Positions 1 through 64,000 of a stretch of DNA of 64,000 nucleotides are shown piece by piece. The stretch is taken from contig CASDVP010000007.1 in the NCBI GenBank assembly GCA_949284445.1, positions 19,107-83,106 of the forward strand, in the 5' to 3' direction. How positions within the stretch are numbered: position 1 is the stretch's first letter; each line of letters starts with the position of its first letter. The notes beneath the pieces are model-generated. The model was not told where the DNA came from and made no database searches. It worked only from the letters and a program-made list of their open reading frames with translations. Source of the stretch: an uncultured Bacillota bacterium. Its GTDB lineage: Bacteria; Bacillota_I; Bacilli_A; RFN20; CAG-288. A program made the translations under genes and the position numbers.

Positions 1-1589
1 AGGTTGTATTAGGTGACTTTGTCAAGACTCCGATCATTCCTAAAGGAGAGACTAAACCTGTTACTTTAACTCTGAAAGTCCAGGATATGGCATCTTATGA
101 TTATTCTGATGCAAACGAAAATGGTTTTGCAACTTACGAATTAGATCCAGGAGATTATCAGATCAGTTTAAGAAAGAATGCCCATGAGGTTATCTCTACT
201 CTAAACTATAAGATCGATGAAGAGTATATCTATGGGACTTCAGTGACTGAACACAAGGTTGAAAACCGTTTTGATGATGTTTCTGAACATATCACTAAAT
301 ACTTATCTCGTTCTGACTGGGAAGGCACTTGGCCGACTAGACCGACTGCTCAAGATCAAGAAGTGACGCAAGAATTCATCAATACTCTCAATTATTCGGT
401 CGATGACAAAGAAACTGATCCTTGGTATTCAAGCACTGCTCCGAATCAGAGCAAAACTCAGCTGACACGTGATCAATGCAAAGTGAAGATCTATCATCTT
501 TTTAATAAAGATTATGATGATCCTTTATGGGATGAACTTTTAGATCAATTGACAGTCAAAGAGATGACGGATATGATCGCAACTGGTAATTTCAGAACTA
601 TCGCTATGGATAATATCAAGAAACCTTTGACGATCGATGGTGATGGACCGATGGGCTTTGCAATCTTTATGGGTGATGATTGTATCTATGATACTTGTCG
701 CTATGCTTCAGAATCAGTCGTCGCTGCTACTTGGAACAAAGAATTAGCTTATAGACAAGGCTTGATGGTCGGAAATGAAGGACTCATCGGAAATGAAAGA
801 GAAGATAGTACACCATATTCAGGCTGGTATGCACCGGCGGTTAATATTCACCGTTCACCTTTCGGTGGAAGAAACTTCGAATATTATTCTGAAGATCCTA
901 TCTTATCTGGAAAATTAGCAGTCGAAGTCATCAAAGGCGCTAAAGAAAAAGGCGTGTATACCTATATCAAACACTTTGCCTTAAACGAACAAGAAACTAA
1001 TCGCGATACTTCTGGTTTAGTGGTTTGGGCTAATGAACAGGCTATGCGAGAACTCTATTTTAAACCGTTTGAATTAGCAGTCGTCGAAGGTAAGACTTCA
1101 GCCATGATGTCTTCGTTTACCCGTATAGGTACGACTTGGGCAGGAGGCTGTTATGAATTATTGACTGAAGTTTTAAGAGAAGAATGGGGATTTAAAGGCA
1201 TGGTCATCACTGATTTCAACCTCAAAGCTTACATGAACACTGATCAGATGATCAGAGCAGGTGGTGATTTAAACTTATCACCTTCTAAGGCTCCGACAAA
1301 AACTTCTACTCCTACTGATATCACCAATATCAGAAGAGCGGCTAAAAATATTTTGTACACTGTCGCTAATTCAAATGCGATGAATGGTCAAGATGATTCA
1401 GTTATCTATGGATATAGACTACCAGGTTGGGTCACGCTCCTCATCGTTATCGATTCCGTGTTTGCAGCTGGAGCGCTTGCTTTAGGTGGTTTATGGTTTT
1501 TCTTCAAAATGCAGAATAAACAATTGAGGTTAGAAGGTGAACAAAACGAAACTGAGAAAGGAGAAACAGAAACAAATGAACAAAATTAA
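1..1589 (+). CDS. Glycoside hydrolase family 3 (beta-glucosidase/beta-hexosaminidase-like), 5'-truncated by the window edge. C-terminal TM anchor plus acidic/Lys-rich tail.
   Basis: The reading frame is open from nt 3 with no stop, so the Met at 87 is internal. The translation carries GH3 catalytic-barrel motifs (KHFALNEQE; GFKGMVITDF with the Asp nucleophile context). It is paralogous to the ORFs at 42882..45842 and 48530..51385, for example shared ...LTSYDY... and WYAP.VNIHRSPF.GRN.EYYSEDP. The last ~50 aa are hydrophobic (GWVTLLIVIDSVFAAGALALGGLWFFF). Confidence 0.8.
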   Translation, partial: VVLGDFVKTPIIPKGETKPVTLTLKVQDMASYDYSDANENGFATYELDPGDYQISLRKNAHEVISTLNYKIDEEYIYGTSVTEHKVENRFDDVSEHITKYLSRSDWEGTWPTRPTAQDQEVTQEFINTLNYSVDDKETDPWYSSTAPNQSKTQLTRDQCKVKIYHLFNKDYDDPLWDELLDQLTVKEMTDMIATGNFRTIAMDNIKKPLTIDGDGPMGFAIFMGDDCIYDTCRYASESVVAATWNKELAYRQGLMVGNEGLIGNEREDSTPYSGWYAPAVNIHRSPFGGRNFEYYSEDPILSGKLAVEVIKGAKEKGVYTYIKHFALNEQETNRDTSGLVVWANEQAMRELYFKPFELAVVEGKTSAMMSSFTRIGTTWAGGCYELLTEVLREEWGFKGMVITDFNLKAYMNTDQMIRAGGDLNLSPSKAPTKTSTPTDITNIRRAAKNILYTVANSNAMNGQDDSVIYGYRLPGWVTLLIVIDSVFAAGALALGGLWFFFKMQNKQLRLEGEQNETEKGETETNEQN

Positions 1590-2247
1590 AAAGATCAGTT
1601 GCGGTGCGTTGATGTTGTTAGCAGGATTATCACTCGTCGGTTGTACTGAAACTTCATCCGTCGATAGCGGTGTATTTTCAACACCTTTACCCACAGGTGT
1701 GAATGAATATGTCATGGAAGCTGAATACATCGACTTAACTGATGTCAAGGGTGCCGGATTATCTAGTGAACAATCCGGTGTCGATATGATTTATGGCGAT
1801 GGAACTGATGCTCAAAAAGAATTAGGTTGGAGTGAAGGCTACTATATCGGTTATACCTATAGTATTCAGACTAAATTAGATTTTGTTTTCACAGCTACAA
1901 CTGCTGAGACAGCGACTTTTGTCTTGAGACTAGGCTCTGAATTAGGAGATTTGAATATCACTCCTGATGATATGGAAGTCGCTTTAAATGGTGAACCTAT
2001 CAGCTACGGAAGCATATATGTTGCTAATAGTGAATCAATGGCTCAGATGAAGTTCTATGACAAAACTTGCGGAACTAATTTGAACCTTAAACAAGGCGAA
2101 AACACTTTGTCTATCAGCATCAAGGAAAATAGCCTTCGTGGAAATGGAACAGGTGGTCCTTGCATCGATTGCATCAAGATTCAAACTAAGGCAGAAGTAA
2201 AATACACAGCTCACACTGATAATCCAAGTAAACGTGGACAAATCTAA
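1576..2247 (+). CDS. Surface lipoprotein with a C-terminal beta-sandwich domain, putative carbohydrate-binding.
   Basis: The signal peptide has a lipobox (LLAGLSLVGC). GAAAGGAG lies 12 nt before the ATG at 1576, so I prefer that start over the track start at 1537, which overlaps the upstream gene by more than 50 nt. The C-terminal region (..LNGEPI..NLKQGENTL..GGPCIDCIKI) resembles the C-terminus of the 41841..42857 protein. Confidence 0.6.
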   Translation: MNKIKKISCGALMLLAGLSLVGCTETSSVDSGVFSTPLPTGVNEYVMEAEYIDLTDVKGAGLSSEQSGVDMIYGDGTDAQKELGWSEGYYIGYTYSIQTKLDFVFTATTAETATFVLRLGSELGDLNITPDDMEVALNGEPISYGSIYVANSESMAQMKFYDKTCGTNLNLKQGENTLSISIKENSLRGNGTGGPCIDCIKIQTKAEVKYTAHTDNPSKRGQI

Positions 2248-2275
2248 AAGATTATTGAGATAAAACTTTTCCTAA

Positions 2276-2310
2276 AATGACCACTGACTGAATAGCCAGT
2301 GGTCTTTTTT
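2276..2310 (+). terminator. Rho-independent terminator.
   Basis: Stem GACCACTG...CAGTGGTC followed by TTTTTTTT, directly after the lipoprotein stop codon. Confidence 0.7.
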
Positions 2311-2318
2311 TTGAGCTT

Positions 2319-2978
2319 TTATTTTTTGAAATTGATATCGCCTTTATAACTGGTTTTATATCCGGGATTTTCATCAGGTCTTAAGGCGTTAGGATATAAG
2401 ATGTCTTGCTTGATATCATTGGCGATCTTTTGAAGTTGACCATAGATGAAGTAAGGATCACTGATATCTTCCATGATGGCTTTAGTAGTATCAGCTGTGA
2501 TATAAATATCACCTACTTTACACATTCTTTCAATCAAACCAATTTTGAGGTTGATACTGGTGATAGAACTATAAAAGATGCTTTGAATATTTGAACCTAT
2601 CAAACCGTTTTTTATGATGATCCTTTTATCTGTAAAGGCGTATTCCTCTCTTCTTTGTCTTTTGCTAGCAGTTATGATACTGACTATCCATATCCAGACA
2701 GGTATGAGATGTAAGGAAAAGAAAATGACTAGTATCAAAATCAACCACCAATCTAGCTTTGGCATATTAATTGCAATCATAGCGATAGCAAAACCATCGA
2801 ACAATCCCCAGATCAAAGCGATGAAGAAAAACTTAAAAAATGCAGATAGAATGAATGATAGACGTTTAGGTTTACTTCTCCAAAGGATCTGTTCATCCGC
2901 TGATAAAACAGATTCGATAGTAGGATCATAATCGACATTATTCGATTTGATAAAGTACTTTTCATCGACTCTTTTCAT
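2319..2978 (-). CDS. Membrane protein with a bacterial PH-like domain (YdbS/YdbT, bPH_2/DUF304-like).
   Basis: Two TM helices are followed by FTDKRIIIKNGLIGSNIQSIFYSSITSINL...GDIYI, typical of bPH_2. The likely start is the internal Met (MKRVDEKYF); the track ORF begins 18 codons upstream. Confidence 0.55.
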   Translation of the reverse strand: MKRVDEKYFIKSNNVDYDPTIESVLSADEQILWRSKPKRLSFILSAFFKFFFIALIWGLFDGFAIAMIAINMPKLDWWLILILVIFFSLHLIPVWIWIVSIITASKRQRREEYAFTDKRIIIKNGLIGSNIQSIFYSSITSINLKIGLIERMCKVGDIYITADTTKAIMEDISDPYFIYGQLQKIANDIKQDILYPNALRPDENPGYKTSYKGDINFKK

Positions 2979-3072
2979 AATTCTCTTAGCCTCATAATTA
3001 TTGTAAAGGAAAAAGTAGAGTTGACAAAACACTTTTAACTATTTCTATGAAAGGTATTTAAAGTTTGCTACA

Positions 3073-4449
3073 TCAGTGTAAAGATGTTCTGATCAATTTT
3101 TTAAATAGATTAGATTTATAAGGCTGATATCTCATCGGCAAATCAATGATCTGTTTTTTATCGACAATACTTTTTAAATGGCTGAAAGTATCAAATCCGG
3201 TCTTTCCGTGGTATGAGCCCATTCCTGAAGTGCCAACTCCTCCAAAGCCCATCTCACTATTAGCCAAATGGATCACCACATCATTGACACAACCACCTCC
3301 AAAACTGACATGACTCAAAGCGTGGTCAATGATCTTTTTATCATTAGAAAAGATATAAAATGCTAGTGGAGTAGGATGCTTTGAAATGATGTCAAAAGCT
3401 TCATCGTAAGTTTTAAAAGTGATGATAGGAAGAATAGGACCAAATATTTCTTCTTGCATAACTTTATCTTCAAGAGTCACATCTTGTAATACAGTAGGTT
3501 CTATTTTTAATGTTTCTTCATCATAAGAACCACCGATGATCACTTTCTTTTCATCGATCAGATTTAAAAGTCGCTTAAAATGTTTTAAAGAGATGATTTT
3601 CCCATAGTCTTTATTTTTTAATGGCTCTGGACTGAATTGTTTGATCACTTCTTCCTTTAAATAGGTGACAAATTCATTTCGGATATCTTCTTGACATAAA
3701 AGATAATCAGGTGCGACACAAGTCTGTCCACAATTGAGAAACTTGCCAAATACGATGCGTCTAGCTGCTAACTTCAAGTTTGCAGTCTTATCGATAATAC
3801 ATGGACTTTTACCACCTAATTCTAACACACAAGGTATCAGATTATTCACAGTGCTCTTCAAAACTATTTGGCCAACATTTTGTGAGCCTGTAAAAAAGAT
3901 GAAATCGAATTTTAAGTTTAATAATTCAGTTGCAACACTAGCATCGCCTAAAACGACTTCTACTTCGTCTGGGCTGAAAGTTTCAGCGATGATCTTTTTA
4001 ATGATTGCAGAAGTGTTAGGGGAATATTCCGATGGTTTTAAGATGACAGTGTTCCCAGCAATCAATGCATCTACTAAAGGCTCTATAGAAAGTAAAAACG
4101 GATAATTCCAGGGGCTGATGATGAGGGTGTTTCCAAAGGGAGATGGTAAGACATAACTTTTTGAATAGAATTGGGATAGAGGAGTATGAACACGTCTTTT
4201 CTTAGCAAATGATCGACCATGTTTAATAAAATAGGTTATTTCAGATTTGACTAAGCCGATTTCAGACATGTAAGATTCAAATTGACATTTTCCTAAATCG
4301 GTTTTTAATGCAGCGCTTATCTCTTCTTCATATTTATCGATGATTTGATATAGTTTTTTTAGTTTCTTTATCCGTTCTTTAATGTCTAATGTAGAACCTG
4401 TTTTAAAGTATGTTCTTTGTTTTTCTAAAATAAGATTTAAATCGCTCAT
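3073..4449 (-). CDS. NAD(P)-dependent aldehyde dehydrogenase, ALDH3-like.
   Basis: 458 aa carrying the ALDH motifs LELGGKSP (catalytic Glu) and FLNCGQTCVAPDY (catalytic Cys). Confidence 0.85.
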   Translation of the reverse strand: MSDLNLILEKQRTYFKTGSTLDIKERIKKLKKLYQIIDKYEEEISAALKTDLGKCQFESYMSEIGLVKSEITYFIKHGRSFAKKRRVHTPLSQFYSKSYVLPSPFGNTLIISPWNYPFLLSIEPLVDALIAGNTVILKPSEYSPNTSAIIKKIIAETFSPDEVEVVLGDASVATELLNLKFDFIFFTGSQNVGQIVLKSTVNNLIPCVLELGGKSPCIIDKTANLKLAARRIVFGKFLNCGQTCVAPDYLLCQEDIRNEFVTYLKEEVIKQFSPEPLKNKDYGKIISLKHFKRLLNLIDEKKVIIGGSYDEETLKIEPTVLQDVTLEDKVMQEEIFGPILPIITFKTYDEAFDIISKHPTPLAFYIFSNDKKIIDHALSHVSFGGGCVNDVVIHLANSEMGFGGVGTSGMGSYHGKTGFDTFSHLKSIVDKKQIIDLPMRYQPYKSNLFKKLIRTSLH

Positions 4450-4645
4450 AACAGACCTCGTTAATCATATTCAAAGCAACTGATATTAAGTCTAAATGAC
4501 TTTTATATTATATAGAAATTATCGTTTGTATTCAAATTGTAAAGAACTTTTTATTATCAGTTATTTATGTATTTACAAATAAAATAAATTATCATATTAC
4601 AAATTTATAGCTATGCGGTATACTATTAAAAAAGAGGAGAGATAT

Positions 4646-5620
4646 ATGAAAAAATCTATCTTATATTTATGTTTGCCGTTACTGCTTTTAGGTTTAAGCT
4701 CTTGTGATTCTACTGGTGGTGGTTCTGACACTACCAATACCAAACCTATCAGTGGTACTAATAACAGCAGTGGAACGACTGAAAAACAAGCTGAAGATTT
4801 CACGATTAAAACTTCAGATAATGGCTTGTCTGCTGATACAAGCAGTTATACTTTTGCTAATGCTGAAGAAGGTGATGATTATCCAGATGCCGTTATCGCT
4901 TTGACAACTGATCAAACTTGGCTTCATTGCACGGGACTCAACGAAAACTACACCAAAATCATCATCGAAGATGAAACTGTTTTACCGAAGGATTCGGTCA
5001 CGATGCATACGGTCTTAAACAGAGATATCGTCGGTGCTAGTGGTTCAAATGATATCGACGGCATCAATTTGATCTTAGATAGAAAATTGATAAAGCCTGG
5101 TGATAGTAAATTAAAATTACAAGTCAGACCGTCAAATGGAAGCTCTTCTATCGCTAAGACAACCACTATTTGTGTAGATGTTCATGTCAAAGAATTCGGC
5201 ACGATTATGGTTGATACTTATGATGTTGATGTCAAAGTCAATCTTGATGGCTTAGCTGACACGATTAAAAAAGAATCTGAAAATCCTACCTCTATAACAT
5301 TAAGTATCACTGATTCATCAGATAGAGAAGAAGTTTATGGCTATTCTGCTGATTATAGTTCTCAAACTGATATTCCGTTAGCTGAGATCCCTGCTGAAAT
5401 CAGTGTATCTGACATCAAATATGCAGTAGGTCATACCTACAAAATGTTTATTTTTGTAGAAGGTGAAAAAGTCAGTGATAGAATTTGGCTTTCACTCAAA
5501 GCAAGTTCCACCACTGATGGCTATTCAATCAGATCTGAAAGTGCTAGTCAAAGCATTTTAGAAGTCACTAAAGACGGAGTCACTGTTGAAGCTGAAATAG
5601 ATACTTATCTAGCTTTATAA
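4646..5620 (+). CDS. Surface lipoprotein, hypothetical.
   Basis: AAGAGGAGAG RBS before the ATG at 4646. Signal peptide with lipobox LLLGLSSCDS. Ser/Thr/Gly-rich linker. Confidence 0.6.
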   Translation: MKKSILYLCLPLLLLGLSSCDSTGGGSDTTNTKPISGTNNSSGTTEKQAEDFTIKTSDNGLSADTSSYTFANAEEGDDYPDAVIALTTDQTWLHCTGLNENYTKIIIEDETVLPKDSVTMHTVLNRDIVGASGSNDIDGINLILDRKLIKPGDSKLKLQVRPSNGSSSIAKTTTICVDVHVKEFGTIMVDTYDVDVKVNLDGLADTIKKESENPTSITLSITDSSDREEVYGYSADYSSQTDIPLAEIPAEISVSDIKYAVGHTYKMFIFVEGEKVSDRIWLSLKASSTTDGYSIRSESASQSILEVTKDGVTVEAEIDTYLAL

Positions 5621-5653
5621 TTCAATAACTCTTTATTATCTTAAGTATCAGAT

Positions 5654-5702
5654 ACCGATGAACGCTCTGTTATCATCAAGAGATTCATCGGTATTTTTAG
5701 TT
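5654..5702 (+). terminator. Rho-independent terminator.
   Basis: ATACCGATGAA...TTCATCGGTAT stem followed by TTTTT. Confidence 0.6.
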
Positions 5703-5839
5703 GTCATGTTTTTTAAGATTAGAGTAAAAAATGAATTAGGCTATATTTAAAAAATGACAACTTATAATTATCAAAATTGCTAATAATTATTTGACTTTTG
5801 AAAAAGCTAAATTTATCATTTTATTAACTGAAGGGGGCT

Positions 5840-7612
5840 ATGAAAATGGATAAATTAGTCATTAATCTTAAAAGAATTCTTGAACTGAGGAATATACCTT
5901 ATAAACAGTTCTTAGTGGATATTTGTAGAGAAATTTTAGCTAATGAACCGACAAAATCAGAAAATACATGTTACGAAATGGCTGAAAAAGAAAAAGCTAA
6001 CTTTTCCAATATGCTTAAAGGCGCTAGACCGCTTAGTAAGGCTTTCTATATTCCGATAGAAAAAGTGCTCGGTATATCTCTAGCTTCAATTTGTGATGGA
6101 ACTTTTGAGAAAGGGCTATTTATAAATAAAGGGCTACGTTATACAGCTAGCTTAGATGATTATCAAAAATATTGTGAGCTATTTGAGGAAAAGAGCAATG
6201 ACCATGAAGTCATAAGAGAAGTATGGCAAAATTATGATGAATATGACAATAATCTTTTGACGTATATTTTACAATATCAGTCTTTAGAAGGCTTAAAAGC
6301 TTTGCATGATAAAAAGGGTGCTAAAGTTGATTACTGTAATACACATTTGAATATATTAAATGGCTTTAAAGATGAAGTTTCTGATATTCTCAGTCTTATT
6401 TGTTCAAAGGATTCAGATGAGGTTTTTAATCAATATTTTGATATTTATCAGACATTCATAGACAATTCGTTTGATAAAGATTGGCTTGGGTTGCTGTCAG
6501 ATGAAAAAAATATGGACCAAATCTTAAAAGCCCAGAAAATATTATCAAGTATTCTTAATGACAGAAAAGTCAAAGTTAGTGAGCTCAATCCACGAAGAGG
6601 GATTAATGATGAAAAAGAAGTTATGATAGCAAGTCCATATATCTATTATCTTTTGAACTTTGCACTTAAACATTGTGATACCTATTTAGAACAAGCAAAA
6701 CAGATGATTCGTCATGGAATTTCTTACAATAAAAAGCTGAATAAGTTTTTAGAAAATAATACTGATTATTCTTATTGTAGAATAGAGGATAATGGGACCA
6801 TTTATAATGGCGTCTTGCTTTATGGAAATATCATTACTTATAAACTGGAGACTCAGACAAATTTTGATCATGAAATAGAAATGCTACTAGATGATTTGAA
6901 TAAAACTATCAATGAGATAAAGTTTTATGATAAGCCTAAGACAGGTGGTCTCTCATTAAAAGGTGTAAGAATTGTAAATGGAAATTTATTGAAAGCTCAT
7001 TCTGGCAATGAAGTCGAATATGAGTTCTTACAAAAAGTTGAAAAATATGATTTACCATTCATTCCTAAGCTGATATCGGTTAACGATAAATTCGATACTT
7101 TTACCTATTTTAAAGGAAATTCTTTAAGCTATGATTACACAGATTCTTGTTCTTTAGAAATTATTAAACAAGTCATAGAAGCCATCAAAAAGAAAGATGA
7201 AGTTTCAAAGGAAATTCTTGGCAATAATAAAGTGTATGTCCATGCTGATCTTTCTCTTAGAAATATGATTTTTGATAAAAATGAGTTTGTTGGATTTATT
7301 GATTGGGATACTGCACATATCGGTGATGAAAGTGAGGATCTTATATATTCTATTTGGCAACTTTTAAATATAGGTAGTCTAACGAGAAATAATAATTTAT
7401 TGTATGATCGATTTAAGCAAGCAATATCTTTTTATAAACCTTCAAAGGAGCTCAAACATAATTTTGCTGATAAGATGATCCTAGTTATGAATAATGTCAT
7501 CAAAGGAACTTCAAACGATAATCCTAATTATCAACGCATATATGAATGGGTAGGTTGGAGCAAGATTTGGGTTGAATTATTTAGAGATAAGATTAAGCAG
7601 GATATCGGATGA
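5840..7612 (+). CDS. Fusion protein: N-terminal XRE-type HTH, a central helical region, and a C-terminal APH/CotS-like kinase fold (phosphotransferase family).
   Basis: The N-terminus (LKRILELRNIPYKQFLVDI...NMLKGARPLSKAFYIPIEKVLGISL) looks like an HTH_XRE domain. The C-terminus carries a Brenner-type catalytic loop (VHADLSLRNMIF) and an IDWD/DFG-equivalent (GFIDWDTAHIGDESEDL), as in aminoglycoside/choline kinase-like enzymes. The stop overlaps the next gene by 4 nt. Confidence 0.6.
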   Translation: MKMDKLVINLKRILELRNIPYKQFLVDICREILANEPTKSENTCYEMAEKEKANFSNMLKGARPLSKAFYIPIEKVLGISLASICDGTFEKGLFINKGLRYTASLDDYQKYCELFEEKSNDHEVIREVWQNYDEYDNNLLTYILQYQSLEGLKALHDKKGAKVDYCNTHLNILNGFKDEVSDILSLICSKDSDEVFNQYFDIYQTFIDNSFDKDWLGLLSDEKNMDQILKAQKILSSILNDRKVKVSELNPRRGINDEKEVMIASPYIYYLLNFALKHCDTYLEQAKQMIRHGISYNKKLNKFLENNTDYSYCRIEDNGTIYNGVLLYGNIITYKLETQTNFDHEIEMLLDDLNKTINEIKFYDKPKTGGLSLKGVRIVNGNLLKAHSGNEVEYEFLQKVEKYDLPFIPKLISVNDKFDTFTYFKGNSLSYDYTDSCSLEIIKQVIEAIKKKDEVSKEILGNNKVYVHADLSLRNMIFDKNEFVGFIDWDTAHIGDESEDLIYSIWQLLNIGSLTRNNNLLYDRFKQAISFYKPSKELKHNFADKMILVMNNVIKGTSNDNPNYQRIYEWVGWSKIWVELFRDKIKQDIG

Positions 7613-8955
7613 TGAAAAACAGTATCAAAAAAATATTTCAAAACCTAAAATATTTTGATTGGCATTTATATTTTGTACTTATATTTGTCGCTTTATTTCC
7701 TGCTATTTTACAAACAGTCAGAACCTATTTCTTATCTTCGGCGATTGATGTCAGTGAGTTTGATATTTTAGGTCAAATGGAATGGTTTGACCTTTTCAAT
7801 GAATGTATCATCGCAATGTTGATCATTCCTTTATATTCCATACTTAATACGTTTTTAAAAAATGATTCTGATCTTTTTCCAAAGCAAGTATTTAAAGCAG
7901 GAATCACTGTCGTTATTGTTTATGGTGCATTTTCAGGAATCATGTATGCATATGCAAAAAATGTGGTCAGATTTATGAATCCTGATGAATTCAAAATCGA
8001 TCAAATTGTCAGCTATCTAAATATGGAAACAATCGCATTTGTGCTTGGCATCATCATTCAATTTGCAAATGTCTGTTTTATCATTCTAGGAAAAACACAA
8101 AATTTCTACATTTATACTATATTAAATTCTATTCTTCTCATTTTTACTGATTATTTGTTAATTCCCAATTACGGCGTAAATGGTGTCGCTTATTCAAACA
8201 TCGCAATTAATGGTGTGCTTGCTATAGGGATGATTGTCTTATTGGTGTCAGAACATAAAATTCAGCCAAGCTGGTTTGATAAAAAAGATAAGAAAATGTA
8301 TAGCGATTGGGCAAAGATAGGTAGTGCCTCTTTATTTCAATCCGTTTTGGACAATTTGATCTATATTCTAATGGTCGTAAAAATGGTTAATTCGGCATCT
8401 AGTGCTGGCAATTATTGGATAGCTAATAACTTCATTTGGTTATGGCTTTTAATCCCTGTTACAGCACTAGCCGAGATCATTAGAAAAGATTGCATAAACG
8501 GATATAACGGTTTGAAACAGAGCAATTATTATATGATATTATGCTTTATATTTATTATATGGCTTTATTTAATTCCTTCCTGGAAGCCATTCTTTCAAAA
8601 TGTAGAAAAATTGGAGAACTATTCTGAAATTTATGATATCACGTTTAAATTGTTTTGGTTTTATATTGCTTATGCTCTTTCTGTAGTTCCGGATAATATT
8701 TTTATTGGTTTAGGAAAAACTAAATATTCATTTCTTAATTCTTTTGTAGTCAATGTCATCTATTATGGTATTTTCTATTTGGCATATGTGACAACCGGTT
8801 TTAAGATGACAATTGATATCATCATCATGATGTTTGGATTTGGGATGGTAGTCCATTTGATTGTTAGTCTTCTTGAAGAAAAGATACTCTTAGTAAAAGA
8901 GTTACGTAACTCGAACAATAAGGAGGAGAATAACCTATTCATAAAAGGGGGTTAA
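7609..8955 (+). CDS. Polytopic membrane protein of the MOP (MATE/Wzx/MurJ-like) exporter superfamily.
   Basis: 448 aa with roughly 12 predicted TM segments. It contains the GVNGVAYSNIAINGVLAIGM motif. An ATGA overlap with the upstream kinase-like gene suggests translational coupling. Confidence 0.5.
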   Translation: MMKNSIKKIFQNLKYFDWHLYFVLIFVALFPAILQTVRTYFLSSAIDVSEFDILGQMEWFDLFNECIIAMLIIPLYSILNTFLKNDSDLFPKQVFKAGITVVIVYGAFSGIMYAYAKNVVRFMNPDEFKIDQIVSYLNMETIAFVLGIIIQFANVCFIILGKTQNFYIYTILNSILLIFTDYLLIPNYGVNGVAYSNIAINGVLAIGMIVLLVSEHKIQPSWFDKKDKKMYSDWAKIGSASLFQSVLDNLIYILMVVKMVNSASSAGNYWIANNFIWLWLLIPVTALAEIIRKDCINGYNGLKQSNYYMILCFIFIIWLYLIPSWKPFFQNVEKLENYSEIYDITFKLFWFYIAYALSVVPDNIFIGLGKTKYSFLNSFVVNVIYYGIFYLAYVTTGFKMTIDIIIMMFGFGMVVHLIVSLLEEKILLVKELRNSNNKEENNLFIKGG

Positions 8956-9237
8956 TACGAAGAAAGAGTAAATATATTTAGCAGCACTATTGTTTATCTT
9001 TTTTTAAATTTATTTCCTTTGTTTTTCATTAATCAAATCGTAATCTGATTTATCGCCTGCTTTTTAAGTATTGTCCCAAAACTTTAAGAAGTCCCAATAA
9101 GAAGTCTCAAATAGTATTAAACTCTTGCTAGAGTTCTTGCTTTTTATTTTCAAGGTTGCCTAAATAGTTATTTCTACTGCCTAATCTTTCATGAGCATCG
9201 TAGCTATTTTTCAATATTAAATATCGGAATATATACT

Positions 9238-9276
9238 TTATAACCGTAAAACTTTTAAATTTAAAAATTTTTACGA
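9238..9276. repeat. Degenerate copy of the palindromic element ATAACCGYAAAACTTTTAAATTTAAAAAYTTTTRCG. A second copy lies at 10519..10559.
   Basis: Sequence ATAACCGTAAAACTTTTAAATTTAAAAATTTTTACGATTAG. The 10.5-kb copy is a perfect 12-bp-stem hairpin. The two copies flank the ATPase gene at 9277..10491. Confidence 0.6.
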
Positions 9277-10491
9277 TTAGATTGTTTTCAATATATTTTC
9301 ATTTAATAAGAAATCAAAAATGTTTATCATCTTATATCCTTTTTCTAATCTAGTAAAAGGATTGTCATCAGCTGTTATGATCACTTTTTTATATCCATCA
9401 TCTAACCCTTTAAATGCTGATAATTCTCTTTCTTTAGTGTCAGGATCTTCAATGGTTAAAGAAATTTGAATATAGTATTGGTCATCAGATGTTTTTACAA
9501 CAAAGTCGATCTCTTTGGAATTATTTTTTCCAATATCAACTACGTAATTACGTCTGATAAGCTCTAAAAAAACTAAATTTTCTAAAATGTGTGTCATTTC
9601 AATTTGACGAAAATTGATCTTTTCATTTCTTAAACCTAAATCACATGCATAATATTTGTTCAGTGTTTTTAGATATTCTTTTCCTTTTAAGTCATATCTA
9701 GAAGTTTTATAAAATAAGAAACTATCGCAGATATACTTCAAATAATAGGAAATAGTTTCATTATTGACTGTCTTATAATTATTTGATTTCAAAGTATTTG
9801 CAATCTTGTTAGGGGAGACAACAGATCCTACCTGTGAACATAGTAATTCTAATAATGAATTAAATAATGAGGCATTTTTAATTTTGTTTCGTTCAACTAT
9901 ATCTTTAAAACCGATTGTTTCATTCAGCATTTTTAAATAATCGATTTTTTCATAAGCCTTATCTAATGTGGATATATATGGCATTCCACCATACATGATA
10001 TATTCTTTGAAGGTTTGCTTTATATCCCCACCTCTATGATCATAAAACTCTTTAAAAGATAGGGGATATACTTTTATTTCAATCCCTTTTCCACGCAATT
10101 TGGTATTTATTTCACTAGAAAGAAGCTTGGAATTAGAGCTGGTAATGTATAAATCGCAATTGAAATCGATTTTAATACCGTTGACTAAGTCTTCAAAATT
10201 ATCGATCAATTGAATTTCATCGATGAAAATATAATATTTGTTATCATCGATGATGCGTTTATTGATGTAATCATATAAAGCATTTATGTTTCTGAGATTT
10301 GTAAACTTATTGGATTCTAAATTTATTGATATAATGTGATTTTTATCGATGCCACTATCAATCAGATATTTATAGTATATTTCAAATAGTAAATAAGATT
10401 TTCCACAGCGTCTTATCCCAGTGATTATTTTTACGATGTCTTTATCTTTGTAGTCTATTAATTTTGAAAGTAACAGATCTCTTTTGATCAT
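9277..10491 (-). CDS. AAA+ ATPase of the COG1373 type (AAA_14 N-domain plus a DUF4143-like C-domain).
   Basis: Walker A GIRRCGKS and Walker-B-like YIFIDEIQ. The C-terminal EIDFVVKT...YYIQIS segment is typical of the DUF4143 restriction-endonuclease-like region. Confidence 0.7.
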   Translation of the reverse strand: MIKRDLLLSKLIDYKDKDIVKIITGIRRCGKSYLLFEIYYKYLIDSGIDKNHIISINLESNKFTNLRNINALYDYINKRIIDDNKYYIFIDEIQLIDNFEDLVNGIKIDFNCDLYITSSNSKLLSSEINTKLRGKGIEIKVYPLSFKEFYDHRGGDIKQTFKEYIMYGGMPYISTLDKAYEKIDYLKMLNETIGFKDIVERNKIKNASLFNSLLELLCSQVGSVVSPNKIANTLKSNNYKTVNNETISYYLKYICDSFLFYKTSRYDLKGKEYLKTLNKYYACDLGLRNEKINFRQIEMTHILENLVFLELIRRNYVVDIGKNNSKEIDFVVKTSDDQYYIQISLTIEDPDTKERELSAFKGLDDGYKKVIITADDNPFTRLEKGYKMINIFDFLLNENILKTI

Positions 10492-10518
10492 AATGTAATC
10501 CTCATTGATAATATTATA

Positions 10519-10559
10519 ACCGCAAAACTTTTAAATTTAAAAACTTTTGCGGTTATATT
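10519..10559. repeat. Perfect palindrome/hairpin (ATAACCGCAAAA - loop - TTTTGCGGTTAT). Probable terminator for the upstream ATPase gene and repeat partner of 9238..9276.
   Basis: 12-bp inverted repeat with a 17-nt AT loop, downstream of the 10745..12184 minus-strand gene. Confidence 0.6.
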
Positions 10560-10744
10560 TGCAACTTATATCAAGTGCTAGATATTCTTTTCTCCATTAT
10601 TTTGTAGTCAAGCTTATATATTATGATGCTTTTTATCTGATATCTTACGATGGACTTTTGCACACCCTTTTATTTCTAATTTTTTTAAATCTGTTATGAC
10701 AATATTTATTAATTGATTTTGAAATTGGTTTTCCAAATAAATTT

Positions 10745-12184
10745 CTATTTTAATGGTTTTAACATCGTCTTTAAATCGATCAAATGAAGCCTATGATCAG
10801 CAACTTTTCTTAAAGAACTATCGAATCCATTTGCTCCGAACAAATAGAACTCAACATTTTTGTAATTTGATAGAGATGGTACAGATATATCTTCACACAT
10901 ATCTTTATAGTCTTGATAAGTTCTTTCCTGTTTAGAAAATTTTGATTTTCCGATAAGTAAATTATCACCAGCAGTACCGACAATATCTAGCTCTATACTT
11001 CTTCCTAAATTTTTACTATTTATATTCAAATTTTCAAATTGTTGGTAGAAAGTTTGTAGTCTTCCTTTTTTATTAAGAAAATTTAGATAAGTCATGCATT
11101 CTTTCTCGAAAGCATGTTCTATAAATTCTTTTATAGCATTTTCGTATTGCTTTCTTATGACTTTTCCAGCTCCGCTTTTAATCCATTCAACATTTCCTCT
11201 AATAAAGCGATAAAAGAATGCCATCATTTGATCAAAAATTTCATAGTGAACATCTCTTTTAGAATGAAAAGAAGATCTTCTAATCAACACGTTATCTTCG
11301 ACAAGTTGAGATACATATTTAGTTATTTTGCTACTATCTTCTGAAAAAAAGAGACTTAGATCTTTTATAGTATCATAGCCTTCACTAATAGCTTTGATGA
11401 TTGAAGCATATAAGCCACCAGTTGCTACATCAGAGGTAATAACTTTGCTAGGATCGTCTGCAAAAATAGCAGTTCTATCAAAAAAGAGACGATTCATATT
11501 GTCGTTGAAACTCTTGCTAGTATCTATCAGTGAAAGATAATATGGGAATGTGTTAGTCAATGCTAAAAACTTAGCTTTTTCCAAAAGATCTTTCACATCG
11601 GATAATGCTGAGATAGCTTCATCAAATTCAAATTTGTTTAGTAATAGTTGAAAGGTGTTTCTTTTGTAAAGAGGTGCCTTACTATCTTGAATTTCTTTTT
11701 CCATAAATGAAACATTACTTCCAGTTAGAATAAGAGTGAATTTTCCTTTTCTAAATAACATATCTATAGCTTTTTGAAGCGAAGAAGTGAAATCAGTTTT
11801 CTTTCTTTTGCCGTCTCTAGTCAGAATGAGATTCGGATATTCATCAATGACTAAAAGTCCTTTTTCATCCCCAAAATATTCGTTTACACTTTCAAAAAAT
11901 GCATTCCAATCTGTATATACTCCACTAGAATAACCTAAAAGCCTATTTAATTCTCTAGAGAAAACTAATCTATTATCAAGATCTTCACTATCAGTTGCAA
12001 AAAGAAAGAGTGATTTTTCCCCTTCAGCTAGCATTTGCATCAAAGTTGTTTTACCGATTCTTCTTTGCCCATAGACATATCCAAATTCAAAACGATCACT
12101 ATCATAAAAACTATTAAGCAATTTAAGTTCTTCTTTTCTTCCATAATATCTTTTCATACAGCAACTCCTATCAGAATATGTCAT
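10745..12184 (-). CDS. AAA+ ATPase of the COG1672 type (Arch_ATPase N-domain plus a DUF234-like C-domain).
   Basis: Walker A GQRRIGKTT and Walker B LLVIDEYPNL. C-terminal ..IELDIVGTAGDNLLIGKSKF, as in the DUF234 PD-(D/E)xK-like region. The true start is probably the internal Met (MKRYYGRKEEL). Confidence 0.7.
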   Translation of the reverse strand: MTYSDRSCCMKRYYGRKEELKLLNSFYDSDRFEFGYVYGQRRIGKTTLMQMLAEGEKSLFLFATDSEDLDNRLVFSRELNRLLGYSSGVYTDWNAFFESVNEYFGDEKGLLVIDEYPNLILTRDGKRKKTDFTSSLQKAIDMLFRKGKFTLILTGSNVSFMEKEIQDSKAPLYKRNTFQLLLNKFEFDEAISALSDVKDLLEKAKFLALTNTFPYYLSLIDTSKSFNDNMNRLFFDRTAIFADDPSKVITSDVATGGLYASIIKAISEGYDTIKDLSLFFSEDSSKITKYVSQLVEDNVLIRRSSFHSKRDVHYEIFDQMMAFFYRFIRGNVEWIKSGAGKVIRKQYENAIKEFIEHAFEKECMTYLNFLNKKGRLQTFYQQFENLNINSKNLGRSIELDIVGTAGDNLLIGKSKFSKQERTYQDYKDMCEDISVPSLSNYKNVEFYLFGANGFDSSLRKVADHRLHLIDLKTMLKPLK

Positions 12185-12556
12185 CTTAAATGTAACAATA
12201 ATAAATCATATTTGCTAGTATTACGGAATACGTATTCAGTGAATACGTAGTAAGCAAACTTAAAACCATAACTTTTATAACGGATTTGTATCGTCTTTTC
12301 ATTTTTAAATATCTATTCATCATGGTTGTAGTTCTAGGACCAACTATTATTTCATTTTTAACGCAGAAATATTTGTCTGATAGTAATTATTTTTTAGCAT
12401 TTTAGGTGATATGGTTATTTCATCTTTTTTATCTATTTATTAGGGTTCTCTTTTTCTGACTTTTGAAAATAAAGATTTATCACATCTTGTATTTGTATTT
12501 AAGACGATTGATAAATCTGACATTGAATTTGAATATGAATAAAAGCAAATAAAAAC

Positions 12557-12578
12557 TACAATGCCTAGGCATTGTAGC
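12557..12578 (-). terminator. Terminator hairpin downstream of the tRNA.
   Basis: Perfect palindrome CTACAATGCC-TAGG-CATTGTAG, followed on the minus strand by TTTTTATTTGCTTTT. Confidence 0.6.
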
Positions 12579-12593
12579 ATTTAACAAGATAAT

Positions 12594-12667
12594 TGACCCT
12601 AACGGGATTCGAACCCGTGGATGCAGCCTTGAGAGGGCTGAGACTTAAGCCGCTTGTCGATAGGGCC
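12594..12667 (-). tRNA. tRNA, 74 nt, no encoded CCA. By my hand fold the anticodon is CUC (Glu).
   Basis: Minus-strand sequence GGCCCTATCGACAAGCGGCTTAAGTCTCAGCCCTCTCAAGGCTGCATCCACGGGTTCGAATCCCGTTAGGGTCA. The acceptor stem is GGCCCTA/TAGGGTC with a G-U pair. T-arm is ACGGG-TTCGAAT-CCCGT. The anticodon stem is CAGCC/GGCTG with loop CTCTCAA. The D-loop contains GG. The anticodon assignment is less certain than the tRNA call itself. Confidence 0.75.
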
Positions 12668-12736
12668 ATCAAGCGCCTTAATAATATAAATTAAAGAAGT
12701 GAATTAAGCAAGTATTATTATAGTTGAATCAGTTGA

Positions 12737-13558
12737 CTAAATTGGTGTTTGATCATGATTTATCAGACTTTTAATAGAAATTATTTCTTCGATAATTGCT
12801 TTAAATGACATAAAGCAAAAAGCGGTGATACACAAAGTGAAGAAGCATTGTGATAGGGAGTGATTAGAAAACATTTTTCCACTCATATCTGAAAAGCCTA
12901 TTGTTGTAAACAGAATTATAGAAATAGTGATCAGAAAGATGTTGATGATAGATATTGTTATGAAACGATGTAGCTTGTTGTTTGAATTTTGCTTTATCAG
13001 TATTAGCAATGGAGATGAGAATAGCGACAGCGCACTTATCGCTATCAGCCAAGATGGTCCTAAAAAATTGTTTTCTACACTATACATAATTAGGTTAGAA
13101 ATGACCATGAGATTTGATGCCATTCCAAAACTATATTCAGTGATCAGCAAGTGATAAGTTTTTCTATCATTTGAATGATAAGTCTTCAGTTTAATAAAAG
13201 CTGGTTTATAAATGAAGAAGAAAATAATCAAAAATTCTATGCAAGCCAAAATGCCTAAAATATAAAGAATAGTTGAACCAAAAGAGTTGAAGGACAGAAA
13301 ACCTAAAATCATAAAAGGTAGTAATAATATGACCTCTTTAATAATTGATATTATGAAATACAAAATTTGGATATTTTCTTTGTCTCTATATGCATAAACA
13401 TAAAGTGTTTGTAAACAACATAAAACAATGACCGGAATGAAGAAGAGAAGCGTGATAGATGAAAAAGACGTTATTAAAAAGTAGATGAAATAAATCAGTA
13501 ATAGAAATGTGATCAGTGAGTTGATGGTGAATAGCATGATATTTTTTAGATTTTTCAT
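12737..13558 (-). CDS. Polytopic membrane protein, hypothetical.
   Basis: 273 aa with 7-8 hydrophobic segments and no recognisable motif. Separated by only 4 nt from the upstream gene at 13563..14849. Confidence 0.45.
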   Translation of the reverse strand: MKNLKNIMLFTINSLITFLLLIYFIYFLITSFSSITLLFFIPVIVLCCLQTLYVYAYRDKENIQILYFIISIIKEVILLLPFMILGFLSFNSFGSTILYILGILACIEFLIIFFFIYKPAFIKLKTYHSNDRKTYHLLITEYSFGMASNLMVISNLIMYSVENNFLGPSWLIAISALSLFSSPLLILIKQNSNNKLHRFITISIINIFLITISIILFTTIGFSDMSGKMFSNHSLSQCFFTLCITAFCFMSFKAIIEEIISIKSLINHDQTPI

Positions 13559-13562
13559 ATAT

Positions 13563-14849
13563 CTATATTTTGTTATAGACTACACTAAAAGTATATTCTG
13601 TTTTAGATAAATTGTTTGCAGCAGTTATATATCTTACATTAGTATCATTAACCCAAGAGAATGTGATTGAAGTAGCTGACCAATTTTGATAGATATCTAC
13701 TGTGTTTGATTGGCGAGCTGCTAATTTAAAACTTTTAATATCTCCTAATCCTTCCCAATCTCTAGCGTGTTCTTCAAAACACATTTTAGTATTGTACTCA
13801 ACAGTAATGTCAAAATTATTAGGATTGAATACTTCAATAGTCCAAAAACTACTGTTCCACCAGAATTTATCAGTAAAATCATATAAATGGAGTTGTAAAA
13901 AATTATCCATAGCTATTGATATCGAAATGGTATTTATACCTCTAGTTAAATCAACTGGTAAGCATGGCATAGTTTTTGGATTAAACTTATAATTATAAGT
14001 AGAGACGATGTCTAATCCTGCATAGTAATAGGCAGCAAAAATAAGTTCAGAACAATACCAAGAAGGGGAATTGATATCCGTTCTTGTATATTTAAACTCA
14101 AGTGGATTCGGCTCATATGGCTTGCCTAATTGCTGTGAGATAAATTCTTTTGCGACTTTAGTAGCACCTAATTCACCCGCTCGATAAATTCTGTAGATTG
14201 TAACGCCGTAGTCCAAAACTCTTGTATCATCTACAAAGCCATATTGCACGCCACCAGCAACAGCTTCAACTGTTTGGATATAATTACCATAATCACTATC
14301 CTTCGAGTTATTATAAACAAATGCCACATGTTTTAAATCAAAACTGGCCATAGCTTCAAAAACTATGTCACCAGTTTGGATTACTGAATAATCATAGTTA
14401 GAGTAAACTGGTTTTCTTTTAAAATATTTTTTATTTGTTTTATTTGGCTCTCCAATGTCACTATCTAATATATAATTTGCATCTGTAGAGCTAGAGTTGG
14501 AACTAGCACTTAGAGGATTTATAAATGGATAATCATTTGAACATAAAAAAATGATAAATTCATCAATTGAATACTGGTGCTCATAGTACAAATCAACAAA
14601 CATATCATAAGAGACAGGTTCGAAATCTGTATTTTTTTCTAAATAAATATCATAATAATATTCAAATAAGTCAAGATAACTAAAGACTTCTTCACCAGTA
14701 TATTTTTGTGTTTTATTATTCTGGTTTGTTTTTCTTATATTCGAAACAACTTTATTAGAGGCGCATTCATTCTTGCTTGTAGATAAATTTGCAGAACCAA
14801 GAGTCAGCAAAGAGGTAAACACAAAGAAAATAAATTTTGTATTTAACAT
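13563..14849 (-). CDS. Secreted protein with a permuted papain-fold (NlpC/P60-superfamily, YiiX/YaeF C92-like) amidase/acyltransferase domain.
   Basis: N-terminal signal peptide (MLNTKFIFFVFTSLLTLGSANLS). The order TGDIVF...HVAFVY (His) then ...SPSWYCSELIFAAYYYAG (the YCSE Cys motif) places His before Cys, as in permuted NlpC/P60 members. Confidence 0.5.
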   Translation of the reverse strand: MLNTKFIFFVFTSLLTLGSANLSTSKNECASNKVVSNIRKTNQNNKTQKYTGEEVFSYLDLFEYYYDIYLEKNTDFEPVSYDMFVDLYYEHQYSIDEFIIFLCSNDYPFINPLSASSNSSSTDANYILDSDIGEPNKTNKKYFKRKPVYSNYDYSVIQTGDIVFEAMASFDLKHVAFVYNNSKDSDYGNYIQTVEAVAGGVQYGFVDDTRVLDYGVTIYRIYRAGELGATKVAKEFISQQLGKPYEPNPLEFKYTRTDINSPSWYCSELIFAAYYYAGLDIVSTYNYKFNPKTMPCLPVDLTRGINTISISIAMDNFLQLHLYDFTDKFWWNSSFWTIEVFNPNNFDITVEYNTKMCFEEHARDWEGLGDIKSFKLAARQSNTVDIYQNWSATSITFSWVNDTNVRYITAANNLSKTEYTFSVVYNKI

Positions 14850-15094
14850 ATAGTCATTCCTCTTTTTTGTTCTATAAAAATCTTAATTAAAAATTCCTTT
14901 TAAAACAAGTTGTTTTATTTTTTCATTAAATATGATATTCTTTTCTGTAGCACTTTTTATGTGCTAATAAACATAGATGTGAATCTTGTCGACTAGTCCT
15001 TTATGCCGCACCAACCTATAGATAAGTTTCAACGCTTAGCATACTGGGTTGACATCTCGAAACATCTAGAAGAACAACAAAAAGGAGGCTCAAA

Positions 15095-16144
15095 ATGAGC
15101 GAAGAAGAGAAGAAAGAAGTCGAAACTACTGCCCCTGCTACTGATGTCATGGCTAGCACAGTCCATGCTGAGACTGATAGAGTTGTCAGTCCTAAAACCT
15201 TATTAGATGCCGGTTGCCATTTCGGACACCGTGTCTCTCATTGGAATCCGAAGATGAGACATTTCATCTATGGCAAGAGAAACAATCTCCACATCATCGA
15301 TTTAAACAAGTCTGCTGAACAGATTCAAACCGCTTATCATGCTTTAAAGGACATCGTTTCTAAAGGTGGTAAAGTCTTATTTGTCGGCACTAAAGCCTAT
15401 GCTCAAAAAGCTATTCAAGAAGAAGCTGTTCGTTCTGGTTCTTTCTATGTCTCACATAGATGGTTAGGCGGAACTTTGACCAACTTCAGAACTATCTGCA
15501 AACGTATCGCTTTACTCAAAGAGATCGAACAAGAAGAATTGACTGGTGGTTTTGATAACCTCTCCAAGAAAGAAGTCGCTGAAAAGACCAAGTTAAAGAA
15601 CAAGCTCAGCCAAAACTTAGAAGGTATCAAAGAGATTAGATTACTTCCTAACGCTTTAGTCGTTGTCGATCCTAAGACTGAACACAACGCTGTCGCTGAA
15701 GCAAGAGCATTACATATCCCTGTTTTCGCTTTAGGTGATACCAATACTGATCCTGATGAGATCGATTATTTGATCCCTGCTAATGATGATGGCGAAGCTT
15801 CTATCCGCATCGTCGTCGGTTTATTAGCTGATGCTGTTGTCGAAGGTAAAGGCGGTGAACCCTTATATGCTTATAAAGATGCTGAAGCTGCTTCTTCCAC
15901 TATGGCTGAAATGCTCAAAGCTGTCGATCCTAATGAACAGATCAAATCCATCCGTTCTAAGCTCAGAGATGATGCTATCGCTATGAGAAAGAGCGCTAAA
16001 GGTGGAAGAGTCGTCAGAAGAAAAGTTAATAAGAATTTTAAAAAAGCTCCTGCTAGAAGCAAAGAAGCTAACTCTGCTGAAGCTCCTGCAACTGAAAAAC
16101 CTGCTGAGACTACTGCTGAAGTTAAAACTGAGGAGAGCAAGTAA
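15095..16144 (+). CDS. rpsB: 30S ribosomal protein S2, with an N-terminal extension of about 30 aa and a C-terminal Lys/Ala/Glu-rich extension of about 90 aa.
   Basis: S2 core (LLDAGCHFGHRVSHWNPKM...VSHRWLGGTLTNF). AAAGGAGG RBS 7 nt before the ATG. TAATG overlap with tsf. Confidence 0.95.
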   Translation: MSEEEKKEVETTAPATDVMASTVHAETDRVVSPKTLLDAGCHFGHRVSHWNPKMRHFIYGKRNNLHIIDLNKSAEQIQTAYHALKDIVSKGGKVLFVGTKAYAQKAIQEEAVRSGSFYVSHRWLGGTLTNFRTICKRIALLKEIEQEELTGGFDNLSKKEVAEKTKLKNKLSQNLEGIKEIRLLPNALVVVDPKTEHNAVAEARALHIPVFALGDTNTDPDEIDYLIPANDDGEASIRIVVGLLADAVVEGKGGEPLYAYKDAEAASSTMAEMLKAVDPNEQIKSIRSKLRDDAIAMRKSAKGGRVVRRKVNKNFKKAPARSKEANSAEAPATEKPAETTAEVKTEESK

Positions 16145-17031
16145 TGAGCAATATTATTGAACTTATCAAACAGCTCCGTGATCGCACTGGTGCTGGTTTG
16201 ATGGATTGTAAGAAAGCCTTGATCGAAAACGGCGAAGATTTAGAAAAAGCCGCTCTTTGGTTAAGAGAAAAAGGCATTGCCAAGCAAGAGAAGAAAGCTT
16301 CTCGTACTGCTGCTGAAGGTGTCGCTTGGGTTAAGACTAGCGGAAACAAAGCGGCTATCATCGAAATTAACTGTGAAACTGATTTCGTCGCTAACTCTGA
16401 TCCTTTCAGAGAATTAGTCAAAGGTGTTAATGATATCGTCTTAGCTGCTGAACCTAAGACCAAAGAAGAAGCCTTAGCTTGCACTGATAAAGATGGTAAA
16501 TCTATCAAAGATTTATTTGTCGATGCTGGTATCAAACTCGGTGAGAAATTAGATTTCCGTCGTTTTGCTATCATCGAAAAGAGCGATGATGAAATCTTTG
16601 GTCCTTATATTCATATGAATGGTAAGATCGCTACCTTAGTAGTTTTAAAAGGTGGTGATGCTGAAATCGCTAACGGTATCGCTTTGAATGTCTGCAATGA
16701 TAATCCCACTTATATCTCTGATGCCGATATCCCTAGTGATGTCATCGCTAGAGAGACTGAGATCGAAAAAGAAGCTTCTTTAAACGATCCTAGCTTTGCA
16801 AAGAAGCCTGCTAATATCCAAGAGAAGATCATTGAAGGTCGTGTTAAGAAGAATTTAGGTTCTTCTGTCTTGACCGAACAGGTCTATATCTTAGATCAAG
16901 AGAAGAAAGTCGGCGATGTTCTCAAAGCTAGCAAAGCTACTGTTTCTTCCTTTATCCGTTATGCAGTCGGTGAAGGTATCGAAAAGAAACAAGAAGATTT
17001 TGCTGCTGAAGTCGCAAGTCAAATGAAGTAA
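16144..17031 (+). CDS. tsf: Elongation factor Ts.
   Basis: IKQLRDRTGAGLMDCKKAL N-terminal UBA-like motif; follows rpsB as in most bacteria. Confidence 0.95.
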   Translation: MSNIIELIKQLRDRTGAGLMDCKKALIENGEDLEKAALWLREKGIAKQEKKASRTAAEGVAWVKTSGNKAAIIEINCETDFVANSDPFRELVKGVNDIVLAAEPKTKEEALACTDKDGKSIKDLFVDAGIKLGEKLDFRRFAIIEKSDDEIFGPYIHMNGKIATLVVLKGGDAEIANGIALNVCNDNPTYISDADIPSDVIARETEIEKEASLNDPSFAKKPANIQEKIIEGRVKKNLGSSVLTEQVYILDQEKKVGDVLKASKATVSSFIRYAVGEGIEKKQEDFAAEVASQMK

Positions 17032-17088
17032 AAATCTTATAAAGCACCCAACTATTGGGTGCTTTATTTCTAAGCAGGAGAAAAAAAG

Positions 17089-17799
17089 ATGTATAAGAGA
17101 ATATTATTAAAAATATCTGGTGAAGCCTTAGAAGATAAAGATAACCATCATTCTTATGATCCCGCTTTTATTAAAACTATTTCTGACGTTGTTAAAGAGA
17201 TCTCTGATATGGGAATCGAAATAGCTATCGTTGTCGGTGGTGGCAATATTTGGCGCGGCAATTTAGCTCCTTCTATCGGCATCGATAAAACCACTGGTGA
17301 TTATATGGGTATGCTGGCTACTATCATGAACGGCATGGCTTTACAGGCTACTTTTGAAAAGAATGGATTAGTCACTAGAGTGATGTCTGCATTACCGTTA
17401 AACGCTTGTTGTGAACCATATATCTTAAGAAAAGCTATCAGACACTTAGAAAAGAAACGCGTCGTCATCTTCGCTTCGGGTGTCGGTTCACCATTCTTCA
17501 CCACTGATACCGCTGCGGCTTTAAGAGCTAAAGAGATCAAAGCTGATGCAATATTGATGGGCAAAAACGGTGTGGAAGGCGTGATGGATGACGATCCGCG
17601 AATCAATAAGAATGCTAAACTCTTAAAGAATGTCACTTATCAAGATATCTTAGCTAAAAACTTAAAAGTTATGGATTCGACCGCTGTCGGTCTATTAGCT
17701 GATTCTAATATCCAGATCAAAGTTTTTAATATGTCTGATCCTTTTAATGCTGTGAGAGTCTTAAAAGGGGAAGAATTAGGCACTACCATAAAAGCCTAA
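17089..17799 (+). CDS. pyrH: UMP kinase.
   Basis: ILLKISGEAL...VVGGGNIWRG motifs; conserved rpsB-tsf-pyrH-frr synteny. Confidence 0.95.
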   Translation: MYKRILLKISGEALEDKDNHHSYDPAFIKTISDVVKEISDMGIEIAIVVGGGNIWRGNLAPSIGIDKTTGDYMGMLATIMNGMALQATFEKNGLVTRVMSALPLNACCEPYILRKAIRHLEKKRVVIFASGVGSPFFTTDTAAALRAKEIKADAILMGKNGVEGVMDDDPRINKNAKLLKNVTYQDILAKNLKVMDSTAVGLLADSNIQIKVFNMSDPFNAVRVLKGEELGTTIKA

Positions 17800-17854
17800 A
17801 GATTTTTTTGTCTAAATATAGTAAAATATTAACATTATATCGGAGGTATTTCTT

Positions 17855-18397
17855 ATGGATATAAAACAAGAATGCATAGAAAAGATGGATAAGACTATCA
17901 GCAGTTTCAAAGAGACTTTAGGAACTATCAGAGCTGGTAGAGTATCTCCTTCTCTTTTAGATAAAGTTTTAGTCACTTGCTATGGTGAGTCGATGCCTTT
18001 AAAGCATGTCGCTTCGATCACTGTTTTATCACCTACTGACTTAGGTGTTAAACCTTTTGATCCTTCTACTCAAAGAGATATTCTCTCTGGTCTCAACAAA
18101 GCTGATTTAGGTTGCAATCCTGTCGTCAATGGTGGCACTATCATGCTGAAATTTCCAGCTCCTAGTGAAGATAGACGCAAAGATTTGATCAAGCAATGCA
18201 AGAAGTATGGTGAAGATAGCAAAGTCGCTTTGCGCAATATCCGTAAGGACTTCAATAATAAAGTCAAAAAGGATGAAACTCTTTCTGAAGATATGCAGCA
18301 CGATATCTTAGACGAGATCCAAAAAGCGACTGATAAACACACTAAAATCGTCGATGAGCTTTTAGCGAAGAAGATCGAAGAGATCGAAACGATATAA
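17855..18397 (+). CDS. frr: Ribosome recycling factor.
   Basis: 180 aa with the typical RRF sequence (RAGRVSPSLLD...), plus synteny. Confidence 0.95.
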   Translation: MDIKQECIEKMDKTISSFKETLGTIRAGRVSPSLLDKVLVTCYGESMPLKHVASITVLSPTDLGVKPFDPSTQRDILSGLNKADLGCNPVVNGGTIMLKFPAPSEDRRKDLIKQCKKYGEDSKVALRNIRKDFNNKVKKDETLSEDMQHDILDEIQKATDKHTKIVDELLAKKIEEIETI

Positions 18398-18400
18398 TAA

Positions 18401-19144
18401 ATGGAGCTTCAGCAATTTCAAGCTAAGACTCCTTTAAAGCACTTAGCATTCATCATGGATGGCAATGGGCGTTGGGCTAAAAAACGTCTTTTGCCTCGTT
18501 CTATGGGTCATAAAGCCGGTGTGAAAAGAATCAAAGAGATCATTGATTCCTGCTTTTTTGATTATGGGATCAAAGCGGTCTCTCTTTTTACTTTTTCCTC
18601 TGAAAACTGGAATCGTCCTAATGAAGAAATACAGACTCTTTTTCAATTGTTAAAAGAGTTCTTCAAAGCTAATATTCAGGAATTCAAGGAGAAGGGTATC
18701 CGTATCTTTGTCTCTGGTGATTTAAGTGATCCTAGAATTCCGCCTGATGTTTTAGAGACGATCAAAGAAGCTTTAGATGAGACTAAGAATGGAGATTCTC
18801 ACTATTTCAATGTCTTATTCAATTATGGTGGAAGAAAAGAAATAGTTAAAGTCTGTAAAGAGATCTCTTCGGAAGTTTTAGAAAATAAAACATCAGTCTC
18901 CGATATCGATGAGAGTTTGATCTCTAAACACCTTTATTTTTCAAAACTTCCTGATGTTGATCTCCTCATAAGAACCAGCGGTGAAGAACGATTATCCAAC
19001 TGTCTTTTATATGAATGCGCCTATGCTGAATTCGTTTTTACGCCTTGTTATTGGCCTGATTTCACTTTGAAAGAATTATCTTCTTGTTTAGAACAATATC
19101 AAAGACGTTCACGTCGTTTTGGAGCTATCAAAAATGATCAATAA
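18401..19144 (+). CDS. uppS: Undecaprenyl-diphosphate synthase (cis-prenyltransferase).
   Basis: HLAFIMDGNGRWA and FSSENWNRP motifs. Confidence 0.95.
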   Translation: MELQQFQAKTPLKHLAFIMDGNGRWAKKRLLPRSMGHKAGVKRIKEIIDSCFFDYGIKAVSLFTFSSENWNRPNEEIQTLFQLLKEFFKANIQEFKEKGIRIFVSGDLSDPRIPPDVLETIKEALDETKNGDSHYFNVLFNYGGRKEIVKVCKEISSEVLENKTSVSDIDESLISKHLYFSKLPDVDLLIRTSGEERLSNCLLYECAYAEFVFTPCYWPDFTLKELSSCLEQYQRRSRRFGAIKNDQ

Positions 19145-20237
19145 ATTGAGTGTTTCGTCCAAGAATTCTATGCTGACTCGCATCATCACCGGTGTGGTTT
19201 TATTAGCCTTATTGGTGCCGTGTTTAGTGTTAGGCGGCTGGTTTTTCTTCGCTTTCTTTTTGGTTTTAGCAGTCGTCGGTGTCCATGAGATATTAACAGC
19301 TCCTGGTAGCACCAAGTTTCCTTGGTATGTGAAAGTTGGTGTTTATATTTTCCTCTTATCTTTTATATTCTGGATATTTATTAAAAATTGGGCTTCTAAT
19401 GGTGAAGTTCCTGGTGATTTCTATTTGAAAGACATCTTTGTGTCGATCTCTGGTCTCATCATGTATGCCTTATTCTTATTGATGGTCGCTGTCTTTTCGA
19501 CCAAAGTCACTCTTTCTGATGTCACTTATCTCTTCACAGTCGGCATCATTTTCGCTTTAGGTTTCCAGTGCATGTATTTCTTGAGATATTTTCCTAATGC
19601 GCCTGGCATCTGTTTAGATGAAGGTAATACTTTAAGAGATACTTTAGTCAATCCTTCTTGGTCTTCGTCTCCAATTTTGATTACTCAGTACATGTCTAGA
19701 TATTACGAACACTTCCATCTTTCTCAACGTTATAATTCCTCTCTCATCTTCTTCTTTATGCTGATAGGAACTTGGGGTGCTGATGTCGGGGCCTATTTCT
19801 TCGGAACTTTCTTTGGTAAACACCGCATGAATCCTCGAATCTCTCCACATAAGACTTGGGAAGGATTTATCGGTGGTGCTTTCTTCTCTGCGCTGTTATC
19901 TTTAGGTTTTGCAGCTATCTGTGAATACTGTTTCAATTCTCCTTTAGTTCCTGGACTCATTCAATTTGCGGATTCTCCTCTTTTAAAGTCGATTAATGTT
20001 TTATCAGGTACTGCTTGGCCGTTCTTAGTTTGCTTAGCTGTTTTGATGCCGATCATCGGTAATGTCGGTGGTTTTGCTTTCTCTCTGATCAAACGTCAAT
20101 TCGGTATCAAAGACTATGGTAAACTCTTTCCAGGACATGGTGGTGTCATCGATCGTTTTGATTCGATATTGACCAATTCGATCATGTGCTCTTTAGTTCT
20201 TCTCTTCACTTCACATGCCTGGAACTTCTTATTATGA
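19119..20237 (+). CDS. cdsA: Phosphatidate cytidylyltransferase, with an extended N-terminal membrane region.
   Basis: PHKTWEGFIGG signature. 372 aa against roughly 270 for a typical CdsA. The start is uncertain; the track ORF overlaps uppS by 26 nt. Confidence 0.9.
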   Translation: MELSKMINKLSVSSKNSMLTRIITGVVLLALLVPCLVLGGWFFFAFFLVLAVVGVHEILTAPGSTKFPWYVKVGVYIFLLSFIFWIFIKNWASNGEVPGDFYLKDIFVSISGLIMYALFLLMVAVFSTKVTLSDVTYLFTVGIIFALGFQCMYFLRYFPNAPGICLDEGNTLRDTLVNPSWSSSPILITQYMSRYYEHFHLSQRYNSSLIFFFMLIGTWGADVGAYFFGTFFGKHRMNPRISPHKTWEGFIGGAFFSALLSLGFAAICEYCFNSPLVPGLIQFADSPLLKSINVLSGTAWPFLVCLAVLMPIIGNVGGFAFSLIKRQFGIKDYGKLFPGHGGVIDRFDSILTNSIMCSLVLLFTSHAWNFLL

Positions 20238-21418
20238 GAGAAAAAATCATCGTTTTAGGTGCTACTGGTTCCATCGGTAGACAATGCTTAGATATTTTAA
20301 AATATTCCTTCGACTATGAATTAGTCGGTGTTTCTTTTAATTCTCAGATCGAACTATTAGAACCTTATCTCTTTTATTTTGATTCTTTAAAATATGTCGC
20401 TATCTCTGATGAAACGAAAGCGAAAGTCTTTCAAAAGCGACATCCTTCTTATGTCGTTTTATCTGGTCCTAGCGCTAATGTTCAATTAGTTAAAGAATGT
20501 CGTTCGACAGTTTTTAATTCTTTGATGGGTAATGTCGGCTTAGAACCGACGATCACCGCCATCAATCTCGGTTTAGATGTTCTGTTGTCGAATAAAGAAT
20601 CGTTAGTGATCGGTTCTTCACTGATCAAAAAAGCCTTAGAAACTTCTAAGAGTCATCTCTATCCTGTCGATAGCGAGCATGTTGCCCTAGCTAAATTGCT
20701 TGCTACTTTAAAAGAAAAAGGGATCAAAAACGAAGATATATCTTCTTTATATGTGACTGCTAGCGGTGGTTCTTTAAGAGATAAAAAATATTCAGAGTTA
20801 CCTAGTGTCACTAGTGAAGAAGTTTTACACCATCCCACATGGCACATGGGAAATAAGATCACAGTCGATTCAGCTACTCTAGTCAACAAAGGTTTTGAAG
20901 TCATAGAAGCCAGTGTCTTATTTAATTTTCCGTTAGATAAGATCAAAGCTTGCATCTGTAAGGAATCCTTAGTTCATGCTCTAATTGAATATCAAGAGCA
21001 TGGTGAGACTAAATACATCTATGAATATTCACCATGCGACATGAAAGTCAGCATCTCTTATGCTTTATCTAAAGGAACTTTAAAAACACATGAGTTGGAT
21101 GCTGAAGATGAAGAAGAGGTGAGAAAACTTCATTTTGGCAAGATCGATAAAGCGTTTTATCCTGCATTTGATTTAACAATTGCGATGTTTAAGAAATATT
21201 CTAATATCGGGATGATATACTATAATGCGGTTGATACTAAGGCTATCAATGCTTTCTTAAATAAAGAGATCGCTTATCTTGATATTTATAAAGCCTTAAA
21301 ATACGCTTATGATCATCTACAAATAGATGAAGAATTCACGTTATTCAATCTTCCTTTGATCATCAAACAAGCTGAAGTATATGCTGATGAAGTCATCAGA
21401 CAGATAGGAGAAAGATAG
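20234..21418 (+). CDS. dxr: 1-deoxy-D-xylulose 5-phosphate reductoisomerase (MEP pathway).
   Basis: Carries VLGATGSIG, LSNKESLV, PVDSEH, VTASGG and HPTWHMGNKITVDSATLVNKG motifs. The start is taken at MREKIIVLG, giving an ATGA overlap with cdsA; the track ORF starts 16 codons upstream. Confidence 0.9.
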   Translation: MREKIIVLGATGSIGRQCLDILKYSFDYELVGVSFNSQIELLEPYLFYFDSLKYVAISDETKAKVFQKRHPSYVVLSGPSANVQLVKECRSTVFNSLMGNVGLEPTITAINLGLDVLLSNKESLVIGSSLIKKALETSKSHLYPVDSEHVALAKLLATLKEKGIKNEDISSLYVTASGGSLRDKKYSELPSVTSEEVLHHPTWHMGNKITVDSATLVNKGFEVIEASVLFNFPLDKIKACICKESLVHALIEYQEHGETKYIYEYSPCDMKVSISYALSKGTLKTHELDAEDEEEVRKLHFGKIDKAFYPAFDLTIAMFKKYSNIGMIYYNAVDTKAINAFLNKEIAYLDIYKALKYAYDHLQIDEEFTLFNLPLIIKQAEVYADEVIRQIGER

Positions 21419-21420
21419 TT

Positions 21421-22761
21421 ATGCAAATATTCATCAATATCGTTGTCTTTATCGTCGCTTTATTATTAGTCATCTGTATTCATGAATTAGGTCATTTCAT
21501 GGTCGCAAAGATCTGTAATGTCTATTGCTTTGAATATTCGATCGGCTTTGGACCGGCTATCTTCAAACATAAATTCAAACATAAAAGATATGTTCATCCG
21601 AAACAGAAAAAAGATGAACCTTTATATGATGCTCTCACCAAAGATATCGATAAAGAAGGCAAGTATGAAAAAGTTGAAGGTGAGACTCAGTTCTGCATCC
21701 GTCTTTTACCATTAGGCGGATATGTTTCTATGGCTGGTGAAGACGATGATGATGCCGATATCAAAGTGCCTAAGAACCGCACTTTAAACGGTGTCAATCA
21801 CTTCAAACAGATCTGCATCATGTTAGCTGGTATCGCTATGAACTTCATCCTCTGCTTCTTGTTATTCTTCATCTCTTTCTCATTCTGTCCTCAAACCGCT
21901 TATCATAACGATTCCAATACTGTTGAAGTTGCTAAGGATACCGCTATCTATGATGCTGGTTTAAGAAGCGGTGATAAGATCACTTCTTTATATCAAGTGT
22001 ATGAAAATCTCGTCGATATCAAGACACAAGAAGTCATCCCATCGATCTCTTTCCCAGCTGAAGGTGATCGTCAACCCTTAGATAGTTATATGTTATTTAA
22101 TGATGGAGCTAGTTCTGGAACCTTTGACGAATTAGAACACACCAGTATCGCCTATGCTTCTCAGAACATGCTCACGATCGAATTTGAAAACAATCCTTTT
22201 GCAGATTTAGTCGCTAATGCTAATTCTAAAAGGATCATTCATTTAGATTATGTCGATAGTGAAGGTGTCACTCACGAAGATATCAGCTTCACTATCTCAC
22301 CTGAATTAGTCGATGATGTCTATGTTTTTGAAAATATGGGTATTTCAGCCACTTCTTATAATTTCACTTATGGAGCTGCTGAAGGTGTTAAGATCGCTGG
22401 TCAACAATTCGGAAACCTCTTTGTCGGTATCTATCAAGCTTTAGGAAATCTTTTCACCGCTAGTGGTTGGCAGAATATCGGTGGTCTCATCTCTGTTTAT
22501 CAGATGTCTGCTCAAGGGGTTGAATCTGGTTCGATCGCTTATGTTCTATATCTCTGGGGTTATATCTCTTTAAACTTGGGCTGCTTTAATCTTCTTCCTA
22601 TCCCAGGTTTAGATGGCTGGCAGACTCTTATAGCCTTAGGAGAAACCATCACTAGAAAGAAAGCTCCTACTAAGTTTAAAGCTATCGCTAATACTATCGG
22701 TTTATTATTGCTATTAGGATTAGGTGTCGCTCTCATCATTAAAGATGTGATCATGTTCTGA
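21421..22761 (+). CDS. rseP: RIP zinc metalloprotease (site-2 protease) RseP.
   Basis: HELGHFMVAK HExxH motif in TM1, a PDZ-like middle region, and C-terminal LDG...membrane segments. Confidence 0.9.
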   Translation: MQIFINIVVFIVALLLVICIHELGHFMVAKICNVYCFEYSIGFGPAIFKHKFKHKRYVHPKQKKDEPLYDALTKDIDKEGKYEKVEGETQFCIRLLPLGGYVSMAGEDDDDADIKVPKNRTLNGVNHFKQICIMLAGIAMNFILCFLLFFISFSFCPQTAYHNDSNTVEVAKDTAIYDAGLRSGDKITSLYQVYENLVDIKTQEVIPSISFPAEGDRQPLDSYMLFNDGASSGTFDELEHTSIAYASQNMLTIEFENNPFADLVANANSKRIIHLDYVDSEGVTHEDISFTISPELVDDVYVFENMGISATSYNFTYGAAEGVKIAGQQFGNLFVGIYQALGNLFTASGWQNIGGLISVYQMSAQGVESGSIAYVLYLWGYISLNLGCFNLLPIPGLDGWQTLIALGETITRKKAPTKFKAIANTIGLLLLLGLGVALIIKDVIMF

Positions 22762-22786
22762 TGTTATCGATTTAAAAATGAAAAAG

Positions 22787-22830
22787 AAACTACGATCTAT
22801 TAAAAGTGGGTCGTAGTTTTTAATGAACAG
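22787..22830 (+). terminator. Rho-independent terminator after rseP.
   Basis: ACTACGATC...GGTCGTAGT stem followed by TTTTTAA. Confidence 0.6.
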
Positions 22831-22948
22831 GTGTTTTTCTGATTGTACTAATTAAAAACATCATCAGTATGACTGGTGTTTGTGGCTTTATCGAAAGTAA
22901 TCAGATCGTTTTGCTATGTAAGATTTAAAGCTTTTGAAAATTAATAGG

Positions 22949-23128
22949 TTATTCTACTTCTTTTTCAAATACTATGACGCAGGCGTAAAGCCATTGAGAA
23001 AATTCAAATTGAACAAGTCTCCAACCTTCACTAGCTTTTTCATCAAGAACCTCTTGTAACTTGTTTGTTAGTGATTTCTTGGTTATAGCATAGCCGATTG
23101 TCACTGTTTCATATTGATATTTTTTCAT
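22949..23128 (-). CDS. Small DUF4177-like protein (59 aa). It is absent from the supplied ORF track, which only lists ORFs of 60 aa or more.
   Basis: Translation: MKKYQYETVTIGYAITKKSLTNKLQEVLDEKASEGWRLVQFEFSQWLYACVIVFEKEVE. The EGWRLV core and overall pattern match DUF4177. GGAGAT lies 7 nt upstream of the ATG. Confidence 0.55.
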   Translation of the reverse strand: MKKYQYETVTIGYAITKKSLTNKLQEVLDEKASEGWRLVQFEFSQWLYACVIVFEKEVE

Positions 23129-24273
23129 TTTATCATCTCCAATTATTTCATCTCATCTAATGTATTCTTGTTATTAACTAATCTAATAAAAGCATAAATT
23201 TGAATTGTATGACAACTGAGTACTTGTAGCCAAAAAAATTAGTGCACAAAGCTTATCCATATTATATTCGACGCACTTTTTCTCAACAATAGTAGCTGTT
23301 TATTGAGTTCTAATGACTATTACAATCAAAACATATTTATTTTGAAATATTGCGATAAAATAGGCACTGATTTTTGATTTTGTTGAATTTTCGGAAAATC
23401 ATTTTTTATACAAAAATGGCTCCTTCTTTTTGTTATCATTTTATGGGTATAGTCCAATACCAAAAAATGAAGCAAAAAGGTGGAAACCATGCTTAATTTT
23501 AGCAATTTTAATCGTGACGTAAAAGAGATGTTTTTAAGGTATGTTGGAAAAATTACAAAGTCAACAGAAATAACTAGAAAAAATAGGTAAATATGCTCTA
23601 GAGATATATCAAATAAAAATAGGGCTTCAGAATCTAATGCAACATATAAAAACACAACCACAAGTAAAGCGAAGAATAAGAAGAAAGATAGCTGTCCAAA
23701 TGCGACTTTTTTAAAATAATTCTCTATTTTTAAGTGGCAAAACATTAAAACTCAATTAGATTCATGCTTGTGAGATTTTTACAAAATGAATGAGTAAACT
23801 TTAAGGTGCCTTTTTCTAATAGAACCAAACGGCTAAAAATGTGGCAGTTCTAACCTGTTTTTATCTGTTAGTGAAATGCTAAAACTGAAAAAGCGCCCGA
23901 TTTTTCAAGCAAAAAGCTTTCATTTTGACACCATTGGTGTGTTTCAAAGTGTTAGTTATAAAATATCAAGCGGACTTCTTAACAGTTATTAATAATCCAG
24001 AGGAAAAAAGTTGAAGAATAGAATGTTGTAAAGTCTTTGAAGGACAATGTCTCTCAAAATGTCCTCTAAAAACCATTTAAGCTTTAATCAAGATGTGATT
24101 ATAAAACTTTACAGTTACAAATTCAAAACAACTATTACTCAAAAATGAATCTGTTGTACAAGATGCTCAAAAGTATAAAAATATCTGCAAAATTATGAAG
24201 AACTAGTTATATTAAGTTTGTTATAGATAAAGGTGGTCAGTAAAAAGATTGCGATTTTTTATATAGCACAATT

Positions 24274-24535
24274 GTGTTGTTGAAAAATGTCGGTAAAGAT
24301 ATCGGTAAAAATGACGGTAAATATGTCGGTGAAAATGTCGGAGAAAAAACTCTTGAAGAGCAGCTGATTAATGCAATTAAAAATAAGCCTAATATTTCTC
24401 AAAGAGAAATGGCTACGTTAATCGGAAATTCAACCAAAACTATTGAGAGAATAATCAAGTTTTCAAATAGAATAAGACGTATTGGTCCAAACAAAAGGCG
24501 GCTATTGGGAAATCATTGACAGAAAAGAAGATTAG
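24274..24535 (+). pseudogene. Frameshifted C-terminal fragment of an AlbA_2/'RecG C-terminal' HTH-domain protein (putative transcriptional regulator or ATP-binding protein family).
   Basis: The ORF encodes ...EEQLINAIKNKPNISQREMATLIGNSTKTIERIIKFSNRIRRIGPNK. After the A-run at about 24492 the +1 frame continues GGYWEIIDRKED*, which is the canonical family ending (..RIGP.KGGYWE.). No N-terminal domain ORF lies upstream. The fragment starts with VGKDIGKNDGKYVGENVGEK repeats, a typical linker in this family. Confidence 0.55.
24286..24345 (+). repeat. Five tandem 12-nt repeat units (GTCGGTAAAAAT-like) that encode the VGxx repeats.
   Basis: Units are atgtcggtaaag / atatcggtaaaa / atgacggtaaat / atgtcggtgaaa / atgtcggagaaa. 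Confidence 0.6.
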
Positions 24536-24595
24536 ATTACTGTTATTAAAAATATTCTAGATATCATTAGATTAAAGTGTTTTAAATAAATACTA

Positions 24596-24640
24596 AAAAA
24601 GCCCACTAGGCCTGTTGTAGCTTAATGGGCTTTTATAAGA
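24596..24640. terminator. Bidirectional rho-independent terminator; ends the hsp20 transcript on the minus strand.
   Basis: AAAAAAGCCCA...TGGGCTTTT: a stem flanked by an A-run and a T-run. Confidence 0.6.
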
Positions 24641-24644
24641 GGGA

Positions 24645-25124
24645 TTACTTGATCTCGATGTATTTATCTTCTTCTTGCTGAGGTTTATTTTTAGGGATAG
24701 TAATAGTTAAGACACCATTATTAGTAGAAGCGTTGATATCAGATTTCTTCACGCTGTTACCGACATAGAAGGAACGAGAATAGTTGCCACTAGAACGTTC
24801 ATAGTGGATATATTTACCTTCTCCTTCTTTGCTAGAATGATCGAATTTGGCTTGAACATTAAGATAACCGTTCTCTAATGAAATCTTGATATCTTTCTTA
24901 TCGACACCAGGGATTTCGACTTCGAGTTTATAGTCGTTGCCTTCATCTTTGATATCAGTTCTCATCAAGTCGAAGCTCTCGTCATCTCCATTGAAGAAAC
25001 TGTCATCGAATAAATTTAAGAAAGGATGGAAGAAGGATAAGCTAGAATGGTTTCTGTTTTGACGATCTTTACGATAGTTCTCGTTTTCATTTCTTCTTTG
25101 CATCTCATTTTTTTGTTCATTCAT
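24645..25124 (-). CDS. ibpA: Small heat shock protein of the Hsp20/alpha-crystallin family.
   Basis: Alpha-crystallin domain with a C-terminal GVLTITIPK motif. 159 aa. Confidence 0.9.
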   Translation of the reverse strand: MNEQKNEMQRRNENENYRKDRQNRNHSSLSFFHPFLNLFDDSFFNGDDESFDLMRTDIKDEGNDYKLEVEIPGVDKKDIKISLENGYLNVQAKFDHSSKEGEGKYIHYERSSGNYSRSFYVGNSVKKSDINASTNNGVLTITIPKNKPQQEEDKYIEIK

Positions 25125-25139
25125 AATTAATTGCCTCCG

Positions 25140-25166
25140 TTAGCACTCACTTTTCTTAAGTGCTAA
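25140..25166. promoter_or_regulatory. CIRCE operator (HrcA binding site), copy 1.
   Basis: TTAGCACTC-N9-AAGTGCTAA against the consensus TTAGCACTC-N9-GAGTGCTAA (one mismatch). It lies immediately upstream of the hsp20 RBS. Confidence 0.8.
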
Positions 25167-25184
25167 TTATAGTATAGTCAGAAA

Positions 25185-25211
25185 TTAGCACTTTTCAAGT
25201 GCAAGTGCTAA
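25185..25211. promoter_or_regulatory. CIRCE-like operator, copy 2.
   Basis: TTAGCACTT-N9-AAGTGCTAA, 45 nt from copy 1. Confidence 0.65.
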
Positions 25212-25396
25212 ATATTTTTAATCAATTTTGAAATATTGCGATATTTATCGACAAATTTATTAAAAAAATATTTTTGTAAAAATGACTTTCATAATTTTCT
25301 TAATGCGTTTTTATAGCCCTAGTGCTAGAATAATTACTAGTAATTTTTCCCCTCTATTCAGGTCTAAAATCGTGTTTTGATAATAAAGGGCTCAAT

Positions 25397-28300
25397 ATGG
25401 ATTCATTATTTGAAAGATTTTTAACAAAGGTTAAAATCAATGATTTAAAACCTTTCGAAGAAGGTTCTTTTGATAAGTTAATAAACGAAAAAGAAAACAA
25501 TTGTGTTGTCGCTAACATCGTCTTTCCCCACTATTTACCTTATAAGGCCTATCAAGATTTCTTCGATGCTATTTCTACTTTCACCGCCATCGGTGGTTTT
25601 AGCATGAAGATAACTTTTTCTTATAAAGATGAGAGATCTTATTTTCCACGTCTTTTAGAAGAATTCAAAGAAGCGATGAAATGTCAGCTTTTAGATGATG
25701 TTTACTTTTATGAGACTGAAAACAAAGTCCTGTTTTATTATCAAAAGACTGAACAAGCTAAACAGATCAGCGATGAGATCAGAAAGTTCAACGACTTTCT
25801 AGATTCCATCTCTTCATCTTATAAATTGATGATGCAAGAGAAGATCTATATGAGTGATGATTTTTCTAAGAAAAGAGATCAAGAATATCAAAAGACAGCT
25901 CTTGATACGATGAAGAACATCAAGATTCAAGAAGAGATCAATTCCACCTATCAGCCTTGTAAATTAAAAGATATCGAAAATTTTCCTAAAGTCATCGTTG
26001 CTGGCACTATTTTTAAAGTCGATGATCGCAAATCTAAAAAGATGACTCTCATCCGTTCACTAGAACTATATGATGGGACTGATTCTGTTAAGGTCACTAT
26101 CTTTGAAGGTAAAAAGATGACCTTAGAAGAGGTCTTAAAATATGATGTCGGAGTCAAAGTTAAGATCTATGGAAGAACTTTTTATGATTCATATTCTAGG
26201 GATGAGATCTCTATCGAAGTAGATAAGATTGAACAGATCGAAAACGATCCTTTAAGAATGGACACCAGTCCGGAAAAGAGAGTCGAATTACATTTACATA
26301 CTAAACTTTCAGCTTTAGATGGTTTAGCTGATTTTGCTTCTTATGCAGAAGCTGCTAAACGCTTTGGTCATAAAGCTTTAGCAGTCACCGATCACGGTGT
26401 TTGCCAAGCCTTTCCGAAAGCTCAAGCAGCAGGTAAGAAATACGGTCTTAAAGTTTTGTATGGAACGGAATTTTATATCGTTGATGACTCTCTCAGATAT
26501 ATTTTCAATCCCGATAAAACCCGTGTGTTAAATAAGTCAGACTATGTCATCTTCGACTTAGAGACGACCGGTTTATCAGCTAGATATGACCGCATCATCG
26601 AATTCGGTGCTGTCAAAATCGATTCAGCTGGTCAAGTCATAGATACGATTGACTTCTTCGTCAATCCTGATAGAAAGCTATCGAGGTTCTCTATCGAAGA
26701 ATCACATATCTCACAAGAACAGGTCGATCACGGTAAACCCATTAAAGAAGCTTTGAAGATGATCAAAGAATTCTTCGGAGATAGTGTTTTAGTCGCTCAT
26801 AACGCTAGCTTTGACTACGGTTTTTTAAATGAAGCTTTAAAGAATAACGGATTAGAAGGGATCAAGAATCCAGTCATAGATACTCTTCCTATCTCTATTT
26901 ATTTATATCCGGAAAAGAAACGTCATACTGAAGGAACCTTAGCCAGGGAATTAGATATTCAGTTTGATGAGATCTCCGCTCACCGAGCTAATTATGATGC
27001 TCTGATCTTATCTAAAATATTGCAGGTTTTTATCGCTAAACTGACTAAAGACAACGAGAAACTCACCCATGCTGATTTAGCTGACTTACCTGTCACTGAT
27101 CAGATGATCTTATGCATGCATCCTTATCATGCTACTTGTTATGTGAAGAACACCGCTGGTTTAAAAGACTTATATAAATTGATCTCTTTATCACAGATCA
27201 AATATATCTCTTCTAACGGCTATCCGCTTTTACCTAAGAGCGCACTGACTAAAGCGAGAGAGAACCTCATTATCGGTTCAGCCTGTTTAAACGGTGAAGT
27301 CTTTGAAGCAGCTATGACTAAATCCTCAGATGTCTTAAAAGAAGTTATGTCTTACTATGATTTCATCGAAGTTCAACCTCCTGCTAACTATTTATATTTG
27401 ATCAACAAAGGTCAGTTATCGAATATGGATGATGTCAAACATATCCTTTCAGATCTGATATCAGATGCTTTATCTATCAATAAACTTGTCTGTGCAACTG
27501 GTGATTGTCATTATTTAAATCCCGAAGATAAAATTTTGAGAGATGTTTATATCTCGGCTAGAGGCTTAAAAGGTGCTAGACATCCTCTTAACTTAGCTCC
27601 GTATGAAAATGCCAGTGAAGAAGTCAAAAAAGCATATTATAAGCATCCTTTTATCAATCCAGATCAGCACTTCAGAACCACTGATGAAATGTTAGAATGT
27701 TTTTCATTTTTAAACGATGATAAATTAGTGCATGATATCGTCATCACTAACACCAATAAAGTCGCTGATATGATCGCAGATGATATCAAGCCAGTTAGAG
27801 ATAAACTTTATCCACCTAAGATTGAAGGAAACGAACAGCTTTTGACTGACTTAGTTTTTAAAACTGCCAAGGAAAAGTATGGTGATCCATTACCGAAAGA
27901 GATTCAAGAACGTCTCGACACTGAATTACATGGTATCATCTCTAACGGTTATTCAGTCATTTACTGGATCTCATCCCTTTTAGTCCGTTGGTCTAATGAA
28001 CAAGGCTATATGATCGGTTCACGTGGCTCAGTCGGTTCCTCATTAGTCGCAACCATGTCTGGCATCACAGAAGTCAATCCTTTACCCCCACATTATATCT
28101 GCCCGAAATGTCATCATTTAGAATGGGTAGATCCTAATAAATACGGTTCTGGTTATGACCTTCCGGAAAAGATCTGTCCTGAATGCGGAAGCAAATTAAA
28201 GGGCGATGGTCAAAATATTCCTTTCGCGACTTTCTTAGGCTTCCATGCTGAAAAAGTGCCTGATATCGATTTGAACTTTCCATCTGATTTCCAAAGCATC

Positions 28301-29740
28301 GCCCAAGAGCATATCAAAGAGTTATTAGGTAAAGATAACGTCTTTAAAGCTGGTACTATTCAAGCTGCTAAAGAGAAGAACGCTTTAGGTTATGTCAAAG
28401 GCTATTTTGAATCTTTAGGAAAAGATCCTACAAAAATCAGACAAGCTGAACTGGATAGATTAGCGATTGGTTGCTCAGATGTCAAAAGGACTACCGGCCA
28501 GCATCCAGGTGGTGTCATCGTCATACCCGATGATATGGAAGTCTATGATTTTACACCTGTTCAATACCCAGCTGATGAAGTCGATTCCACCTGGAAAACA
28601 ACACATTATGACTTTAAAGCGATTCATGATACTGTTTTAAAGTTTGATATGTTAGGACACGTCGATCCCCAAGCTGTAAAAATGATGTGTGATCTCATCG
28701 GTATCTCATTTAAAGAGGTTTTAGAAAAGATACCTTTAAATGATCCAGAAGCTCTCTCTTTATTCTGGTCTCCGGATGCTCTTCATCTCAAAAAGAACGT
28801 TTTAAAACAAGAGACCGGTGCTTTAGGCTTACCTGAATTTGGAACCACCATCGGTAGAAGAACACTGTTAGAGACTAAACCGCGCTGCTTTTCTGACTTG
28901 GTCAGAATCTCTGGTCTATCACATGGTACTGATGTTTATGCTGGTAATGCTCGTGATCTGATCTTAGAGAACAATTTGACTCTAAGAGATGTCATCGCTT
29001 GCCGTGATGACATCATGATCGGACTTAATGAGAAATATGGAATGGATCTCAATGACACTTTTAAAATCATGGAGATCGTCAGAAAAGGTAATTTCTGTAA
29101 GCCAGCTTTTAAAGAACAACGTGAAAAATATACTGCGATGATGAGAGAGCATAATGTTCCTGATTATTACATTCGTTCTTGTGAAAAGATCCAGTATCTC
29201 TTCCCGAGAGGACATGCTGTCGCTTATGTGAACATGGCTATGAGATGCGCTTATTTTAAAGTTCATTATCCTCTAGAGTATTATGCGACTTATTTCACTT
29301 TGAGATGTGATGCTTATGAGATAGAGACTATGTGCAAAGGTTTACAGGCTTGTGTGAAAAGATTAGACGATATCAATTATCGCATCGCCAATCACAAGAA
29401 GGTCGAAAACAAAGAAGTCTCTTTGATAAATGCTTTAGAACAGACTATCGAAATGTATGATCGCGGTTATGAATTCTCTCATGTCTCGATCAACAAATCC
29501 TTATCGACTGCCTTTTCAATCGATCATGTGCATCAGAAAGTCATACCATCTTTCTCTTCTATCAACGGTTTAGGAAGCGCAGTTGGTGATCAGATTGTCA
29601 AAGCGAGAAATCAGATGCCTTTCACTTCCGTTGAAGATTTAAAAGCCCGTGGTAAAGTCTCTGATAAACTCATAGAAGAGCTGAGAAAATTAGGTGCTTT
29701 AGAAGATTTACCTGAATCTGATCAGATGACTTTGTTTTAA
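25397..29740 (+). CDS. polC: DNA polymerase III, PolC type, with a 3'-5' exonuclease domain.
   Basis: 1447 aa. Exo I motif (VIFDLETTGL). Zinc finger (CPKCHHLEW...CPECG). PHP and polymerase core motifs. Confidence 0.95.
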   Translation: MDSLFERFLTKVKINDLKPFEEGSFDKLINEKENNCVVANIVFPHYLPYKAYQDFFDAISTFTAIGGFSMKITFSYKDERSYFPRLLEEFKEAMKCQLLDDVYFYETENKVLFYYQKTEQAKQISDEIRKFNDFLDSISSSYKLMMQEKIYMSDDFSKKRDQEYQKTALDTMKNIKIQEEINSTYQPCKLKDIENFPKVIVAGTIFKVDDRKSKKMTLIRSLELYDGTDSVKVTIFEGKKMTLEEVLKYDVGVKVKIYGRTFYDSYSRDEISIEVDKIEQIENDPLRMDTSPEKRVELHLHTKLSALDGLADFASYAEAAKRFGHKALAVTDHGVCQAFPKAQAAGKKYGLKVLYGTEFYIVDDSLRYIFNPDKTRVLNKSDYVIFDLETTGLSARYDRIIEFGAVKIDSAGQVIDTIDFFVNPDRKLSRFSIEESHISQEQVDHGKPIKEALKMIKEFFGDSVLVAHNASFDYGFLNEALKNNGLEGIKNPVIDTLPISIYLYPEKKRHTEGTLARELDIQFDEISAHRANYDALILSKILQVFIAKLTKDNEKLTHADLADLPVTDQMILCMHPYHATCYVKNTAGLKDLYKLISLSQIKYISSNGYPLLPKSALTKARENLIIGSACLNGEVFEAAMTKSSDVLKEVMSYYDFIEVQPPANYLYLINKGQLSNMDDVKHILSDLISDALSINKLVCATGDCHYLNPEDKILRDVYISARGLKGARHPLNLAPYENASEEVKKAYYKHPFINPDQHFRTTDEMLECFSFLNDDKLVHDIVITNTNKVADMIADDIKPVRDKLYPPKIEGNEQLLTDLVFKTAKEKYGDPLPKEIQERLDTELHGIISNGYSVIYWISSLLVRWSNEQGYMIGSRGSVGSSLVATMSGITEVNPLPPHYICPKCHHLEWVDPNKYGSGYDLPEKICPECGSKLKGDGQNIPFATFLGFHAEKVPDIDLNFPSDFQSIAQEHIKELLGKDNVFKAGTIQAAKEKNALGYVKGYFESLGKDPTKIRQAELDRLAIGCSDVKRTTGQHPGGVIVIPDDMEVYDFTPVQYPADEVDSTWKTTHYDFKAIHDTVLKFDMLGHVDPQAVKMMCDLIGISFKEVLEKIPLNDPEALSLFWSPDALHLKKNVLKQETGALGLPEFGTTIGRRTLLETKPRCFSDLVRISGLSHGTDVYAGNARDLILENNLTLRDVIACRDDIMIGLNEKYGMDLNDTFKIMEIVRKGNFCKPAFKEQREKYTAMMREHNVPDYYIRSCEKIQYLFPRGHAVAYVNMAMRCAYFKVHYPLEYYATYFTLRCDAYEIETMCKGLQACVKRLDDINYRIANHKKVENKEVSLINALEQTIEMYDRGYEFSHVSINKSLSTAFSIDHVHQKVIPSFSSINGLGSAVGDQIVKARNQMPFTSVEDLKARGKVSDKLIEELRKLGALEDLPESDQMTLF

Positions 29741-30432
29741 ATTAGATTATTTAAAAAACTTTATAGTTTTTAATTACTAATGCAAACTTTTGACACTAGT
29801 GTCATAGATTTTTATTAAACTATCTGAAAATAATAAAATACGATCAAAAAAAGGAGTGATTATTCCACTAGTAGTGTTGTGAACTCACATCTTTTTTAAT
29901 GAATAAGTTTAAATATAAAAGCACCTGAATCTCGATAGTTTCAGTCAGAAACATAAAGCAAGTTCCTGATTATTTCAGTTATTGTTCTAACATTTGAAAT
30001 CTAGTTAAAGCTTAATAATGTAATTCAAAGCAAATTTTATATTTCAGCTATATTCAAGGATGAAATGGGAAAATATAGATGAATAATCGTGACAAAAATA
30101 TATAAATGTAAAATAAATTACAGATTTTTTGTTATTTCTGATCATCTAGCTGCAATCGCTTACACAAAGCGTTGATTTCATCTGTCGAATTATTCTGAAA
30201 AATAGCGATACTTATCGAAATATTTAAGATTTTCCTTTATTTTGATAAATAACTTTGAAAATGTTAAAAATACTTTTAAATACTTTTATGTATAAAATGA
30301 TTATTTTATTTATAAAATGTCGTATTTATCGATATATTTTGAAATAAATAGACTGCTATTATAACCGTCTATATTTTTTCTATTATCACTTTAACTTGAT
30401 TTATTAGTGATACAATGTAAGCGGTTTAGCAA

Positions 30433-31944
30433 ATGGCATATAAAGTGAGTGGAATTGCATTACCTATTTTTTCTCTTCCTTCTAATTATGGAATTGGAAC
30501 GATAGGTTGTGAAGCAAAGAGATTCATCGACTTCTTAGCTGATTCAGGTTTCAGCTATTGGAGCATCCTACCTTTAGGTCCTACTTCCTTTGCTGACTCC
30601 CCCTTCCAATGCTTTAGCGCTAGAGCGTTAAACCACTACTTCATCGATTTAGATGATCTCATCGAAAAGGACTTACTTAAAAAGAGAGACTTAGAAAGCT
30701 TCATGTGGTGTGAAGATGAGAGGGAAGTCGACTATCATCTCATTTACACAAACAGAAACAAAGTCCTGAAAAAAGCATTCAATCGCTTTAAAAGAGGAAA
30801 TGGGGATTATTGGCGCGGATACACTTCATTTCTCAGAAAAAATGAATTTCTCGATTATGCTTGCTTCATGGTCTTAAAGGAACTTAATAAAGGTAAGCCT
30901 TGGCCGAAATTTGAGAAAGGCTACGATGAGTATTCCTTCAAAGCATTTAAGAAGATCAAGCACCAGTACTGGAATGAAGTTGAGTTCTATCTTTGGACTC
31001 AATACATCTTCTTAAAACAGTGGAATTCCTTGAAAAAATATGCTGCTGAAAGAGGGATAAAAATCATCGGTGAAGAACCCTTCTATGTCGCATTCGATTC
31101 GATAGATGTCTATAAACATCATCGTAACTTTAAACTCAACAGCCATAATCAAATGGAAAAGGTCGGAGGATATCCACCTGATTGTTTCTCACCTGATGGA
31201 CAAGTTTGGGGATCTCCTATCTATGACTTTGATTATATGGCTAAACACGATTATCGCTTCTTTAAAAATCGTCTGAACTTCTCTTTAAATCTTTATGATC
31301 AAGTCATTTTGAATCATTTTCGTGGTTTCTTCAATTACTATGCTCTTAATGCAGATAGTAAAAATGGTTTAAATGGTGAGTTCTATCAAGGACCTGGTGC
31401 CTTGATGTGTGACGCCTTAGTGAAAGATCATACCGATAAGATCATTGCCGAACACGTCGGCTATTCTTCTCCGCTCATCGAAGAATTCTTAGAAAAGAGA
31501 CAGGTTCCTGAGATCAGCGTCCTGGAGTTTTCTTTAGCTGATCAAGATAACTTTCCTCTACCTGAAGACTATCCTTATCAGACCATCGTCTATTCGACAA
31601 GACATGATAACGAGCCGTTATGCAGCTATATCTTCTCTTTAACTGCTGAAGAAAAGATGCATATGCGCTCTATCTTAGATAAGAGCTGTTATCAGTTAGG
31701 GGTGAGATTAGTCGATGATTCGATCGAAGGCTGGTGTAAAACGATTTTGGAATTAGGATTAGCTTCCCAAGCTAAATTGATGATCATCAACATGCCTGAT
31801 TTGTTATTAGAAACTCATAGCGGAAGGATCAATACTCCTAATACTATCACCAACAATTGGACTTATCGAATAGGTAAGAATGACTTGACTAAAGAATTGA
31901 GTCAAAAATTAAAACGACTCAATCACTATTATGGACGCATATAA
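30433..31944 (+). CDS. malQ: 4-alpha-glucanotransferase (amylomaltase, GH77).
   Basis: N-terminal SGIALPIFSLPSNYGIGTIG...FSYWSILPLGPT and DSPFQCFSARALNHYFIDLD are typical of GH77. Confidence 0.85.
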   Translation: MAYKVSGIALPIFSLPSNYGIGTIGCEAKRFIDFLADSGFSYWSILPLGPTSFADSPFQCFSARALNHYFIDLDDLIEKDLLKKRDLESFMWCEDEREVDYHLIYTNRNKVLKKAFNRFKRGNGDYWRGYTSFLRKNEFLDYACFMVLKELNKGKPWPKFEKGYDEYSFKAFKKIKHQYWNEVEFYLWTQYIFLKQWNSLKKYAAERGIKIIGEEPFYVAFDSIDVYKHHRNFKLNSHNQMEKVGGYPPDCFSPDGQVWGSPIYDFDYMAKHDYRFFKNRLNFSLNLYDQVILNHFRGFFNYYALNADSKNGLNGEFYQGPGALMCDALVKDHTDKIIAEHVGYSSPLIEEFLEKRQVPEISVLEFSLADQDNFPLPEDYPYQTIVYSTRHDNEPLCSYIFSLTAEEKMHMRSILDKSCYQLGVRLVDDSIEGWCKTILELGLASQAKLMIINMPDLLLETHSGRINTPNTITNNWTYRIGKNDLTKELSQKLKRLNHYYGRI

Positions 31945-32003
31945 CTTTGAAATTATTAGAGACGTATAGCAGTTGAGACTTTTATTTACAGGAGGAAAAA
32001 ATT

Positions 32004-33278
32004 ATGAAAAAAGTCACAAAAATCAGTTCCTTAGTCGCTCTCTCTTTATTGATGTTAGCCGGTTGTAATGGGGGGGGTGATTCCACCACAAAGCAAGATA
32101 ACTCCAAATACAACTGGACGATCACTGTTTCTTCACCAGTAGAACAAACTGCCTTTATTACTGAACAATGCAACAATTTCAAAGAAGAGAATGGTTATAC
32201 GAATGTCAAATTCAACTTTGTCAACTATCCAGAAGGTGAAGTCGATACCAAAGTCGCTGATTGGTCAGCGACCAGTGCACCTGATGTTTATGCGTTTGCA
32301 TCTGATAAGACTTTAAGCTTAGTACAAAAGGGTGCGTTAGCCCGTGTTCCTTCTAATTTCCAATCTCAAATGACGAAAGATATGACTTCTGGTGCTATCG
32401 ATGCCGGAAAATTAGGCGATAATATGTATGCATATCCCTATGCTGGTGATAACGGTTATTTCTTATATATCAACACTGACTTTGTCTCAGTAGACCAAGC
32501 TGCTAAGGTAGAAGATATCATCGCTGCTTGTGAGGAAAAAGGAGTCAAATTCGGTTATCCATTAGGCGAAGCTTTCTATTCGATGGCAATGTTGACCACC
32601 TTCGGTGCTTCTTATACTGTCAAGATGAACGATGATTACTCTAATGTCAGCAGTATTGAAGCTTCTTATGATACCGAGGATGGTTTACAAGCTGCTAAAG
32701 GCTTCCGTGATCTGATCAATAATCCTAACGTCATGACTGGTAATGCTAATGATGTGTTAAAAGCTCCTACTCAAGCTAACGGTTTAGGCGCTATTGTCGG
32801 TGGTTCTTGGAATGCTGCTGATTTTGAAGAAGCTGTCGGTAAAGATAAATTAGTCGCTTTGAAGATGCCGACTATCACTGTTGATAATGAGACTAAGACG
32901 CTTCGTTCGTTCTTGGGTTATAAATTATATGGTGTTAATCCTCAAGTGAGTAAAGAAGATACTGCTAGATTAGCTTTCGATCACTCTTTAGCCAATTATT
33001 TAGTCGGTGCTAAAGTTCAAGAGAATCGCTTTGATACTTTCTCAACCGCTCCTACCAATACGACCGTCGCTAAAATGTCTAAAGTCACTAATAACCAATA
33101 TGTCAAAGCTATCAATGATCAAGCTAATGATGCTATTGCTCAAACTATTGTCCCTCAAGGTCTTTGGGATTCTCCTAAGGCTTTATACGATGGTATCAAA
33201 GCAGGAACGATCAGCACTGACCAACAATTACAAGAAGCTTTGACTGCTTTGAATACTGCTGTAGAAACTTCCAAATAA
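32004..33278 (+). CDS. Lipoprotein sugar ABC-transporter substrate-binding protein (maltose/maltodextrin-binding-like).
   Basis: Lipobox LLMLAGC, then GGG encoded by a poly-G tract. The fold is MalE-like (cluster B SBP) and the gene sits directly upstream of two sugar permease genes. Confidence 0.8.
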   Translation: MKKVTKISSLVALSLLMLAGCNGGGDSTTKQDNSKYNWTITVSSPVEQTAFITEQCNNFKEENGYTNVKFNFVNYPEGEVDTKVADWSATSAPDVYAFASDKTLSLVQKGALARVPSNFQSQMTKDMTSGAIDAGKLGDNMYAYPYAGDNGYFLYINTDFVSVDQAAKVEDIIAACEEKGVKFGYPLGEAFYSMAMLTTFGASYTVKMNDDYSNVSSIEASYDTEDGLQAAKGFRDLINNPNVMTGNANDVLKAPTQANGLGAIVGGSWNAADFEEAVGKDKLVALKMPTITVDNETKTLRSFLGYKLYGVNPQVSKEDTARLAFDHSLANYLVGAKVQENRFDTFSTAPTNTTVAKMSKVTNNQYVKAINDQANDAIAQTIVPQGLWDSPKALYDGIKAGTISTDQQLQEALTALNTAVETSK

Positions 33279-33335
33279 TGATTTTATAAGGATAGCGGAT
33301 TTTTCCGCTATCCTTTTCTTCCTTAAGGAGGATTT

Positions 33336-34916
33336 ATGGATAATAGAGAACAAGTGGTCGCTAATCAATTAGAATATCTTTCCTTATCTAAGCCGCAGAG
33401 AGCACTATATAAGATCAGTCATTTCTTTCTTGATCTGCCTAAAAGAGTGATGGCATCACTGAGAAGGATTCCTGGCAAGACTAGAAGAGTAAAACAATCT
33501 GCAGAAGGCATCTTTTCATCTATCTATCACGCAGGTAAAGAAGGTGATTATAAAACCCGACTCTCTTTTATTTTAATGGGTTTTGGATTGGTCACTAGGA
33601 ACCAGATTTTACGAGGCGCTTTTTATTTTTTATATGAGGTTTTTTTCATCGTTTTCATGTGCTTATTAGGTGGAAGCTCTCTAGCTTCTTTACCGTTTTT
33701 AGGACAGATAGGTCGTGTCACTTACACCGTTATCGATCCTGATTTTTTGATCGATGTCGAAACCACTGCCTATTATGATAATTCTTTTACGATTCTCTTG
33801 TTTTCAATCATCACTATCGCATTGATATTGATCTTAGTTTTTCTCTGGTATAACCAGTTAAAAGACAGTTTGAGATTACAGAGATTGAGTTATATCGGAA
33901 GAAAAGCATCTGATAAAGAATCATTTAAAAACATCTTCGATAAAAGCTATGAGAAGACGCTTTTATTCTTACCGATGTCAGGTCTCATCCTATTTACAAT
34001 CATCCCGATTATCATCATGATTTTGATCGGATTTACAAACTATAATTCCGCCCATTTGACACCTACTAATCTCTTCGATTGGGTGGGTTTATATAATTTT
34101 GAAGAGCTGTTTTCTACCGGAGCATCCACTAATAACAACATTTTCTTAGAAGTTTTTGGTCAGGTGCTATTGTGGACTTTAGTCTGGGCATTTTTTGCGA
34201 CGTTTTCCAATTACTTTTTAGGGATGATCATGGCTATGATCATCAATATCAAAGGCATCAAACTAAAAAAGGTGTGGAGAACTATTTTGATTTCAACGAT
34301 CGCGGTTCCACAATTCATCTCGCTATTATTAGTCTCTTATATTTTCTCTGATTATGGTGTTGTCAATGGAATACTGACTTCTTTAGGCTTGGTTTCCGGT
34401 CGAGGAATACCATTCCTATCTGATGCCTTACTAGCTAAAGTGATGATCATCTTGATCAACACTTGGGTCGGAATTCCATACACGATGCTCATCTGCTCTG
34501 GTCTATTGATGAATATTCCTGATGATCTATATGAATCTGCCCGAATCGATGGCGCTTCACCATTAAAGATGTATATCAAGATTACACTCCCTTATATGTT
34601 ATTTGTCACTACACCTTATTTGATTTCTCAATTCGTGGGTAATATCAACAACTTCAATGTCATTTATTTATTGACTTCTGGCGGACCGGCATTTTCTTAT
34701 CCAGTCGCTGATGTTCCTTATCAAGTCTCATCAACGGGCGTCGGTCATACTGATTTGCTCATCACTTGGATCTATAAGATGACAGTCACTTCTAATTCTA
34801 AAGACTACGGAGCTGCTTCAGTCATCGGTATGCTCATCTTCGCGGTTGTCGCCGTCATCTCTTTGATCTTCTACAACCGTTCTAATTCTGTGAAAAATGA
34901 GGAGGAATTCCAATGA
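33336..34916 (+). CDS. Sugar ABC transporter permease, MalF-like with a long N-terminal region.
   Basis: 526 aa with multiple TM segments. EAA loop YESARIDGASPLKMYIKITLPYM. Confidence 0.85.
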   Translation: MDNREQVVANQLEYLSLSKPQRALYKISHFFLDLPKRVMASLRRIPGKTRRVKQSAEGIFSSIYHAGKEGDYKTRLSFILMGFGLVTRNQILRGAFYFLYEVFFIVFMCLLGGSSLASLPFLGQIGRVTYTVIDPDFLIDVETTAYYDNSFTILLFSIITIALILILVFLWYNQLKDSLRLQRLSYIGRKASDKESFKNIFDKSYEKTLLFLPMSGLILFTIIPIIIMILIGFTNYNSAHLTPTNLFDWVGLYNFEELFSTGASTNNNIFLEVFGQVLLWTLVWAFFATFSNYFLGMIMAMIINIKGIKLKKVWRTILISTIAVPQFISLLLVSYIFSDYGVVNGILTSLGLVSGRGIPFLSDALLAKVMIILINTWVGIPYTMLICSGLLMNIPDDLYESARIDGASPLKMYIKITLPYMLFVTTPYLISQFVGNINNFNVIYLLTSGGPAFSYPVADVPYQVSSTGVGHTDLLITWIYKMTVTSNSKDYGAASVIGMLIFAVVAVISLIFYNRSNSVKNEEEFQ

Positions 34917-35830
34917 TGGCTGATCTATCTCTAGGAAAAAAGAATTCGCATTATCGTTCTCATAAACGGGCGATTCTCACTAGAAATATCTTCGTTTATA
35001 TCTTTTTAACAGTCATATCTATCATCTGGCTGATCCCGTTTGTATATCTAGTTTTCCAGTCTTTGTCTTCGATATATTCGCCTTCTAATTTCATGCCTTT
35101 TTTACCAACAGAAGAGAATATCGCAAACGGATATCCGGTCTGGACTTTTGATAATTATATCAATCTCTTCACTAACGACAATTATCCGTTCTGGAGATGG
35201 TATCTAAACACTTTTATCATCTCACTAGTGACTATGATCATTCAGACGATCTTGGTGTTAGGCACTTCGTATGCACTGTCTCGTCTGAGATTCAAAGGTC
35301 GTCAAGGGATCATGAGATTGATTTTAGTCTTAGGTATGTTCCCTGGCTTTTTAAGCACGATCATCATCTATTTCACACTGCAATTATTCCATTTGGAGTC
35401 CAATATCTTTTCTTTGATTCTGATCTATATCGCTTCTTCTGCGATGCAGTATTACATTGCTAAAGGATTCTTTGATACGATACCTAAATCACTGGATGAA
35501 GCTGCTATGATCGACGGAGCTAATAAGAATACAATTTTCTTTAAAATCATCATGCCTTTATCTAAACCGATCATTGTCTACACTCTGCTCATCTCTTTCA
35601 CAGCACCTTGGGGTGATTTTATGACCGCCTCTTATATCGCAGGTGGAAACCCGAGCATGATGACAGTCGCTGTCGGTTTACAACAGATGATCACTTTGAC
35701 ACAGAGAGTTCAGATGTTCCCAACTTTCTGCGCTGGTGGTGTCGTAGTCGCTATCCCAATCATGGCTTTATTCTTCTGGTTACAGAAGTATTATGTTGAA
35801 GGAATCACTGGTGGAGCAGTCAAAGGATGA
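34913..35830 (+). CDS. Sugar ABC transporter permease, MalG-like.
   Basis: EAA loop DEAAMIDGANKNTIFFKIIMPLSKP. ATGA overlap with the upstream gene. Confidence 0.85.
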   Translation: MMADLSLGKKNSHYRSHKRAILTRNIFVYIFLTVISIIWLIPFVYLVFQSLSSIYSPSNFMPFLPTEENIANGYPVWTFDNYINLFTNDNYPFWRWYLNTFIISLVTMIIQTILVLGTSYALSRLRFKGRQGIMRLILVLGMFPGFLSTIIIYFTLQLFHLESNIFSLILIYIASSAMQYYIAKGFFDTIPKSLDEAAMIDGANKNTIFFKIIMPLSKPIIVYTLLISFTAPWGDFMTASYIAGGNPSMMTVAVGLQQMITLTQRVQMFPTFCAGGVVVAIPIMALFFWLQKYYVEGITGGAVKG

Positions 35831-37434
35831 GAAAAGCACTTATACTTGGATTATTACCGGTTTTAGTCTCTTGTCAAACTGCATCTTCATCAGTCATCGA
35901 AGGTCAGATATTTGAAGAAGAGATTAAAAGACAAGTCATTGATGATAAATATCGCAATTATTATGAGATATTTGTCAGTTCTTTTGCTGATAGTGATCAG
36001 GACGGGATCGGAGATCTAAACGGAATAACTTCGAAGATTTCATATCTTTCAGAGTTAGGATTCACAGGTTTATATCTAACGCCTATTTTTGAATCTAATT
36101 CTTATCACAAATATGATGTCAACGATTATTTTGCTATCGACGAAGATTTCGGAACGATTGATGATTTAAAAACGCTTATCAATACTGCTCATGCATCTGA
36201 GATGAAAGTGATTTTAGATTTGCCATTAAATCATACCGGTTATTATAACAAGTGGTTTGAGAAATCTCTTTTAGCGCATCAAAAAGAGATCAATGGTCTA
36301 GAGATGACAGACGAAGAGAAGAAGTATTCAGACTTATATGTTTTCTATGATACTTTAGAAGAAGCCAAACAGAGCGGTAAAACGTATTATAGAGCAGGTG
36401 CTAATCCATTCTATTATGAAGCTAATTTTTCTTCTGATATGCCAGAACTCAATTATGATAATCCACTGACTTATGATCTTGTTGAAACAGTCTTTAAATA
36501 TTATTTAGATTTAGGTGTAGATGGGTTCAGGCTCGATGCTGCTAAGTATTATTACTTGAATGATACTAGTAGGAATATCGAAGTCTTAAACAACTTTAAA
36601 AAGTATTGTCAGACTATTAAAGACACTTATATCGTCGCTGAAGTTTGGGATAGTCAAAGCATTATTAAAGAATATTCCAAATCCGAGATCGATTCTTTCT
36701 TTTATTTTCCGATGTCCAGTGCCTACCCTTCATCATTCATCACGAATAGTTTTGGATTTGAAGGCATGCATAGAGATAAATATTTAAATGGGCAATTAGA
36801 GATGCTTTCTTGTGATACTAAAATTGCAGCACCATTTTTAGATAATCATGATATGAATAGATTGACACAAAGCGGTGATATCAGACGTACTAAGATGCAA
36901 TTAGGATTATTAGCGATGTGCAACGGTTCTAGTTTCACTTACTACGGTGATGAAATCGGGATGAGCTCTTCAAATAATCCAGGCGGTGATTACGCAGATA
37001 GCAATTATCGCACCCATTATTATTGGGGTGATGAAAATATCGAATGTCATGATCCAAGCTATAGCAATCGACAGACAAATTATTTTGGTACAGCAAAAGA
37101 ACAATCCGAAGATCCGAATTCCATTTTGAATTATCAAAAAAAAGCTAATCTATTGAGAAATGCCTATAAGTCGATAGCTAGAGGTGAGATCTCAGTCACT
37201 GAAGAAGATGAGAAGGTCAACGATAATGATGATGTTTATCTTTTAGCATATGATAAAACCTATGAAGATGAGAAGGTCAAATTAGTCTTTAATTTTTCGA
37301 TGAATCAGACTTTGAGTTATAAGACTGATTTGAAAGTCTCACACGTTTTGTTATCTGATGTTAATAAAAAGGCGACATATTTAAATGGTGAATTAGAACT
37401 TCCACCATATAGCATCGCCTTATTAGAGTATTAG
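35827..37434 (+). CDS. GH13 alpha-amylase-family lipoprotein (alpha-glucosidase/neopullulanase-like).
   Basis: Lipobox LPVLVSCQ. GH13 region II GVDGFRLDAAKY, region III VAEVWD, and the ...NHDMNR region. Confidence 0.85.
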   Translation: MRKALILGLLPVLVSCQTASSSVIEGQIFEEEIKRQVIDDKYRNYYEIFVSSFADSDQDGIGDLNGITSKISYLSELGFTGLYLTPIFESNSYHKYDVNDYFAIDEDFGTIDDLKTLINTAHASEMKVILDLPLNHTGYYNKWFEKSLLAHQKEINGLEMTDEEKKYSDLYVFYDTLEEAKQSGKTYYRAGANPFYYEANFSSDMPELNYDNPLTYDLVETVFKYYLDLGVDGFRLDAAKYYYLNDTSRNIEVLNNFKKYCQTIKDTYIVAEVWDSQSIIKEYSKSEIDSFFYFPMSSAYPSSFITNSFGFEGMHRDKYLNGQLEMLSCDTKIAAPFLDNHDMNRLTQSGDIRRTKMQLGLLAMCNGSSFTYYGDEIGMSSSNNPGGDYADSNYRTHYYWGDENIECHDPSYSNRQTNYFGTAKEQSEDPNSILNYQKKANLLRNAYKSIARGEISVTEEDEKVNDNDDVYLLAYDKTYEDEKVKLVFNFSMNQTLSYKTDLKVSHVLLSDVNKKATYLNGELELPPYSIALLEY

Positions 37435-37447
37435 GAGGGTATTTTTT

Positions 37448-39985
37448 ATGGCAAGTTTAAAGCTCGAACACATTTACAAGGTGTATCCTAACGGAACAAA
37501 AGCAGTCAACGATGTCTCACTCGATATCAAAAATGGTGAATTCATCGTTTTTGTCGGTCCATCAGGTTGTGGTAAATCGACAACTTTAAGAATGATTGCT
37601 GGCCTAGAAGAGATCACGGCTGGTGAATTATATATCGATAACCAGATCGTCAATGATGTCGAACCCAAGGATAGAGATATCGCTATGGTTTTCCAAAACT
37701 ACGCCTTATATCCTCATATGACCGTCTATGAAAATATGGCTTTTGGTTTAAAGCTGAGACATGTTCCTGATGATGTGATTCAAGAAAAAGTTTTATGGGC
37801 TAGTGATATCTTAGGAATCAAAGAATATCTAGATCGTAAGCCTCGTGCGATGTCTGGTGGTCAAAGGCAGCGTGTAGCTTTAGGAAGAGCTATATTAAGG
37901 GATCCTAAAGTCATGCTTTTAGATGAGCCTTTATCTAACCTTGATGCTAAGTTGAGAACTCAGATGAGAACTGAGATTGCCAAACTGCATCAGAAGTTGA
38001 AGACGACTTTCATCTATGTCACTCATGATCAAGTCGAAGCTATGACGTTAGGAGATCGAGTCGTCGTCATGAAAGCCGGTCGCATTCAACAGGTTGATAC
38101 TCCTAAGAATTTATATGATTACCCTTCTAATATCTTTGTCGCTGGATTCATCGGAACACCTCAGATGAATTTCTTTGACTGCACATTGCTTAAAGAAGAC
38201 GAAAATATCATCATCAAATTTGAAAATGAAAATGTGCGATTAAAAGTTTCTTATAATCAATTGATAAAAGTCAATCCGGATTACTTAGATGGAAAGCATC
38301 CGATCATCTTAGGTATCAGATGCGAGCACGTGCATCTGACAGATAAAGCTGATTCCTTAGCTATCAAAGTCAAGATTTCAAGATTTGAAGAATTGGGATC
38401 TGAAGCACTGATCTATGCTAAGCTTAGCGACGATGATGATTCAATAGTTTCAGAAAAAGGACAGATGATCATCAAAACAGATAGGATCGATGATCTCAAA
38501 GCCGATGATGTCGCCTATGTGAGATTCGATTTATCACACACTTATTTCTTTGATAAAGAGACGGAAGAAACTATTACTCCAAGACTTCCAAAAGAAAATG
38601 TTTTCGATGTTAAATTATCAGAAAAAGAACTTGAATTATTAAATATCCGCTTACCTCTTCCAGAGGTTTTACAAGGTAAAAATGCTTCTGATGCTAAGCT
38701 TATAATTCCTGTGGATGCTTTTAGAATAGATGAAAAAGGAACTGATGTCAAAGTTGTTGATAAAGAAGTTCTAAACGGAATTAAACTATATCATCTATGC
38801 CTTAATAATCGTGTCTTTTTCGCTGTTTTAGATGAGGATTTAGAGATTGGAAAAGAGGCAAAGTTATCTTTTGATTATTCTGAGATAACTGTTAAAAAAG
38901 ATGATGAAGTAATAATAGAGCCTCTTAAAGAATATGATGAATATAAAGCTGCTTTTTATAATTACCAAACCGTTATTTCTAAAGGAGATTTTTCTGAATT
39001 TACCCAGCTTAGAGATGATAAGATCAAAGCAGCTACTCAGTATATGGACGCTCAGATCTTATTAGAAAATAATGAGTATGAAAAACAGAGATTAGCTCTC
39101 AGTGAACTGACTGAAGAAGAGAAAGCTGACTCGAATAAACAATTGCAAGAATTTATATCTAAAAATAAAGCTGAAATCAAAAAGATCAAAGCTGAGAATA
39201 AAAAAGGAGCTAAAGAACTCAAACTTAAATTTAATGTGTTAAAGAAAAAGCTTAAAGCTGATAATGATCGATTATTCGATCAGAAGAAAGAGCTTGAGAT
39301 CAAAGAATATAATGAATTCAAACAGAATAATAAAGACGTAGATGCTCTCAAGCGACGTAAGGATGAATATCATATCTTCAAAGATAATTTGCAGACTGAA
39401 AAAGAAAACACTTTGAATTTAGCTATCAATGGAGCGACGATGGATTATGAATCTAAACTTTCTTCTTTGAATGCTTCTTCAAGAAGAAAGATCACTCTTT
39501 TAAAGAAAGAGATCACTGAAAAGAAGAAAGAATATGCTCGTCAGATAAACGGTGAAAAAGTTTTATCTAAAGAACATCAAAAACGCTTGAAAGTTTTGGA
39601 AACCAAACGAAAAGAAGCTATCGAAAGAGCGTCATTAGTCTTCTTCTTTAAGATCGAAAATGAGTGCTATTCTTTATTGACTGATATCATCTCTAATAAA
39701 TTGATACAAGGCTTAGGGACAAGAGTGTTCAGCAAAGAATTTAAGGTCGAAGTTCCTCATGATGCTTATAAGCTGACTCATTCATCAAATTCGATAAAAG
39801 GGACTGTGATTGATAATTTAAACTTTGAATCAGCTTTATTTGCCAAGATCAAATTAAATTCACTCGATAAATATATCTATATGAAAGTAGACAAACCTTT
39901 AGAGATCAACAAAGAAGTATCTCTTGAAATCGATGTTTCTAAAGCTATGATCACTGAAACTGGCATGAATATCAGGTTGTATTAG
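37448..39985 (+). CDS. Sugar ABC-transporter ATPase (MalK/MsmK-like). It carries a C-terminal extension of about 475 aa: a Lys/Glu-rich coiled coil followed by a second MOP/TOBE-like domain.
   Basis: N-terminal 370 aa: Walker A GPSGCGKST, signature LSGGQRQRVALGRA, Walker B LLDEPLSNLD and a TOBE domain. Residues 500-700 are low-complexity K/E repeats. The C-terminus is EFKVEVPHDAYKLTHSSNSIKGTVID... Confidence 0.85.
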   Translation: MASLKLEHIYKVYPNGTKAVNDVSLDIKNGEFIVFVGPSGCGKSTTLRMIAGLEEITAGELYIDNQIVNDVEPKDRDIAMVFQNYALYPHMTVYENMAFGLKLRHVPDDVIQEKVLWASDILGIKEYLDRKPRAMSGGQRQRVALGRAILRDPKVMLLDEPLSNLDAKLRTQMRTEIAKLHQKLKTTFIYVTHDQVEAMTLGDRVVVMKAGRIQQVDTPKNLYDYPSNIFVAGFIGTPQMNFFDCTLLKEDENIIIKFENENVRLKVSYNQLIKVNPDYLDGKHPIILGIRCEHVHLTDKADSLAIKVKISRFEELGSEALIYAKLSDDDDSIVSEKGQMIIKTDRIDDLKADDVAYVRFDLSHTYFFDKETEETITPRLPKENVFDVKLSEKELELLNIRLPLPEVLQGKNASDAKLIIPVDAFRIDEKGTDVKVVDKEVLNGIKLYHLCLNNRVFFAVLDEDLEIGKEAKLSFDYSEITVKKDDEVIIEPLKEYDEYKAAFYNYQTVISKGDFSEFTQLRDDKIKAATQYMDAQILLENNEYEKQRLALSELTEEEKADSNKQLQEFISKNKAEIKKIKAENKKGAKELKLKFNVLKKKLKADNDRLFDQKKELEIKEYNEFKQNNKDVDALKRRKDEYHIFKDNLQTEKENTLNLAINGATMDYESKLSSLNASSRRKITLLKKEITEKKKEYARQINGEKVLSKEHQKRLKVLETKRKEAIERASLVFFFKIENECYSLLTDIISNKLIQGLGTRVFSKEFKVEVPHDAYKLTHSSNSIKGTVIDNLNFESALFAKIKLNSLDKYIYMKVDKPLEINKEVSLEIDVSKAMITETGMNIRLY

Positions 39986-39995
39986 AGGCTCAGTT

Positions 39996-40631
39996 ATGAA
40001 AACGAATAAATTATTATTGTTACTCGCTTTGCCTTTTCTCACCTTAGCTTCTTGCTCTGATAGTGGAATCGAAGCTTTAGAAGCTTCAAAAGAAGCTGTT
40101 AAGAATTTGAATGAGGTGACAAGCACTGAGTATTCTCTCAGCGTTGAAGGTAATATTTCGCGCTTTGATAGCTTTGAAGAACCAGAGAATAGTTATAAAG
40201 TTCCTCAAGGCATCTTAGGTGATACTGGGTATTCATATATATTAAGAACTCCGCTTTTGCTCAATGAAGAGACTTATTATCCAAAAGAAGATATTTCGGA
40301 GTCTATAGATACTTCTCAATACGGGTATTTTAAAATCATCAGTCGTCTTTTATGGGATTATGATACTCGCACTTCCTTAAAATTTGAAATGAGAGACGAT
40401 GATTTAGTCTTTTATGTCAAAGGTTTATCTAAGAATTTAGTCTTTTATCACGTTTTAACCGATCCGGACAATTTCCTCTATTCCGAAGTTCAGATCTATG
40501 CCCGTTTTGATATCACTTTAGTTTATAATTCAGAAGGGTTGCTCATCGAAGAAACTATCAAGAGTCAGAATCCTTTAAGCGATAGCAAAGAAAAGACAGT
40601 GAATGTGAAAACAACCTATTCTTATTCTTAA
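39996..40631 (+). CDS. Lipoprotein, hypothetical.
   Basis: Lipobox LTLASCSDS. Confidence 0.6.
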   Translation: MKTNKLLLLLALPFLTLASCSDSGIEALEASKEAVKNLNEVTSTEYSLSVEGNISRFDSFEEPENSYKVPQGILGDTGYSYILRTPLLLNEETYYPKEDISESIDTSQYGYFKIISRLLWDYDTRTSLKFEMRDDDLVFYVKGLSKNLVFYHVLTDPDNFLYSEVQIYARFDITLVYNSEGLLIEETIKSQNPLSDSKEKTVNVKTTYSYS

Positions 40632-40633
40632 AT

Positions 40634-41422
40634 ATGAAGAAAACTTATCTATTAGTCAGTTTATTTTTACTTTTATCTTCTTGTAACAATGATATCCGAC
40701 AAGATATCTCCGATTTTTTGAGCGGATGCAGCTTAGAAAAAGCTAAAGGATTCACTAAAACCATCTCTTTGAATTATTCATCTATTTTAGAGACGAGAAA
40801 AGAACAAGAAGAGTTAGGAAAGAGCGATATTTTATTCGTCGCTGATTTGACTAGCACTGAAGATTACTTTTCCTATGTTAAAGAAACCTTTTCAGGAGAA
40901 AACCATCTCTTTGATCAAGATAGTCAGATGTATGTGAATCTGACTGTTGCTGAAACCGAATTTGATGAAAGCAACGATGTTTACACCACTACTGTATATA
41001 AAGAAGGTTATAAAGATCTAAACAATCCTGAAGAGATCAGCATCTATCAAGAGGTGACTGAAACACCTAAAAGCCTCATTCAATCTCGAATCGATAAGAT
41101 TTTTTATTCCTCTAATCAAATAGATGGTGTCTCTGGTGGTCTTTATTATGCTGATTTCTTTATCTCAATAGCTAAATTCGATATGTATATCGATATTAAA
41201 GAAGATAAATTGTTCTATCATCTCGACGATTATCCTTTTAAAAATGATAAAGAAGAAGGACTGGTCAACGAGAAGATAATCATGAACGAAGTCGGCATGC
41301 TTGAATCATTAGAATTGACTAATGATAACTTTACGACTTCAGAAAGAAATAAGACTCTGATAAATGTCGTTTATAATGTTGATATAGATAGAAATCAGTA
41401 TGATTTAAGCGATAAAAAGTAA
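40634..41422 (+). CDS. Lipoprotein, hypothetical.
   Basis: Lipobox LLLSSCNND; starts 3 nt after the previous lipoprotein gene. Confidence 0.6.
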   Translation: MKKTYLLVSLFLLLSSCNNDIRQDISDFLSGCSLEKAKGFTKTISLNYSSILETRKEQEELGKSDILFVADLTSTEDYFSYVKETFSGENHLFDQDSQMYVNLTVAETEFDESNDVYTTTVYKEGYKDLNNPEEISIYQEVTETPKSLIQSRIDKIFYSSNQIDGVSGGLYYADFFISIAKFDMYIDIKEDKLFYHLDDYPFKNDKEEGLVNEKIIMNEVGMLESLELTNDNFTTSERNKTLINVVYNVDIDRNQYDLSDKK

Positions 41423-41450
41423 TCGCTTTTATCATTTCATATTTTATAAA

Positions 41451-41490
41451 TAGGACGTACTTCAGATTATAAAACGTTCCTTTTTTAGTT
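41451..41490 (+). terminator. Rho-independent terminator.
   Basis: AGGACGT...ACGTTCCT stem followed by TTTTTT. Confidence 0.5.
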
Positions 41491-41640
41491 TAAATCCCTT
41501 TAAAAATACTACAGATTGTCAAAAGTGCATTCTTTATATAATTTAATTATTTTTAAGTTGACTGTGCCCAATCATTGATTTAGAATAATCAAGAAAGGGG
41601 TTTCAACGCTTATTCAAACCATGGAAAGGAAATTATTTAC

Positions 41641-42857
41641 ATGAAGAAAAAAGCATTAGGCTTAGTCGCTTTATCGCTAGTATTCGGTATGTCATTTGCT
41701 ACTTCATTGATCTCTTGTACCAAAACTAGTTCGACAGTTGGGGGGGTGGTCAAACTGAAAAGATCTTAGAATCCATCGCAGTCACTAAAGCACCCACCAA
41801 AACCACTTATTTAGAAGGAGAAGAATTCGATAAATCAGGTATGGAAGTCACTGCTACTTACAGTGATGATTCCACTGAAAAGGTTAACAATTATCGCATC
41901 AAAGTCGCACCAGATGGTCCTTTAACTCCGAGTGATACATCCGTTACGCTCACTTATGAAGATAAATCTACTACTCAAGCTATCACTGTCAATGCGATCG
42001 TTTGCACCAAATTAGAGATCACTAAAGATCCTATCAGCACCGTCTTCGCACGTGGTGGCACCTATGACTTCACCGGCTTAGAAGTCACAGCTACTATCGA
42101 ACATCAGGATGAACCTAAAGTATTGAGCACTGATGAATACACCTTAACAGTCGGCGGTAAAACAATCAAAGATGGTGATACTGTTGAATTAGATGGTGCA
42201 GAAGCCTCTTATCCTGTCACTGTCAGTTATAAGAATCAAACTGATACCTTCGATATCAGAGTCATCAACGGTTATAAGATTGAAGGCGAAAATATCCTCT
42301 ATACTGAACCAACCGATGAAGATAATAATTTCGTAAGATTAAAACTATCTGAAGACTCAGGCTATTTAACTGAACCGAGTAAAAATGGTACCATTCGTGC
42401 TGTATCTGGAGTGGCTGATGCTGAATATGCAAGTGGAAAAGCATACTTAGGTGACTTAAAGAATGGTAACGTCATTGAGTTCTATTTCAGAAGTGAAGTT
42501 GCTACTACTGCTGATATTTCTATTTCCGCCGCAAGCGGTTATCTAGTTAAAGATGATGGTAACTGGACTCCTGAAGAAATGGGCGATATGCAGTTTAATA
42601 AAACTGTCACAGTGACACTTAATGGTACTGTAGCTAATGTTCCTGATGATGTCATCCTTGAAGGTGGAACTCCTGAAGATGTCGGTGGTGTCAATGCTAT
42701 GCTTTGGACTAACTGGAAGACAGTTAACTTTGGAACAATGGAAGTTAAAGAAGGACTCAATGTTGTTAAGTTTGTAGTTGCTAGTGAATATACAAATTGC
42801 CACAATGGCAGCTGTGCGTTCAACTTAGACTATTTATCTGTTGATTTTGGAGCTTAA
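41641..42857 (+). pseudogene. Surface lipoprotein gene split by a frame change at a poly-G tract. A 42-codon lipoprotein signal peptide ORF (41641-41769) is followed by a 338-aa ORF (41841..42857) that encodes two Ig-like repeats and a C-terminal beta-sandwich domain. It is either a phase-variable gene or a frameshift pseudogene.
   Basis: The signal peptide MKKKALGLVALSLVFGMSFATSLISC has a lipobox. A G7 run sits at about 41740-41746. Downstream of the tract, in the frame of the 338-aa ORF, the sequence is open back to the tract and encodes ...GGQTEKILESIAVTKAPTKTTYLEGEEFDKSGMEVTATY..., which is a complete Ig-like repeat. One extra G would fuse the two ORFs. The C-terminal domain resembles that of the 1576..2247 lipoprotein. 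Confidence 0.6.
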
Positions 42858-42881
42858 AATTATTTAAAGGAGCTAAAATAC

Positions 42882-45842
42882 ATGAAATTAAAACTCAATA
42901 AACTTACGCCTGGTAGGATAGCTCAACTCATCGGTGCTGGTGTATTATCAATCGCCTTTATAGCTGGCACATGTGTAGCAGCTTATTATGCACCTATGAT
43001 CACCACGTTCTTGTGTGGTACTGGTGTCAGTTTCGAAACTGAAGAATTCAAACAATCTGCTAAATTATCTGATCAACTTTGTCAAGAAGTTGCTGAAGAA
43101 GGTGTTGTTCTTCTTAAAAATAAAGACAATGCTTTACCAATCAATACCGACAAAGTGAATATCTTCGGTTGGAGAGCTACTGATCAAGGCTTCCATCTCT
43201 CTGGTATTGGTAGTGGTGCTTCTACTATCAATGAGAATAAGAAGGTCACTTTGTTAGATGCATTTGAAAAAGAACATATCGACTATAATAGCGAATTGAT
43301 TGATTTCTATAATAGCTATGATTCTTTTAATGGTGGATATGGCACTGGCAATGGTGAACGTATGACCTTCAGAGAGCCATCTCTAAGCGATTATAGTGAT
43401 GAGTTATGGGCAAATGCCATTGACTATTCTGATACTGCAATTGTTGTTCTTTCTAGAGTCTCTGGTGAAAACGTCGACGAAATTCCGATGTATCAGAATA
43501 AAGCTCATCAATCTCGTGATAATGATAGACATTATCTTGAACTCACTACTGAAGAAGAAGCTTTGCTTCAAAATTGTCGTGAGAATTTTGATAAAGTCAT
43601 CGTCTTATTAAACACATCCAATCAAATGGAATTAGGTTTCTTAGACGAATATGATATCGATGCCTGCTTGTTAGTCGGTCTCACTGGTCAATCTGGTGCT
43701 TTAGCTATTCCTCGTATCTTAAAAGGTGATATCAATCCTTCAGGTCGTACAACTGATATTTATCCATATGATTTGACTTCTGATCCGACATTTAATAATT
43801 ATGCTAGAAGTGGAGATCATGTCACCTATGTAGAAGATATCTATTATGGTTATAAATACTATGAGACAAGATATGCTAACGACGAAAATGGTTATAAAGC
43901 TGCTATCCAATTCCCGTTCGGATATGGTTTATCATATACTGATTTTGACTGGAATCTCGATAGTATGACTATCGATGGTGAAGAATATGATGTCTCTGGT
44001 TATAATGATACAAAGCCGATTGAATTAAGCAAAGATACAGAAGTGGAACTTTCTTTCAGCTGTCATAACAGCGGTGCTGTTGATGGTGCTGATGTCATTC
44101 AACTCTATGTCAATGCGCCATACACTAAAGGTGAAATTGAAAAACCAGTCACAAAGTTAGTCGATTTTGCTAAGTCAACCAGTGTTCCTGCTGGTAAATC
44201 TCAAACTGAGATCACTATGTCATTCACCGCATATGATTTAGCTTCTTATGACGCTTATGATGCTAATGATAATGATGCTGCAACTTGGGAATTAGATGCT
44301 GGTGAATATTCTCTTAACTTTATGGATAACTCTCATGAAGCTAAGACGATGACATCAGATGGCAATGGTATCAATTCTTTAAAGTTCGAAGTCAAGAATG
44401 ATATCGTCTATGATACCGATCCGGTAACCGGTAATGAAGTCACCAATCGTTTCACTGGTGCAGATGCAATCGCTGGAGTTCCTATCGATGGAAGTACTGT
44501 TTTCAGTCAACCAGTCGATTATTTATCTAGAGCTGATAATTTTGCTAACTTACCTAAAGCTCAAGGACAGCCTTCTAATTCTAATGAAGTTTCTAAAGCT
44601 AATAATTATAGTAACACCGGTTTTGATCAAACAGAGATGCCTACTCTCGATCAAAATAATGGTCTCTATCTCCACACTCGTAAAGATGGTAGTAAGGCTA
44701 CATTAGAAGAATTAAATGGCAAGAACTTCACTGAAACAGGTCCTCTTGCATATAACGATGAACTCATCAATGAAATCGGTGCTAATTATGATTCTGAAAA
44801 GCTTGATCAACTTGTCGATCAATTAAGTGCCAATGATGCTTGTAAAATAGTTGAGGATTCCGGCTTTGGTTCTCCAGCTGTTGAATCTATCGGTAAAGCT
44901 CGTGCTTATGACTTTGATGGTCCTGCTGGATTCAATAGTAACACCCAGACCGGTGTCACTTCAGGTGAGTGGACTGCTTATCCTAATCAAACGTTAATCG
45001 GTCAAACCTTCTCTAAACGTCTTGCAAAACAGATCGGCTTATCAATGGGTGCTGAAGGAAAAAATACTGATTTACAAGGATGGTATGCTCCTGTTGTCAA
45101 TCTCCATCGTTCACCATTCAATGGTAGAAACTATGAGATGTATTCAGAAGATCCAGTCTTAAGTGGTAAATTAGGTGCTCAGACTATCGATGGTGCTAAG
45201 GCTAATGGTGTCTATTGCTTCCTTAAACACTTTGGTCCGACAGAACCTGGTCAAAACTCTCGTAATCAAAACTCTTGGATGACTGAACAAAACTTACGTG
45301 AAAATTACTTCAAAGCTTTCGAACTTGCTGTCAAAGAAGGTGGATGTAATGCTGTCATGTCTTCATTCAGTTCTTTAGGTGGTGTTTGGACTGGTGCTAA
45401 CAACGGTATCTTCGTTGATATCTTAAGAAATGAATGGGGATTCAGAGGTTGTGTCTTAACTGACTGGTGCGATGGCGGCGGTAACATGAATTGCCACGTT
45501 GGTGTCAGAGGTGGAAATGACATCTGGCTCAATCCTAATGTCGGTAATAACAGGAGTAAATTAGACAGAAGCAATCCTACTGAAGTCTATTGCGCAAAGC
45601 AAGCTGCTAAGAACGTTATCTACACTATTTGTAACACTAGATACTATTCACAAACCTATGATCATTCTCAAGATGAAATGGTCTTCCCGATCGGTGAAGC
45701 AAGTATCAATGTTCCATTTGCTTGGTGGATTCCAACTTTAGCTGCTATTGATGTCGTGATGATCGGTGGTTCTCTTGTCTGGGCTGGTTTCACACTCTTC
45801 TATCATAAAAAAGAGAAAGAAACTGAACAAGAACAGAACTAG
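42882..45842 (+). CDS. Glycoside hydrolase family 3, with a domain-permuted order (alpha/beta sandwich, then Fn3-like, then catalytic barrel) and predicted TM anchors at both termini.
   Basis: N-terminal signal-anchor (IAQLIGAGVLSIAFIAGTCVAAYY). GH3 alpha/beta-domain motif EEGVVLLKNKDNALPI. Catalytic barrel near the C-terminus (KHFGPTEPGQ...; GFRGCVLTDW). C-terminal TM segment (WWIPTLAAIDVVMIGGSLVWAGFTLFY) with a charged tail. 986 aa. Confidence 0.85.
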   Translation: MKLKLNKLTPGRIAQLIGAGVLSIAFIAGTCVAAYYAPMITTFLCGTGVSFETEEFKQSAKLSDQLCQEVAEEGVVLLKNKDNALPINTDKVNIFGWRATDQGFHLSGIGSGASTINENKKVTLLDAFEKEHIDYNSELIDFYNSYDSFNGGYGTGNGERMTFREPSLSDYSDELWANAIDYSDTAIVVLSRVSGENVDEIPMYQNKAHQSRDNDRHYLELTTEEEALLQNCRENFDKVIVLLNTSNQMELGFLDEYDIDACLLVGLTGQSGALAIPRILKGDINPSGRTTDIYPYDLTSDPTFNNYARSGDHVTYVEDIYYGYKYYETRYANDENGYKAAIQFPFGYGLSYTDFDWNLDSMTIDGEEYDVSGYNDTKPIELSKDTEVELSFSCHNSGAVDGADVIQLYVNAPYTKGEIEKPVTKLVDFAKSTSVPAGKSQTEITMSFTAYDLASYDAYDANDNDAATWELDAGEYSLNFMDNSHEAKTMTSDGNGINSLKFEVKNDIVYDTDPVTGNEVTNRFTGADAIAGVPIDGSTVFSQPVDYLSRADNFANLPKAQGQPSNSNEVSKANNYSNTGFDQTEMPTLDQNNGLYLHTRKDGSKATLEELNGKNFTETGPLAYNDELINEIGANYDSEKLDQLVDQLSANDACKIVEDSGFGSPAVESIGKARAYDFDGPAGFNSNTQTGVTSGEWTAYPNQTLIGQTFSKRLAKQIGLSMGAEGKNTDLQGWYAPVVNLHRSPFNGRNYEMYSEDPVLSGKLGAQTIDGAKANGVYCFLKHFGPTEPGQNSRNQNSWMTEQNLRENYFKAFELAVKEGGCNAVMSSFSSLGGVWTGANNGIFVDILRNEWGFRGCVLTDWCDGGGNMNCHVGVRGGNDIWLNPNVGNNRSKLDRSNPTEVYCAKQAAKNVIYTICNTRYYSQTYDHSQDEMVFPIGEASINVPFAWWIPTLAAIDVVMIGGSLVWAGFTLFYHKKEKETEQEQN

Positions 45843-45869
45843 ACATTCATTCGGTTAAAAACAAAGGGG

Positions 45870-45900
45870 TTGGGTGATAAAGCTCAGCCCTTTTTTGGTA
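45870..45900 (+). terminator. Probable rho-independent terminator.
   Basis: GGGTTGGG...CTCAGCCC stem with G-U pairs, followed by TTTTTT. Confidence 0.4.
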
Positions 45901-45918
45901 TAATTTTGTTGAAAACTG

Positions 45919-46359
45919 ATGATTAAAATTCAAGAAATTATTTGCCTTAATAAAGATCTTATCGCTGACTTATTAGCAATTTGGAGAAGATCAGTAAAGA
46001 CTAGTCATACTTTTTTAAGCGATGATGAGATCTCTAGGGTTGAAAAGTATGTACCTGAGGCTATCTCCAGTGTCTCTCACTTGTTAGTAGCTTATGAAAA
46101 TGAAAAAGCTGTCGGTTTTTTAGGGGTTATAGAACAGAAAATAGAGATGCTTTTTATCGATGATAAAGAACAAGATAAAGGCATCGGCTCTTCTCTTGTC
46201 AATCAGGCTATTAAAAGATATGGTGTCGAGAAAGTAGTCGTCAATGAAGAGAATCATAAGGCGCATGCCTTTTATTTAAAATTAGGTTTCAAAGATATAG
46301 AAAGAAAAGAAACAGACGAACAAGGAGGTCCTTATCCGATCATCATTATGAAAAGATGA
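45919..46359 (+). CDS. GNAT family N-acetyltransferase.
   Basis: 146 aa with the Q/RxxGxG/A-like motif QDKGIGSSLVNQAIKRYG. Confidence 0.75.
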   Translation: MIKIQEIICLNKDLIADLLAIWRRSVKTSHTFLSDDEISRVEKYVPEAISSVSHLLVAYENEKAVGFLGVIEQKIEMLFIDDKEQDKGIGSSLVNQAIKRYGVEKVVVNEENHKAHAFYLKLGFKDIERKETDEQGGPYPIIIMKR

Positions 46360-46372
46360 ATGCGAGATAACA

Positions 46373-47719
46373 CTAGCTTTCTTTATCAGGTATTGAAACT
46401 GTGATTGTAAAGACATCATCATCGATTGTAATCTCTGATATTCCATCATACTTATGAGCTAATAATTCGATGCTTTTGATTCCTAGTCCGTGATTGACTT
46501 TGTCGCTTTTATGAGTTTTAAAGGACTTATTATTCTGATCGTATTGAATATCACCGCTGAAATAGTTGTAACAGACAATCTTAGATAAATGCTGTTTATC
46601 ACTGACATCTACAGAAATGATTCTCTTTTCTTTGTTTTGAATTTGCATGACGGCTTCGATTGCGTTATCAAGGATATTTCCTACTAGTGTATATAAATCA
46701 GTGTTAGACACTTCTTTAAAGGCATTAGGATTGACATTCATCGTCAGCTTGATATCGTGTTTTTTGCAATAATACCATTTTTCTTGCAAGATGATATTTA
46801 AGACCTGGTTATCAGTGACTATGATTTCATTATAGGCGCTGATATCATCATCTAATTGATTCAACAATTCTTCGGCTTCTTTTCCGCCTTGTCTCAGAAT
46901 TCTCACTTGATGTTTTAAATCATGAGCTTTAATCTTTAAAGCTTCCATATTGGTTTTAGCATATTTATATTGCCATTCTTGCTGTTTTAATAGTCTTGAA
47001 GCGATGTAATTATCAATCTTCAGATCATTGTTTCGTTTGACAAAGTTATCAAAAGAGATGATCAGAGTGAGAGATAAAAGCTCTGAGATCATCGCCATGA
47101 TGTACATGAGACTGTTATCACGGCTGAAATATTCGCAGATAGAGCTGAGGATGATATTAAATAAGATGATTATACTGTAGAAAAAGAACAAGGGTTTATC
47201 TAACTTGTTCAGTGATGAATCGATGATGTTTTTGAGCAAGAGAATGCCAAAAATGAGATAGACAAATAGATAAGTGCCAACATAAAGGAATCCGCTAGCG
47301 ACCGTGATGTGTGAGATATCAAGAAAGTTCAAACTAGGATTGAATCCTTCGACGATCAAGATATAGATCGAAAAAGAAAACTGTCTTAAGGAATAAGCTT
47401 TTAAATAATTAGAAAACAATTCATATGGTCCGCCTTTAAAGAGGATTAACATCCATAAAAAGATGACGCCAAAAAGAAGTATATAACAGAAACAAGAAGT
47501 GAAAATGATCGCGACATTATTGTAGTTTACGGCTTCAAAAAAATAATTTTCAAAATAAGTGAGACCAGCTATAATACCTGCTAAAATTATAAAACCACTT
47601 ATTAATTTTAAAATAAAATGCTTTCTTCTCTCCAGCTTGTAGAAAAATAAAAAAGAAGCGAGCAAAGTCTCTATGATCAGAAGCGTCCATCTGAACGCAT
47701 AAAATGAAATCGAGTTCAT
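46373..47719 (-). CDS. Membrane sensor histidine kinase of the HPK10 (AgrC/LytS-like) type, GHKL ATPase.
   Basis: 6-7 N-terminal TM helices. H-box region KAHDLKHQVRIL. The C-terminal HATPase region has an N-box (NILDNAIEA) and G-box (HGLGIKSIE). It lies 4 nt downstream of the LytTR regulator gene. Confidence 0.75.
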   Translation of the reverse strand: MNSISFYAFRWTLLIIETLLASFLFFYKLERRKHFILKLISGFIILAGIIAGLTYFENYFFEAVNYNNVAIIFTSCFCYILLFGVIFLWMLILFKGGPYELFSNYLKAYSLRQFSFSIYILIVEGFNPSLNFLDISHITVASGFLYVGTYLFVYLIFGILLLKNIIDSSLNKLDKPLFFFYSIIILFNIILSSICEYFSRDNSLMYIMAMISELLSLTLIISFDNFVKRNNDLKIDNYIASRLLKQQEWQYKYAKTNMEALKIKAHDLKHQVRILRQGGKEAEELLNQLDDDISAYNEIIVTDNQVLNIILQEKWYYCKKHDIKLTMNVNPNAFKEVSNTDLYTLVGNILDNAIEAVMQIQNKEKRIISVDVSDKQHLSKIVCYNYFSGDIQYDQNNKSFKTHKSDKVNHGLGIKSIELLAHKYDGISEITIDDDVFTITVSIPDKES

Positions 47720-47723
47720 GATT

Positions 47724-48431
47724 TTAATTTATATATGAGCTAAAAGCTAATAAGAAACTGTCTTTATACATCCTAGTCAAAGGGATGCGATTATCGCTAT
47801 CAGTGAGTATAACTTCTTGTTTATTGATCTCTTTCACATATTTTAAGTTTACTAAAAAGGAATTAGATGGGCGAGCAAATTTATTAGAGATAGTTGCTGA
47901 TAATTCCTTCATGGTGCCTCTGACAATATGGGTTTTATCTTTTAAATGGATATATAAATAATGTTTGATGATCTCGAAATAAAGGATGTCGTTTTCTTTC
48001 AGGGTGATGATTCCATCAGTTGATTTAAAAGTCAGGATTTTGTCACTTTCTTTATTGATGCGTTTGAGGGCTTTTTTGATTTTTAATGAAAATTCAAAAT
48101 AGCTTAGTGGTTTTAAGATATAATCGATAGCATCGACATCATAGCTATCTACTGCAAATTGAGCAGTTTTAGTTATGAACATGATCGGAATATCTGGGTT
48201 AGTTAATCTTATTTTCTTAGCGACATCGATACCATTGACTTGTTCATTCAGAATGATATCTAGAAGAACTAAGTCATAGTTATTAAAATCCAGTTTTAAA
48301 AACTCATCGGATTTACTGAGAGCAGTGAGCTCATATCCGATATCGTTTTCCTTAGAAAAGCGAGAAAGAAACTCCTCAGTGATCTTTCTTTCAGCTTCTT
48401 CATCTTCTAATAATGCAATTCTAAGTTTCAT
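47724..48431 (-). CDS. Response regulator with a LytTR DNA-binding domain (AgrA/LytR family).
   Basis: Receiver domain (MKLRIALLEDEE...DLVLLDI) and LytTR domain (ILTFKSTDGIITLKENDILYFEI...LYIHLKDKTHIVRGTMKEL). Confidence 0.85.
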   Translation of the reverse strand: MKLRIALLEDEEAERKITEEFLSRFSKENDIGYELTALSKSDEFLKLDFNNYDLVLLDIILNEQVNGIDVAKKIRLTNPDIPIMFITKTAQFAVDSYDVDAIDYILKPLSYFEFSLKIKKALKRINKESDKILTFKSTDGIITLKENDILYFEIIKHYLYIHLKDKTHIVRGTMKELSATISNKFARPSNSFLVNLKYVKEINKQEVILTDSDNRIPLTRMYKDSFLLAFSSYIN

Positions 48432-48483
48432 AGCTCTAATAGAATATATAGCACAAGAAAGCGCTTTTTTAAAGTAAAAAAGT

Positions 48484-48515
48484 ACCCGTTTTATTTAAAC
48501 AGGTACCTTTTTCTT
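48484..48515. terminator. Bidirectional hairpin between the GH3 gene and the two-component-system genes.
   Basis: GTACCCGTTT...AAACAGGTAC stem flanked by A and T runs. Confidence 0.45.
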
Positions 48516-48529
48516 ATAACAAGGAGTTA

Positions 48530-51385
48530 TTAAGCGTTGTCTTCTGGTTGATCTTTCTTGGATTTCTTGTTGAGGATGTACATCAACCAGCAATAACCAA
48601 TTCCACCTAATGATAAGACGAAGACAAGACAATCGACAGTGATCAAGACAGGTCTCCACGGGAATGTCCAGGCTGTACTGGCGATCAGATCACCAGAATC
48701 ATTGACTTTATATGATTCATCGACTGCCCAGGAATTAGTGATCGCATAACAGATGTTTTTAGCAGCGCGATGGATGTAATATTGCATGGTTTTATCGTTT
48801 TGATAATCAGTGAGTTGCCAGTTGCTTTGATTGGTGTTTAACCAAATATCTGTGCCAGCCCATAATCCGGAAACGATATCTTGATAGAACATTGCAGAGA
48901 CACTGGCTTGGTCGGTGATGACCATTCCTTTAAATCCCCATTCATCTCTGAGCAATTCGGTCATCGCACCTCTATGAGCACCGATCCAACGAGAACCGAT
49001 TCTATTCATAGCAGCCATCAAGGCATTGGTTCCACCTTCGACTGCACCTTCAAAGCCTTTGGTATAGATTTCACGGATAGCTTGTTCATTAGCGAAGATC
49101 GCACCACCATAACGATTGGTTTCCTGATCGTTTAAGAAGAAGTGTTTGGTATAAGTGATGACACCTTTGGATCTCAAGCCTTCGACTTCACTTTTTGCCA
49201 TCTCATATGAGAGATGGGCATCTTCAGAATAATATTCAAAATTACGACCGGAATATGGTGAACGATGGATATTAGCACCAGGGCCATAGACACCAGCGAC
49301 ATTGATTGAGATGGTATCTTGACCAAATAAGACACCTAAATCATGGATCAGTTCAACGTTCCAAGTGGAAGCCATCAACACTTCAGCCGGCCAAGCCATT
49401 GAACTGACACCGCTGACTAATGTTCCAGAAACACCGCTAGGTCCATCCTTATCTTGAGTAGGTGGCAAACCGATTTTGTCGATTTGAATGGTAGAATAAC
49501 CGCCTAATCTGATGAGTCTAGTCATCTGTGAATAAGATAATTGATTGACTAAGTCATCCCATTTTGGATCATCATAAGGAACACCGATTAAATCTTTGAC
49601 TGAATATGAAGTAGATGTGCTGTTTTGAGTGAATGTGAAATTATTGATCGCTTCATCATCTTCAGTATCAGTGTTTACATCGTAAAATGGTAAGTCATCA
49701 AGTAGATCTTGGCTAGCATTCCATGAGCCATTAGAATAAGTTGTTGGATATGTACCTCTCCAATCACTTCTGGATAAATATTTGTATTCAGATTCAGAAT
49801 AATAGTTTATATCTACATCTTCAAAGAGGTTTGTGATCTCTGTACCTGTGTCTGAGGTGCTATAAGTAGTTGAATCAGTGCTTTCTTGGTTGAATGCTAC
49901 TTTTGCAAAAGAGCTGTTACCATCATAGTCCATGCCATCAGCAGTGGTCTTTCCCTTCAAAGCGAGAATATTGTTTAAAGCATCATGAGCATTTCTACCG
50001 ACGGATAAATAATAATCACCTGGAGTCAAGACATAAGTTTTAGCTGTTTGATAATCATAAGAGGTCAAATCTTTTTTATCGACGGTGATAGTGACATCGG
50101 TTTCAGCATCTTTAGCTAATTCAATAGTTTTGCTGAACCCGACTAATTCGACAGATGAAGTTTCTACTCCACCTTTTGTATATGGCTTTTGCGCATATAG
50201 TTCAACAACATCTTTTCCGGCTCTATCACCGGTGTTTTTGACATGAACGGTGACATCAAATGATTTTTTATCATCGCTTTCAGTCACTGAGAAGTTAGAC
50301 CATTCAAAAGTTGTATAGCTAAGACCATATCCGAATGGATATTGGACCTCAGAAGTATAGTCATAATCACCAGCATTTCCTTGTCCGAGGACTCTATCTT
50401 CGTATCTGGTCTCATAATATCTATAACCGACATAGATACCTTCACCATAGACTAAGTATTTATTTCCTCTGTCGACATTGCTGTTAGTGATGTTGTAATC
50501 TCCGAAATTTTGGATTGAAGGAGCGCTTTTTGAATCATAGGCATAAGTATCGACTAATCTTCCTGAAGGATTGACATCGCCTTTTAAAATATTAGGAATC
50601 GCATACATACCTTCTTGACCAACACCGCCAATCCAAAGGGCAGCTTTGATGTTTTCGTATGCAGGATCTTCTAAGACATCTAGTTCGATCGGATTATTAG
50701 TGTTGATGACAAGAATGACTTTGTCAAAATTATCGCAAGCTAATTTTAATAAGTCACGTTCGTTTTGATCGATTTGTAAATAAGTATATCCAGTGTTTAA
50801 ATCAGCAGTCGGAATATCGGCGCTCTCTCCACCGCTTCTTCCTAAAGAGACAACGGCTACATCATCGTCTTTCAAGGAACTTATCACTTTATCAGTGTAG
50901 ACGTTTTGTGGAACTTCATTGACAGCAAAGTCACCCTTTCCAGATTGATCGGGAGTCTTTTTACGATAACCTTTGCCAGCGCCAGAAGTGTAGAAATTCC
51001 ACAATGTTTCATTGACTTTATAGCCTTCTCGTTCAAATGCGCTCTTTAAAGTCGGTGCATTAGCTGTATCAACTGATCCTGAACCAGAGCCACCATAGAC
51101 GAAATCAACTGAATTCTGACCTAATAATGCAACATTAGTCTCAGCAGCTGCTAATGGTAAAGCATTATCTTCATTCTTTAATAAGACAGTGCCTTCATCA
51201 GCGACTTCTTCACACAATTTTTTGGATGCTTCACTAGCAGTATAATCACTTCTAGTGAGATAAACATCGAGCAGGTTTTGATATTGATAAGCAAATATTG
51301 TTCCTACAATCAAAGCAGCAGATAAGATTCCACCTATTGAAGTTGTGATGATCGCTGCTTTCAAAGAGACTTTTCTCTTTTTCAT
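48530..51385 (-). CDS. Glycoside hydrolase family 3, paralog of the 42882..45842 gene. Same permuted, doubly membrane-anchored architecture.
   Basis: N-terminal TM (AAIITTSIGGILSAALIVGTIFAY). EEGTVLLKNEDNALPL. Catalytic barrel near the C-terminus (KHFFLNDQETNR...GFKGMVITDQ). C-terminal TM (VLITVDCLVFVLSLGGIGYCWLMYIL). 951 aa. Confidence 0.85.
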   Translation of the reverse strand: MKKRKVSLKAAIITTSIGGILSAALIVGTIFAYQYQNLLDVYLTRSDYTASEASKKLCEEVADEGTVLLKNEDNALPLAAAETNVALLGQNSVDFVYGGSGSGSVDTANAPTLKSAFEREGYKVNETLWNFYTSGAGKGYRKKTPDQSGKGDFAVNEVPQNVYTDKVISSLKDDDVAVVSLGRSGGESADIPTADLNTGYTYLQIDQNERDLLKLACDNFDKVILVINTNNPIELDVLEDPAYENIKAALWIGGVGQEGMYAIPNILKGDVNPSGRLVDTYAYDSKSAPSIQNFGDYNITNSNVDRGNKYLVYGEGIYVGYRYYETRYEDRVLGQGNAGDYDYTSEVQYPFGYGLSYTTFEWSNFSVTESDDKKSFDVTVHVKNTGDRAGKDVVELYAQKPYTKGGVETSSVELVGFSKTIELAKDAETDVTITVDKKDLTSYDYQTAKTYVLTPGDYYLSVGRNAHDALNNILALKGKTTADGMDYDGNSSFAKVAFNQESTDSTTYSTSDTGTEITNLFEDVDINYYSESEYKYLSRSDWRGTYPTTYSNGSWNASQDLLDDLPFYDVNTDTEDDEAINNFTFTQNSTSTSYSVKDLIGVPYDDPKWDDLVNQLSYSQMTRLIRLGGYSTIQIDKIGLPPTQDKDGPSGVSGTLVSGVSSMAWPAEVLMASTWNVELIHDLGVLFGQDTISINVAGVYGPGANIHRSPYSGRNFEYYSEDAHLSYEMAKSEVEGLRSKGVITYTKHFFLNDQETNRYGGAIFANEQAIREIYTKGFEGAVEGGTNALMAAMNRIGSRWIGAHRGAMTELLRDEWGFKGMVITDQASVSAMFYQDIVSGLWAGTDIWLNTNQSNWQLTDYQNDKTMQYYIHRAAKNICYAITNSWAVDESYKVNDSGDLIASTAWTFPWRPVLITVDCLVFVLSLGGIGYCWLMYILNKKSKKDQPEDNA

Positions 51386-51410
51386 ATAAAATCACCTTAA
51401 TTTATAGTCG

Positions 51411-52496
51411 TTAAGCGTTAGGATCAGTTAAAGACATTTCAGCAGCACCATCTTTGAAGTAGCAGACATATTCTTGACCATAAGCTTTGATGACATCTTC
51501 TTTGCCTTGAGCCATGTTCTTTTCACCTTGGGTTTTAGCAGGTAATTCTGTCGGATAAACTTGATTTTTATCTCCAGTATTGATCTGAATATTAAAACCA
51601 CCTGCTTTAGAATAGGAATTTAATAAGACATCACTAGCAGTGCCTAAAGTGGTCTTGGTATAGCCATCAACCGGTGCGTCTTGAGTATAGGTGCCTTGAT
51701 TATAAACAATGGTGGTTGCTAATATTTGCGAATATCCGTATTGAACATTAGTTGAGAAATATTCGTATTTATCATCAGTGTAAGTGATGACTATATCAAT
51801 TTTAGCGTCATAAGAACCTTCGCCCATGCTTCCTGGCACCGCAGTTTTATCAGTGATTCTGACATCTTTAAAATCACTTGTTAATAATTTAGAGACATCA
51901 CCAGAAGCGGTGGAAACAGTCGTTTTGACTTTGCTACCATCTTCATTTGATTCCTCTGTTTCATTCGGATCAGTGAAAGAGAAGACGTTTTTACTATCTT
52001 CGGCATAAATTTTAAAACCGGTAGCATAATCGCTGTTAAGAACATCTTCTTTGTTCTGAGCCATGTTCTTTTCACCTTGGGTTTTAGCAGGTAATTCAAC
52101 TGGGTAAACCTGATCCTTATCAGCGGTGTTTATAGCTATAGAAAAACCACCGGCGGTAGAATAAGAATTGATGAGGAATTCACTCGCTTTATTGAGATCA
52201 TATCCAGTGACACCATCTTCAGAGGCTCCTTTAGTATAAGTGCCGTAACGAATACTGGCAGTTGAAGCCATGACCATGCCATAGCCATAATTGACTGAAG
52301 TGTAGATCATCTCATAAAGACCACCTTCGTAGAATTGAACTTGATAAGCATCAGCAACCCATCCACCATAAGCGTTGGTGTAGGTTTCTGAATAGGCATA
52401 AGAATCGATCAATTCAGCTTTTTGTGTTGTGTTTCCACAGGCTGTAAGACCGCTTACAGCTAAGAGAGATAATAAGGGTAATAATACTTTTTTCAT
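51411..52496 (-). CDS. Surface lipoprotein with an internal tandem duplication, immediately upstream of and co-oriented with the GH3 gene.
   Basis: GGAGG lies 8 nt before the ATG of MKKVLLPLLSLLAVSGLTACG (lipobox); the track ORF starts 12 codons earlier. Two repeats of about 180 aa each end ...AGGF.I.INT.DK.QVYP.ELPAKTQGEKNMAQ.KEDV. The DNA repeat gttcttttcaccttgggttttagcaggtaattc occurs near 51519 and 52063. Confidence 0.65.
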   Translation of the reverse strand: MKKVLLPLLSLLAVSGLTACGNTTQKAELIDSYAYSETYTNAYGGWVADAYQVQFYEGGLYEMIYTSVNYGYGMVMASTASIRYGTYTKGASEDGVTGYDLNKASEFLINSYSTAGGFSIAINTADKDQVYPVELPAKTQGEKNMAQNKEDVLNSDYATGFKIYAEDSKNVFSFTDPNETEESNEDGSKVKTTVSTASGDVSKLLTSDFKDVRITDKTAVPGSMGEGSYDAKIDIVITYTDDKYEYFSTNVQYGYSQILATTIVYNQGTYTQDAPVDGYTKTTLGTASDVLLNSYSKAGGFNIQINTGDKNQVYPTELPAKTQGEKNMAQGKEDVIKAYGQEYVCYFKDGAAEMSLTDPNA

Positions 52497-52821
52497 ACAT
52501 GTTTCCTCCTTGTTAAGAAACCACAAAAACATTAGTTTAAAAACGCTTACATTTCAAATAATTGGCATAAAAGTATAATTTTTAGGCACAGAATTCTTTG
52601 ACTATGCTGATTTGATCACTATTTTGTTTGTAGAAAAAAAGGGCTTTCATTTACATTTGACTTTATTTTCAAAATCGGTGGTTATGAGAAGGCGAGAATT
52701 TTATGGTATAAGTGATATGAGGTAAAATTTAATAAAAAAACATTTACTTTAAAACGTTGTTAGTTATATAATACTCAATGCTGTTTTCAGCATATTTTAG
52801 ATTGATACGGAGGATAAGCAT

Positions 52822-53010
52822 ATGGCAGTACCTTTTAGAAGAACTGGTGTCACCGCTAAGAGATTGAGAAGAACTCATTTTGTTTTAAAAGCTACCAATA
52901 CTCAATCTTGTTCTCATTGTGGTGCACAAATCCAACCTCACCGCGTTTGCCCTAATTGTGGTTTCTATAGAGGCAAAAAGGTTATTGAAGTTAAATCTTC
53001 CGCTGAATAA
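52822..53010 (+). CDS. rpmF: 50S ribosomal protein L32.
   Basis: MAVPFRRTGVTAKRLRRTHF...CSHCGAQIQPHRVCPNCGFYRGKKV is typical L32 with Zn-ribbon cysteines. GGAGGA RBS. Confidence 0.9.
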   Translation: MAVPFRRTGVTAKRLRRTHFVLKATNTQSCSHCGAQIQPHRVCPNCGFYRGKKVIEVKSSAE

Positions 53011-53024
53011 TTTATTATCAGATG

Positions 53025-53060
53025 AAAAAGGACTGCAGGTCAAAAGCTTGCAGTTTTTTT
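53025..53060 (+). terminator. Rho-independent terminator after rpmF.
   Basis: CTGCAGGTCAAAAGCTTGCAG followed by TTTTTTT. Confidence 0.7.
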
Positions 53061-53088
53061 AGTATCATTAAGATAAAAGAGGTGAATC

Positions 53089-53547
53089 ATGACACATGAA
53101 GAAGAGATCGGTCTTTTGACAGGTGAATATTTACAGGTGAGCCAATATGCTTTATATACAGCTTTTAAAGCTACAAGTTTATATGTTCAGAGCTTAAGAA
53201 ATGATAATTATCGACACGGGTCTGAAGAAGTCGACTTAGCTTTATCTGAAAGCGATAGACTAGTGAAAGAATTCCAAGGGAAAAGCCAAGCTGAAATACT
53301 GTCCTATTTTGAGAATAAAGGATTGTCTGTCAAAGAGATCAGTTCATTAAAAAAGATGTTAGAAAGAAGAGACTATCTGGTCTCTAATTTCTTCATCGAT
53401 CATTCTGATGAATTAGCTAGTCAAGATGTTCAGGCTTATGACAAAATCATCGATGAATTGAACAAGTGGATTGATGAGACGTCTTACTTGAACCGATCAC
53501 TGAGCAAAACAATGAACAAATCGATCGACTCTTTCAGTAAAATTTAG
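53089..53547 (+). CDS. Hypothetical protein.
   Basis: 152 aa, acidic/helical, no motif recognised. GAGGTG RBS. Confidence 0.4.
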   Translation: MTHEEEIGLLTGEYLQVSQYALYTAFKATSLYVQSLRNDNYRHGSEEVDLALSESDRLVKEFQGKSQAEILSYFENKGLSVKEISSLKKMLERRDYLVSNFFIDHSDELASQDVQAYDKIIDELNKWIDETSYLNRSLSKTMNKSIDSFSKI

Positions 53548-53581
53548 TTAAAAAACAAGCTTTAATAGCATATAATTTTAC

Positions 53582-54868
53582 TTGTTAGGAGCTGTTCAGA
53601 ACGAAATGTTTTATTTTTCACAACTCAATACTGCACTGGATAAAATCATCAATCAACATCGACCTTTTCGCAAAGTTTTTTTCAAAATTTTTGTGAATGA
53701 AAAAATCGCTGCTATCGATCAGAAGAACTTTGTTTCGATCACGCTTGATATCTTAAGAAATTATTTTATTTTAGATTTTGCCTTAGCTGATACTCTTGAA
53801 CACTATCAGAGCAAATCAAAAGAGGCTTTTTTGTTTTTGATCGTTTTATATCTTTTGAGATTTAAAAAAGCCGATGAAGAAGATATCTACGAACAATATC
53901 TTAATTGTAAGACGTTGTTAAGATTAAACGCCGATAAGAATGATTTTACGATGATAGTTAAGCTTTCTAAGCAACCTCATTTATTAAGCGATGAGATCAA
54001 GAGGCATCCGTATTTATATAATTCTTTAATTCTTAATGTTCCAGAATTTTTGTTGCGCAGTTTTGTAGCTGATTTTGGAACTGAGATGGCACCAAAGATC
54101 GCTATCTCTTTGCATTCTAAAGCGGCTTCTTTTTATCTGCCGTATAAGAATGATGAGATCGAATCACCATTATTATCTAAAATCCGTTTATCTTCGAGTG
54201 AATACATCTATCGAGCTATAGATAAGCAAGCTGTTAAGAATGAGATCAAATCAGCTTCTTTAGATGCTATTCCACTAGATTTTTCATTCGCTTATTATCT
54301 TTCTAAAATAGATGAATTTGTTTTGGGATCAAAAGTTATCGCTTTCAATCAAACATCACCGTTTATGTCTTTATATTTAGCGAAGAAATTATCGTCCTGC
54401 TTAGGTAAAATCACTCCGGTTTTTGTTTCCGATGATTCATATAGATTAGCACTTGATATCAAGAAGAAATATCAGGCTGATAACTATTATCCTTTATTTG
54501 CAAAAACTGAACTGGTCAAGACTTATGAAGCCTATGAGGATTTCCAGATCGTTTTATTCGAAGGAAAAGATACTGGAATCGGCAAGATCTCTTCTGCCTT
54601 TTCCCTTTTACCATCTCTGAGAGAGACCGATTTCCAAGCTTCTTATCAGTGCCAACTCTCTGGCTTGATCGAAGCTAGTGATTTTGTTAAACCTGATGGT
54701 TTGCTTCTCTTTTATAATCATTCATTATTAAATGTTGATAGCAAACGAGTGACCACGATGTTTTTAAGAGAAAAGAAGAACTTCACTGTGTTAAAAGAAA
54801 GCTATCTATTCCCGTTTGATCATGATTCCGATGGTGGTTATTTTTCTCTTATGAGGAGAGCATACTGA
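53582..54868 (+). CDS. RsmB/Sun-like protein (NusB-like N-domain plus a Rossmann-fold methyltransferase-like C-domain) with degenerate SAM-binding and catalytic motifs. Probable pseudoenzyme.
   Basis: It sits in the rsmB slot before rlmN, the PP2C gene and the kinase gene. The C-domain aligns by eye to RsmB motifs. Motif I VLDLCAAPGGKT reads VIAFNQTSPFMS. Motif IV FDRILLDAPCSG reads FQIVLFEGKDTG. Motif VI GG.LVYSTCS reads DGLLLFYNHS. Confidence 0.6.
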   Translation: MLGAVQNEMFYFSQLNTALDKIINQHRPFRKVFFKIFVNEKIAAIDQKNFVSITLDILRNYFILDFALADTLEHYQSKSKEAFLFLIVLYLLRFKKADEEDIYEQYLNCKTLLRLNADKNDFTMIVKLSKQPHLLSDEIKRHPYLYNSLILNVPEFLLRSFVADFGTEMAPKIAISLHSKAASFYLPYKNDEIESPLLSKIRLSSSEYIYRAIDKQAVKNEIKSASLDAIPLDFSFAYYLSKIDEFVLGSKVIAFNQTSPFMSLYLAKKLSSCLGKITPVFVSDDSYRLALDIKKKYQADNYYPLFAKTELVKTYEAYEDFQIVLFEGKDTGIGKISSAFSLLPSLRETDFQASYQCQLSGLIEASDFVKPDGLLLFYNHSLLNVDSKRVTTMFLREKKNFTVLKESYLFPFDHDSDGGYFSLMRRAY

Positions 54869-55911
54869 TGAGAAGCATATATTCTTATTCTTTAGAAGAG
54901 CTGACTAGCAAAATGATTTCGATGAATCAGTCTAGCTATCGCGCTAAACAGATTTTTAGTTGGCTTTATAAAAAGAGAGTGACCTCATTCGATGAGATGA
55001 GCGATATATCCAAGGCTTTTTGTGCAGTTTTAAAACAAGAATTTGATTTTTCTTTACCGACTCCGACCGTCGTTCAAGAATCTGCAGATGGAACGATCAA
55101 ATGTCTTTTTAAATTAGAAGATGGCGAAGAGGTCGAAAGTGTCTTGATGCATTATGTCTATGGCTATTCCGTCTGTGTTTCTTCTCAAGTCGGTTGCAAT
55201 ATGGGATGTGCTTTCTGCGCCTCTGGTTTATTAAAAAAGAAGAGAAATCTATTACCGCATGAGATGCTCGGTCAGGTTTTAGCTTTCGATAAACTGTTAA
55301 AAGCGAGAGATCCTGAATTACGTGTCACCCATGTAGTCATCATGGGTACTGGTGAGCCTTTTGATAATTATGATAATGTTCTTTCTTTTATCAGAAATAT
55401 CAATTCCCCATTCGGAATCGATATCGGAGCTAGACATATCACTGTGTCAACTTGCGGTGTCGTTCCCGGCATTTTAAAATTTGGCAAAGAAGGTTTACAA
55501 GTTAATTTAGCGATTTCTCTCCATGCCCCTAATGATGAATTGCGAAACAAATTGATGCCGATCAACCACGCCTATCCGTTAGAAGAATTGATTCCAGCGA
55601 TCATTCAATACAGCAAAGATTCAAATGACAGACGAGTCACTTATGAATATATCATGATCAAGGATTTAAACGATTCTTTAGATTGTGCTAAAGAATTGTA
55701 TGATTTGATAAAACCTACCTTCGGTTATGTCAATCTCATCCCTTATAATCCAGTCATCGAAAACGGTTATGAAAGAAGCCCGAACAATAGAGTTAAAGCT
55801 TTTCATAACTATCTTCTGAAAAAAGGTATAAAATCTACTATAAGAAAAGAATTCGGCAGTGATATCGATGCTGCCTGTGGTCAATTAAGAGCTAAACATA
55901 AGGGGGAATAA
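54868..55911 (+). CDS. rlmN: Radical-SAM 23S rRNA (A2503 C2) methyltransferase RlmN.
   Basis: CNMGCAFCASG radical-SAM CxxxCxxC motif. N-terminal ..YRAKQIFSWLYKK.. Confidence 0.9.
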   Translation: MRSIYSYSLEELTSKMISMNQSSYRAKQIFSWLYKKRVTSFDEMSDISKAFCAVLKQEFDFSLPTPTVVQESADGTIKCLFKLEDGEEVESVLMHYVYGYSVCVSSQVGCNMGCAFCASGLLKKKRNLLPHEMLGQVLAFDKLLKARDPELRVTHVVIMGTGEPFDNYDNVLSFIRNINSPFGIDIGARHITVSTCGVVPGILKFGKEGLQVNLAISLHAPNDELRNKLMPINHAYPLEELIPAIIQYSKDSNDRRVTYEYIMIKDLNDSLDCAKELYDLIKPTFGYVNLIPYNPVIENGYERSPNNRVKAFHNYLLKKGIKSTIRKEFGSDIDAACGQLRAKHKGE

Positions 55912-55913
55912 AA

Positions 55914-56657
55914 ATGGATATCTCTAGCAAAATCATCGCTCTCAGCGATATTGGTAAGAGAAGGAAAAATAATGAAGATGCTGCTTATGCAGCTTATTCC
56001 CAATATGGTGTTTTACTAGTTGTCGCTGATGGTATGGGCGGACATCGAAAGGGTGAAGTCGCCTCTAAATATGTCATCGATGAGTTATCGATCGAATTTG
56101 CGAGCAATCGTCATATTTTTTCGATCGCATCAGCTCGAAAATTTGTTCATCGTTGCTTAAAAAAGAGCAATCGTGAAATCTATAAGATGTCATTATCAGG
56201 TGAAGAGTATAAAGAGATGGGAACGACTGCAGTGGTCGCTTTAAAAGCCAAAAACGGCACCTATGTGATGTGTTTAGGCGATTCTCGCTGCTATACTTTC
56301 TCTAAGGAGACAGGTCTCACTAAGCAAACGATCGATCAGACTTATGTTGAATTATTGTTTGAAACAGGAAGGATCAATAAAGCTGAGATGCTCACCCATC
56401 CTCAAAAAAATCTTTTGATCAACGCTGTTGGTATCAATCCTGATCTTTCACAGATACAAGAAAAGATCATCGATAACGATTCTTATGACTTTTTGCTTCT
56501 TTGCTCTGATGGTCTTTATAATCTGGTCTCCGAAGAAGAGATCTCACGTGTTTTATCAGAAGATACAACGGTGCCAGAAAAAGCTGAAAAGCTGAAAAAT
56601 TTGGCTTTGGAACACGGTGGAAATGATAATATAGCTGTCGCTTTGTGGGAGAATTGA
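55914..56657 (+). CDS. PP2C-family Ser/Thr protein phosphatase (PrpC/Stp-like).
   Basis: RKNNEDA..., VADGMGGH and GGNDNIAVAL motifs. Confidence 0.85.
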   Translation: MDISSKIIALSDIGKRRKNNEDAAYAAYSQYGVLLVVADGMGGHRKGEVASKYVIDELSIEFASNRHIFSIASARKFVHRCLKKSNREIYKMSLSGEEYKEMGTTAVVALKAKNGTYVMCLGDSRCYTFSKETGLTKQTIDQTYVELLFETGRINKAEMLTHPQKNLLINAVGINPDLSQIQEKIIDNDSYDFLLLCSDGLYNLVSEEEISRVLSEDTTVPEKAEKLKNLALEHGGNDNIAVALWEN

Positions 56658-56658
56658 T

Positions 56659-57636
56659 ATGCCAGAAGAAAATCGAATGAATGAAATAATCGATGACCGC
56701 TATAAAGTCGAGAGCGCCTTAGGCAAAGGCGGCATGGCCATCGTTTATAAAGCACATGATCTCATCACTGATAAAGATGTCGCCGTCAAAATGATGAAAG
56801 ATGATACGGCTTCTGATAAAGTCAATCTTTCCCGTTTTGAACGTGAAGCTCGTGCAGCTGCTAGCTTGAATCATCAGAACATCGTCAAAGTGGTCAATGT
56901 CGGATCTTATAATGGTTTACCATATATGGTGAACGAGTTTGTTCAAGGTCAAACTTTGAAACAAGTGTTAGATGTCCGAGGTAAATTTTCCTTTCTAGAA
57001 GCTTGTGACATCATGTATCAGCTATGTTCAGCAGTGATCTATGCTCATCAGCACGGTGTCATTCATCGCGATATCAAGCCTATGAATATCTTTTTAACGA
57101 GAGATGGAACGATCAAATTAGGTGATTTCGGTATCGCAACTTTCCAGAATTCAACCCATGTTACCCGCTCTGATTTCGTCATCGGTTCAGTTCATTATAT
57201 GGCACCGGAAGTCGCACAATCCAATCCGGCTACTGAAAGAAGTGATATCTATTCTATGGGAATCACTTTCTTTGAACTCATCACTGGCCGTGTTCCGTTT
57301 GATGCTGAAAGCCCAGTTCAAGTAGCTGTCATGCAAGCTAAGGACAAGTTCCCTTCCATCAAGAAATTCAATCCTAAGACACCGGAATGCATCGAAGCTA
57401 TCATATATAAAGCTTGCCAAAAAGATCCGTTAGATAGATATTTTTCTGCTGAAGATATGCGCAAAGATATCGAGAGAATTTTAAGAAACACCTCTTTATT
57501 AAAAAAGAAAAGCAGTTTCTTTTATAACCTTTTGCATCCTCATTCACCTGATAATGAGGCAAGACGTGTTGAAAAGAGGCAAAAACGCGCTTTAAAAAAA
57601 GCTGCTAAAGCTGCTAAGAGTGATAAGAATGAGTGA
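56659..57636 (+). CDS. Hanks-type Ser/Thr protein kinase. Catalytic domain only; no TM segment or PASTA repeats.
   Basis: GKGGMAIVYKA...VAVK (Gly loop and Lys). HRDIKPMNIF. DFGIA. APE. 325 aa with a basic C-terminal tail. Confidence 0.85.
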   Translation: MPEENRMNEIIDDRYKVESALGKGGMAIVYKAHDLITDKDVAVKMMKDDTASDKVNLSRFEREARAAASLNHQNIVKVVNVGSYNGLPYMVNEFVQGQTLKQVLDVRGKFSFLEACDIMYQLCSAVIYAHQHGVIHRDIKPMNIFLTRDGTIKLGDFGIATFQNSTHVTRSDFVIGSVHYMAPEVAQSNPATERSDIYSMGITFFELITGRVPFDAESPVQVAVMQAKDKFPSIKKFNPKTPECIEAIIYKACQKDPLDRYFSAEDMRKDIERILRNTSLLKKKSSFFYNLLHPHSPDNEARRVEKRQKRALKKAAKAAKSDKNE

Positions 57637-58516
57637 TAAAATCGTCCTATCATCTGGCTCTTTAGGCTATGAGATATTCGATGTAGAAACCCGTGAGGTT
57701 TCTTTACATAGATCACGAGGAAATATTTCTTATAAAGGTTCTAACATCTTGATAGGAGATGAAGTCTTATTGGATAAAAGTGGTTTTATCTCTGGAATTG
57801 TTCCCCGAAAAAATGTTCTTCACCGTCCGAGGCTAGCTAACGCGGACTTTGTCTTTATCGTCATCTCACTAAAAAAACCTGATTTTTCATCATATCTATT
57901 AGATAAATTTCTAACCCTGATCAATTCTTCACATATCACTGTCAAGATCATAGTCACGAAAGTTGATTTAGCTTCTTCATCAGAATTTGAAAAGTTTAAA
58001 TCATATATGTTTTATTATGAAAGAATCGGTTATGATGTGTTTTATCTCGGTAAGAATGATGAATATGATTTTAATAAAGTGAAAGATGTGATCTCAGGTA
58101 AAAAAGTTGCCTTTGTCGGACAGACTGGTGTCGGTAAATCAACATTGCTTAATCGATTATACCCTGACTTCAATCGCAAAATTGATGAATTATATATCAA
58201 TTCTGGGCGTGGTAGACATACTACTAAAGAGGTTATTTTATTACCGCATAATGACGGGTTCCTTTTTGATACACCTGGATTTTCACAACTAGAATTAAAA
58301 GATTTTAAACCGATAGATCTCACGATTTATTATCCTGGCATCAAGGATTATTATGGTAAATGTCATTTTGCGGATTGTCTACATCTTCCTAACACTAAAG
58401 GTTGTCAGGTGCAGAAAGCGATTGAATCTGAGACGATTTCTGCTGAATCTTACAAAAATTACTGTAAAATATATGAAGAGGTGAAATTAAACGATATATG
58501 GAAAAAGAAACTTTGA
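57620..58516 (+). CDS. rsgA: Ribosome small-subunit-dependent GTPase A.
   Basis: Circularly permuted GTPase (G4 TKVDL, then G1 VGQTGVGKSTLLN, then G3 DTPGF). C-terminal Zn finger CHFADCLHLPNTKGC. Confidence 0.85.
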   Translation: MIRMSDKIVLSSGSLGYEIFDVETREVSLHRSRGNISYKGSNILIGDEVLLDKSGFISGIVPRKNVLHRPRLANADFVFIVISLKKPDFSSYLLDKFLTLINSSHITVKIIVTKVDLASSSEFEKFKSYMFYYERIGYDVFYLGKNDEYDFNKVKDVISGKKVAFVGQTGVGKSTLLNRLYPDFNRKIDELYINSGRGRHTTKEVILLPHNDGFLFDTPGFSQLELKDFKPIDLTIYYPGIKDYYGKCHFADCLHLPNTKGCQVQKAIESETISAESYKNYCKIYEEVKLNDIWKKKL

Positions 58517-59172
58517 TTTATCCATCGATCTTATCAGCGGATTTTTTACATCTATCTAAAGATTTTGCTTGCATGATAAAAGCTGGCATCAAAACTGTTC
58601 ATTTTGATGTGATGGATGGCTTGTTTGTCAAAGATATATCTTTTGGGGAGAAATTATTTAAAACGTTATATCAACGTTATCATCAAAAATTAAATTTCGA
58701 TATCCACCTGATGACTGAAGAACCATTTAGACATATCAGGCAGTTCTTAAAGCTTGGTGGCAGTGATTTCACTTTTCATTATGAGAATACTATCAACAAG
58801 TTAAGTGAATTGAAATCATTAAGAGATGAATATCCATATATCAAACTCGGTATCGCTATTTCACCTGATACGGATGTCTCCAGAATTTTAGGATTAGCCA
58901 ATAATTTTGATCAGATATTAGTCATGTCCGTTGTGCCAGGAGCTTCAGGTCAATCTTTTATTCCTGAATCAGTTGAAAAAATCAGGAGGTTAGCTAATTT
59001 TAGAAAAGACAATAATCTTTCATATCTCATCGGTGTTGATGGCGGAATCGATGATAAAACAGGCCCTCTTTGTTTAGAGACAGGCGCTGATTATTTAGTC
59101 ACAGGTTCTTACTTCTTTTCCTCTTCTGATAAAAAAGTTGCTTTAGAAAAAATAGTGAGGAAAGACGTATGA
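58498..59172 (+). CDS. rpe: Ribulose-phosphate 3-epimerase.
   Basis: PSILSADF...HFDVMDGLFV and VMSVVPGASGQSF motifs. Confidence 0.85.
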   Translation: MEKETLIYPSILSADFLHLSKDFACMIKAGIKTVHFDVMDGLFVKDISFGEKLFKTLYQRYHQKLNFDIHLMTEEPFRHIRQFLKLGGSDFTFHYENTINKLSELKSLRDEYPYIKLGIAISPDTDVSRILGLANNFDQILVMSVVPGASGQSFIPESVEKIRRLANFRKDNNLSYLIGVDGGIDDKTGPLCLETGADYLVTGSYFFSSSDKKVALEKIVRKDV

Positions 59173-59837
59173 ATTTTTCACAGATCGCTATTGGCTTATT
59201 TGTTTGTTCTCTAGCTTTCTTCATCGTATATGTCATCCTGATGGTCTATTTCAAGTCCTTGACTTTAAAAGGTCAAGATGTCAATTTTCGCAACTCTTAT
59301 CCATATGAGATATATTCAAAATTAAGCATTCCTAATCGAATTTTGCTATATGGATCATTATTTCTCAACGGTATTTTAGGCGCTTTAGGTCTATCCTTTT
59401 CGTTTATGAGCCTGAATTCAAATTATTCTTTTATCATCGGTGTCGTTTATTCGGTTAGTTTTATTTGTTTGATCGCTTCTAATGTGTTGTCTTTGAACTT
59501 TTATAAGAGTCATTTATTGACTTCTTTATGTGGAATTTTAGGATTTGCTTTTGCGTCTATTCTCTGCTGCTTTATAACTGTTATCCCTGAAGCTTTAGGT
59601 CCTGAAAAGACTTTTTACTTACCGATATGTATCATTATTGGTGTCTTAGGATTTTTAGTATTGTTCTCGTGTTTTAATCCTAAACTGTTATCTTGGGCTA
59701 AGATGGATAAAGCTGAAGAAAATGGTAAGACGATTTTCTTGAAACCAAAAGTCAATTATTTGGCTCTTTATGAATGGCTGGTCTATATTTTTTATAACGT
59801 TATTTCCTTGATAATCTTCATCTCTCTTTTCTTCTAA
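59169..59837 (+). CDS. Polytopic membrane protein, hypothetical.
   Basis: 222 aa with about 6 TM segments. ATGA overlap with rpe. Confidence 0.45.
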   Translation: MNFSQIAIGLFVCSLAFFIVYVILMVYFKSLTLKGQDVNFRNSYPYEIYSKLSIPNRILLYGSLFLNGILGALGLSFSFMSLNSNYSFIIGVVYSVSFICLIASNVLSLNFYKSHLLTSLCGILGFAFASILCCFITVIPEALGPEKTFYLPICIIIGVLGFLVLFSCFNPKLLSWAKMDKAEENGKTIFLKPKVNYLALYEWLVYIFYNVISLIIFISLFF

Positions 59838-59867
59838 GACAGATCTGAAATTTAAGAGGTATGCTCT

Positions 59868-60110
59868 ATGGTTGGACTAGCTGATGCTGATTTTGTTTTT
59901 CAAAAAAAGCTCTTATATCTGTTTGCATTGATCGATAGGATTTATATATATGATATAACCAATAATTTTTCGCATCTATTTCAAAACGATTATCGGATTT
60001 TAGAGTATTTACTATTTATTTCCATCGAAAAAAAGTTAGAAGAGTTTAATCAAATCTACGCTTATTGCACTCACAAAACTGATCTGTTATTAAAAGAATG
60101 CGATTTGTAG
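59868..60110 (+). CDS. Small hypothetical protein.
   Basis: 80-aa ORF with AAGAGG 7 nt upstream. No homology recognised. Confidence 0.3.
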   Translation: MVGLADADFVFQKKLLYLFALIDRIYIYDITNNFSHLFQNDYRILEYLLFISIEKKLEEFNQIYAYCTHKTDLLLKECDL

Positions 60111-60120
60111 GTTTTTAATC

Positions 60121-60768
60121 ATGGCTTTTGATCAGTTATCTAAAAAGTTATCAGATAAAGAAGTGCTTGTCTTTTTAGATTTAGAGGGGACACAATTTTC
60201 ACATGATCCTATCGAGATCGGATTAGTGACTTATCAAAAAAAAGATAATCTCTTTATTGAAGAAAAACTGTTCACTTATCAATCATATATCAAGGCTAAA
60301 GATAAGATAGGAAAAGTGGTCTCTAATCTCACAGGCATCACCAAAGATTTACTTTTAGAGAAAGGCAAGACTAAACAGACGGTTCTAAAAGAGATCATCA
60401 ATCTTTTAAGGCCATATTCTAAGAAAAATTTTATCGCATATGGTGAACAAGATTTGAAAATGTTAAAGCATTTCATCACCGATGAAAGTTTCACATCTGA
60501 TTACATCAATCATATCGCTAAGAATTATTTTGATTTTCATCTCTACTTAGCATCGCTGATCTCTGATAACAAAAGCAAATCACCATCTCTATCGAAACTT
60601 GCGGAGTTATTTGAAGTATCTAATTCTAACGCTCATGAATCTTTATCAGATGCTCAAGTATTAGCTGATATTTACCAAGAATTTATCAAGGATGAAGAGA
60701 ATACTGTCGCTATTCTAAAATCATTTTATCCCGATGTCGATGAAGAAAGGATGAGAAAATTGTTATGA
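60121..60768 (+). CDS. DnaQ-like (DEDDh) 3'-5' exonuclease.
   Basis: Exo I LVFLDLEGTQ (D.E). Exo III HESLSDAQVLADIY (H-x4-D). Confidence 0.65.
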   Translation: MAFDQLSKKLSDKEVLVFLDLEGTQFSHDPIEIGLVTYQKKDNLFIEEKLFTYQSYIKAKDKIGKVVSNLTGITKDLLLEKGKTKQTVLKEIINLLRPYSKKNFIAYGEQDLKMLKHFITDESFTSDYINHIAKNYFDFHLYLASLISDNKSKSPSLSKLAELFEVSNSNAHESLSDAQVLADIYQEFIKDEENTVAILKSFYPDVDEERMRKLL

Positions 60769-61394
60769 GAATCATTAATTATCCTGATGGTCGAAAAGCA
60801 GTTGTCAAAAAGGAAAAGCCTTCAAAAGTTGACCGTCGATTGACTGAAAACAAAACCGAATCTGAACGGATCAGAGATAGTATGATCAAAAGAAACATGG
60901 GCATGGCATTTGAGTCCGATGTTTCTAAAAGCTGCGATTTTTATCGTGAAAAAGGACTGGCTGATATTTATAAAAGACCGACGCCTATCAAAGTTGTCAA
61001 AATGAGTAAAACTAAAAAAGGAATGATTGAAGAAGCATATTTCCAAGAGAAATCCACCACTGATTATGTCGGTATTTATAAGGGAAAATATATCGATTTT
61101 GAATGTAAAGAGACCATTCATGATGAAGTTCCTTATCATATGATCAGAGAACAACAATTTCGTCATTTGGAACTCATCACCAAATTAGGTGGGATCGGTT
61201 TCTTTTTGGTTTCATTTAAAAAAGTTCAAGAAGTTTATCTGATGCCAGCGACTATCATTCTAGAAGAGATCAAATTGAAAAAGCATCCCGGTTTTAAAAG
61301 ACAATTCTTTCAAGAGCACGGTGTTTTAGTCAAACGATCTTATTTACCGCCTTACTTGCTTTTAGAGGCGATAGATGAAGCTTTCTTCAATTAG
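60765..61394 (+). CDS. recU: Holliday junction resolvase RecU.
   Basis: YKRPTPIKVVKMSK...AYFQEKSTTDYVGIYKGKYIDFECKET matches the RecU catalytic core. Confidence 0.8.
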   Translation: MRIINYPDGRKAVVKKEKPSKVDRRLTENKTESERIRDSMIKRNMGMAFESDVSKSCDFYREKGLADIYKRPTPIKVVKMSKTKKGMIEEAYFQEKSTTDYVGIYKGKYIDFECKETIHDEVPYHMIREQQFRHLELITKLGGIGFFLVSFKKVQEVYLMPATIILEEIKLKKHPGFKRQFFQEHGVLVKRSYLPPYLLLEAIDEAFFN

Positions 61395-61827
61395 CTTTTT
61401 CTTCTGGTAATCTTAAAAAGTATTTATCTTCGACCTTGATGACTTTAACTTCTTTGACATCGCTATCCAAGGTGAAAAGAGTTCCTTGTCTGGTGTAAAT
61501 ATTTTCTTTACCGTCTTCAACAGTTTTGACTGTGACATTGATGCTTTCATCGTGATCGACTTTGGTCACATAAAAGTAATGGTCTTTCTTTTCATCAACG
61601 ATCATAGAACCATATGGTGCATCGACTATACCGTAAACTAGAAGGGTGTTATTTTCTAAATCTAATTTACCATGCATCAGTTTACCATCGAATAAGTCAT
61701 TTCCGGTGTAGAGATAGAAAGAATCATTAGCTTTATTAAAAGCAATTTCTAATGAATTCTCTAGAACAACTGAATTGAATTTCTTCTTAAATTTGTTTAA
61801 AAATCCGTCTTTCTTTTCTTCAGCCAT
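61387..61827 (-). CDS. Hypothetical protein.
   Basis: 146 aa, immediately downstream of the nuclease gene; no motif recognised. Confidence 0.4.
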   Translation of the reverse strand: MAEEKKDGFLNKFKKKFNSVVLENSLEIAFNKANDSFYLYTGNDLFDGKLMHGKLDLENNTLLVYGIVDAPYGSMIVDEKKDHYFYVTKVDHDESINVTVKTVEDGKENIYTRQGTLFTLDSDVKEVKVIKVEDKYFLRLPEEKAN

Positions 61828-63551
61828 TATCGTTTCCTCCTCTTGTTATACGCTCTACTACTAGCTTTTTTAGAACCTTTTTTATTCACGTGATGAACGA
61901 TGAAAATTATCGCTAGAATGACTAAAACAAGCAACACCGCAGCGATGATGATTATCAAAAGATATTTTTGTCTTTGGTTCAGTTCGATCGTCAATTTGAC
62001 GGTGGTTAGAACCTCGCTTTGCCCATCACTTTTTGTAAGTGAGATTTGAAGATTACATGTTCCAGGCTTTTTCCCGTGAATGATAAGTTCATCATCGATA
62101 GTTGCGATATCTTCATCATCGATGGAATAGGTGATTTTTTCATCAGGGAACAGATTGAGAAAGCTTAGCGATGGGAATTGATAAGTCTCGTCTGCAAACA
62201 TTCGAATCTCAGTGAAATCTAATCCGTTGATAGTGACTTTATCCTGAACAGTGATGGTTGTTGATACCGATTTAGTGCTGCCGTTATTACTATATTCGAT
62301 TGTTAAATCGGTAACTCCTGTTTTCAATGGAGTTATAGTTAAGTTAGTTTTATCTATCTCAATGATTTCTTCATCATAAGTCAGTTTGACATCACTGAAT
62401 TCAGAGAGATTGACATCTAATTGAAGAACATCGCCGATATGAAGATTATAATTTTGGTCTAATTCTATATCTGGAACAGTCAGTGAATAATTTTCATCAA
62501 AGACTCTTCTCACCCATTCAGGATGATCAACATAAGGATTTCGATTTCTTTGAACATTTTTATAGATGAGATTATTGCGGTGATATTCATATTCGTCTAC
62601 CGGATCTAAATCATTCCATTCTAATAATGTCGATAAATTGTGATGAACACCATAATATTTGCTATTATCATCCTCTAATGTGTCATCATCAGTCACGACT
62701 AGATAAGGTTCAGTTTTACTGTTTTGACCGGTGTTTTTACCATATCTAGTAGCCATATAGAAGATCGCCCTTGCGATATCACCTTTGTATTCATCTAATG
62801 GTTCAAAAACCATCTCACCGTCGATGTCATAGCCTTTATAACCAGATAAATCAGTGGTTCCATCTGCTAAATAACATTCGACTTCATCAGTATCTGGATC
62901 ATTTAAATCATAAACTTCACCATAATATAAATTATTATGGATGTTGTTAGTTCTATGATCAGCTGCTATCAAATGATGTAAATCAGTTCCTGCACCTTTG
63001 ATCGGATCACCATCAAAGCCATGACTTTTAGCCCAAACATGTTCTCTATCTACTTGAATCGTGCCATTCGGTTTTTCTCTTGCATCATAGTCGATATGGT
63101 CTAATGACGAATTGACTGAATAGCCGTTTACGGTGTTGTTATAAGCAGTTTCTTTGCTATCATTACCAGTCGAATATAAAAGTCTCAGATAATAGTCATC
63201 ATCAGCTTCAGATGCAAAAGTAAAAGTCTCTGGGCTTATCTCGTTTGATAATTCCCAGTTTCTATCTGTGATCTGATAGTATTTACTGACACCACTGCTA
63301 GTTCCTGAACCATAACTCAAGAAATAATTGTTTTTGCTTATCACATCATAGAGATAATATTTGAGTTCATCGCCGGTTAAATCTTGAATATCGCCATAAT
63401 ATTCATCGACTTCTTCGGTTGTGGAATCAGTGAAATCCATCATCAAAGATGAATCATAAGCACGACCATCAAAACTAGCTTTAGGTGCTTGTTTGATGCT
63501 TAATGGTGAAATCAAACTTGTGATAAAGATTGTTAAAAATAACTTTGTCAT
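61827..63551 (-). CDS. Membrane-anchored extracellular nuclease (Endonuclease I / EndA-like domain) with Ig-like domains and a C-terminal TM anchor.
   Basis: N-terminal signal peptide. The core DREHVWAKSHGF...GTDLHHLIAADHRTNNIHNNLYYGEV resembles an Endonuclease_1 fold. Beta-rich Ig-like repeats follow. C-terminal TM (LLIIIIAAVLLVLVILAIIFIV) with a KR tail. Confidence 0.6.
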   Translation of the reverse strand: MTKLFLTIFITSLISPLSIKQAPKASFDGRAYDSSLMMDFTDSTTEEVDEYYGDIQDLTGDELKYYLYDVISKNNYFLSYGSGTSSGVSKYYQITDRNWELSNEISPETFTFASEADDDYYLRLLYSTGNDSKETAYNNTVNGYSVNSSLDHIDYDAREKPNGTIQVDREHVWAKSHGFDGDPIKGAGTDLHHLIAADHRTNNIHNNLYYGEVYDLNDPDTDEVECYLADGTTDLSGYKGYDIDGEMVFEPLDEYKGDIARAIFYMATRYGKNTGQNSKTEPYLVVTDDDTLEDDNSKYYGVHHNLSTLLEWNDLDPVDEYEYHRNNLIYKNVQRNRNPYVDHPEWVRRVFDENYSLTVPDIELDQNYNLHIGDVLQLDVNLSEFSDVKLTYDEEIIEIDKTNLTITPLKTGVTDLTIEYSNNGSTKSVSTTITVQDKVTINGLDFTEIRMFADETYQFPSLSFLNLFPDEKITYSIDDEDIATIDDELIIHGKKPGTCNLQISLTKSDGQSEVLTTVKLTIELNQRQKYLLIIIIAAVLLVLVILAIIFIVHHVNKKGSKKASSRAYNKRRKR

Positions 63552-63607
63552 ATCTATATATTAACATTTACAAACTCAAACAAGTCAAAAAATCTATTCA
63601 AAGAAGA

Positions 63608-63640
63608 AAAGACCCAATCGCTCCTGATTGGGTCTTTAAG
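63608..63640. terminator. Bidirectional rho-independent terminator.
   Basis: AAGACCCAAT-cgctcctg-ATTGGGTCTT hairpin flanked by A and T runs, downstream of the 63645.. minus-strand gene. Confidence 0.6.
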
Positions 63641-63644
63641 ACAA

Positions 63645-64000
63645 CTATTCTTTATGATTGATGATATCTTCTAATTCTTTGATCCTCTTATCCTTCTCTT
63701 CGAGCTCTTGTTTGAGCTTTGCAATCTCTTGCTTTTTAGTGCTCGGTTTATGCAAGAATGCGAAGAAATTATTCTTTTTTTCCTCTTTATCTGGTTGGAC
63801 CGTTCCATCGGCTAAGACTTTCTTTTTTCTATCTGGTAAGAAGAAATAAATGATCGAGAAGATGAACACACCGAATATGATAACATTGATCACTACTACG
63901 ACAGGCACCCACCAGTTGAAGCCTTTCTTAATAGGTTTAGGATTGGTGATGGTCACCGTGAATTCATTGGAATCAGTATTGGTTTTTGCTTGGTAGTATG
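63645..64000 (-). CDS. Membrane-anchored coiled-coil protein, 5'-truncated by the window edge.
   Basis: The ORF stays open to nt 64000 (...YYQAKTNTDSNEFTV TITNPKPIKKGFNWWVPVVVVINVIIFGVFIF...), so the track start at 63956 is not the true start. It has a TM helix, then a K/E-rich coiled coil. Confidence 0.5.
   Translation of the reverse strand, partial: YYQAKTNTDSNEFTVTITNPKPIKKGFNWWVPVVVVINVIIFGVFIFSIIYFFLPDRKKKVLADGTVQPDKEEKKNNFFAFLHKPSTKKQEIAKLKQELEEKDKRIKELEDIINHKE

Follow-up and report, generated by a model that had tools for sequence, protein, structure and literature searches.

The 845-aa protein described here, from an uncultured gut bacterium of the Bacilli, belongs to a CUT1 maltodextrin-type ABC importer as its ATPase subunit, and its canonical core is followed by two diverged further copies of its own regulatory domain. 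Canonical ATPases of this kind measure about 360-400 aa and have a single regulatory domain; this one features three regulatory-type domains (RD1, RD2 and RD3) and a helical module of 225 aa, located between RD2 and RD3. No description of this ATPase architecture was found in a full-text literature search.

Gene, operon and authenticity

The gene resides in a window of 64,000 nucleotides (the whole stretch of DNA analysed, to which all positions refer). The gene, its start signal and the segments of its product are:

37448..39985, + strand: gene for a long MalK/MsmX-type ABC importer ATPase, 845 aa plus stop codon (ORF list)
37433..37438, + strand: Shine-Dalgarno sequence AGGAGG, 9 nt 5' of the ATG (sequence read)
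37448..38152, + strand: nucleotide-binding domain (NBD), aa 1-235 (Pfam ABC_tran, E 1e-33; motif scan)
38153..38575, + strand: RD1, canonical MalK-type regulatory domain (OB_MalK + TOBE_2), aa 236-376 (Pfam; PDB alignments)
38576..38962, + strand: RD2 ("domain A"), P-R-I-P linker plus second regulatory-type beta domain, aa 377-505 (hhalign; PDB profile; AlphaFold)
38963..39637, + strand: helical module, aa 506-730 (AlphaFold secondary structure; family length; period; Foldseek)
39329..39382, + strand: best-conserved helical stretch, N-K-D..R......F-K, aa 628-645 (column conservation)
39638..39982, + strand: RD3 ("domain B"), third regulatory-type beta domain, aa 731-845 (hhalign, blastp, conservation, Foldseek)

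The AGGAGG sequence, a strong ribosome-binding site, shares nucleotides with the stop codon of the preceding GH13 gene. That a frameshift or a mis-assembly joined a normal malK to a downstream ORF, the case which the first-pass annotation had named against a genuine extension, has practically no chance of being right, because the exact 845-aa product is found on at least four contigs from separate, independent metagenome assemblies, 71 complete homologues of 841-881 aa are known from different species, and the reading frame is unbroken, with high AlphaFold confidence across the junction between core and tail.

The neighbouring genes are:

32004-33278, + strand: substrate-binding (SBP) lipoprotein (SBP_bac_8, Pfam)
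33336-34916, + strand: MalF-like permease (BPD_transp_1, Pfam)
34913-35830, + strand: MalG-like permease (BPD_transp_1, Pfam)
35827-37434, + strand: GH13 alpha-amylase-family lipoprotein (Pfam)
39996..41422, + strand: two downstream lipoprotein genes, 211 and 262 aa (ORFs, lipobox sequences)

The cluster opens, further upstream, with a GH77 (amylomaltase) gene, and in most of 118 related loci the long ATPase gene ends an SBP-MalF-MalG-(GH13) operon. Judged by operon content (GH77, GH13 and MalEFG-like genes), the transporter probably takes up maltodextrins. The two downstream lipoproteins, for which no Pfam family is on record, are kept in 23-26 related loci, and judged by spacing their genes are co-transcribed.

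The canonical core

Residues 1-376 match solved MsmX/MalK-type ATPases of 360-375 aa end to end (7x0q, E 7e-128; 6yir, E 1e-119), with Foldseek target TM-scores of 0.89-0.94. All catalytic motifs of the NBD are intact (Walker A GPSGCGKS, Q-loop QNY, MSGGQ, Walker B VMLLDE, H-loop THD), as first annotated. The mean pairwise identity of the NBD across the family is 0.85, and the ATPase motifs are preserved in 72 out of 72 sequences.

RD1 scores above the cut-off for Pfam OB_MalK (E 5e-10; 40.5 bits, cut-off 27) and under that for TOBE_2 (19 bits, cut-off 21); it aligns to residues 236-368 of 7x0q and to the C-terminus of 6yir. At the subfamily level the protein passes the NCBIfam UgpC model NF008653 (465 bits, cut-off 432) and fails the MalK equivalog NF008233 (413 vs. 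568).

The core is 53-55% identical to MsmX of Bacillus subtilis (6yir) and Clo1313_2554 of C. thermocellum (7x0q) over chains of 357-366 residues (Foldseek). Both are MsmX/MsmK-type CUT1 ATPases of Firmicutes, and have in common with the protein analyzed the NBD and the OB/TOBE regulatory domain, but stop at about 366-370 aa, whereas the long form adds 469 aa (RD2, the predicted hairpin described below, and RD3). The long ATPase is moreover encoded within an operon, whereas MsmX is an orphan. The core fold is also that of E. coli MalK, which has a single regulatory domain.

Two additional regulatory-type domains

The first-pass annotation had placed a charged coil directly after the canonical part, and a single extra TOBE-like domain at the C-terminus. 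The C-terminal domain is there, and its TOBE-like nature is borne out, but a second one, RD2, had been overlooked, and it is this beta domain, introduced by a conserved P-R-I-P linker, that follows the core. RD2 aligns to RD1 over nearly its full length (hhalign, 93.9%, E 1.5e-7). When its profile was compared to the PDB, only regulatory domains of the MalK/MsmX type were matched (2d62, E 8.7e-7; 2it1, E 1.1e-5; also 7x0q, 1g29 and 6yir). AlphaFold predicts RD2 to be all-beta, with block pLDDT of 85-97.

RD3 is related to RD2 (hhalign, 97.8%, E 1e-12), the two being similar also by direct blastp (E 1.8e-6, shuffle z 7.2). Since the direct match of RD3 to RD1 is weak by sequence (63% by hhalign), the likeness of RD3 to the canonical regulatory domain passes through RD2. 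Within the tail, conservation is highest in RD3 (pairwise identity 0.40 vs. 0.27), which has conserved residues at K751, G757, F761, P770-H771-D-A-Y and E837, and a C-terminal I-R-L-Y.

Structural comparisons agree with this assignment. The tail model matches 6yir, 2yyz, 1v43 and 7x0q in Foldseek over 119-132 columns (2.6-3.8 Å, E 3e-5 to 7e-5), matches which do not distinguish RD2 from RD3. Further matches were to the di-Mop domain of ModE, a tandem TOBE, and to the regulatory domains of ModC (M. acetivorans ModBC, 3d31); these proteins deal with other ligand chemistry, have no helical hairpin, and show no detectable sequence similarity to RD2 or RD3.

Residues 377-529 have no Pfam match even at E up to 10, residues 730-845 under the same limit match nothing but DUF276 below threshold (19 bits, cut-off 25), which was rejected as noise, and no NCBIfam model covers the tail.

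The helical module

In the AlphaFold models, built on an alignment of 32 to 42 sequences, the segment between RD2 and RD3 consists of a short helix (506-512) and four long ones (516-551, 556-627, 631-700 and 702-729). The pLDDT is 86.6 for the full-length protein and 95.7 for the tail. The helical segment has a fixed length, either 231-238 or 257-258 aa, in 72 sequences, and its identity is 27%. Conservation peaks at residues 628-645, where the score is 0.48 vs. 0.33-0.39 for the ascending arm, and reaches at least 0.7 at N628, K629, D630, R637, F644 and K645.

The segment had been annotated as about 200 aa of charged, repeat-like coiled coil. A K/E-rich helical segment is indeed found, about 225 aa long, but it is not repeat-like: neither tandem DNA repeats nor similarity between the helices of the module (z < 0) were detected. 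The family-averaged hydrophobic period of the helices is 3.6, with little power at the 3.5 of heptads, and about 25% of the residues are hydrophobic, a proportion compatible with packed helices. A conserved basic stalk, which would hint at membrane or nucleic-acid binding, was also considered and rejected, as family members differ in the net charge of the module (-5 to +16); charge being unconserved, it provides no electrostatic clue. A hit of the NCBIfam model fuso_auto_Nterm to the helices was discarded as noise (14.9 bits, cut-off 55).

The helices plausibly form an antiparallel hairpin of roughly 15 nm, with arms of about 100 residues, which would turn at residues 628-630 and have the best-conserved stretch at its tip. 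The evidence for this topology, for the pairing of RD2 with RD3 and for any dimer contacts consists of secondary structure, the pLDDT/pTM values and a single weak Foldseek match, a partial one to the alpha-hairpin adaptor EmrA (4tko; probability 0.82, rmsd 23.9 Å, 318 columns). This is the sole non-ABC match of long extent to the tail; in EmrA a long antiparallel hairpin leaves and re-enters beta domains, as proposed here, an analogy only, EmrA-type adaptors being periplasmic, with other beta domains and no ATPase. An ABC ATPase with a long antiparallel coiled coil and a conserved apex would also resemble Rad50 and SMC proteins, if the predicted hairpin is correct. In Rad50/SMC proteins, however, the coil interrupts the NBD, separating the N-terminal from the C-terminal half, whereas here the NBD is contiguous (1-235) and the helices (516-729) come after two regulatory-type domains.

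Distribution of the long form

GTDB genomes were scanned with a hand-built degenerate codon pattern for the tail motif. All of the 118 pattern matches are true members of the family. They fall in 118 species bins, whose labels are Bacilli, Mollicutes, Anaeroplasmataceae and some Clostridia, and the long form is present in over 100 uncultured species from gut and rumen. Peptides taken from the single tail sequence gave no match in the genome scan. A word-indexed homologue search gave none with the whole tail, whose K/E-rich words probably saturated the list of 8000 candidates, and with RD3 alone or its profile retrieved fragments only. The tail is typical of the lineage, and not unique to this genome. 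The first-pass annotation had allowed that similar length might prove the norm in the clade, with a known annotated domain: the former is true, while no known domain covers the tail in Pfam or NCBIfam. MalK-like ATPases of roughly 585 aa, candidates for the short-form group described below, occur in Mycoplasma genomes. As a side observation, the tail motif exposed mis-binned contigs in public MAGs.

Taken together, the fixed helical length, the conserved tip, the RD3 motifs, the terminal I-R-L-Y and the 118 members indicate that the tail is under selection. Intact motifs in 72 out of 72 sequences and the position in transporter operons link the protein carrying it to transport.

Some relatives depart from this scheme. 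Those of 624-652 aa have RD2 and RD3 and no hairpin, hence the tail is modular, and the stalk an add-on to RD2/RD3; among the short forms, P0034 and P0039 are orphans. Two other relatives combine a degenerate NBD with a complete tail (RD2, helices and RD3). In P0003 (851 aa) the Q-loop, the signature and the H-loop are gone. P0027 (946 aa) lacks these and the Walker B glutamate as well, and is an orphan among housekeeping genes, with no permease genes nearby. Retention of the tail next to a dead ATPase would suggest a role separable from hydrolysis; alternatively, these could be decaying genes.

Possible roles of the tail

The earlier suggestion of an "added regulatory module" is right as to ancestry, RD2 and RD3 being related to MalK regulatory domains. 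The C-terminal domains of MalK, ModC and MetN regulate transport by limiting NBD movement, in response to EIIAGlc or MalT (E. coli MalK), molybdate (ModC) or methionine (MetN) (PMC10710835). The regulatory domain of E. coli MalK is a protein-docking surface controlling NBD closure, and paired TOBE domains make up a ligand-sensing unit giving trans-inhibition (PMC10710835). By analogy, the reading tentatively preferred, at somewhat less than an even chance, is that the tail is a regulatory or partner-docking platform acting on the ATPase dimer. At the base of the hairpin, RD2 and RD3 would come to lie next to each other in a pseudo-dimer resembling the RD-RD pair of MalK dimers or the ModE di-Mop pair, and the conserved tip would point into the cytoplasm. 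The RD2/RD3 pair and the stalk would thus make an enlarged platform beneath the MalK dimer, which might bind a cytoplasmic partner protein or a metabolite, or pair with the stalk of the second protomer. Such binding would restrict or permit the NBD closure required for ATP hydrolysis, and the platform may also signal the state of the transporter to the partner.

A bolder version is rather unlikely as it stands. RD2, hairpin and RD3 might constitute an undescribed cytoplasmic signalling or docking device on a type I ABC importer, in which the tip and the TOBE-like pair would capture a partner, for example a transcription regulator or a metabolic enzyme, according to transport state, and which could outlast loss of ATPase activity, as in the orphan degenerate paralogues.

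The tail may instead be a structural spacer or scaffold with no part in ATPase regulation, a rigid stalk of about 15 nm which, with its conserved tip, would hold some other component at a defined distance from the membrane. Transporters might be clustered through contacts between their tips, for example, or maltodextrin enzymes of the cytoplasm, such as the amylomaltase encoded upstream, might be tethered. As in typical molecular rulers, the length of the helical module is very tightly conserved and its sequence is not, conservation within it being highest at the tip; a GH77 gene heads the same cluster, and hairpin-less short forms exist. A spacer leaves unexplained, however, both the presence of two regulatory-type domains flanking the stalk and the higher conservation of RD3 relative to the rest of the tail, and in the related loci no candidate cargo co-varies nearby beyond the transporter genes and the extracellular lipoproteins. 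On balance this is a possible but doubtful alternative.

Two further alternatives look improbable. According to one, the tail is a metabolite sensor serving trans-inhibition only, the RD2/RD3 interface binding an intracellular sugar or sugar phosphate, much as the TOBE pairs of ModC and ModE bind molybdate, and keeping the NBDs separated in replete cells. The fold matches to the ModE di-Mop and ModC regulatory domains fit such a role, and the invariant polar residues of RD3 (K751, H771, D772 and E837) could line a pocket. To our knowledge, however, no MalK-type regulatory domain has been shown to bind a sugar, and a ligand switch has no need of a 225-residue hairpin. Trans-inhibition by C-terminal domains has precedent, but the MalK-type regulatory domains reviewed are regulated via proteins (PMC10710835).

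The other, equally improbable, assigns to the tail a role unrelated to transport, for which the ATPase would be a mere membrane anchor, or less than that in the orphans. The two degenerate relatives, both with the tail and a dead NBD, and one of them with no adjacent permease genes, point in this direction, as do the orphan short forms. Against it stand the 72 full-length members with intact ATPase motifs and an operon link to permeases. Orphan MsmX-type ATPases, moreover, normally serve transporters encoded elsewhere; MsmX of B. subtilis is common to several of them.

Significance

MalK is the textbook ATPase of ABC importers, and its single regulatory domain is the model for how sugar uptake is controlled post-translationally. 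The new element here is a conserved form with three regulatory-type domains and, as predicted, a stalk of fixed length, about 15 nm long. The protein is tractable, the core being close to MsmX and Clo1313_2554 and the tail predicted with very high confidence, and the tail motif can be used as a clean marker, as every pattern match was a true member. The long form points to unexplored ways of controlling or organising transporters in lineages which abound in animal guts and for which there is almost no experimental biology. If the signalling or docking device outlined above is real, reduced-genome gut Bacilli, Mollicutes-like and Christensenellales-like lineages would own a counterpart of the control exerted on MalK through MalT and EIIAGlc.

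ATPase core and tail

AGGAGG lies 9 nt 5' of the ATG of the gene encoding the long ATPase and shares bases with the stop codon of the gene before it; 10 nt separate the stop of the long ATPase from the start of the next gene. Gene and product are divided as follows:

Window 37448..39985, + strand: long ATPase gene, product of 845 aa (ORF list)
Residues 1-376, +: complete MsmX/MalK-type ATPase (Pfam, NCBIfam, PDB alignment, motif scan)
Residues 377-505, +: domain A, beta-rich, the second regulatory-type domain or RD2 (alignment of phmmer matches)
Residues 506-512, +: short helix (both AlphaFold2 models)
Residues 516-551, 556-627, 631-700 and 702-729, +: four long helices (both AlphaFold2 models)
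Residues ~724-845 in the alignment, 731-845 as annotated, +: domain B, beta-rich, the third regulatory-type domain or RD3 (alignment of phmmer matches)

In residues 1-376 the Pfam models ABC_tran and OB_MalK are above threshold, TOBE_2 just under; among NCBIfam models, the UgpC subfamily exceeds the cut-off, the MalK equivalog falls under it. Solved ATPases of 360-375 aa (7x0q, E 7e-128; 6yir, E 1e-119) align with the region over its whole length, and all five catalytic motifs are present in the NBD by motif scan. By core and operon the long ATPase is a member of the MsmX/MalK/UgpC family, from whose canonical size and single-regulatory-domain layout it departs. A Rad50/SMC-type identity was rejected because the coil, located within the NBD in those proteins, here sits outside it.

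The 469 residues following the core matched no Pfam or NCBIfam family. Searched by phmmer against 1.84 billion cluster representatives, the tail (residues 377-845) gave only 45 matches, among them about 10 full-length proteins (848-871 aa) built in the same way, and several of 624-652 aa sharing the post-core and C-terminal regions and lacking the middle. Domains A and B, delimited by aligning these matches, resemble each other by blastp (E 1.8e-6, shuffle z 7.2) and hhalign (97.8%, E 1e-12). Domain A also matches, over nearly its full length, the canonical regulatory domain (RD1) of the long ATPase (hhalign, 93.9%, E 1.5e-7), domain B at 63% only. In the PDB, all matches of the domain A profile were to regulatory domains of ATPases of the MalK/MsmX type (2d62, E 8.7e-7; 2it1, E 1.1e-5); the domain B profile gave weak matches to proteins also found with domain A. 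These alignments show domains A and B to be homologues of one another and of the regulatory domain of MalK.

AlphaFold2 models of the full-length protein (pLDDT 86.6, pTM 0.65) and of the tail by itself (pLDDT 95.7, pTM 0.69) both feature beta domains at 383-505 and 732-837. With the full-length model, Foldseek found MsmX/MalK structures covering the first 376 residues only (query TM-score <=0.41); with the tail model, regulatory domains of MsmX, MalK, SugC and PotA (119-132 columns aligned at 2.6-3.8 Å, lowest E 3e-5), the ModE di-Mop and, as a weaker match, EmrA, an adaptor with a long alpha-hairpin. Domain homology, models and Foldseek results therefore give a tail made of RD2, a helical module and RD3. 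The first-pass annotation, which had described a canonical MalK followed by a charged coiled coil and a second TOBE-like domain, was right about the helices and RD3, and had overlooked RD2 (377-505).

The coil had also been called repeat-like, a description to be abandoned: no tandem DNA repeats were found in the helical module, and its helices, compared with one another, showed no similarity. About one quarter of its residues are hydrophobic, with a period of 3.6 (family average). The two longest helices, of 72 and 70 residues, join at a three-residue break (628-630), a conserved N-K-D motif, and nowhere in the module is conservation higher than around this turn. The breaks at 552-555 and 701 are placed about symmetrically on either side of it. 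These features, together with the high pLDDT and the match to EmrA, lead us to infer an antiparallel hairpin, or stalk, with arms of ~100 residues each and a length of roughly 15 nm, the base of which would place RD2 and RD3 together.

Distribution and variation in the family

A degenerate codon pattern encoding the RD3 motif K-x5-G-x3-F-x3-[FY]-x4-P-H-x2-[YF] was run against the GTDB species-representative genomes. All 118 stretches matched lie in ORFs carrying the family terminus x-I-x-E-x3-[IL]-x-[LI]-x, mostly IRLY or IKIY, and false positives are thus 0/118. Genomes with the long ATPase are uncultured MAGs from gut, rumen and faeces, labelled Bacilli, Bacillales, Mollicutes, Acholeplasmatales, Anaeroplasmataceae (including an Anaeroplasma bactoclasticum MAG) and Erysipelotrichaceae; further carriers are Clostridium sp. 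CAG:568, Candidatus Enterosoma, Pelethenecus, Onthovivens and Alectryobacillus, and one subclade is labelled Clostridia, Christensenellaceae or Oscillospiraceae. The closest genome is an uncultured Bacilli MAG (L105, 82.7% identity), the next ones being at ~59%. Three public MAGs, under the labels Alistipes onderdonkii, Corallococcus sp. and Bacteroides uniformis, contain family-bearing contigs with a full Bacilli-type operon (L025, L029, L030), probably through contamination in binning. MAG JBAYXD01 has two copies (L023 and L093). One is complete at 845 aa; in the other an in-frame stop precedes domain B and only 193 codons stay open, perhaps because it is a pseudogene or the assembly breaks there.

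Complete copies (n=71) range from 841 to 881 aa. Mean pairwise identity is 0.85 in the NBD, 0.47 in RD1, 0.30 in RD2, 0.27 in the helices and 0.40 in RD3. RD2 and RD3 are 231-238 residues apart in 60 of 72 sequences, 243 in one, and 257-258 in 11, mostly from the Clostridia-labelled subclade. Length conserved without sequence conservation points to a structural constraint acting on the stalk. The first-pass annotation had named, as a refutation, that similar-length homologues with a known annotated domain be normal in the clade. This holds in part: the RD2-hairpin-RD3 architecture is typical of its lineages and not confined to this genome, and no such domain covers the tail in Pfam or NCBIfam. 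Nor did Foldseek find a solved structure covering it, or a full-text literature search a paper describing it.

In three short forms (P0034, P0038, P0039) a short basic linker joins RD2 to RD3, and by this comparison the hairpin is an insertion into a pre-existing RD2-RD3 tandem. At the two short-form loci examined, P0034 and P0039 are orphan genes, the latter adjoining a GH13 gene. Two relatives are degenerate:

L121 8001-10556: P0003, 851 aa, degenerate ATPase motifs, complete tail
L124 8001-10841: P0027, 946 aa, degenerate ATPase motifs, RD2, helices and RD3 retained

The gene for P0003 follows a MalF-MalG pair that is not accompanied by an SBP gene; in the protein, the Q-loop glutamine, signature and H-loop histidine are gone and Walker A is altered. 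P0027, an orphan amid housekeeping genes, has lost the Q-loop glutamine, signature, Walker B glutamate, H-loop and most of RD1; its helical region is longer. Retention of the tail where catalytic motifs are lost suggests a role separable from ATP hydrolysis.

Operon and neighbouring genes

Gene order in the window: GH77, SBP, MalF-like, MalG-like, GH13 lipoprotein, long ATPase, two lipoproteins without known family
39996-40631 and 40634-41422: lipoprotein genes of 211 and 262 aa, no Pfam family, directly 3' of the long ATPase
41641-41746, continuing to 42857: surface lipoprotein gene, weak Big_3 match, poly-G at 41740-41746

The order SBP-MalF-MalG-(GH13)-ATPase recurs in most related loci, and no other MalK-type ATPase or CUT1 permease was found in the 64 kb window. 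The two downstream lipoprotein genes, kept in position in 23-26 related loci, may encode extracellular accessory parts of the maltodextrin system. The GH13 alpha-amylase-family protein (35827-37434) is probably a surface-anchored enzyme feeding the importer, because it has a lipoprotein signal (…LLPVLVSC). MdxF-type permeases of Firmicutes are shorter than the 526-aa MalF-like permease (33336-34916), which may thus have an extra N-terminal or loop region.

In the surface lipoprotein gene a G7 tract shortly follows the lipobox cysteine. With G7 (window and L001) the frame is broken, and the one ORF remaining has 338 aa and starts at an internal ATG (41841); in the otherwise near-identical contig L002, G8 keeps the 405-aa lipoprotein intact. 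The tract looks like a phase-variable homopolymer switch. Three GH3 paralogues (9-1547, 42882-45842, 48548-51385) are 31-33% identical over aligned regions; between two of them lies a pair of genes for a LytTR response regulator and a histidine kinase (46373-48431).

Possible role of the tail

C-terminal domains of ABC importer ATPases regulate by limiting NBD movement, as with EIIAGlc on MalK, molybdate on ModC and methionine on MetN (PMC10710835). The best-supported reading, still tentative, is that RD2, RD3 and the stalk would form an enlarged regulatory or docking platform beneath the MalK dimer. A pure spacer or scaffold, for which the conserved stalk length and the conserved turn both speak, is unlikely. 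In ModE and ModC, ligands are sensed by TOBE domains acting in pairs (PMC10710835), and the tail as a putative small-molecule sensor for trans-inhibition is rather improbable; equally so is a putative function independent of transport, to be set beside P0003 and P0027 on one side and the intact ATPase motifs of 72/72 sequences on the other. An artefact is hardly conceivable, the identical 845-aa protein being encoded on at least four contigs from different metagenome assemblies, which excludes an assembly fusion as well as the frameshift fusion with a downstream ORF raised in the first-pass annotation. In a regulatory or docking platform, the conserved tip of the stalk would be the putative interaction site.

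What the first reader, a model, noticed from the sequence alone, without database searches (positions are those of the whole stretch)
41641..41850. Poly-G tract right after the lipobox Cys splits a lipoprotein gene: candidate slipped-strand phase variation
A run of about 7 G at 41740-41746 lies 6 codons after the lipobox Cys. Upstream, the frame encodes a complete lipoprotein signal peptide and then hits a stop 7 codons after the tract. Downstream, the frame of the 338-aa ORF is open back to the tract and encodes a complete Ig-like repeat (GGQTEKILESIAVTKAPTKTTYLEGEEFDKSGM-EVTATY...). One additional G joins the two frames into a single 380-aa lipoprotein. This is the classic layout of a contingency locus for a surface antigen, though it could equally be a fixed frameshift or a sequencing error at a homopolymer. 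My count of G residues is approximate.
Basis: seen in the sequence. Interest (0 to 1): 0.7.

Follow-up and report, generated by a model that had tools for sequence, protein, structure and literature searches.

The report
Poly-G on/off switch in lipoprotein gene
A run of G bases just after the membrane-anchor signal of a sugar-binding surface lipoprotein gene in an uncultured gut bacterium changes length between otherwise identical strains, turning the gene on or off; this is a solid new example of a well-known bacterial switch.

Summary
G7 at 41740-41746 splits a lipoprotein gene into a 42-aa signal-peptide ORF (41641-41769) and a 338-aa remnant (41841-42857). One extra G gives a 405-aa protein (not 380), and the tract starts 8 codons after the lipobox Cys (not 6).

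Sequencing error is excluded. The exact predicted G8 protein exists in other metagenome assemblies. Two of them (21,218 and 12,870 nt) differ from the window by 0 mismatches and one gap, the tract G. Across 24 assemblies of three sub-lineages the tract is G5, G6, G7, G8 or G9 (11 ON, 13 OFF). Both states occur on each of two group-A haplotypes. G6, G7 and G8 occur on one identical lineage-2 gene sequence. The downstream frame is intact in 24/24, and dN/dS is about 0.08 at dS about 1.3. A second G8 in the same window (32070-32077, ABC solute-binding lipoprotein) is in frame in 11/11 and serves as an internal control.

The product has a lipid anchor, a disordered tether, two Ig-like domains and a CBM6/35-like domain. 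It is encoded 25 nt upstream of a GH3 glycosidase.

Verdict: a slipped-strand phase-variable (contingency) locus, and a new member of a known kind. Switching within a clonal population and the protein phenotype are not shown.

The parts
41558..41586 (+). Promoter-like site (TTGACT-17-TAGAAT) upstream of the lipoprotein gene
   Evidence: 10 of 12 consensus match. This is weak evidence, because such sites are no more frequent here than in shuffles. A terminator-like hairpin at 41407-41428 closes the upstream gene.
41641..41718 (+). Lipoprotein signal peptide up to the lipobox Cys (MKKKALGLVALSLVFGMSFATSLIS|C, Cys at codon 26)
   Evidence: from direct reading of the sequence. There is a K-rich n-region, a hydrophobic h-region and an L-I-S-C lipobox. 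The Cys is invariant in the alignment of 10 homologues.
41740..41746 (+). Poly-G tract, G7 in this window (OFF); the hypermutable switch
   Evidence: The allelic series G5, G6, G7, G8 and G9 is seen across 24 assemblies. G5, G8 and G11 are in frame, and all other lengths stop within 3-7 codons.
41641..41769 (+). OFF-state product: a 42-aa pre-lipoprotein ending ...TVGGVVKLKRS* (stop at 41767-41769)
41730..42857 (+). Downstream reading frame of the gene body. It is open from 41730 and the mechanical ORF call is 41841-42857 (338 aa). It encodes Big_3 Ig-like domain 1 (about 41793-41990), a second Ig-like domain, and a CBM6/35-like beta-sandwich (about 42261-42854).
   Evidence: frame open back to 41730. 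(Pfam Big_3, 33.1 bits against a cut-off of 21.2, residues 52-117 of the fused protein, so the ATG at 41841, residue 68, lies inside the domain). (AlphaFold model with pLDDT 79; Foldseek hits to CBM35 2w1w and 2w3j, CBM6 2cdp, and LigA Ig domains). (no internal stop in 24 of 24 alleles; dN/dS about 0.08).
42882..45842 (+). Downstream GH3 glycosidase gene (986 aa, N-terminal membrane anchor), 25 nt after the lipoprotein stop; probably co-transcribed
   Evidence: Glyco_hydro_3_C, Fn3-like, Glyco_hydro_3. (no terminator-like site between the two genes). Synteny is conserved in every related locus.
32070..32077 (+). Second poly-G tract (G8, in frame, LAGC|NGGGD) in the ABC solute-binding lipoprotein gene 32004-33278; used as an internal control
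   Evidence: SBP_bac_8. In frame in 11 of 11 assemblies: six keep an uninterrupted G8 and five carry synonymous interruptions, GGGGGTGGT or GGAGGGGGA.

Best explanation
This is a simple-sequence-repeat contingency locus. During replication the poly-G run in codons 34-36 of the lipoprotein gene gains or loses G residues by slipped-strand mispairing.

Lengths of 5, 8 or 11 G keep the signal peptide in frame with the body of the protein. The cell then makes a 404-406-aa surface lipoprotein with a lipid anchor, a flexible tether of about 15 residues, two Ig-like spacer domains and a CBM6/35-like carbohydrate-binding module. Any other length ends translation 3-7 codons after the tract. Only a 37-43-aa pre-lipopeptide is then encoded and the binding protein is absent. 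The window carries the OFF length, G7.

The gene sits 25 nt upstream of a membrane-anchored GH3 glycosidase. The switch therefore probably toggles the glycan-capture component of a small two-gene sugar-harvesting unit. It may also affect GH3 expression through polarity.

Shown here: the tract, the frames, tract-length polymorphism on identical backgrounds, conservation of the tract across lineages, purifying selection on the gene body, and the domain architecture.

Inferred: the slippage mechanism, reversibility within a lineage, surface exposure and sugar binding, co-transcription with GH3, and the selective agent (phage, host antibody or substrate availability).
For: 1. An ON allele exists on the same background. 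The exact predicted 405-aa protein is in the collection as P0122. L007 (21,218 nt) and L008 (12,870 nt) differ from the window by 0 mismatches and 1 gap, the tract G.
2. The change is recurrent. Haplotypes A1 and A2 differ by 68 SNPs over 21 kb, and each carries both G7 and G8 with 0 mismatches between the states. Group B has G7, G8 and G9. Lineage 2 has G5, G6, G7 and G8 plus one lesion at the tract edge. One lineage-2 gene haplotype (0 mismatches over 1,205 nt) carries G6, G7 and G8.
3. OFF alleles are not decaying. The downstream frame is intact in 24 of 24 alleles. dN/dS is 0.075-0.08 between lineages at dS about 1.3.
4. The tract is maintained against codon bias. GGG is 5.2% of Gly codons, and another lipoprotein in the window encodes its GGG linker as GGT GGT GGT. 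The tract is uninterrupted in 24 of 24 alleles although its flanks have diverged.
5. There is an internal control. The SBP G8 in the same assemblies never changes length while uninterrupted, and it is in frame in 11 of 11. OFF counts are 13/24 against 0/11, Fisher p = 0.002, indicative only because the samples are related.
6. The relative rate is high. Zero substitutions in 21.2 kb against one tract change puts tract mutability at roughly 7,000 times the per-base substitution rate or more. This is a crude bound. It lies within the 100-10,000-fold range given for SSR loci in PMC11868660.
7. Recoding signals are absent. The RNA 3' of the tract is less structured than shuffles, z = +1.38.
Against: All sequences are assembly consensus sequences from metagenomes. 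No read-level data were available, so heterogeneity within one population, the switching rate and true reversibility are not shown.

Samples are not phylogenetically independent. At least four pairs appear to be the same sample assembled twice.

Recombination could in principle move a G7 or G8 allele between haplotypes, in place of repeated slippage.

The data do not separate an adaptive contingency locus from a mutational hot spot in a conditionally dispensable gene that is repeatedly lost and purged.

Carbohydrate binding rests on fold similarity alone. There is no Pfam CBM hit, and TM-scores against the whole multi-domain query are low.

The promoter and operon calls are weak consensus matches.
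Confidence: 0.85

Rival explanations
1. This is a mutational hot spot without adaptive switching. The poly-G is simply unstable, perhaps in a lineage with weak mismatch repair. The lipoprotein is dispensable in many hosts, so loss-of-function alleles arise again and again and persist for a while. They are dead ends, not one phase of a reversible switch.
For: OFF alleles are common, 13 of 24. The other G8 tract in an apparently needed gene is never OFF, and in 5 of 11 assemblies it has been stabilised by synonymous interruptions. That shows selection can act on such tracts in either direction. No within-population or directional data exist.
Against: No OFF allele carries a single extra substitution or stop relative to its ON partner. 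Long-term dN/dS is about 0.08. The tract is uninterrupted in 24 of 24 alleles across dS about 1.3, although GGG is a rare codon. ON and OFF are interleaved on several backgrounds. If OFF were a dead end, that pattern would need many very recent independent losses and no older ones.
Confidence: 0.1
2. This is a homopolymer error from sequencing or assembly. The true sequence is in frame, and G7 is an artefact.
For: Homopolymers are a classic source of indel errors. The window alone cannot exclude this.
Against: G7 is reproduced in the window and in three further assemblies from at least two projects. Identical sequences recovered from ENA submitter assemblies and from Logan agree on tract length: L006 = L009, L007 = L008, L013 = L014, L053 = L054. 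The G8 in the SBP gene of the same assemblies never varies in length. G5, G6 and G9 alleles also exist.
Confidence: 0.02
3. This is programmed recoding. The G7 allele is the functional form, and the full-length protein is made by -1 ribosomal frameshifting or by transcriptional slippage on the G run.
For: A G run is a potential slippery site. Low-level slippage by RNA polymerase or the ribosome cannot be excluded, and it could make the OFF state leaky.
Against: Genuine in-frame alleles (G5, G8) exist on the same backgrounds. OFF alleles fall in both wrong frames (G6 and G9 against G7), which no single recoding event could rescue. There is no stimulatory RNA structure 3' of the tract, z = +1.38. 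In frame 0 the run does not form a canonical X XXY YYZ heptamer (direct reading of the sequence).
Confidence: 0.03

Closest known systems
Campylobacter jejuni polyG/polyC contingency loci (29 loci with tracts of 7 or more in NCTC11168; PMC4965091, abstract seen)
   Same: Both are low-GC genomes in which G/C runs of 7 or more are rare. In both, intragenic tracts cause ON/OFF frameshifts in genes for surface structures. Tract lengths of 7-9 or more vary between closely related isolates.
   Different: The organism here is a monoderm, uncultured gut Bacilli lineage and not a pathogen. The target is a lipoprotein with a carbohydrate-binding module in a glycosidase operon, whereas the C. jejuni targets are mainly capsule, LOS or flagellar modification genes. 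The genome-wide number of such tracts here is unknown; two are seen in 64 kb.
Mycoplasma fermentans P78 phase-variable lipoprotein of an ABC transporter operon (Theiss & Wise 1997, J Bacteriol 179:4013; title cited in PMC3335035; details from my own knowledge)
   Same: In both, a localized frameshift in a coding-region homopolymer near the 5' end of a surface lipoprotein gene linked to nutrient uptake gives selective high-frequency ON/OFF switching. The window's second tract, in the ABC solute-binding lipoprotein, has the same layout.
   Different: As I recall, P78 uses a poly(A) tract, whereas this locus uses poly-G. P78 switching was shown in clonal cultures. Here it is inferred from comparison across samples, and the ABC-transporter SBP tract itself shows no OFF allele (0 of 11).
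Bifidobacterium breve sortase-dependent pilus G-tract switch (PMC9187656)
   Same: Both involve a Gram-positive gut commensal with an intragenic G-tract. Replication slippage sets ON/OFF for a surface structure, and equivalent tracts are conserved across related species.
   Different: B. breve has a high-GC genome and the target is a pilus subunit. That switch was demonstrated by error-corrected deep sequencing and in mice, which has not been done here.
Listeria monocytogenes inlA 5' poly(A) homopolymeric tract (PMC2831843)
   Same: Both are Bacilli-class organisms with a 5'-proximal homopolymer in a surface-protein gene. Frameshifts arose independently more than once in natural populations. 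Related lineages carry a stabilised, interrupted version of the tract (A2GA4), which parallels the interrupted SBP tracts here.
   Different: inlA uses poly(A) of 6-7 with low measured rates (about 5e-7). Here the tract is poly-G of 5-9, and the ON:OFF ratio among natural assemblies is far more balanced.

Membership tests
SSR (homopolymeric-tract) phase-variable / contingency locus | A long mononucleotide repeat (7 or more for G/C) within the reading frame or promoter, longer than composition predicts | tested here: met
   G7 at 41740-41746. The expected number of G or C runs of 7 or more is 0.245 per 64 kb, and there are no G6 or C6 runs in the window.
SSR (homopolymeric-tract) phase-variable / contingency locus | Tract-length polymorphism among very closely related genomes that toggles the reading frame | tested here: met
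   G7 and G8 occur on backgrounds with 0 mismatches over 21.2 kb and 12.9 kb. Lengths G5 to G9 are seen across 24 assemblies, 11 ON and 13 OFF.
SSR (homopolymeric-tract) phase-variable / contingency locus | Recurrent, reversible switching (both directions within a lineage) | tested here: inconclusive
   Recurrence is shown. Two group-A haplotypes each have both states, and one lineage-2 gene haplotype has G6, G7 and G8. Direction and true reversion cannot be read from consensus assemblies.
SSR (homopolymeric-tract) phase-variable / contingency locus | Switching rate orders of magnitude above the basal mutation rate in a clonal population; a mix of lengths within a population | not testable with these tools
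   No reads and no culture are available. There is only a crude comparative bound of about 7,000-fold or more relative to per-base substitution.
SSR (homopolymeric-tract) phase-variable / contingency locus | Gene remains functional (no degeneration in OFF alleles; purifying selection) | tested here: met
   The downstream frame is intact in 24 of 24 alleles. dN/dS is 0.075-0.08 between lineages.
Bacterial lipoprotein (Lgt/Lsp substrate) | N-terminal signal peptide with a positively charged n-region, a hydrophobic core and a lipobox [LVI][ASTVI][GAS]C | tested here: met
   MKKKALGLVALSLVFGMSFATSLIS|C. The Cys is invariant in 10 homologues. No dedicated predictor was available, and lipidation itself was not tested.
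Big_3 (PF07523) Ig-like domain proteins | Pfam match above the gathering score | tested here: met
   33.1 bits against a cut-off of 21.2, at residues 52-117 of the repaired protein. The domain spans the ATG at 41841.
CBM6/CBM35 carbohydrate-binding modules | Beta-sandwich fold of the family, plus sequence-family membership and sugar-binding residues | tested here: inconclusive
   Fold similarity to 2w1w and 2w3j (CBM35, TMt 0.55-0.59) and to 2cdp (CBM6). There is no Pfam CBM hit, and ligand-binding residues were not examined.
Programmed -1 ribosomal frameshift site | X XXY YYZ slippery heptamer in frame, plus a downstream stimulatory RNA structure, with the frameshifted form conserved | tested here: not met
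   There is no canonical heptamer in frame 0 (direct reading). The 3' RNA is less stable than shuffles, z = +1.38. In-frame alleles are common, and OFF alleles fall in both wrong frames.

The most novel reading that the evidence does not exclude
Poly-G tracts placed just after the lipobox may form a lineage-wide 'lipoprotein phasome' in these uncultured gut Bacilli. Such a system would stochastically toggle components of carbohydrate-harvesting units. The Big_3/CBM lipoprotein would be the freely switching member. The maltodextrin-type SBP tract would be a constrained or stabilised member. In a distant human-gut relative (L018), a G9 at the junction of the LytTR regulator and kinase genes, next to the homologous lipoprotein-GH3 pair, would be a regulatory version of the same strategy. 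This would be a bet-hedging defence against phages or host IgA that target glycan-capture proteins. If so, SSR-based multi-locus phase variation would be a normal feature of non-pathogenic gut commensals and could be read directly from public metagenomes.
Probability: 0.2. Interest if true: 0.65.

Novelty: new member of a known kind. Interest (0 to 1): 0.45.

Why it matters
SSR-mediated phase variation is documented mostly in pathogens. The 2025 review PMC11868660 asks whether that restriction is real or a database bias. It also notes that wider surveys across the microbial phylogeny would inform evolutionary explanations.

This locus is a clean, well-controlled case in an uncultured gut Bacilli lineage known only from MAGs. 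The switched gene belongs to a glycan-utilisation unit and is not a classical virulence factor.

The case also shows that ON and OFF alleles of one strain can be recovered by comparing public metagenome assemblies. A same-length tract in the same genome serves as an internal error control.

There is a practical point for annotation. The 338-aa 'hypothetical protein' called in many of these assemblies, and seen as a mechanical ORF in this window, is the OFF remnant of a 404-406-aa lipoprotein. It should be annotated as a phase-variable gene, and not as a separate ORF or a pseudogene.

Tried and rejected
1. A DNA pattern scan of JGI metagenome contigs with the degenerate upstream flank ACYMAAACTAGTTCRWCAGTTGG found 0 hits, so it added no alleles.
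2. The lipoprotein next to the second GH3 gene (51411-52532, minus strand) is not a paralogue (BLASTP E = 0.53). This is therefore not a duplicated variable family.
3. I looked for a frameshift-stimulating RNA structure 3' of the tract and found none.
4. I tried to place the organism more precisely with EF-Ts. The only named relatives are 'MAG: Bacilli bacterium' at about 72% identity or less, with no cultured relative among the best 120 hits. The closest reference genome is titled 'uncultured Bacilli bacterium isolate E21__bin313'.
5. Whole-locus identity in lineage 2 gave no pairs that differ only at the tract. The identical-background result there holds only at gene level, 1,205 nt.
6. I checked whether the split hsdM in L012 and the split permease in L059 sit at repeats. 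Neither check was conclusive, and I dropped both.
7. Theiss & Wise 1997 could not be opened. Its details are given from my own knowledge.
8. The first Markov simulation timed out, so I replaced it with an analytic expectation.

Full report
**1. Observation**

The window has an exact G7 at 41740-41746, followed by T and GG. The ORF at 41641-41769 encodes MKKKALGLVALSLVFGMSFATSLISCTKTSSTVGGVVKLKRS*. This is a typical lipoprotein signal peptide with an L-I-S-C lipobox, and the Cys is at codon 26.

The 338-aa ORF at 41841-42857 lies in frame +2 relative to it. That frame is open back only to 41730, 10 nt before the tract. The two frames therefore overlap only in the 40 nt that span the tract.

Adding one G (or removing two) yields a single ORF of 405 (or 404) aa. 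The G count and the stop 7 codons after the tract are correct.

Pfam places a Big_3 domain at residues 52-117 of the repaired protein. The ATG at 41841, residue 68, therefore lies inside a domain, and the 338-aa ORF is a remnant and not a gene in its own right.

**2. Is it more than chance?**

The window is 35% GC. Its G/C runs are G4 x22, G5 x3, C4 x12, C5 x2, then nothing until one G7 and one G8. From dinucleotide frequencies, 0.245 runs of 7 or more are expected, so P(>=2) = 0.026.

The G8 at 32070-32077 also lies directly after a lipobox Cys (LAGC|NGGGD). It sits in an SBP_bac_8 solute-binding lipoprotein gene at the head of a maltodextrin-type ABC operon. The chance that both runs fall within 30 nt 3' of one of the seven lipobox Cys codons, on the coding strand, is about 3e-6.

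GGG is only 5.2% of Gly codons. A third lipoprotein, at 4613, encodes its Gly-Gly-Gly linker as GGT GGT GGT. A Gly linker therefore does not require a homopolymer.

**3. Comparative evidence**

A homologue search with the repaired protein found intact relatives of 404-406 aa at 98% and 85% identity. An exact-sequence look-up found the precise 405-aa protein predicted from this window as P0122. It also found 338-, 372- and 373-aa truncated members in both 90% clusters.

I fetched the DNA for these. With the window, that gives 24 sequences:

| Lineage | Sequence context | OFF alleles | ON alleles |
|---|---|---|---|
| Group A (the window's strain type) | GTT-Gn-TGGTCAA | G7 x4 | G8 x4 |
| Group B (about 99% nucleotide identity) | GTT-Gn-TCAA | G7 x2, G9 x1 | G8 x1 |
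| Lineage 2 (about 81% nucleotide identity, a sister species) | GTTGGTACA-Gn-TGAA | G6 x1, G7 x4, one G8 with a TG>A lesion at the tract edge | G5 x1, G8 x5 |

In total, 11 are ON and 13 are OFF.

L007 (21,218 nt) and L008 (12,870 nt) differ from the window by 0 mismatches and a single gap, the tract G.

Group A contains two haplotypes that differ by 68 SNPs over 21 kb, and each has both states. In A1, the window and L002 are OFF, and L007 and L008 are ON. In A2, L001 and L003 are OFF, and L006 and L009 are ON. There are 0 mismatches between the states in either haplotype.

In lineage 2, one gene haplotype (0 mismatches over 1,205 nt with the tract masked) carries G6, G7 and G8. By parsimony, at least about eight independent tract changes are needed among about 19-20 independent assemblies. 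This count is my inference.

**4. Excluding artefact and pseudogene**

Four pairs are identical over 12.8-15.1 kb, including tract length: L006/L009, L007/L008, L013/L014 and L053/L054. They probably come from the same samples assembled by the submitter and by Logan, which I infer from the adjacent accession numbers.

The G8 in the SBP gene is present in the same assemblies. It never changes length while uninterrupted (6 of 6), and it is in frame in 11 of 11. OFF counts are 13/24 against 0/11, Fisher p = 0.002. This is indicative only, because the samples are related.

In five assemblies the SBP tract carries synonymous interruptions, GGGGGTGGT or GGAGGGGGA. These resemble the stabilised A2GA4 form of the Listeria inlA tract (PMC2831843). 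Tract 1 is uninterrupted in 24 of 24 alleles.

No OFF allele has any additional lesion. The downstream frame is intact in 24 of 24 alleles. dN/dS between the lineages is 0.075-0.08 at dS about 1.3 (the coincidence of equal values for two pairs was checked). The gene is therefore maintained by purifying selection. The rare-codon tract has also survived a divergence at which most synonymous sites have changed.

**5. Recoding rival**

OFF alleles occur in both wrong frames (G6 and G9 against G7). In-frame alleles are common. The 104 nt 3' of the tract fold less stably than shuffles, z = +1.38. Leaky slippage by RNA polymerase or the ribosome cannot be excluded, but it is not the main mechanism.

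**6. What the gene encodes**

The AlphaFold model has a mean pLDDT of 79. Residues 1-37 are disordered and correspond to the signal peptide and tether. Two Ig-like beta-sandwich domains and a C-terminal beta-sandwich follow.

Foldseek against the PDB returns LigA Ig-like domains. For the C-terminal part it returns CBM35 (2w1w, 2w3j, TMt 0.55-0.59) and CBM6 (2cdp), along with CBM-bearing glycosidases. There is no Pfam CBM hit, so carbohydrate binding is an inference from the fold.

The gene ends 25 nt before a 986-aa membrane-anchored GH3 glycosidase, and no terminator-like site lies between them. This lipoprotein-GH3 pair is conserved in all relatives, down to homologues at 35% identity such as L018. 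A LytTR two-component system and a second lipoprotein-GH3 pair lie next to it in the window.

**7. Organism**

The closest reference genome is titled 'MAG: uncultured Bacilli bacterium isolate E21__bin313'. The only named EF-Ts relatives are MAG 'Bacilli bacterium' entries at about 72% identity or less. The window uses the standard genetic code, encodes PolC and has 35% GC. More distant homologues come from rumen, rabbit, horse and human (Hadza) gut MAGs. This is an uncultured gut Bacilli lineage.

**8. Mechanism and comparison with known systems**

The best explanation is slipped-strand mispairing at a coding-region poly-G tract. It gives ON (G5, G8, G11) and OFF (all other lengths) expression of a surface lipoprotein, which makes this a contingency locus in the sense used for Campylobacter polyG loci (PMC4965091).

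Other close precedents are:
- the Mycoplasma fermentans P78 lipoprotein (Theiss & Wise 1997, cited in PMC3335035);
- the Bifidobacterium breve pilus G-tracts (PMC9187656);
- Listeria inlA (PMC2831843).

The crude rate bound is at least about 7,000 times the per-base substitution rate. It falls within the 100-10,000-fold range quoted for SSR loci (PMC11868660).

Three things differ from the precedents: the host (an uncultured, non-pathogenic gut Bacilli lineage), the target (a CBM-type lipoprotein of a glycosidase operon), and the kind of evidence (comparison across metagenomes, with a same-genome control tract).

**9. Limits**

There are no read-level data, no clonal population, no measurement of rate or direction, and no protein data. 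An adaptive switch cannot be fully separated from a hot spot in a conditionally dispensable gene. The selective agent is unknown.

**10. Verdict**

This is a new member of a known kind. Confidence in the phase-variation reading is about 0.85, and interest is 0.45.

Noticed in passing
window 32070-32077 (gene 32004-33278): A second poly-G tract (G8) lies directly after the lipobox Cys of the ABC solute-binding lipoprotein of a maltodextrin-type operon. It is in frame in all 11 assemblies seen. Five of them carry synonymous interruptions (GGGGGTGGT or GGAGGGGGA), as if the tract had been stabilised in a gene that cannot be lost.
   Followed up: yes
L018 1515-1523 (Hadza human-gut Bacilli MAG CAKPJO010000009.1): A G9 lies at the 3' end of a LytTR response-regulator gene, 12 nt upstream of the kinase start codon. 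This two-component system sits immediately upstream of the homologous Big_3/CBM lipoprotein and GH3 pair. G9 gives a 267-aa read-through regulator, while G8 would give the normal 236 aa. It may be a regulatory phase switch for the same system, but only one sequence was seen.
   Followed up: partly
L015 10106-10113 (CALVXU010000030.1): This OFF allele was produced by a TG>A change (net -1 nt) at the 3' edge of a G8 tract and not by a change in tract length. It is a different lesion at the same hot spot.
   Followed up: partly
window 41747-41749 vs L004/L010: The window's strain type has an extra GGT (Gly) codon after the tract (G_n-TGGT-CAA) compared with group B (G_n-T-CAA). This is an in-frame 3-nt indel in the tether, in addition to the tract-length variation.
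   Followed up: partly
window 42882-45842, 48530-51385 (minus strand) and 87-1589: There are two complete GH3 glycosidases with an N-terminal membrane anchor and a permuted domain order (GH3 C-terminal domain, Fn3-like, then GH3 N-terminal domain). Each follows a lipoprotein gene, and they flank a LytTR two-component system. A further ORF with a GH3 match lies at the window's start. The two lipoproteins are unrelated (E = 0.53).
   Followed up: partly
L012 15169-16898 (GCA_964323775.1): In this lineage-2 genome a type I restriction-modification system replaces the two-component system downstream of the GH3 gene. Its hsdM is called as two ORFs (250 + 326 aa). No obvious repeat was seen at the junction.
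   Followed up: partly
L059 1555-3079; L055 6041-6751: The MalF-like permease is split into 416 + 106 aa in L059, against 526 aa elsewhere. The histidine kinase is truncated to 236 aa in L055, against 361 aa. The causes were not resolved.
   Followed up: partly
window 51411-52532 (minus strand): The lipoprotein upstream of the second GH3 gene is called as 373 aa or 361 aa in different assemblies. There is an upstream ATG 12 codons before the MKKVLL signal peptide, so the shorter form is probably the real start.
   Followed up: no
window 12594-12667 (minus strand) and 22761-25397: Rfam found a single tRNA at 12594-12667. The 2.6-kb stretch before polC has only two small ORFs and no Rfam match, and it was not examined.
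   Followed up: no

Follow-up and report, generated by a model that had tools for sequence, protein, structure and literature searches.

Covarying terminal helices and a putative membrane hairpin in circularly permuted GH3 enzymes of an uncultured Bacillota bacterium

The window analyzed here, a 64,000-nucleotide stretch of DNA from an uncultured Bacillota bacterium, encodes three GH3 paralogues (A, B and C), and among relatives the hydrophobic helices at the two chain ends covary, including swaps of polar residues, which is a new observation. With moderate confidence, we propose that B, C and probably A are active exo-acting GH3 enzymes on the outer membrane face, held by an uncleaved N-terminal helix and a C-terminal helix paired as a hairpin and probably under the control of a LytTR regulator and a kinase. 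According to this proposal, the chain would start inside the cell, its N-terminal signal-anchor helix would cross outward, the sandwich, Fn3 and barrel domains would fold at the external surface of the cytoplasmic membrane, and the C-terminal helix would return the chain, so that a short basic tail ends inside. The permutation would bring the chain ends together, and the helices would therefore pack antiparallel into one membrane hairpin, stabilized by a buried polar pair (N/T30-D957 in B numbering). This hairpin would act as a single tether that keeps the enzyme near the membrane, where beta-linked oligosaccharides could be trimmed beside uptake systems. The LytTR/multi-pass-kinase pair encoded next door probably controls expression, and paralogue C probably acts with an adjacent lipoprotein.

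Paralogue B (42882..45842, + strand) encodes 986 aa, and C (48530..51385, − strand), identified by ORF, Pfam and hydropathy analysis, encodes 951 aa with the architecture of B. Paralogue A is partial; its frame (3..1589, + strand) is open for 528 codons up to a stop and covers the C-terminal 528 aa. In the Pfam scan, PF01915, PF14310 and PF00933 followed one another at aa 75-352, 404-479 and 690-863 of B and at aa 66-321, 392-465 and 663-855 of C, all above gathering cut-offs. The bit scores of PF00933 and PF01915 were 105.1 and 99.5 in B and 101.6 and 113.5 in C, with curated cut-offs of 27 and 31 bits, respectively. The barrel is therefore last in the chain, which bears out the reversed GH3 order given in the preliminary description. 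On the + strand of B, the (alpha/beta)6 sandwich matched by PF01915 lies at 43104..43937 and carries the acid/base Glu196, the Fn3-like domain matched by PF14310 lies at 44091..44318, and the PF00933 match to the (beta/alpha)8 barrel core lies at 44949..45470 with the nucleophile Asp861, K782-H783 and R749. The architecture that had been ascribed to all three ORFs is complete in B and C and holds in A for the Fn3 end, the barrel, the C-terminal helix and the charged tail, the N-terminal half of A being outside the window. As for the motifs quoted earlier, EEGVVLLKNKDNALPI, KHF and GFRGCVLTDW are all found in B, but TDW is replaced by TDQ in C and by TDF in A. A, B and C are 31-36% identical to one another (33-36% for A versus B and C) and are old paralogues.

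Both sequence search and Foldseek gave 5k6o/5k6l and 5wug as the best PDB matches of B. B was colinear with 5k6l over query residues 67-485 and 641-883 in the PDB sequence alignment, and its AF2 model (pLDDT 91.7, pTM 0.91) matched the permuted structure 5k6o in Foldseek with a TMt of 0.81 over about 900 columns, compared with 0.47 over about 455 columns for the canonical structure 2x41. E196 and D861 of B were aligned to Glu-143 and Asp-709 of GlyA1 (PMC5104943), and E196, D861, K782, H783 and R749 are each present in all 325 relatives listed. No equivalog among the NCBIfam models scored above its own cut-off for these GH3s; the best partial matches were to arabinopyranosidase, beta-glucosidase and xylosidase models, and A also gave partial matches to GH3 models. 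B, C and probably A appear to be exo-acting, catalytically competent beta-glycosidases from the GlyA1-type permuted subfamily of GH3, and their substrates would belong to the class of beta-linked oligosaccharides.

The permutation itself cannot be counted as novel, since structures with this order have been solved and named since 2016, as for GlyA1 (PDB 5K6L; PMC5104943) and PbBgl (5WUG). GlyA1, a beta-glucosidase/beta-xylosidase from a rumen metagenome (PDB 5K6L-5K6O; Ramirez-Escudero et al., 2016, PMC5104943), has the order sandwich, FnIII, barrel as in B and is the best match of B in both sequence and fold, with the nucleophile and acid/base at equal positions. Unlike B, it is a soluble protein of about 26% identity that has an extra C-terminal domain and no terminal hydrophobic helices, and membranes are not mentioned in its description (PMC5104943). 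PbBgl (PDB 5WUG/5WVP; Paenibacillus barengoltzii) and BrGH3A are likewise permuted beta-glucosidases colinear with B, and neither is given a membrane anchor in the description cited; BrGH3A lacks a signal peptide and was proposed to be intracellular (PMC11233000). The canonical GH3 enzymes, such as barley ExoI, BglX and T. neapolitana Bgl3B (2X40), share the two catalytic domains and their residues, but place the barrel first and are soluble or periplasmic. Also among the closest known proteins are the "secreted GH3 with C-terminal TMH" entries of Butyrivibrio, namely those of PUL7/21/33 in B. proteoclasticus (PMC2914790) and the 982-aa bgl3D of B. hungatei (PMC5716241), which are of similar size, have a C-terminal TM helix and, like C, each adjoin a LytTR response regulator. 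These are genome-table entries in which the N-terminal segment is taken as a secretion signal, with no helix pairing, topology or biochemistry reported. The literature on double-anchored GH3s yielded only these two Butyrivibrio mentions, in a table and in text (PMC2914790, PMC5716241). The C-terminal TM helix of such GH3s had already been noted in these Butyrivibrio genome papers. A, B and C differ from all characterized permuted GH3s, which are soluble, by their terminal hydrophobic helices, solubility not being a formal criterion, and represent an uncharacterized form of a known kind of enzyme.

Hydropathy scans (Kyte-Doolittle, 19-residue windows, threshold ≥1.6) detected a single hydrophobic segment near either terminus and no other in between, at residues 16-40 and 950-973 of B and 12-30 and 908-938 of C, in accord with the terminal helices noted before; the fragment of A has one at residues 477-495. 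The N-terminal membrane helix of B (aa ~13-36; 42918..42989, + strand; KD 2.16) is preceded by the basic tip MKLKLNKLTPGR, and the C-terminal membrane helix (aa 949-973; 45726..45800, + strand; KD 1.75), which starts with W949 and contains the intramembrane D957, is followed by the predicted cytoplasmic tail YHKKEKETEQEQN (45801..45839, + strand), assigned by hydropathy and charge. The corresponding hydropathy-based positions are 51293-51358 (N-terminal helix) and 48572-48655 (C-terminal helix) on the − strand for C and about 1425-1505 on the + strand for the C-terminal helix of A. The terminal segments of all three are flanked by K/R-rich tips and K/E tails. In the AF2 model of B, the N-terminal helix spans residues 10-35 (pLDDT 87-88) and the C-terminal helix residues 949-973 (pLDDT 89). 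Both helices were found in 295 of the 325 relatives listed; the conserved residues are G29, N/T30, A33 and Y36 in the N-terminal helix and W949 (303/325) and D957 (253/325) in the C-terminal helix. Across the 295 relatives, the median net charge was +3 before and −1 after the N-terminal helix, and 0 before and +3 after the C-terminal helix, the tail being counted over 12 aa. This positive-inside bias at both ends supports the outside placement of the enzyme suggested earlier. Some homologues have long cytoplasmic tails.

Pairing of the two helices is suggested by covariation in 325 sequences (Neff 183), with statistics lacking tree correction. The strongest pairs between the N- and C-terminal helices formed an antiparallel ladder (15/971, 19/967, 23/964, 30/957, 33/953, 37/950 and 41/947; r = −0.82), in which the pair 30/957 ranked 230 of 343,206 pairs by MI-APC. 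N or T at position 30 occurs together with D957 in 228 sequences, 11 sequences belonging to at least four lineages combine D30 with N957, and E957 accompanies R30 in six sequences and H30 in two. D957 was retained in none of the 21 sequences having D, R or H at position 30 (Fisher 1e-15, no tree correction). The antidiagonal band statistic was not decisive alone, as the "parallel" diagonal control, owing to pairs clustered at the outer end, peaked locally at a similar height; the hairpin is argued here instead from the polar swaps together with the full-length ladder. These data argue that the two terminal helices pair as an antiparallel hairpin. In GlyA1, moreover, the chain start and end lie side by side and form a two-stranded sheet (PMC5104943). 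Adjacent chain ends and an antiparallel helix-helix ladder would together make a one-point tether and do not support the idea that the enzyme is "held flat" on the membrane. In 19 relatives, an additional TM helix and a K/R loop precede the conserved N-terminal helix, which is then internal. Since this helix covaries with the C-terminal helix and is internal in these relatives, it seems to behave as a retained anchor, which argues against its cleavage and favors the signal-anchor proposed for it earlier.

Next to the GH3 genes, a LytTR-type response regulator (47724..48431, − strand; PF00072 and PF04397) is encoded 98 bp downstream of C on the same strand, together with a histidine kinase (46373..47719, − strand; HATPase_c_5) that has about six membrane helices and lacks a large outside domain, and whose hydropathy peaks at aa 8, 35, 76, 144, 177 and 203 are separated by short loops. 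Homologues of the regulator and of the kinase adjoin GH3 genes in 27 and 30 of 80 loci, respectively, and of the 37 double-helix loci with full flanks, 19 carry both within about 6 kb, frequently in the order RR-HK-GH3 on a single strand. A LytTR link to such GH3s was already noted in B. proteoclasticus (PMC2914790). On the basis of synteny only, GH3 expression is probably under two-component control; near the operon of GH3 C, a scan for promoters and terminators turned up chance-level matches only. Two lipoprotein genes, both with lipoboxes, also border the enzymes. The one beside C (51411..52496, − strand; lipobox LTAC), with its likely start at ATG 52496 behind AGGAGG, encodes two repeats of one domain. 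The repeat domain is fused to GH3 in Lachnospiraceae homologues, where it follows one further TM helix past the C-terminal helix, and BLASTP matched the lipoprotein to the C-terminal extensions of P0247 and P0259 with E values of 1e-16 and 7e-18. The Lachnospiraceae forms also differ from B by one extra N-terminal TM helix. The other lipoprotein gene (41641..42857, + strand), 24 bp upstream of B, encodes Big_3-like repeats and a beta-rich C-terminal domain, and its frame is broken at a G7 run in the window.

Surface glycosidases of Bifidobacterium bifidum have been described with a cleaved signal and a C-terminal helix as anchor. By analogy, the N-terminal helix here might be an ordinary Sec signal peptide, leaving a mature type I enzyme anchored by its C-terminal helix, a reading that we consider unlikely. 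It fits the basic n-region, the hydrophobic core and the subsequent G29, N/T30 (G29-N30 being a possible helix breaker) and small residues at 31 and 33, which give a tolerable −3/−1 pattern (V/I/C/S/A at 31 in 234/325 and A/T/C/G at 33 in 275/325), as well as the Butyrivibrio annotations (PMC2914790, PMC5716241). However, residues 15, 19, 23 and 30 covary with the C-terminal helix, including charge and polarity swaps, conservation of specific residues is unusual for a signal peptide, the uncharged N-terminal stretch spans a median of 32 residues, the AF2 pLDDT is high, and the helix lies behind another TM helix in the 19 relatives. The lipobox pattern [LVI][ASTVI][GAS]C was absent from C, and the IAGTC of B departs from it by a T at position −1. 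It seems very improbable that the C-terminal helix and basic tail are instead a sorting signal of LPXTG or CTERM type cut by a sortase-like enzyme. The three-part layout, with a conserved W-W-I-P-x-L motif followed by hydrophobic helix and basic tail, recalls such signals, but the motif was seen on these GH3s only, A, B and C contain no LPXTG, no NCBIfam sorting-domain model matched at E ≤ 0.01, the helix covaries with the N-terminal one, and some homologues continue beyond it with TM helices and domains. The IPTL of B was considered as a known CTERM tag and rejected as one variant of the W-W-I-P-x-L consensus, with no sorting model matched. An inverted topology, with cytoplasmic catalytic domains and short tips pointing outward, would suit the characterized permuted GH3s, all soluble and without signal peptides (PMC5104943, PMC11233000), but it conflicts with the charge bias at both ends and with the fusion homologues, in which a single TM helix separates the C-terminal helix from a domain that is a lipoprotein in the window and therefore lies outside the cell; we give it hardly any credence.

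Intramembrane-sensing kinases can rely on an accessory membrane protein, as BceS does with BceAB and LiaS with LiaF. The kinase here may be comparable, as it has no outside domain and is encoded beside a membrane protein with a large outside part, but the partner would be a glycosidase and the kinase belongs to the HATPase_c_5/LytTR-partner type. It is conceivable, if rather unlikely, that the GH3 hairpin contacts the adjacent multi-pass kinase, so that the enzyme would sense sugars outside the cell for a signaling module of three parts; that the paired helices dock on the kinase and relay substrate binding or turnover through the membrane to the LytTR regulator seems doubtful. The GH3-RR-HK synteny across Bacillota and Actinomycetota (PMC2914790), the kinase with its roughly six TM segments, short loops and no outside domain of its own, and a hairpin elaborated past anchoring needs by the polar pair, the extra helix and the long cytoplasmic tails are in line with sensing. 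On the other side, the RR/HK pair is missing from about half of the loci, A and B have no pair of their own in the window, the catalytic residues are all retained, and plain transcriptional control explains the synteny equally well.

The preferred arrangement, an active enzyme on a membrane hairpin, appears widespread in Gram-positive bacteria. Homologues were recovered from Butyrivibrio and Pseudobutyrivibrio (L013, L017), the homologue set of C comprised 120 full-length relatives, and double-helix GH3s occur, among the matches listed, in cultured walled Bacillota and Actinomycetota including Butyrivibrio, Streptococcus suis, Bifidobacterium and Demequina. Anaerobium acetethylicum, Streptococcus suis HCJ31 and Bifidobacterium asteroides are among the cultured carriers, and homologues number more than 7,500. 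Because these walled genera share the architecture, a wall-less host, to which the preliminary description had tied the two-ended anchor, was dropped as its explanation. Permuted GH3s have so far been studied solely as soluble proteins, and the hairpin form is apparently common in gut and rumen Gram-positive relatives. Provided that the hairpin exists, circular permutation brought the chain ends together and allowed a two-helix anchor, a sortase-independent way to hold an exo-glycosidase at the membrane beside sugar transporters. The GH3, the LytTR two-component system and the lipoprotein partner would form a small conserved module that could explain the sensing and processing of beta-linked oligosaccharides in some Firmicutes and Actinobacteria, processes that are far less understood than the Sus-like systems of Bacteroides. 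Should the sensor role be true, the glycosidase would be the sensor arm of a Gram-positive polysaccharide-utilization switch. As to the host of the window, a Ser/Thr kinase of 325 aa that lacks PASTA repeats was the sole hint of a wall-less organism.

The three GH3 reading frames given in the preliminary description, at 1..1589 (partial), 42882..45842 and 48530..51385, proved to be real. GH3 B (42882..45842, + strand) encodes 986 aa and GH3 C (48530..51385, − strand) 951 aa, and GH3 A (3..1589, + strand) is truncated by the window edge, with 528 codons up to the stop, leaving its C-terminal half readable and its N-terminal half beyond the edge. Pfam HMM searches placed the domains of B and C in the order PF01915 (sandwich), PF14310 (Fn3-like) and PF00933 (barrel), all above the gathering thresholds, as had been claimed for a barrel-last enzyme. 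A 19-residue hydropathy scan of B and C revealed a single segment long enough to span the membrane at either terminus and nothing between, and in A a single segment, at its end. The proposed common architecture of the three copies therefore holds for B and C, and A can be followed only through its C-terminal half, where the C-terminal membrane helix (C helix) is present. The pairwise identities of 31–36% indicated old paralogues, and B and C have separate sets of 120 full-length relatives apiece.

A PDB sequence search with B returned as top matches 5k6l (GlyA1, rumen metagenome) and 5wug (Paenibacillus barengoltzii), both colinear with B. The AlphaFold2 model of B (48-sequence input; pLDDT 91.7, pTM 0.91) superposed best on 5k6o/5k6l, with a target TM-score of 0.81, and also on 5wvp/5wug; alignments with canonical GH3s covered only about half the length. 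Sequence alignment to 5k6l matched E196 of B to the GlyA1 acid/base Glu-143, and D861 to the nucleophile Asp-709. These two residues, together with K782, H783 and R749, were unchanged in 325/325 aligned relatives, so proteins of this type look like working glycosidases. With none of the NCBIfam equivalog models did these proteins reach the cut-off, so the models assign no substrate. Both the enzyme family and the circular permutation are already known: the "permuted domain topology" subfamily was defined in the GlyA1 paper in 2016 (PMC5104943), and BrGH3A was added to it in 2024 (PMC11233000).

Among the first 120 homologues, an N-terminal hydrophobic segment was found in 117 and a C-terminal one in 106; in most of those without a segment at the C-terminal end, the C helix lies further inside the chain and is followed by a long tail. 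Both terminal segments occurred in 295 of 325 non-identical relatives, which, with the scans of B and C, bears out a predicted membrane helix at both ends. The proposed link to a wall-less host was not upheld, since a genome scan found this architecture in cultured bacteria that have a cell wall, including, among the matches listed, Anaerobium acetethylicum, Butyrivibrio, Fusibacter, Streptococcus suis, Bifidobacterium asteroides, Alloscardovia, Demequina, Cryobacterium and Thermophilibacter. The window is a chromosomal segment that carries rpsB-tsf-pyrH-frr-uppS-cdsA-dxr-rseP and polC. Its PrkC-like Ser/Thr kinase (56659–57636, + strand), of only 325 aa, lacks PASTA repeats and adjoins a PP2C phosphatase; nothing else hints at a wall-less way of life, and the finding fits, without proving, a peptidoglycan-free host.

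In the 295 relatives, the median net charge of the 12-residue stretches was +3 before and −1 after the N-terminal membrane helix (N helix), and 0 before and +3 after the C helix. This is the positive-inside pattern, which predicts both chain tips in the cytoplasm and the enzyme outside. Gene fusions provide an independent check on this location. In P0247, P0255 and P0259, Lachnospiraceae relatives of C, the C helix is followed by a short charged loop, one more TM helix and a domain homologous (E 1e-16 and 7e-18 for P0247 and P0259) to each of the two repeats in the lipoprotein whose gene (51411–52496, − strand) immediately precedes C; the lipoprotein has no Pfam family. As the lipoprotein domain is extracellular, exactly one extra helix is required if the GH3 tail is cytoplasmic. 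This Rosetta-stone link also suggests that the lipoprotein and C cooperate. Some relatives depart from the two-helix build: 19/325 (L011, L013, L015–L017, L019, L036, L043, L058 and others; Butyrivibrio, Pseudobutyrivibrio, Anaerobium, Alloscardovia) begin with a further TM helix and a K/R-rich loop that come before the conserved helix, three membrane helices in total, and 29/325 (P0046, P0047, P0049, P0053, P0079, P0090, P0112 and P0116 among them) have cytoplasmic tails of 40 to >200 residues past the C helix, several with K/E-rich heptad-like repeats that suggest coiled coils inside the cell.

The N helix could alternatively be a signal sequence removed by cleavage, in keeping with the small residues at 31 and 33 after the helix, G29 and N/T30 ahead of them, and the name "secreted" given to such proteins by the annotators of Butyrivibrio (PMC2914790). 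However, position 30 of the N helix and position 957 of the C helix vary jointly: N or T is matched by D in 228 sequences, D30 by N957 in 11 from at least four lineages, R30 by E957 in six and H30 by E957 in two, and wherever position 30 is D, R or H (21 sequences) D957 is lost (Fisher 1e-15; covariation set Neff 183, statistics ignoring sequence kinship). This pair ranked 230 of 343,206 in a whole-protein MI-APC scan. The strongest N-by-C pairs (15/971, 19/967, 23/964, 30/957, 33/953, 37/950, 41/947) formed an antiparallel ladder of roughly heptad spacing, with i+j of 982–991 for 17 of the top 20 (r = −0.82); a parallel-diagonal control reached a local maximum similar to that of the antiparallel band, from a cluster at the outer end.

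Cleavage is also opposed by the 19 relatives, mostly Lachnospiraceae, in which the conserved helix is internal, by the pLDDT of 87–89 of both helices in the model of B, and by the GlyA1 crystal, where chain start and end pair in a two-stranded sheet and are thus adjacent (PMC5104943). We consider it somewhat probable that the two helices are retained as an antiparallel hairpin. Such a hairpin would tether the enzyme at a single point near the membrane, which the ladder and the adjacent GlyA1 ends favour over the earlier picture of an enzyme "held flat". The juxtamembrane cysteines C45 (FLCGTG) and C67 (LCQ) of B occur together in 70 relatives, versus C45 alone in nine, and may form a disulfide outside, from the post-helix segment to the first ectodomain helix.

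On the strand of C, 98 bp downstream, lies a LytTR response regulator gene (47724–48431, −), followed by a HATPase_c_5 histidine kinase gene (46373–47719, −) whose product has about six membrane segments and, by hydropathy, no large outside domain. Homologues of the pair occurred within about 6 kb of GH3 in 27–30 of 80 loci, and both were near GH3 in 19 of 37 double-helix loci with full flanks; the one-strand order regulator-kinase-GH3 was frequent in Bacillota and Actinomycetota alike. In B. proteoclasticus, three LytTR regulators were found to have a "secreted GH3 with a C-terminal TMH" as neighbour (Kelly et al., 2010, PMC2914790), one apiece, and the entry for B. hungatei bgl3D (982 aa) reads likewise (PMC5716241), so that these Butyrivibrio enzymes resemble C in both the C-terminal helix and the LytTR neighbour.

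We propose that the N helix, inserted by Sec as a signal-anchor, would pair within the membrane with the C helix, which would act as a stop-transfer segment, and that the ectodomain would cut terminal beta-linked sugars off oligosaccharides at the surface, near importers. Expression would be tuned by the LytTR system, and the lipoprotein partner of C would probably aid in substrate binding. A bolder version, in which the hairpin signals to the kinase and the enzyme is a sensor, is compatible with the evidence and appears unlikely. Genome papers had already touched on the C-terminal helix and on the association with LytTR genes (PMC2914790, PMC5716241). A literature search covering few subscription journals found no description of the proposed retained, paired two-helix anchor, nor of its two-phylum spread, the extra-helix and fused variants or the lipoprotein link.

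Upstream of B is a maltodextrin cluster (GH77, SBP, two permeases, GH13, MalK), and three lipoprotein genes immediately precede B. The frame of the one next to B (41641–42857) is broken at a G7 run (41740–41746); in three further assemblies of this species the run is G8 and the lipoprotein, of 405 aa, is intact (lipobox LISC, Big_3-like repeats). The difference is due either to phase variation or to a sequencing error in the homopolymer. In the maltodextrin cluster, the MalK-like ABC ATPase (37448–39985, + strand) has 845 aa, about 500 residues above the usual, with a C-terminal part that has no Pfam match. Upstream of the lipoprotein-GH3 C operon, a small, previously unlisted ORF (52822–52995, − strand) resembles a ribosomal protein of the zinc-ribbon kind (CxxC...CxxC, L32-like).

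Follow-up and report, generated by a model that had tools for sequence, protein, structure and literature searches.

A descendant of the rRNA methyltransferase RsmB that has lost its active site and is probably retained as a pseudo-methyltransferase in uncultured Bacilli

The window, which is the whole 64-kb stretch of DNA that was analysed, carries an RsmB-like gene immediately upstream of rlmN. Its slot is that of the Bacilli priA/.../rsmB-rlmN-prpC-prkC-rsgA-rpe block, and searches with Pfam and NCBIfam bear out the order rlmN-prpC-prkC-rsgA-rpe that had been read downstream of it from the letters alone. The genes of this region are the following.

52822-53010, + strand: rpmF (L32), upstream of the RsmB-like gene
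53089-53547, + strand: conserved 152-aa ORF, function unassigned, directly upstream of the RsmB-like gene
53606-54868, + strand: coding sequence of the RsmB-like protein, a predicted pseudo-methyltransferase; 420 aa from ATG 53606, stop TGA 54866-54868
54853-54870, + strand: GAGGAGA ribosome-binding site within the 3' end of the RsmB-like gene, then the TGATG stop/start overlap with rlmN
54868-55911, + strand: rlmN, radical-SAM m2A2503/A37 methyltransferase; appears intact and highly conserved (TIGR00048, 403 bits)
55914-56657, + strand: prpC, the first gene of the conserved block spanning 55914-59172
56659-57636, + strand: prkC, kinase domain only, conserved block
57620/57641-58516, + strand: rsgA, conserved block
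58498-59172, + strand: rpe, conserved block

Synteny is conserved across the loci L001-L007, and intact RsmBs occupy the same slot at L009/L010 and L013. Loss of def/fmt from beside rsmB was considered as a cause and found uninformative, intact-RsmB loci in related Bacilli also being without adjacent def/fmt.

The open reading frame at 53582-54868 is present and intact on the forward strand. The length of 428 aa given in the sequence-only reading is that of the mechanical ORF from TTG 53582; since the homologues all begin MF, the probable start is ATG 53606 and the protein is likely to have 420 aa. At the other end of the gene the TGA stop shares bases with the rlmN start codon, with GAGGAGA 9 nt upstream. 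An overlap with rlmN, of either 1 or 8 nt, also occurs at L003, L005, L006 and L007, and at the intact-RsmB locus L013. The overlap proposed as a sign of coupling to rlmN is thus real, but because it is present with an intact RsmB, and because the gene is kept at L011/L012 where rlmN is missing, it says little about function. A promoter scan around the gene gave a promoter-like count at the level of chance. The terminator-like count around the gene was 8, against a mean of 3.5 in the scan.

The gene is a direct descendant of rsmB, and its positional and structural orthologue. The link to RsmB came only through family profiles, and a search of PDB sequences with the window protein alone found nothing. 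When a profile of the degenerate family was aligned by hhalign with a profile of intact RsmBs, including that of E. coli, the match ran end to end over 421 columns with a probability of 100% and E = 3.7e-62. An HMM built on 31 intact RsmBs gave 93.5 bits to the window ORF and matched none of the other ORFs in the 64 kb. The RsmB equivalogs of NCBIfam (PRK14902 and PRK10901) give collinear but weak matches, scoring 20.5 bits where the cut-off is 319 and 17.2 where it is 375. Pfam PF01189 (Methyltr_RsmB-F) has no match to the protein at E <= 1, although it is weakly matched in four of five close relatives (best 2.7e-08). Among the matches of a search with the degenerate query P0067, relatives more than 35% identical to it have PF01189 only, and remoter ones add PF01029 and PF22458. 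No ligand or domain signature was found in the window protein in Pfam or NCBIfam.

The predicted structure leads to the same place. AlphaFold models have a pLDDT of 96.9 with a mixed alignment and 96.6 with an alignment of degenerate sequences only, so that the fold is confidently predicted from covariation inside the degenerate family alone. The best Foldseek matches of the model are 1SQF and 1SQG, over the full length (about 436 columns, TM 0.77-0.79), headed by the E. coli Fmu/RsmB structure 1SQF at TM 0.78. The model contains the complete RsmB architecture, with a NusB-like helical N-domain, a central domain and a Rossmann methyltransferase domain. The NusB-like N-domain claimed earlier is therefore present as a fold, but finds no counterpart in a sequence match to PF01029 (NusB); the earlier reading of the gene as an RsmB orthologue is upheld by profile alignment, structure prediction and synteny together. 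Structural motifs are held in common with intact RsmB (YS.P.WL, FVK.GG.L.Y, E378, FL and DG.Y.A.L). The domains and motifs discussed here and below are as follows.

53606-53980, + strand: N-terminal all-helical domain, aa 1-125, folded like the NusB-like N-domain of RsmB (model helices 4-121; structural alignment with 1SQF)
54008-54055, + strand: PYLYNSLILNVPEFLL, linker motif common to intact RsmB (YS.P.WL) and the best-conserved ancestral segment
54335-54370, + strand: motif I relic, VIAFNQTSPFMS versus ILDLCAAPGGKT in intact RsmB; Gly-rich SAM loop, Asp and Lys gone
54410-54436, + strand: strand beta2 and motif II relic, ITPVFVSDD; F273 in place of the ribose-binding Asp (E. coli D277)
54518-54526, + strand: K305-T306-Y307, a motif new to this family, close to where motif III was; conserved at 97-100% in the fully eroded tier and not found in intact RsmB
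54551-54583, + strand: motif IV relic, VLFEGKDTGIG versus LLDAPCSATGV; Cys325 to D322 and Pro324 to K321 (E. coli numbering for the originals)
54707-54724, + strand: motif VI relic, LFYNHS versus VYATCS; nucleophile Cys375 to H372

In m5C RNA methyltransferases of the NOL1/NOP2/Sun family the Cys of motif VI is the nucleophile, and that of motif IV is required for release. We placed the corresponding segments of the window protein by three independent alignments, namely the family profile aligned to Fmu of P. horikoshii (2YXL), MAFFT with 33 intact RsmBs, and hhalign of the degenerate against the intact profile. All three agree on the losses in motifs I, IV and VI that had been noticed from the sequence. 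Each SAM-binding or catalytic residue that never varies among intact RsmBs is replaced, with E. coli D252, C254, D277, D303, D322, P324, C325, T374 and C375 becoming A, N, F, K, E, K, D, N and H, respectively. In motif I, D-x-C-A-A-P-G-G-K has become A-F-N-Q-T-S-P-F-M, with D252 corresponding to A246 and C254 to N248; G252 and K254, invariant in intact RsmBs, are missing. The loss extends beyond the three motifs first listed, to D277 and D303 (now F273 and K300), the motif II and III acids that hold the ribose and adenine of SAM. Retention of the motif II Asp within VSDD was considered and rejected, because it is F273 that aligns at the Asp position. A search of the window protein for intact motifs at other positions found no GxGxG, PC or TC. 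Its three Cys residues (101, 265 and 349) are not conserved in the family, and no conserved Cys column was found among 100 degenerate sequences, the highest reaching 14%.

Deprived of the motif I loop and of the acidic residues in motifs II and III, this protein is predicted to be unable to bind SAM. Similarly, with both catalytic cysteines gone and no substitute Cys, m5C chemistry is predicted to be beyond it. From these losses we infer that C967 of 16S rRNA would be unmethylated in the source organism, unless another RsmB that is active is encoded outside the 64 kb analysed; the 64-kb window itself contains no 16S gene.

The same losses are widespread. Profile searching gave roughly 1,400 hits in total. 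We sampled the 133 best full-length representatives of clusters formed at 50% identity and calculated column statistics for degenerate and intact sets. All three motifs are missing in 100 of these; the 33 intact representatives form a clade of their own on neighbour joining. The loss is therefore common to at least 100 such clusters, from uncultured Bacilli, and on the sequences compared it is old. Erosion is graded, passing from a tier marked by PPSS / xxT(I/L)N to a fully eroded tier that includes the window protein. It is also gene-specific rather than a matter of base composition, since intact RsmF-like paralogues at L007 and L011 retain DAPCS and YSTCS. We considered His372 and Asp322 as a substitute catalytic pair, and rejected it on the variability of H372 within the eroded tier.

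The degenerate family has conserved residues of its own. K305-T306-Y307, D322, R85 and K132 are specific to it, and the new residues are conserved at 84-100%. Conversely, R4, G48, P90, A93, K103 and N114, conserved in the N-domain of intact RsmBs, are replaced, and the replacements across the N-domain and RNA cleft comprise R4, K103, N114, R178, Q224, K254 and K331. With so many of the N-domain residues of intact RsmB lost, RNA binding is not to be presumed. The median pI is 6.4 for the degenerate group versus 8.0 for the intact one, and that of the window protein is 8.1.

The gene evolves rapidly but under constraint. Compared with L005 the RsmB-like protein is 85% identical and RlmN 97%, and compared with L006 the values are 32% and 80%; an intact pair gives 46% for RsmB and 70% for RlmN. 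Divergence of the protein thus far outpaces that of its neighbours and also exceeds that of intact RsmB; constraint is accordingly weak, and what it maintains might be a function that has nothing to do with the ribosome. Against L005 dN/dS is 0.048, near the values for neighbouring genes; dS, at about 1.8, is close to saturation, which makes this figure a rough one. Full-length ORFs of about 410-440 aa are found in all 100 of the divergent degenerate clusters. The proposal of a pseudoenzyme that is nonetheless retained is borne out by these reading frames, by the low dN/dS and by the conserved family-specific residues. We conclude with high confidence that this is a dead RsmB orthologue kept by selection.

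What it is kept for is less certain. RsmB works on 16S rRNA ahead of the binding of S7 and S19 (PMC13037946), and rRNA processing defects are rescued by catalytically inactive NOP2/NSUN1 (PMC9561284). On the basis of this early action and this precedent an assembly role can be proposed. Taken as a whole, we favour the view that a descendant of RsmB has become a retained pseudo-methyltransferase, probably with a role in assembly that is independent of methylation; a specific role on 16S rRNA in 30S assembly we put forward more tentatively. The part of RsmB's job that remained would be the binding of nascent 16S rRNA at helix 31 and the 3'-major domain during early assembly, where the protein, expressed together with RlmN, PrpC/PrkC and the 30S GTPase RsgA, may act as chaperone or checkpoint. 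Binding to RNA or to pre-30S particles is, by analogy with RsmB, a putative property of the protein.

A different function is suggested by the strictly conserved new residues, whose positions coincide with the former motifs III and IV. What was the cofactor/cytosine pocket, now rebuilt with K305-T306-Y307, D322, S/T323 and G326, could bind another ligand or a phosphorylated partner, placing the protein in PrpC/PrkC/RsgA signalling rather than making it an rRNA chaperone, and in the eroded tier the gene and prpC-prkC-rsgA are always found together. The new residues may however do no more than plug an empty pocket and make it stable, for instance by a salt bridge between Lys and Asp, the block in L013-type genomes exists without prpC and prkC, and the protein has no ligand or domain signature. 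We regard this explanation as unlikely.

Still less likely is an arrangement like that of METTL14, Trm6 or MTERF4-NSUN4, with the protein serving as the non-catalytic partner of a nearby active enzyme, perhaps RlmN or an m5C methyltransferase of the RsmF type. The stop/start overlap with rlmN, kept at L003, L005, L006 and L007, and the presence of intact RsmF-like genes 5-7 kb away at L007 and L011 would fit such an arrangement. But the dead RsmB is retained at L011/L012 where rlmN is lost, and it is therefore not an obligate partner of RlmN, while the same overlap beside the intact RsmB of L013 points to ancestral gene packing. No other gene of the RsmB/F family was found elsewhere in the 64-kb window, nor near the block in L001-L006, and the contrasting identities of RlmN and the RsmB-like protein give no sign of co-evolution.

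A functionless, slowly decaying pseudogene that merely happens to be undisrupted so far would accord with the rapid evolution, the loss of every ancestral functional motif and the blindness of Pfam to the protein, but it is very hard to reconcile with full-length frames in 100 divergent clusters, a dN/dS of about 0.05, a fold predicted from the covariation of degenerate sequences, the conservation of new residues, and retention of the gene where adjacent genes are deleted, as for rlmN in L011. Least credible of all is a still-active methyltransferase using unconventional residues or another cofactor, for which one could cite the His and Asp that now stand where the two Cys were and the IMG label of 16S rRNA (cytosine967-C5)-methyltransferase on several members, since the m5C mechanism requires both cysteines, the SAM contacts are all gone, H372 varies even in the eroded tier, and the labels are automatic transfers from weak PF01189 matches.

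A retained RsmB-derived pseudo-methyltransferase can be set beside several known proteins. The window protein resembles RsmB/Fmu/Sun (E. coli b3289; B. subtilis YloM; 1SQF and 1SQG) in gene slot, length, three-part architecture and full-length structural similarity, but differs from it in lacking the SAM-binding and catalytic residues, in evolving faster and in having its own KTY at 305-307 and D322. RsmF/YebU (m5C1407) and the RsmF-like/PUA paralogues share the PF01189 catalytic-domain family with it, but RsmF differs in its N-terminal domain (PF17125) and ends in a PUA C-domain, whereas the window protein has the architecture and locus of RsmB. NSUN4-MTERF4 provides an example of a protein of the NOL1/NOP2/Sun fold on large-subunit assembly intermediates of the mitoribosome (structural matches 7OF3, 7O9M and 4FP9); unlike the window protein, NSUN4 keeps its catalytic motifs, has no NusB-like N-domain and acts together with a partner protein, and none is evident here. 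Nop2 and NOP2/NSUN1, which form m5C in 25S/28S rRNA, have the same fold, and pre-60S Nop2 chains are structural matches 4-8. To our knowledge there are no snoRNP partners in bacteria. Nop2 is the precedent for a scaffold function independent of methylation (PMC9561284), but it is an active enzyme with intact motifs whose non-catalytic role was shown by engineered mutants, and it acts on the other subunit and another target.

Bacterial rRNA methyltransferases are conserved widely, although almost every one of them can be dispensed with in the laboratory. A question of long standing is whether selection favours the methyl group itself or the protein's presence while assembly proceeds. A family of this size, occurring in nature, in which the active site of RsmB has been erased while fold and gene are kept is direct evolutionary evidence for a non-catalytic scaffold function, and provides natural material for testing it. 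We offer, as a possibility somewhat short of an even chance, that the gut Bacilli clade displays a natural separation of function, in which the C967 methyl group is dispensable and the RsmB scaffold is not, the job of the scaffold being either that of a chaperone or checkpoint for the 30S head (helix 31) or binding through the rebuilt pocket (K305-T306-Y307 / D322) tied to PrpC-PrkC-RsgA. If this is true, the ribosomes of the clade are naturally without m5C967.

We found no curated family for a dead RsmB, and no literature on a dead or pseudoenzyme RsmB. Annotation of the family members is mixed, some pipelines calling them 16S rRNA (cytosine967-C5)-methyltransferase and others hypothetical, and under either label rRNA-modification predictions and inventories of the minimal translation apparatus would be wrong for the lineages that carry them.

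In two clusters whose members were looked up, the carriers are labelled as metagenome-assembled genomes of Bacilli, Bacillales and Erysipelotrichaceae, together with one genome labelled Treponema. Metagenome-assembled genomes with the gene include GCA_964323775.1, CALVXU01 and GCA_014984185.1. The affiliation with Mollicutes supposed in the sequence-only reading is not established; the window is that of a PolC/RecU Firmicute in which TGA serves as a stop codon, and the genomes nearest to it carry the label uncultured Bacilli. A search for cultured, named carriers with the P0067 query returned uncultured sources only. A member of the family is however present in one complete isolate genome, CP031517.1, which is probably mislabelled, and an experimental system may therefore exist.

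The RsmB-like gene that the sequence-only reading placed at 53582-54868 on the forward strand exists as given. Its true start is most likely the ATG at 53606, giving a protein of 420 amino acids (the numbering used here), because all homologues begin at this internal methionine (MFYFS...). Its TGA stop shares one A with the ATG of rlmN (TGATG), which is preceded by GAGGAGA at a distance of 9 nt. The proposed downstream block was identified as RlmN (TIGR00048, 403 bits), a PP2C phosphatase, a Ser/Thr kinase, RsgA and ribulose-phosphate 3-epimerase. Two genes lie upstream:

52822-53010, + strand, rpmF
53089-53547, + strand, a conserved 152-aa ORF, between rpmF and the RsmB-like gene

Searched alone, the window protein found no match in Pfam at E ≤ 1 and none in the PDB by sequence, and it aligned collinearly but only weakly with two NCBIfam RsmB equivalogs, scoring 20.5 bits where the cut-off is 319 and 17.2 where it is 375. 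Pooling the protein with its four closest relatives in one profile brought up P. horikoshii Fmu (2YXL), with E = 2e-5, and a weak match to E. coli Fmu. With an HMM of 31 intact RsmBs the ORF scored 93.5 bits, the sole match within the 64 kb. When a profile of 100 degenerate relatives was aligned by hhalign with one of 32 intact RsmBs including E. coli RsmB, they matched end to end over 421 columns (probability 100%, E = 3.7e-62). The AlphaFold2 model of the window protein has a mean pLDDT of 96.9, and Foldseek ranks E. coli Fmu/RsmB first (1SQF and 1SQG; TM 0.78-0.79 over the full length, 11% identity), with PH0851, Nop2 in pre-60S particles, RsmF and NSUN4 at lower ranks. To see whether the fold came from the intact RsmBs in the alignment, a second prediction was run on degenerate sequences only, with 1SQF again first (pLDDT 96.6, TM 0.78). 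Profiles and fold thus bear out the claimed homology to RsmB. Pfam and NCBIfam hold no model specific to the degenerate family.

Three independent alignments agree with the sequence-only reading on the placement of motifs I, IV and VI, and mapping onto E. coli RsmB shows the loss of motif I and of the cysteines of motifs IV and VI. The mapped residues lie at the ends of strands β1, β2, β4 and β5 in the model, as in a class I methyltransferase.

Motif residues of E. coli RsmB and their counterparts in the window protein
Motif I (SAM binding): D252 to A246
Motif I: C254 to N248
Motif II (SAM binding): D277 to F273
Motif III (SAM binding): D303 to K300
Motif IV (catalytic Cys): D322 to E319
Motif IV: P324 to K321
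Motif IV: C325 to D322
Motif VI (catalytic Cys): T374 to N371
Motif VI: C375 to H372

By column statistics, none of the cofactor and chemistry positions that are 91-100% conserved in intact RsmBs is conserved in the degenerate set. The residues common to both are structural (P146, G158, L354, G365, E378, F386, L387, P403, Y412 and A414). No alignment column exceeds 14% Cys among the 100 degenerate sequences, so there is no relocated nucleophile. The established mechanism of the NOL1/NOP2/Sun m5C methyltransferases needs both cysteines, and the SAM contacts of RsmB are all missing in the window protein. Judged by its residues, it cannot be an active m5C methyltransferase.

The loss is confirmed, and it extends well beyond the window. 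When 1.84 billion cluster representatives were searched exhaustively with a profile, 1,394 proteins passed E ≤ 1e-3, of which 154 reached E ≤ 1e-10. Among the 133 full-length proteins in the best 150 of the 1,394, motif I, Pro-Cys and Thr-Cys are all missing in 100, the recurrence in orthologues that the sequence-only reading had proposed as a check; all three are present in 31, and the other two proteins keep two of the three. These 33 form a single clade with no degenerate member within it (midpoint-rooted neighbour-joining tree). Erosion is graded. The tier nearer RsmB retains P-[PK]-S-S-x-x-G, x-x-T-[IL]-N and the RKPD segment after motif IV, with both cysteines replaced by Ser or other residues; in the eroded tier, which includes the window protein, these remnants are also gone. 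Nearly all the sequences come from metagenomes or from MAGs with the label Bacilli, Bacillales or Erysipelotrichaceae. In IMG some of the proteins are annotated 16S rRNA (cytosine967-C5)-methyltransferase, and in NCBI they are hypothetical.

The nearest intact RsmBs from the same search occupy the same genomic slot, as rsmB-rlmN-prpC-prkC-rsgA-rpe-thiamine pyrophosphokinase (L009/L010) and priA-rsmB-rlmN-rsgA-rpe (L013). In two loci with degenerate members (L007 and L011) gmk-priA precedes the gene, the order that holds for rsmB in Bacillus-type genomes. On this shared position, the window gene is the positional descendant of rsmB and no stray paralogue. The block is plastic: prpC and prkC are missing from the intact-RsmB locus L013 (6001-9195), and in L011/L012 (10001-12118), which are degenerate, rlmN is lost and prpC directly follows the RsmB-like gene.

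The claim of a retained intact pseudoenzyme is strongly supported. Against its 85%-identical orthologue in L005 the window gene has dN/dS 0.048, an approximate value as dS (~1.8) is near saturation; neighbouring genes give 0.01 to 0.10. The ORF is full length in all 100 degenerate clusters. The eroded tier specifically conserves K305-T306-Y307 (54518-54526; 97-100%) and D322 (54569-54571, the former motif IV Cys position; 84%), and also R85, K132, E73 and F360-V361-K362. Across the degenerate set as a whole, the less eroded tier included, 76% of sequences already carry Thr306, which therefore arose early after the loss of catalysis. Between the window and L006, RlmN is 80% identical and the RsmB-like protein 32%, against 70% and 46% for an intact RsmB pair; by these identities, constraint is clearly weaker than on active RsmB.

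The best-supported inference is a plausible methylation-independent role, in which the protein would bind 16S rRNA or act in 30S assembly. The gene is co-located with rsgA, which encodes a 30S-assembly GTPase. The structural matches Nop2 and NSUN4 have been seen bound to assembly intermediates, and catalytically inactive human NOP2/NSUN1, of the same fold family, rescues rRNA-processing defects (PMC9561284). RsmB itself acts early on 16S rRNA, before S7 and S19 bind (PMC13037946). Against an rRNA role, many N-domain and cleft residues conserved in intact RsmBs are also lost, and the degenerate family is less basic on average. A repurposed pocket with a new role is a live alternative, marked by KTY and D322, although these may simply plug the empty cofactor site. 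The coupling to rlmN stands as an overlap, kept in L003, L005, L006 and L007, but not as a pointer to function: it is present also with intact RsmB in L013, and since rlmN is lost in L011/L012, an obligate partnership of the dead RsmB with RlmN is unlikely. A compositional effect is dismissed, as intact RsmF-like paralogues keep DAPCS and YSTCS and the erosion is thus gene-specific. These PUA-domain m5C methyltransferases are encoded 5-7 kb downstream from the dead RsmB gene in L007 (16455-17765, - strand) and L011 (17296-18588, - strand); the 64-kb window holds no intact RsmF-like gene.

We found no paper combining 'RsmB' with 'pseudoenzyme', and none on a naturally inactive RsmB. Grosjean et al. 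report RsmB in the Spiroplasma group of Mollicutes and its absence from the Pneumoniae, Hominis and Acholeplasma-Anaeroplasma-Phytoplasma groups (PMC4014445); there the gene was counted as lost, whereas the window lineage keeps it as a dead scaffold. The window carries PolC, RecU and the cluster rpsB-tsf-pyrH-frr-uppS-cdsA-dxr-rseP-polC, TGA is a stop, and its closest genomes are MAGs filed as uncultured Bacilli. By its gene content the host is a Firmicute, and the sequence-only reading's 'Mollicutes' is not established.

L006 comes from a complete 2.86-Mb genome labelled Treponema rectale (CP031517.1, GCA_014984185.1, 461242-482525). It carries the Firmicute-type block rpmF-x-rsmB-like-rlmN-prpC-prkC-rsgA-rpe with glgC-glgD-glgA, and beside the RlmN identity its PrkC is 74% identical to that of the PolC/RecU-bearing window. 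Table 8 of an NCBI curation paper places both type-strain assemblies of T. rectale among the discordant ones (PMC10228379). The record probably bears the wrong label, and its source may be a cultured organism that carries the dead RsmB.

The 152-aa ORF is probably all-helical, with no significant match in Pfam or NCBIfam. Its position is kept in L001-L006 (35-81% identity; dN/dS 0.06), and its distribution coincides with the fully eroded tier; L007 and L011 have in its place a different ORF of 168/178 aa with an acidic tail, after priA. PrkC (56659-57636, + strand) has just 325 aa, made up of a kinase domain and a short basic tail. Pfam finds no PASTA domains in it, unlike B. subtilis PrkC, and kinases in the related loci are similarly short (295-328 aa).

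A low-GC stretch may be an inserted island. It and other features of the window are:

8000-14000, low-GC stretch, 28-29% GC against ~35% for the window
9277-10491 and 10745-12184, - strand, two AAA_14/DUF4143-type ATPase genes, in the stretch
12737-13558 and 13563-14849, two ORFs without a Pfam match, in the stretch
12594-12667, - strand, tRNA gene flanked by the stretch
87-1589, + strand, GH3-family glycosidase, confirmed
42882-45842, + strand, GH3-family glycosidase of 986 aa, confirmed
48530-51385, - strand, 951-aa ORF, presumed third GH3 from a GH3 gene in the homologous L005 flank
60121-60768, + strand, stand-alone 215-aa DEDD exonuclease resembling the PolC exonuclease domain
60765-61394, recU, immediately downstream of the exonuclease
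15095-16144, + strand, ribosomal protein S2 ORF of 349 aa

The 986-aa GH3 protein has a permuted domain order, with the C-terminal half of the profile matching residues 58-469 and the N-terminal half residues 679-863. Only residues 36-251 of the S2 ORF fall in the Pfam S2 domain, leaving a C-terminal extension of ~100 aa.
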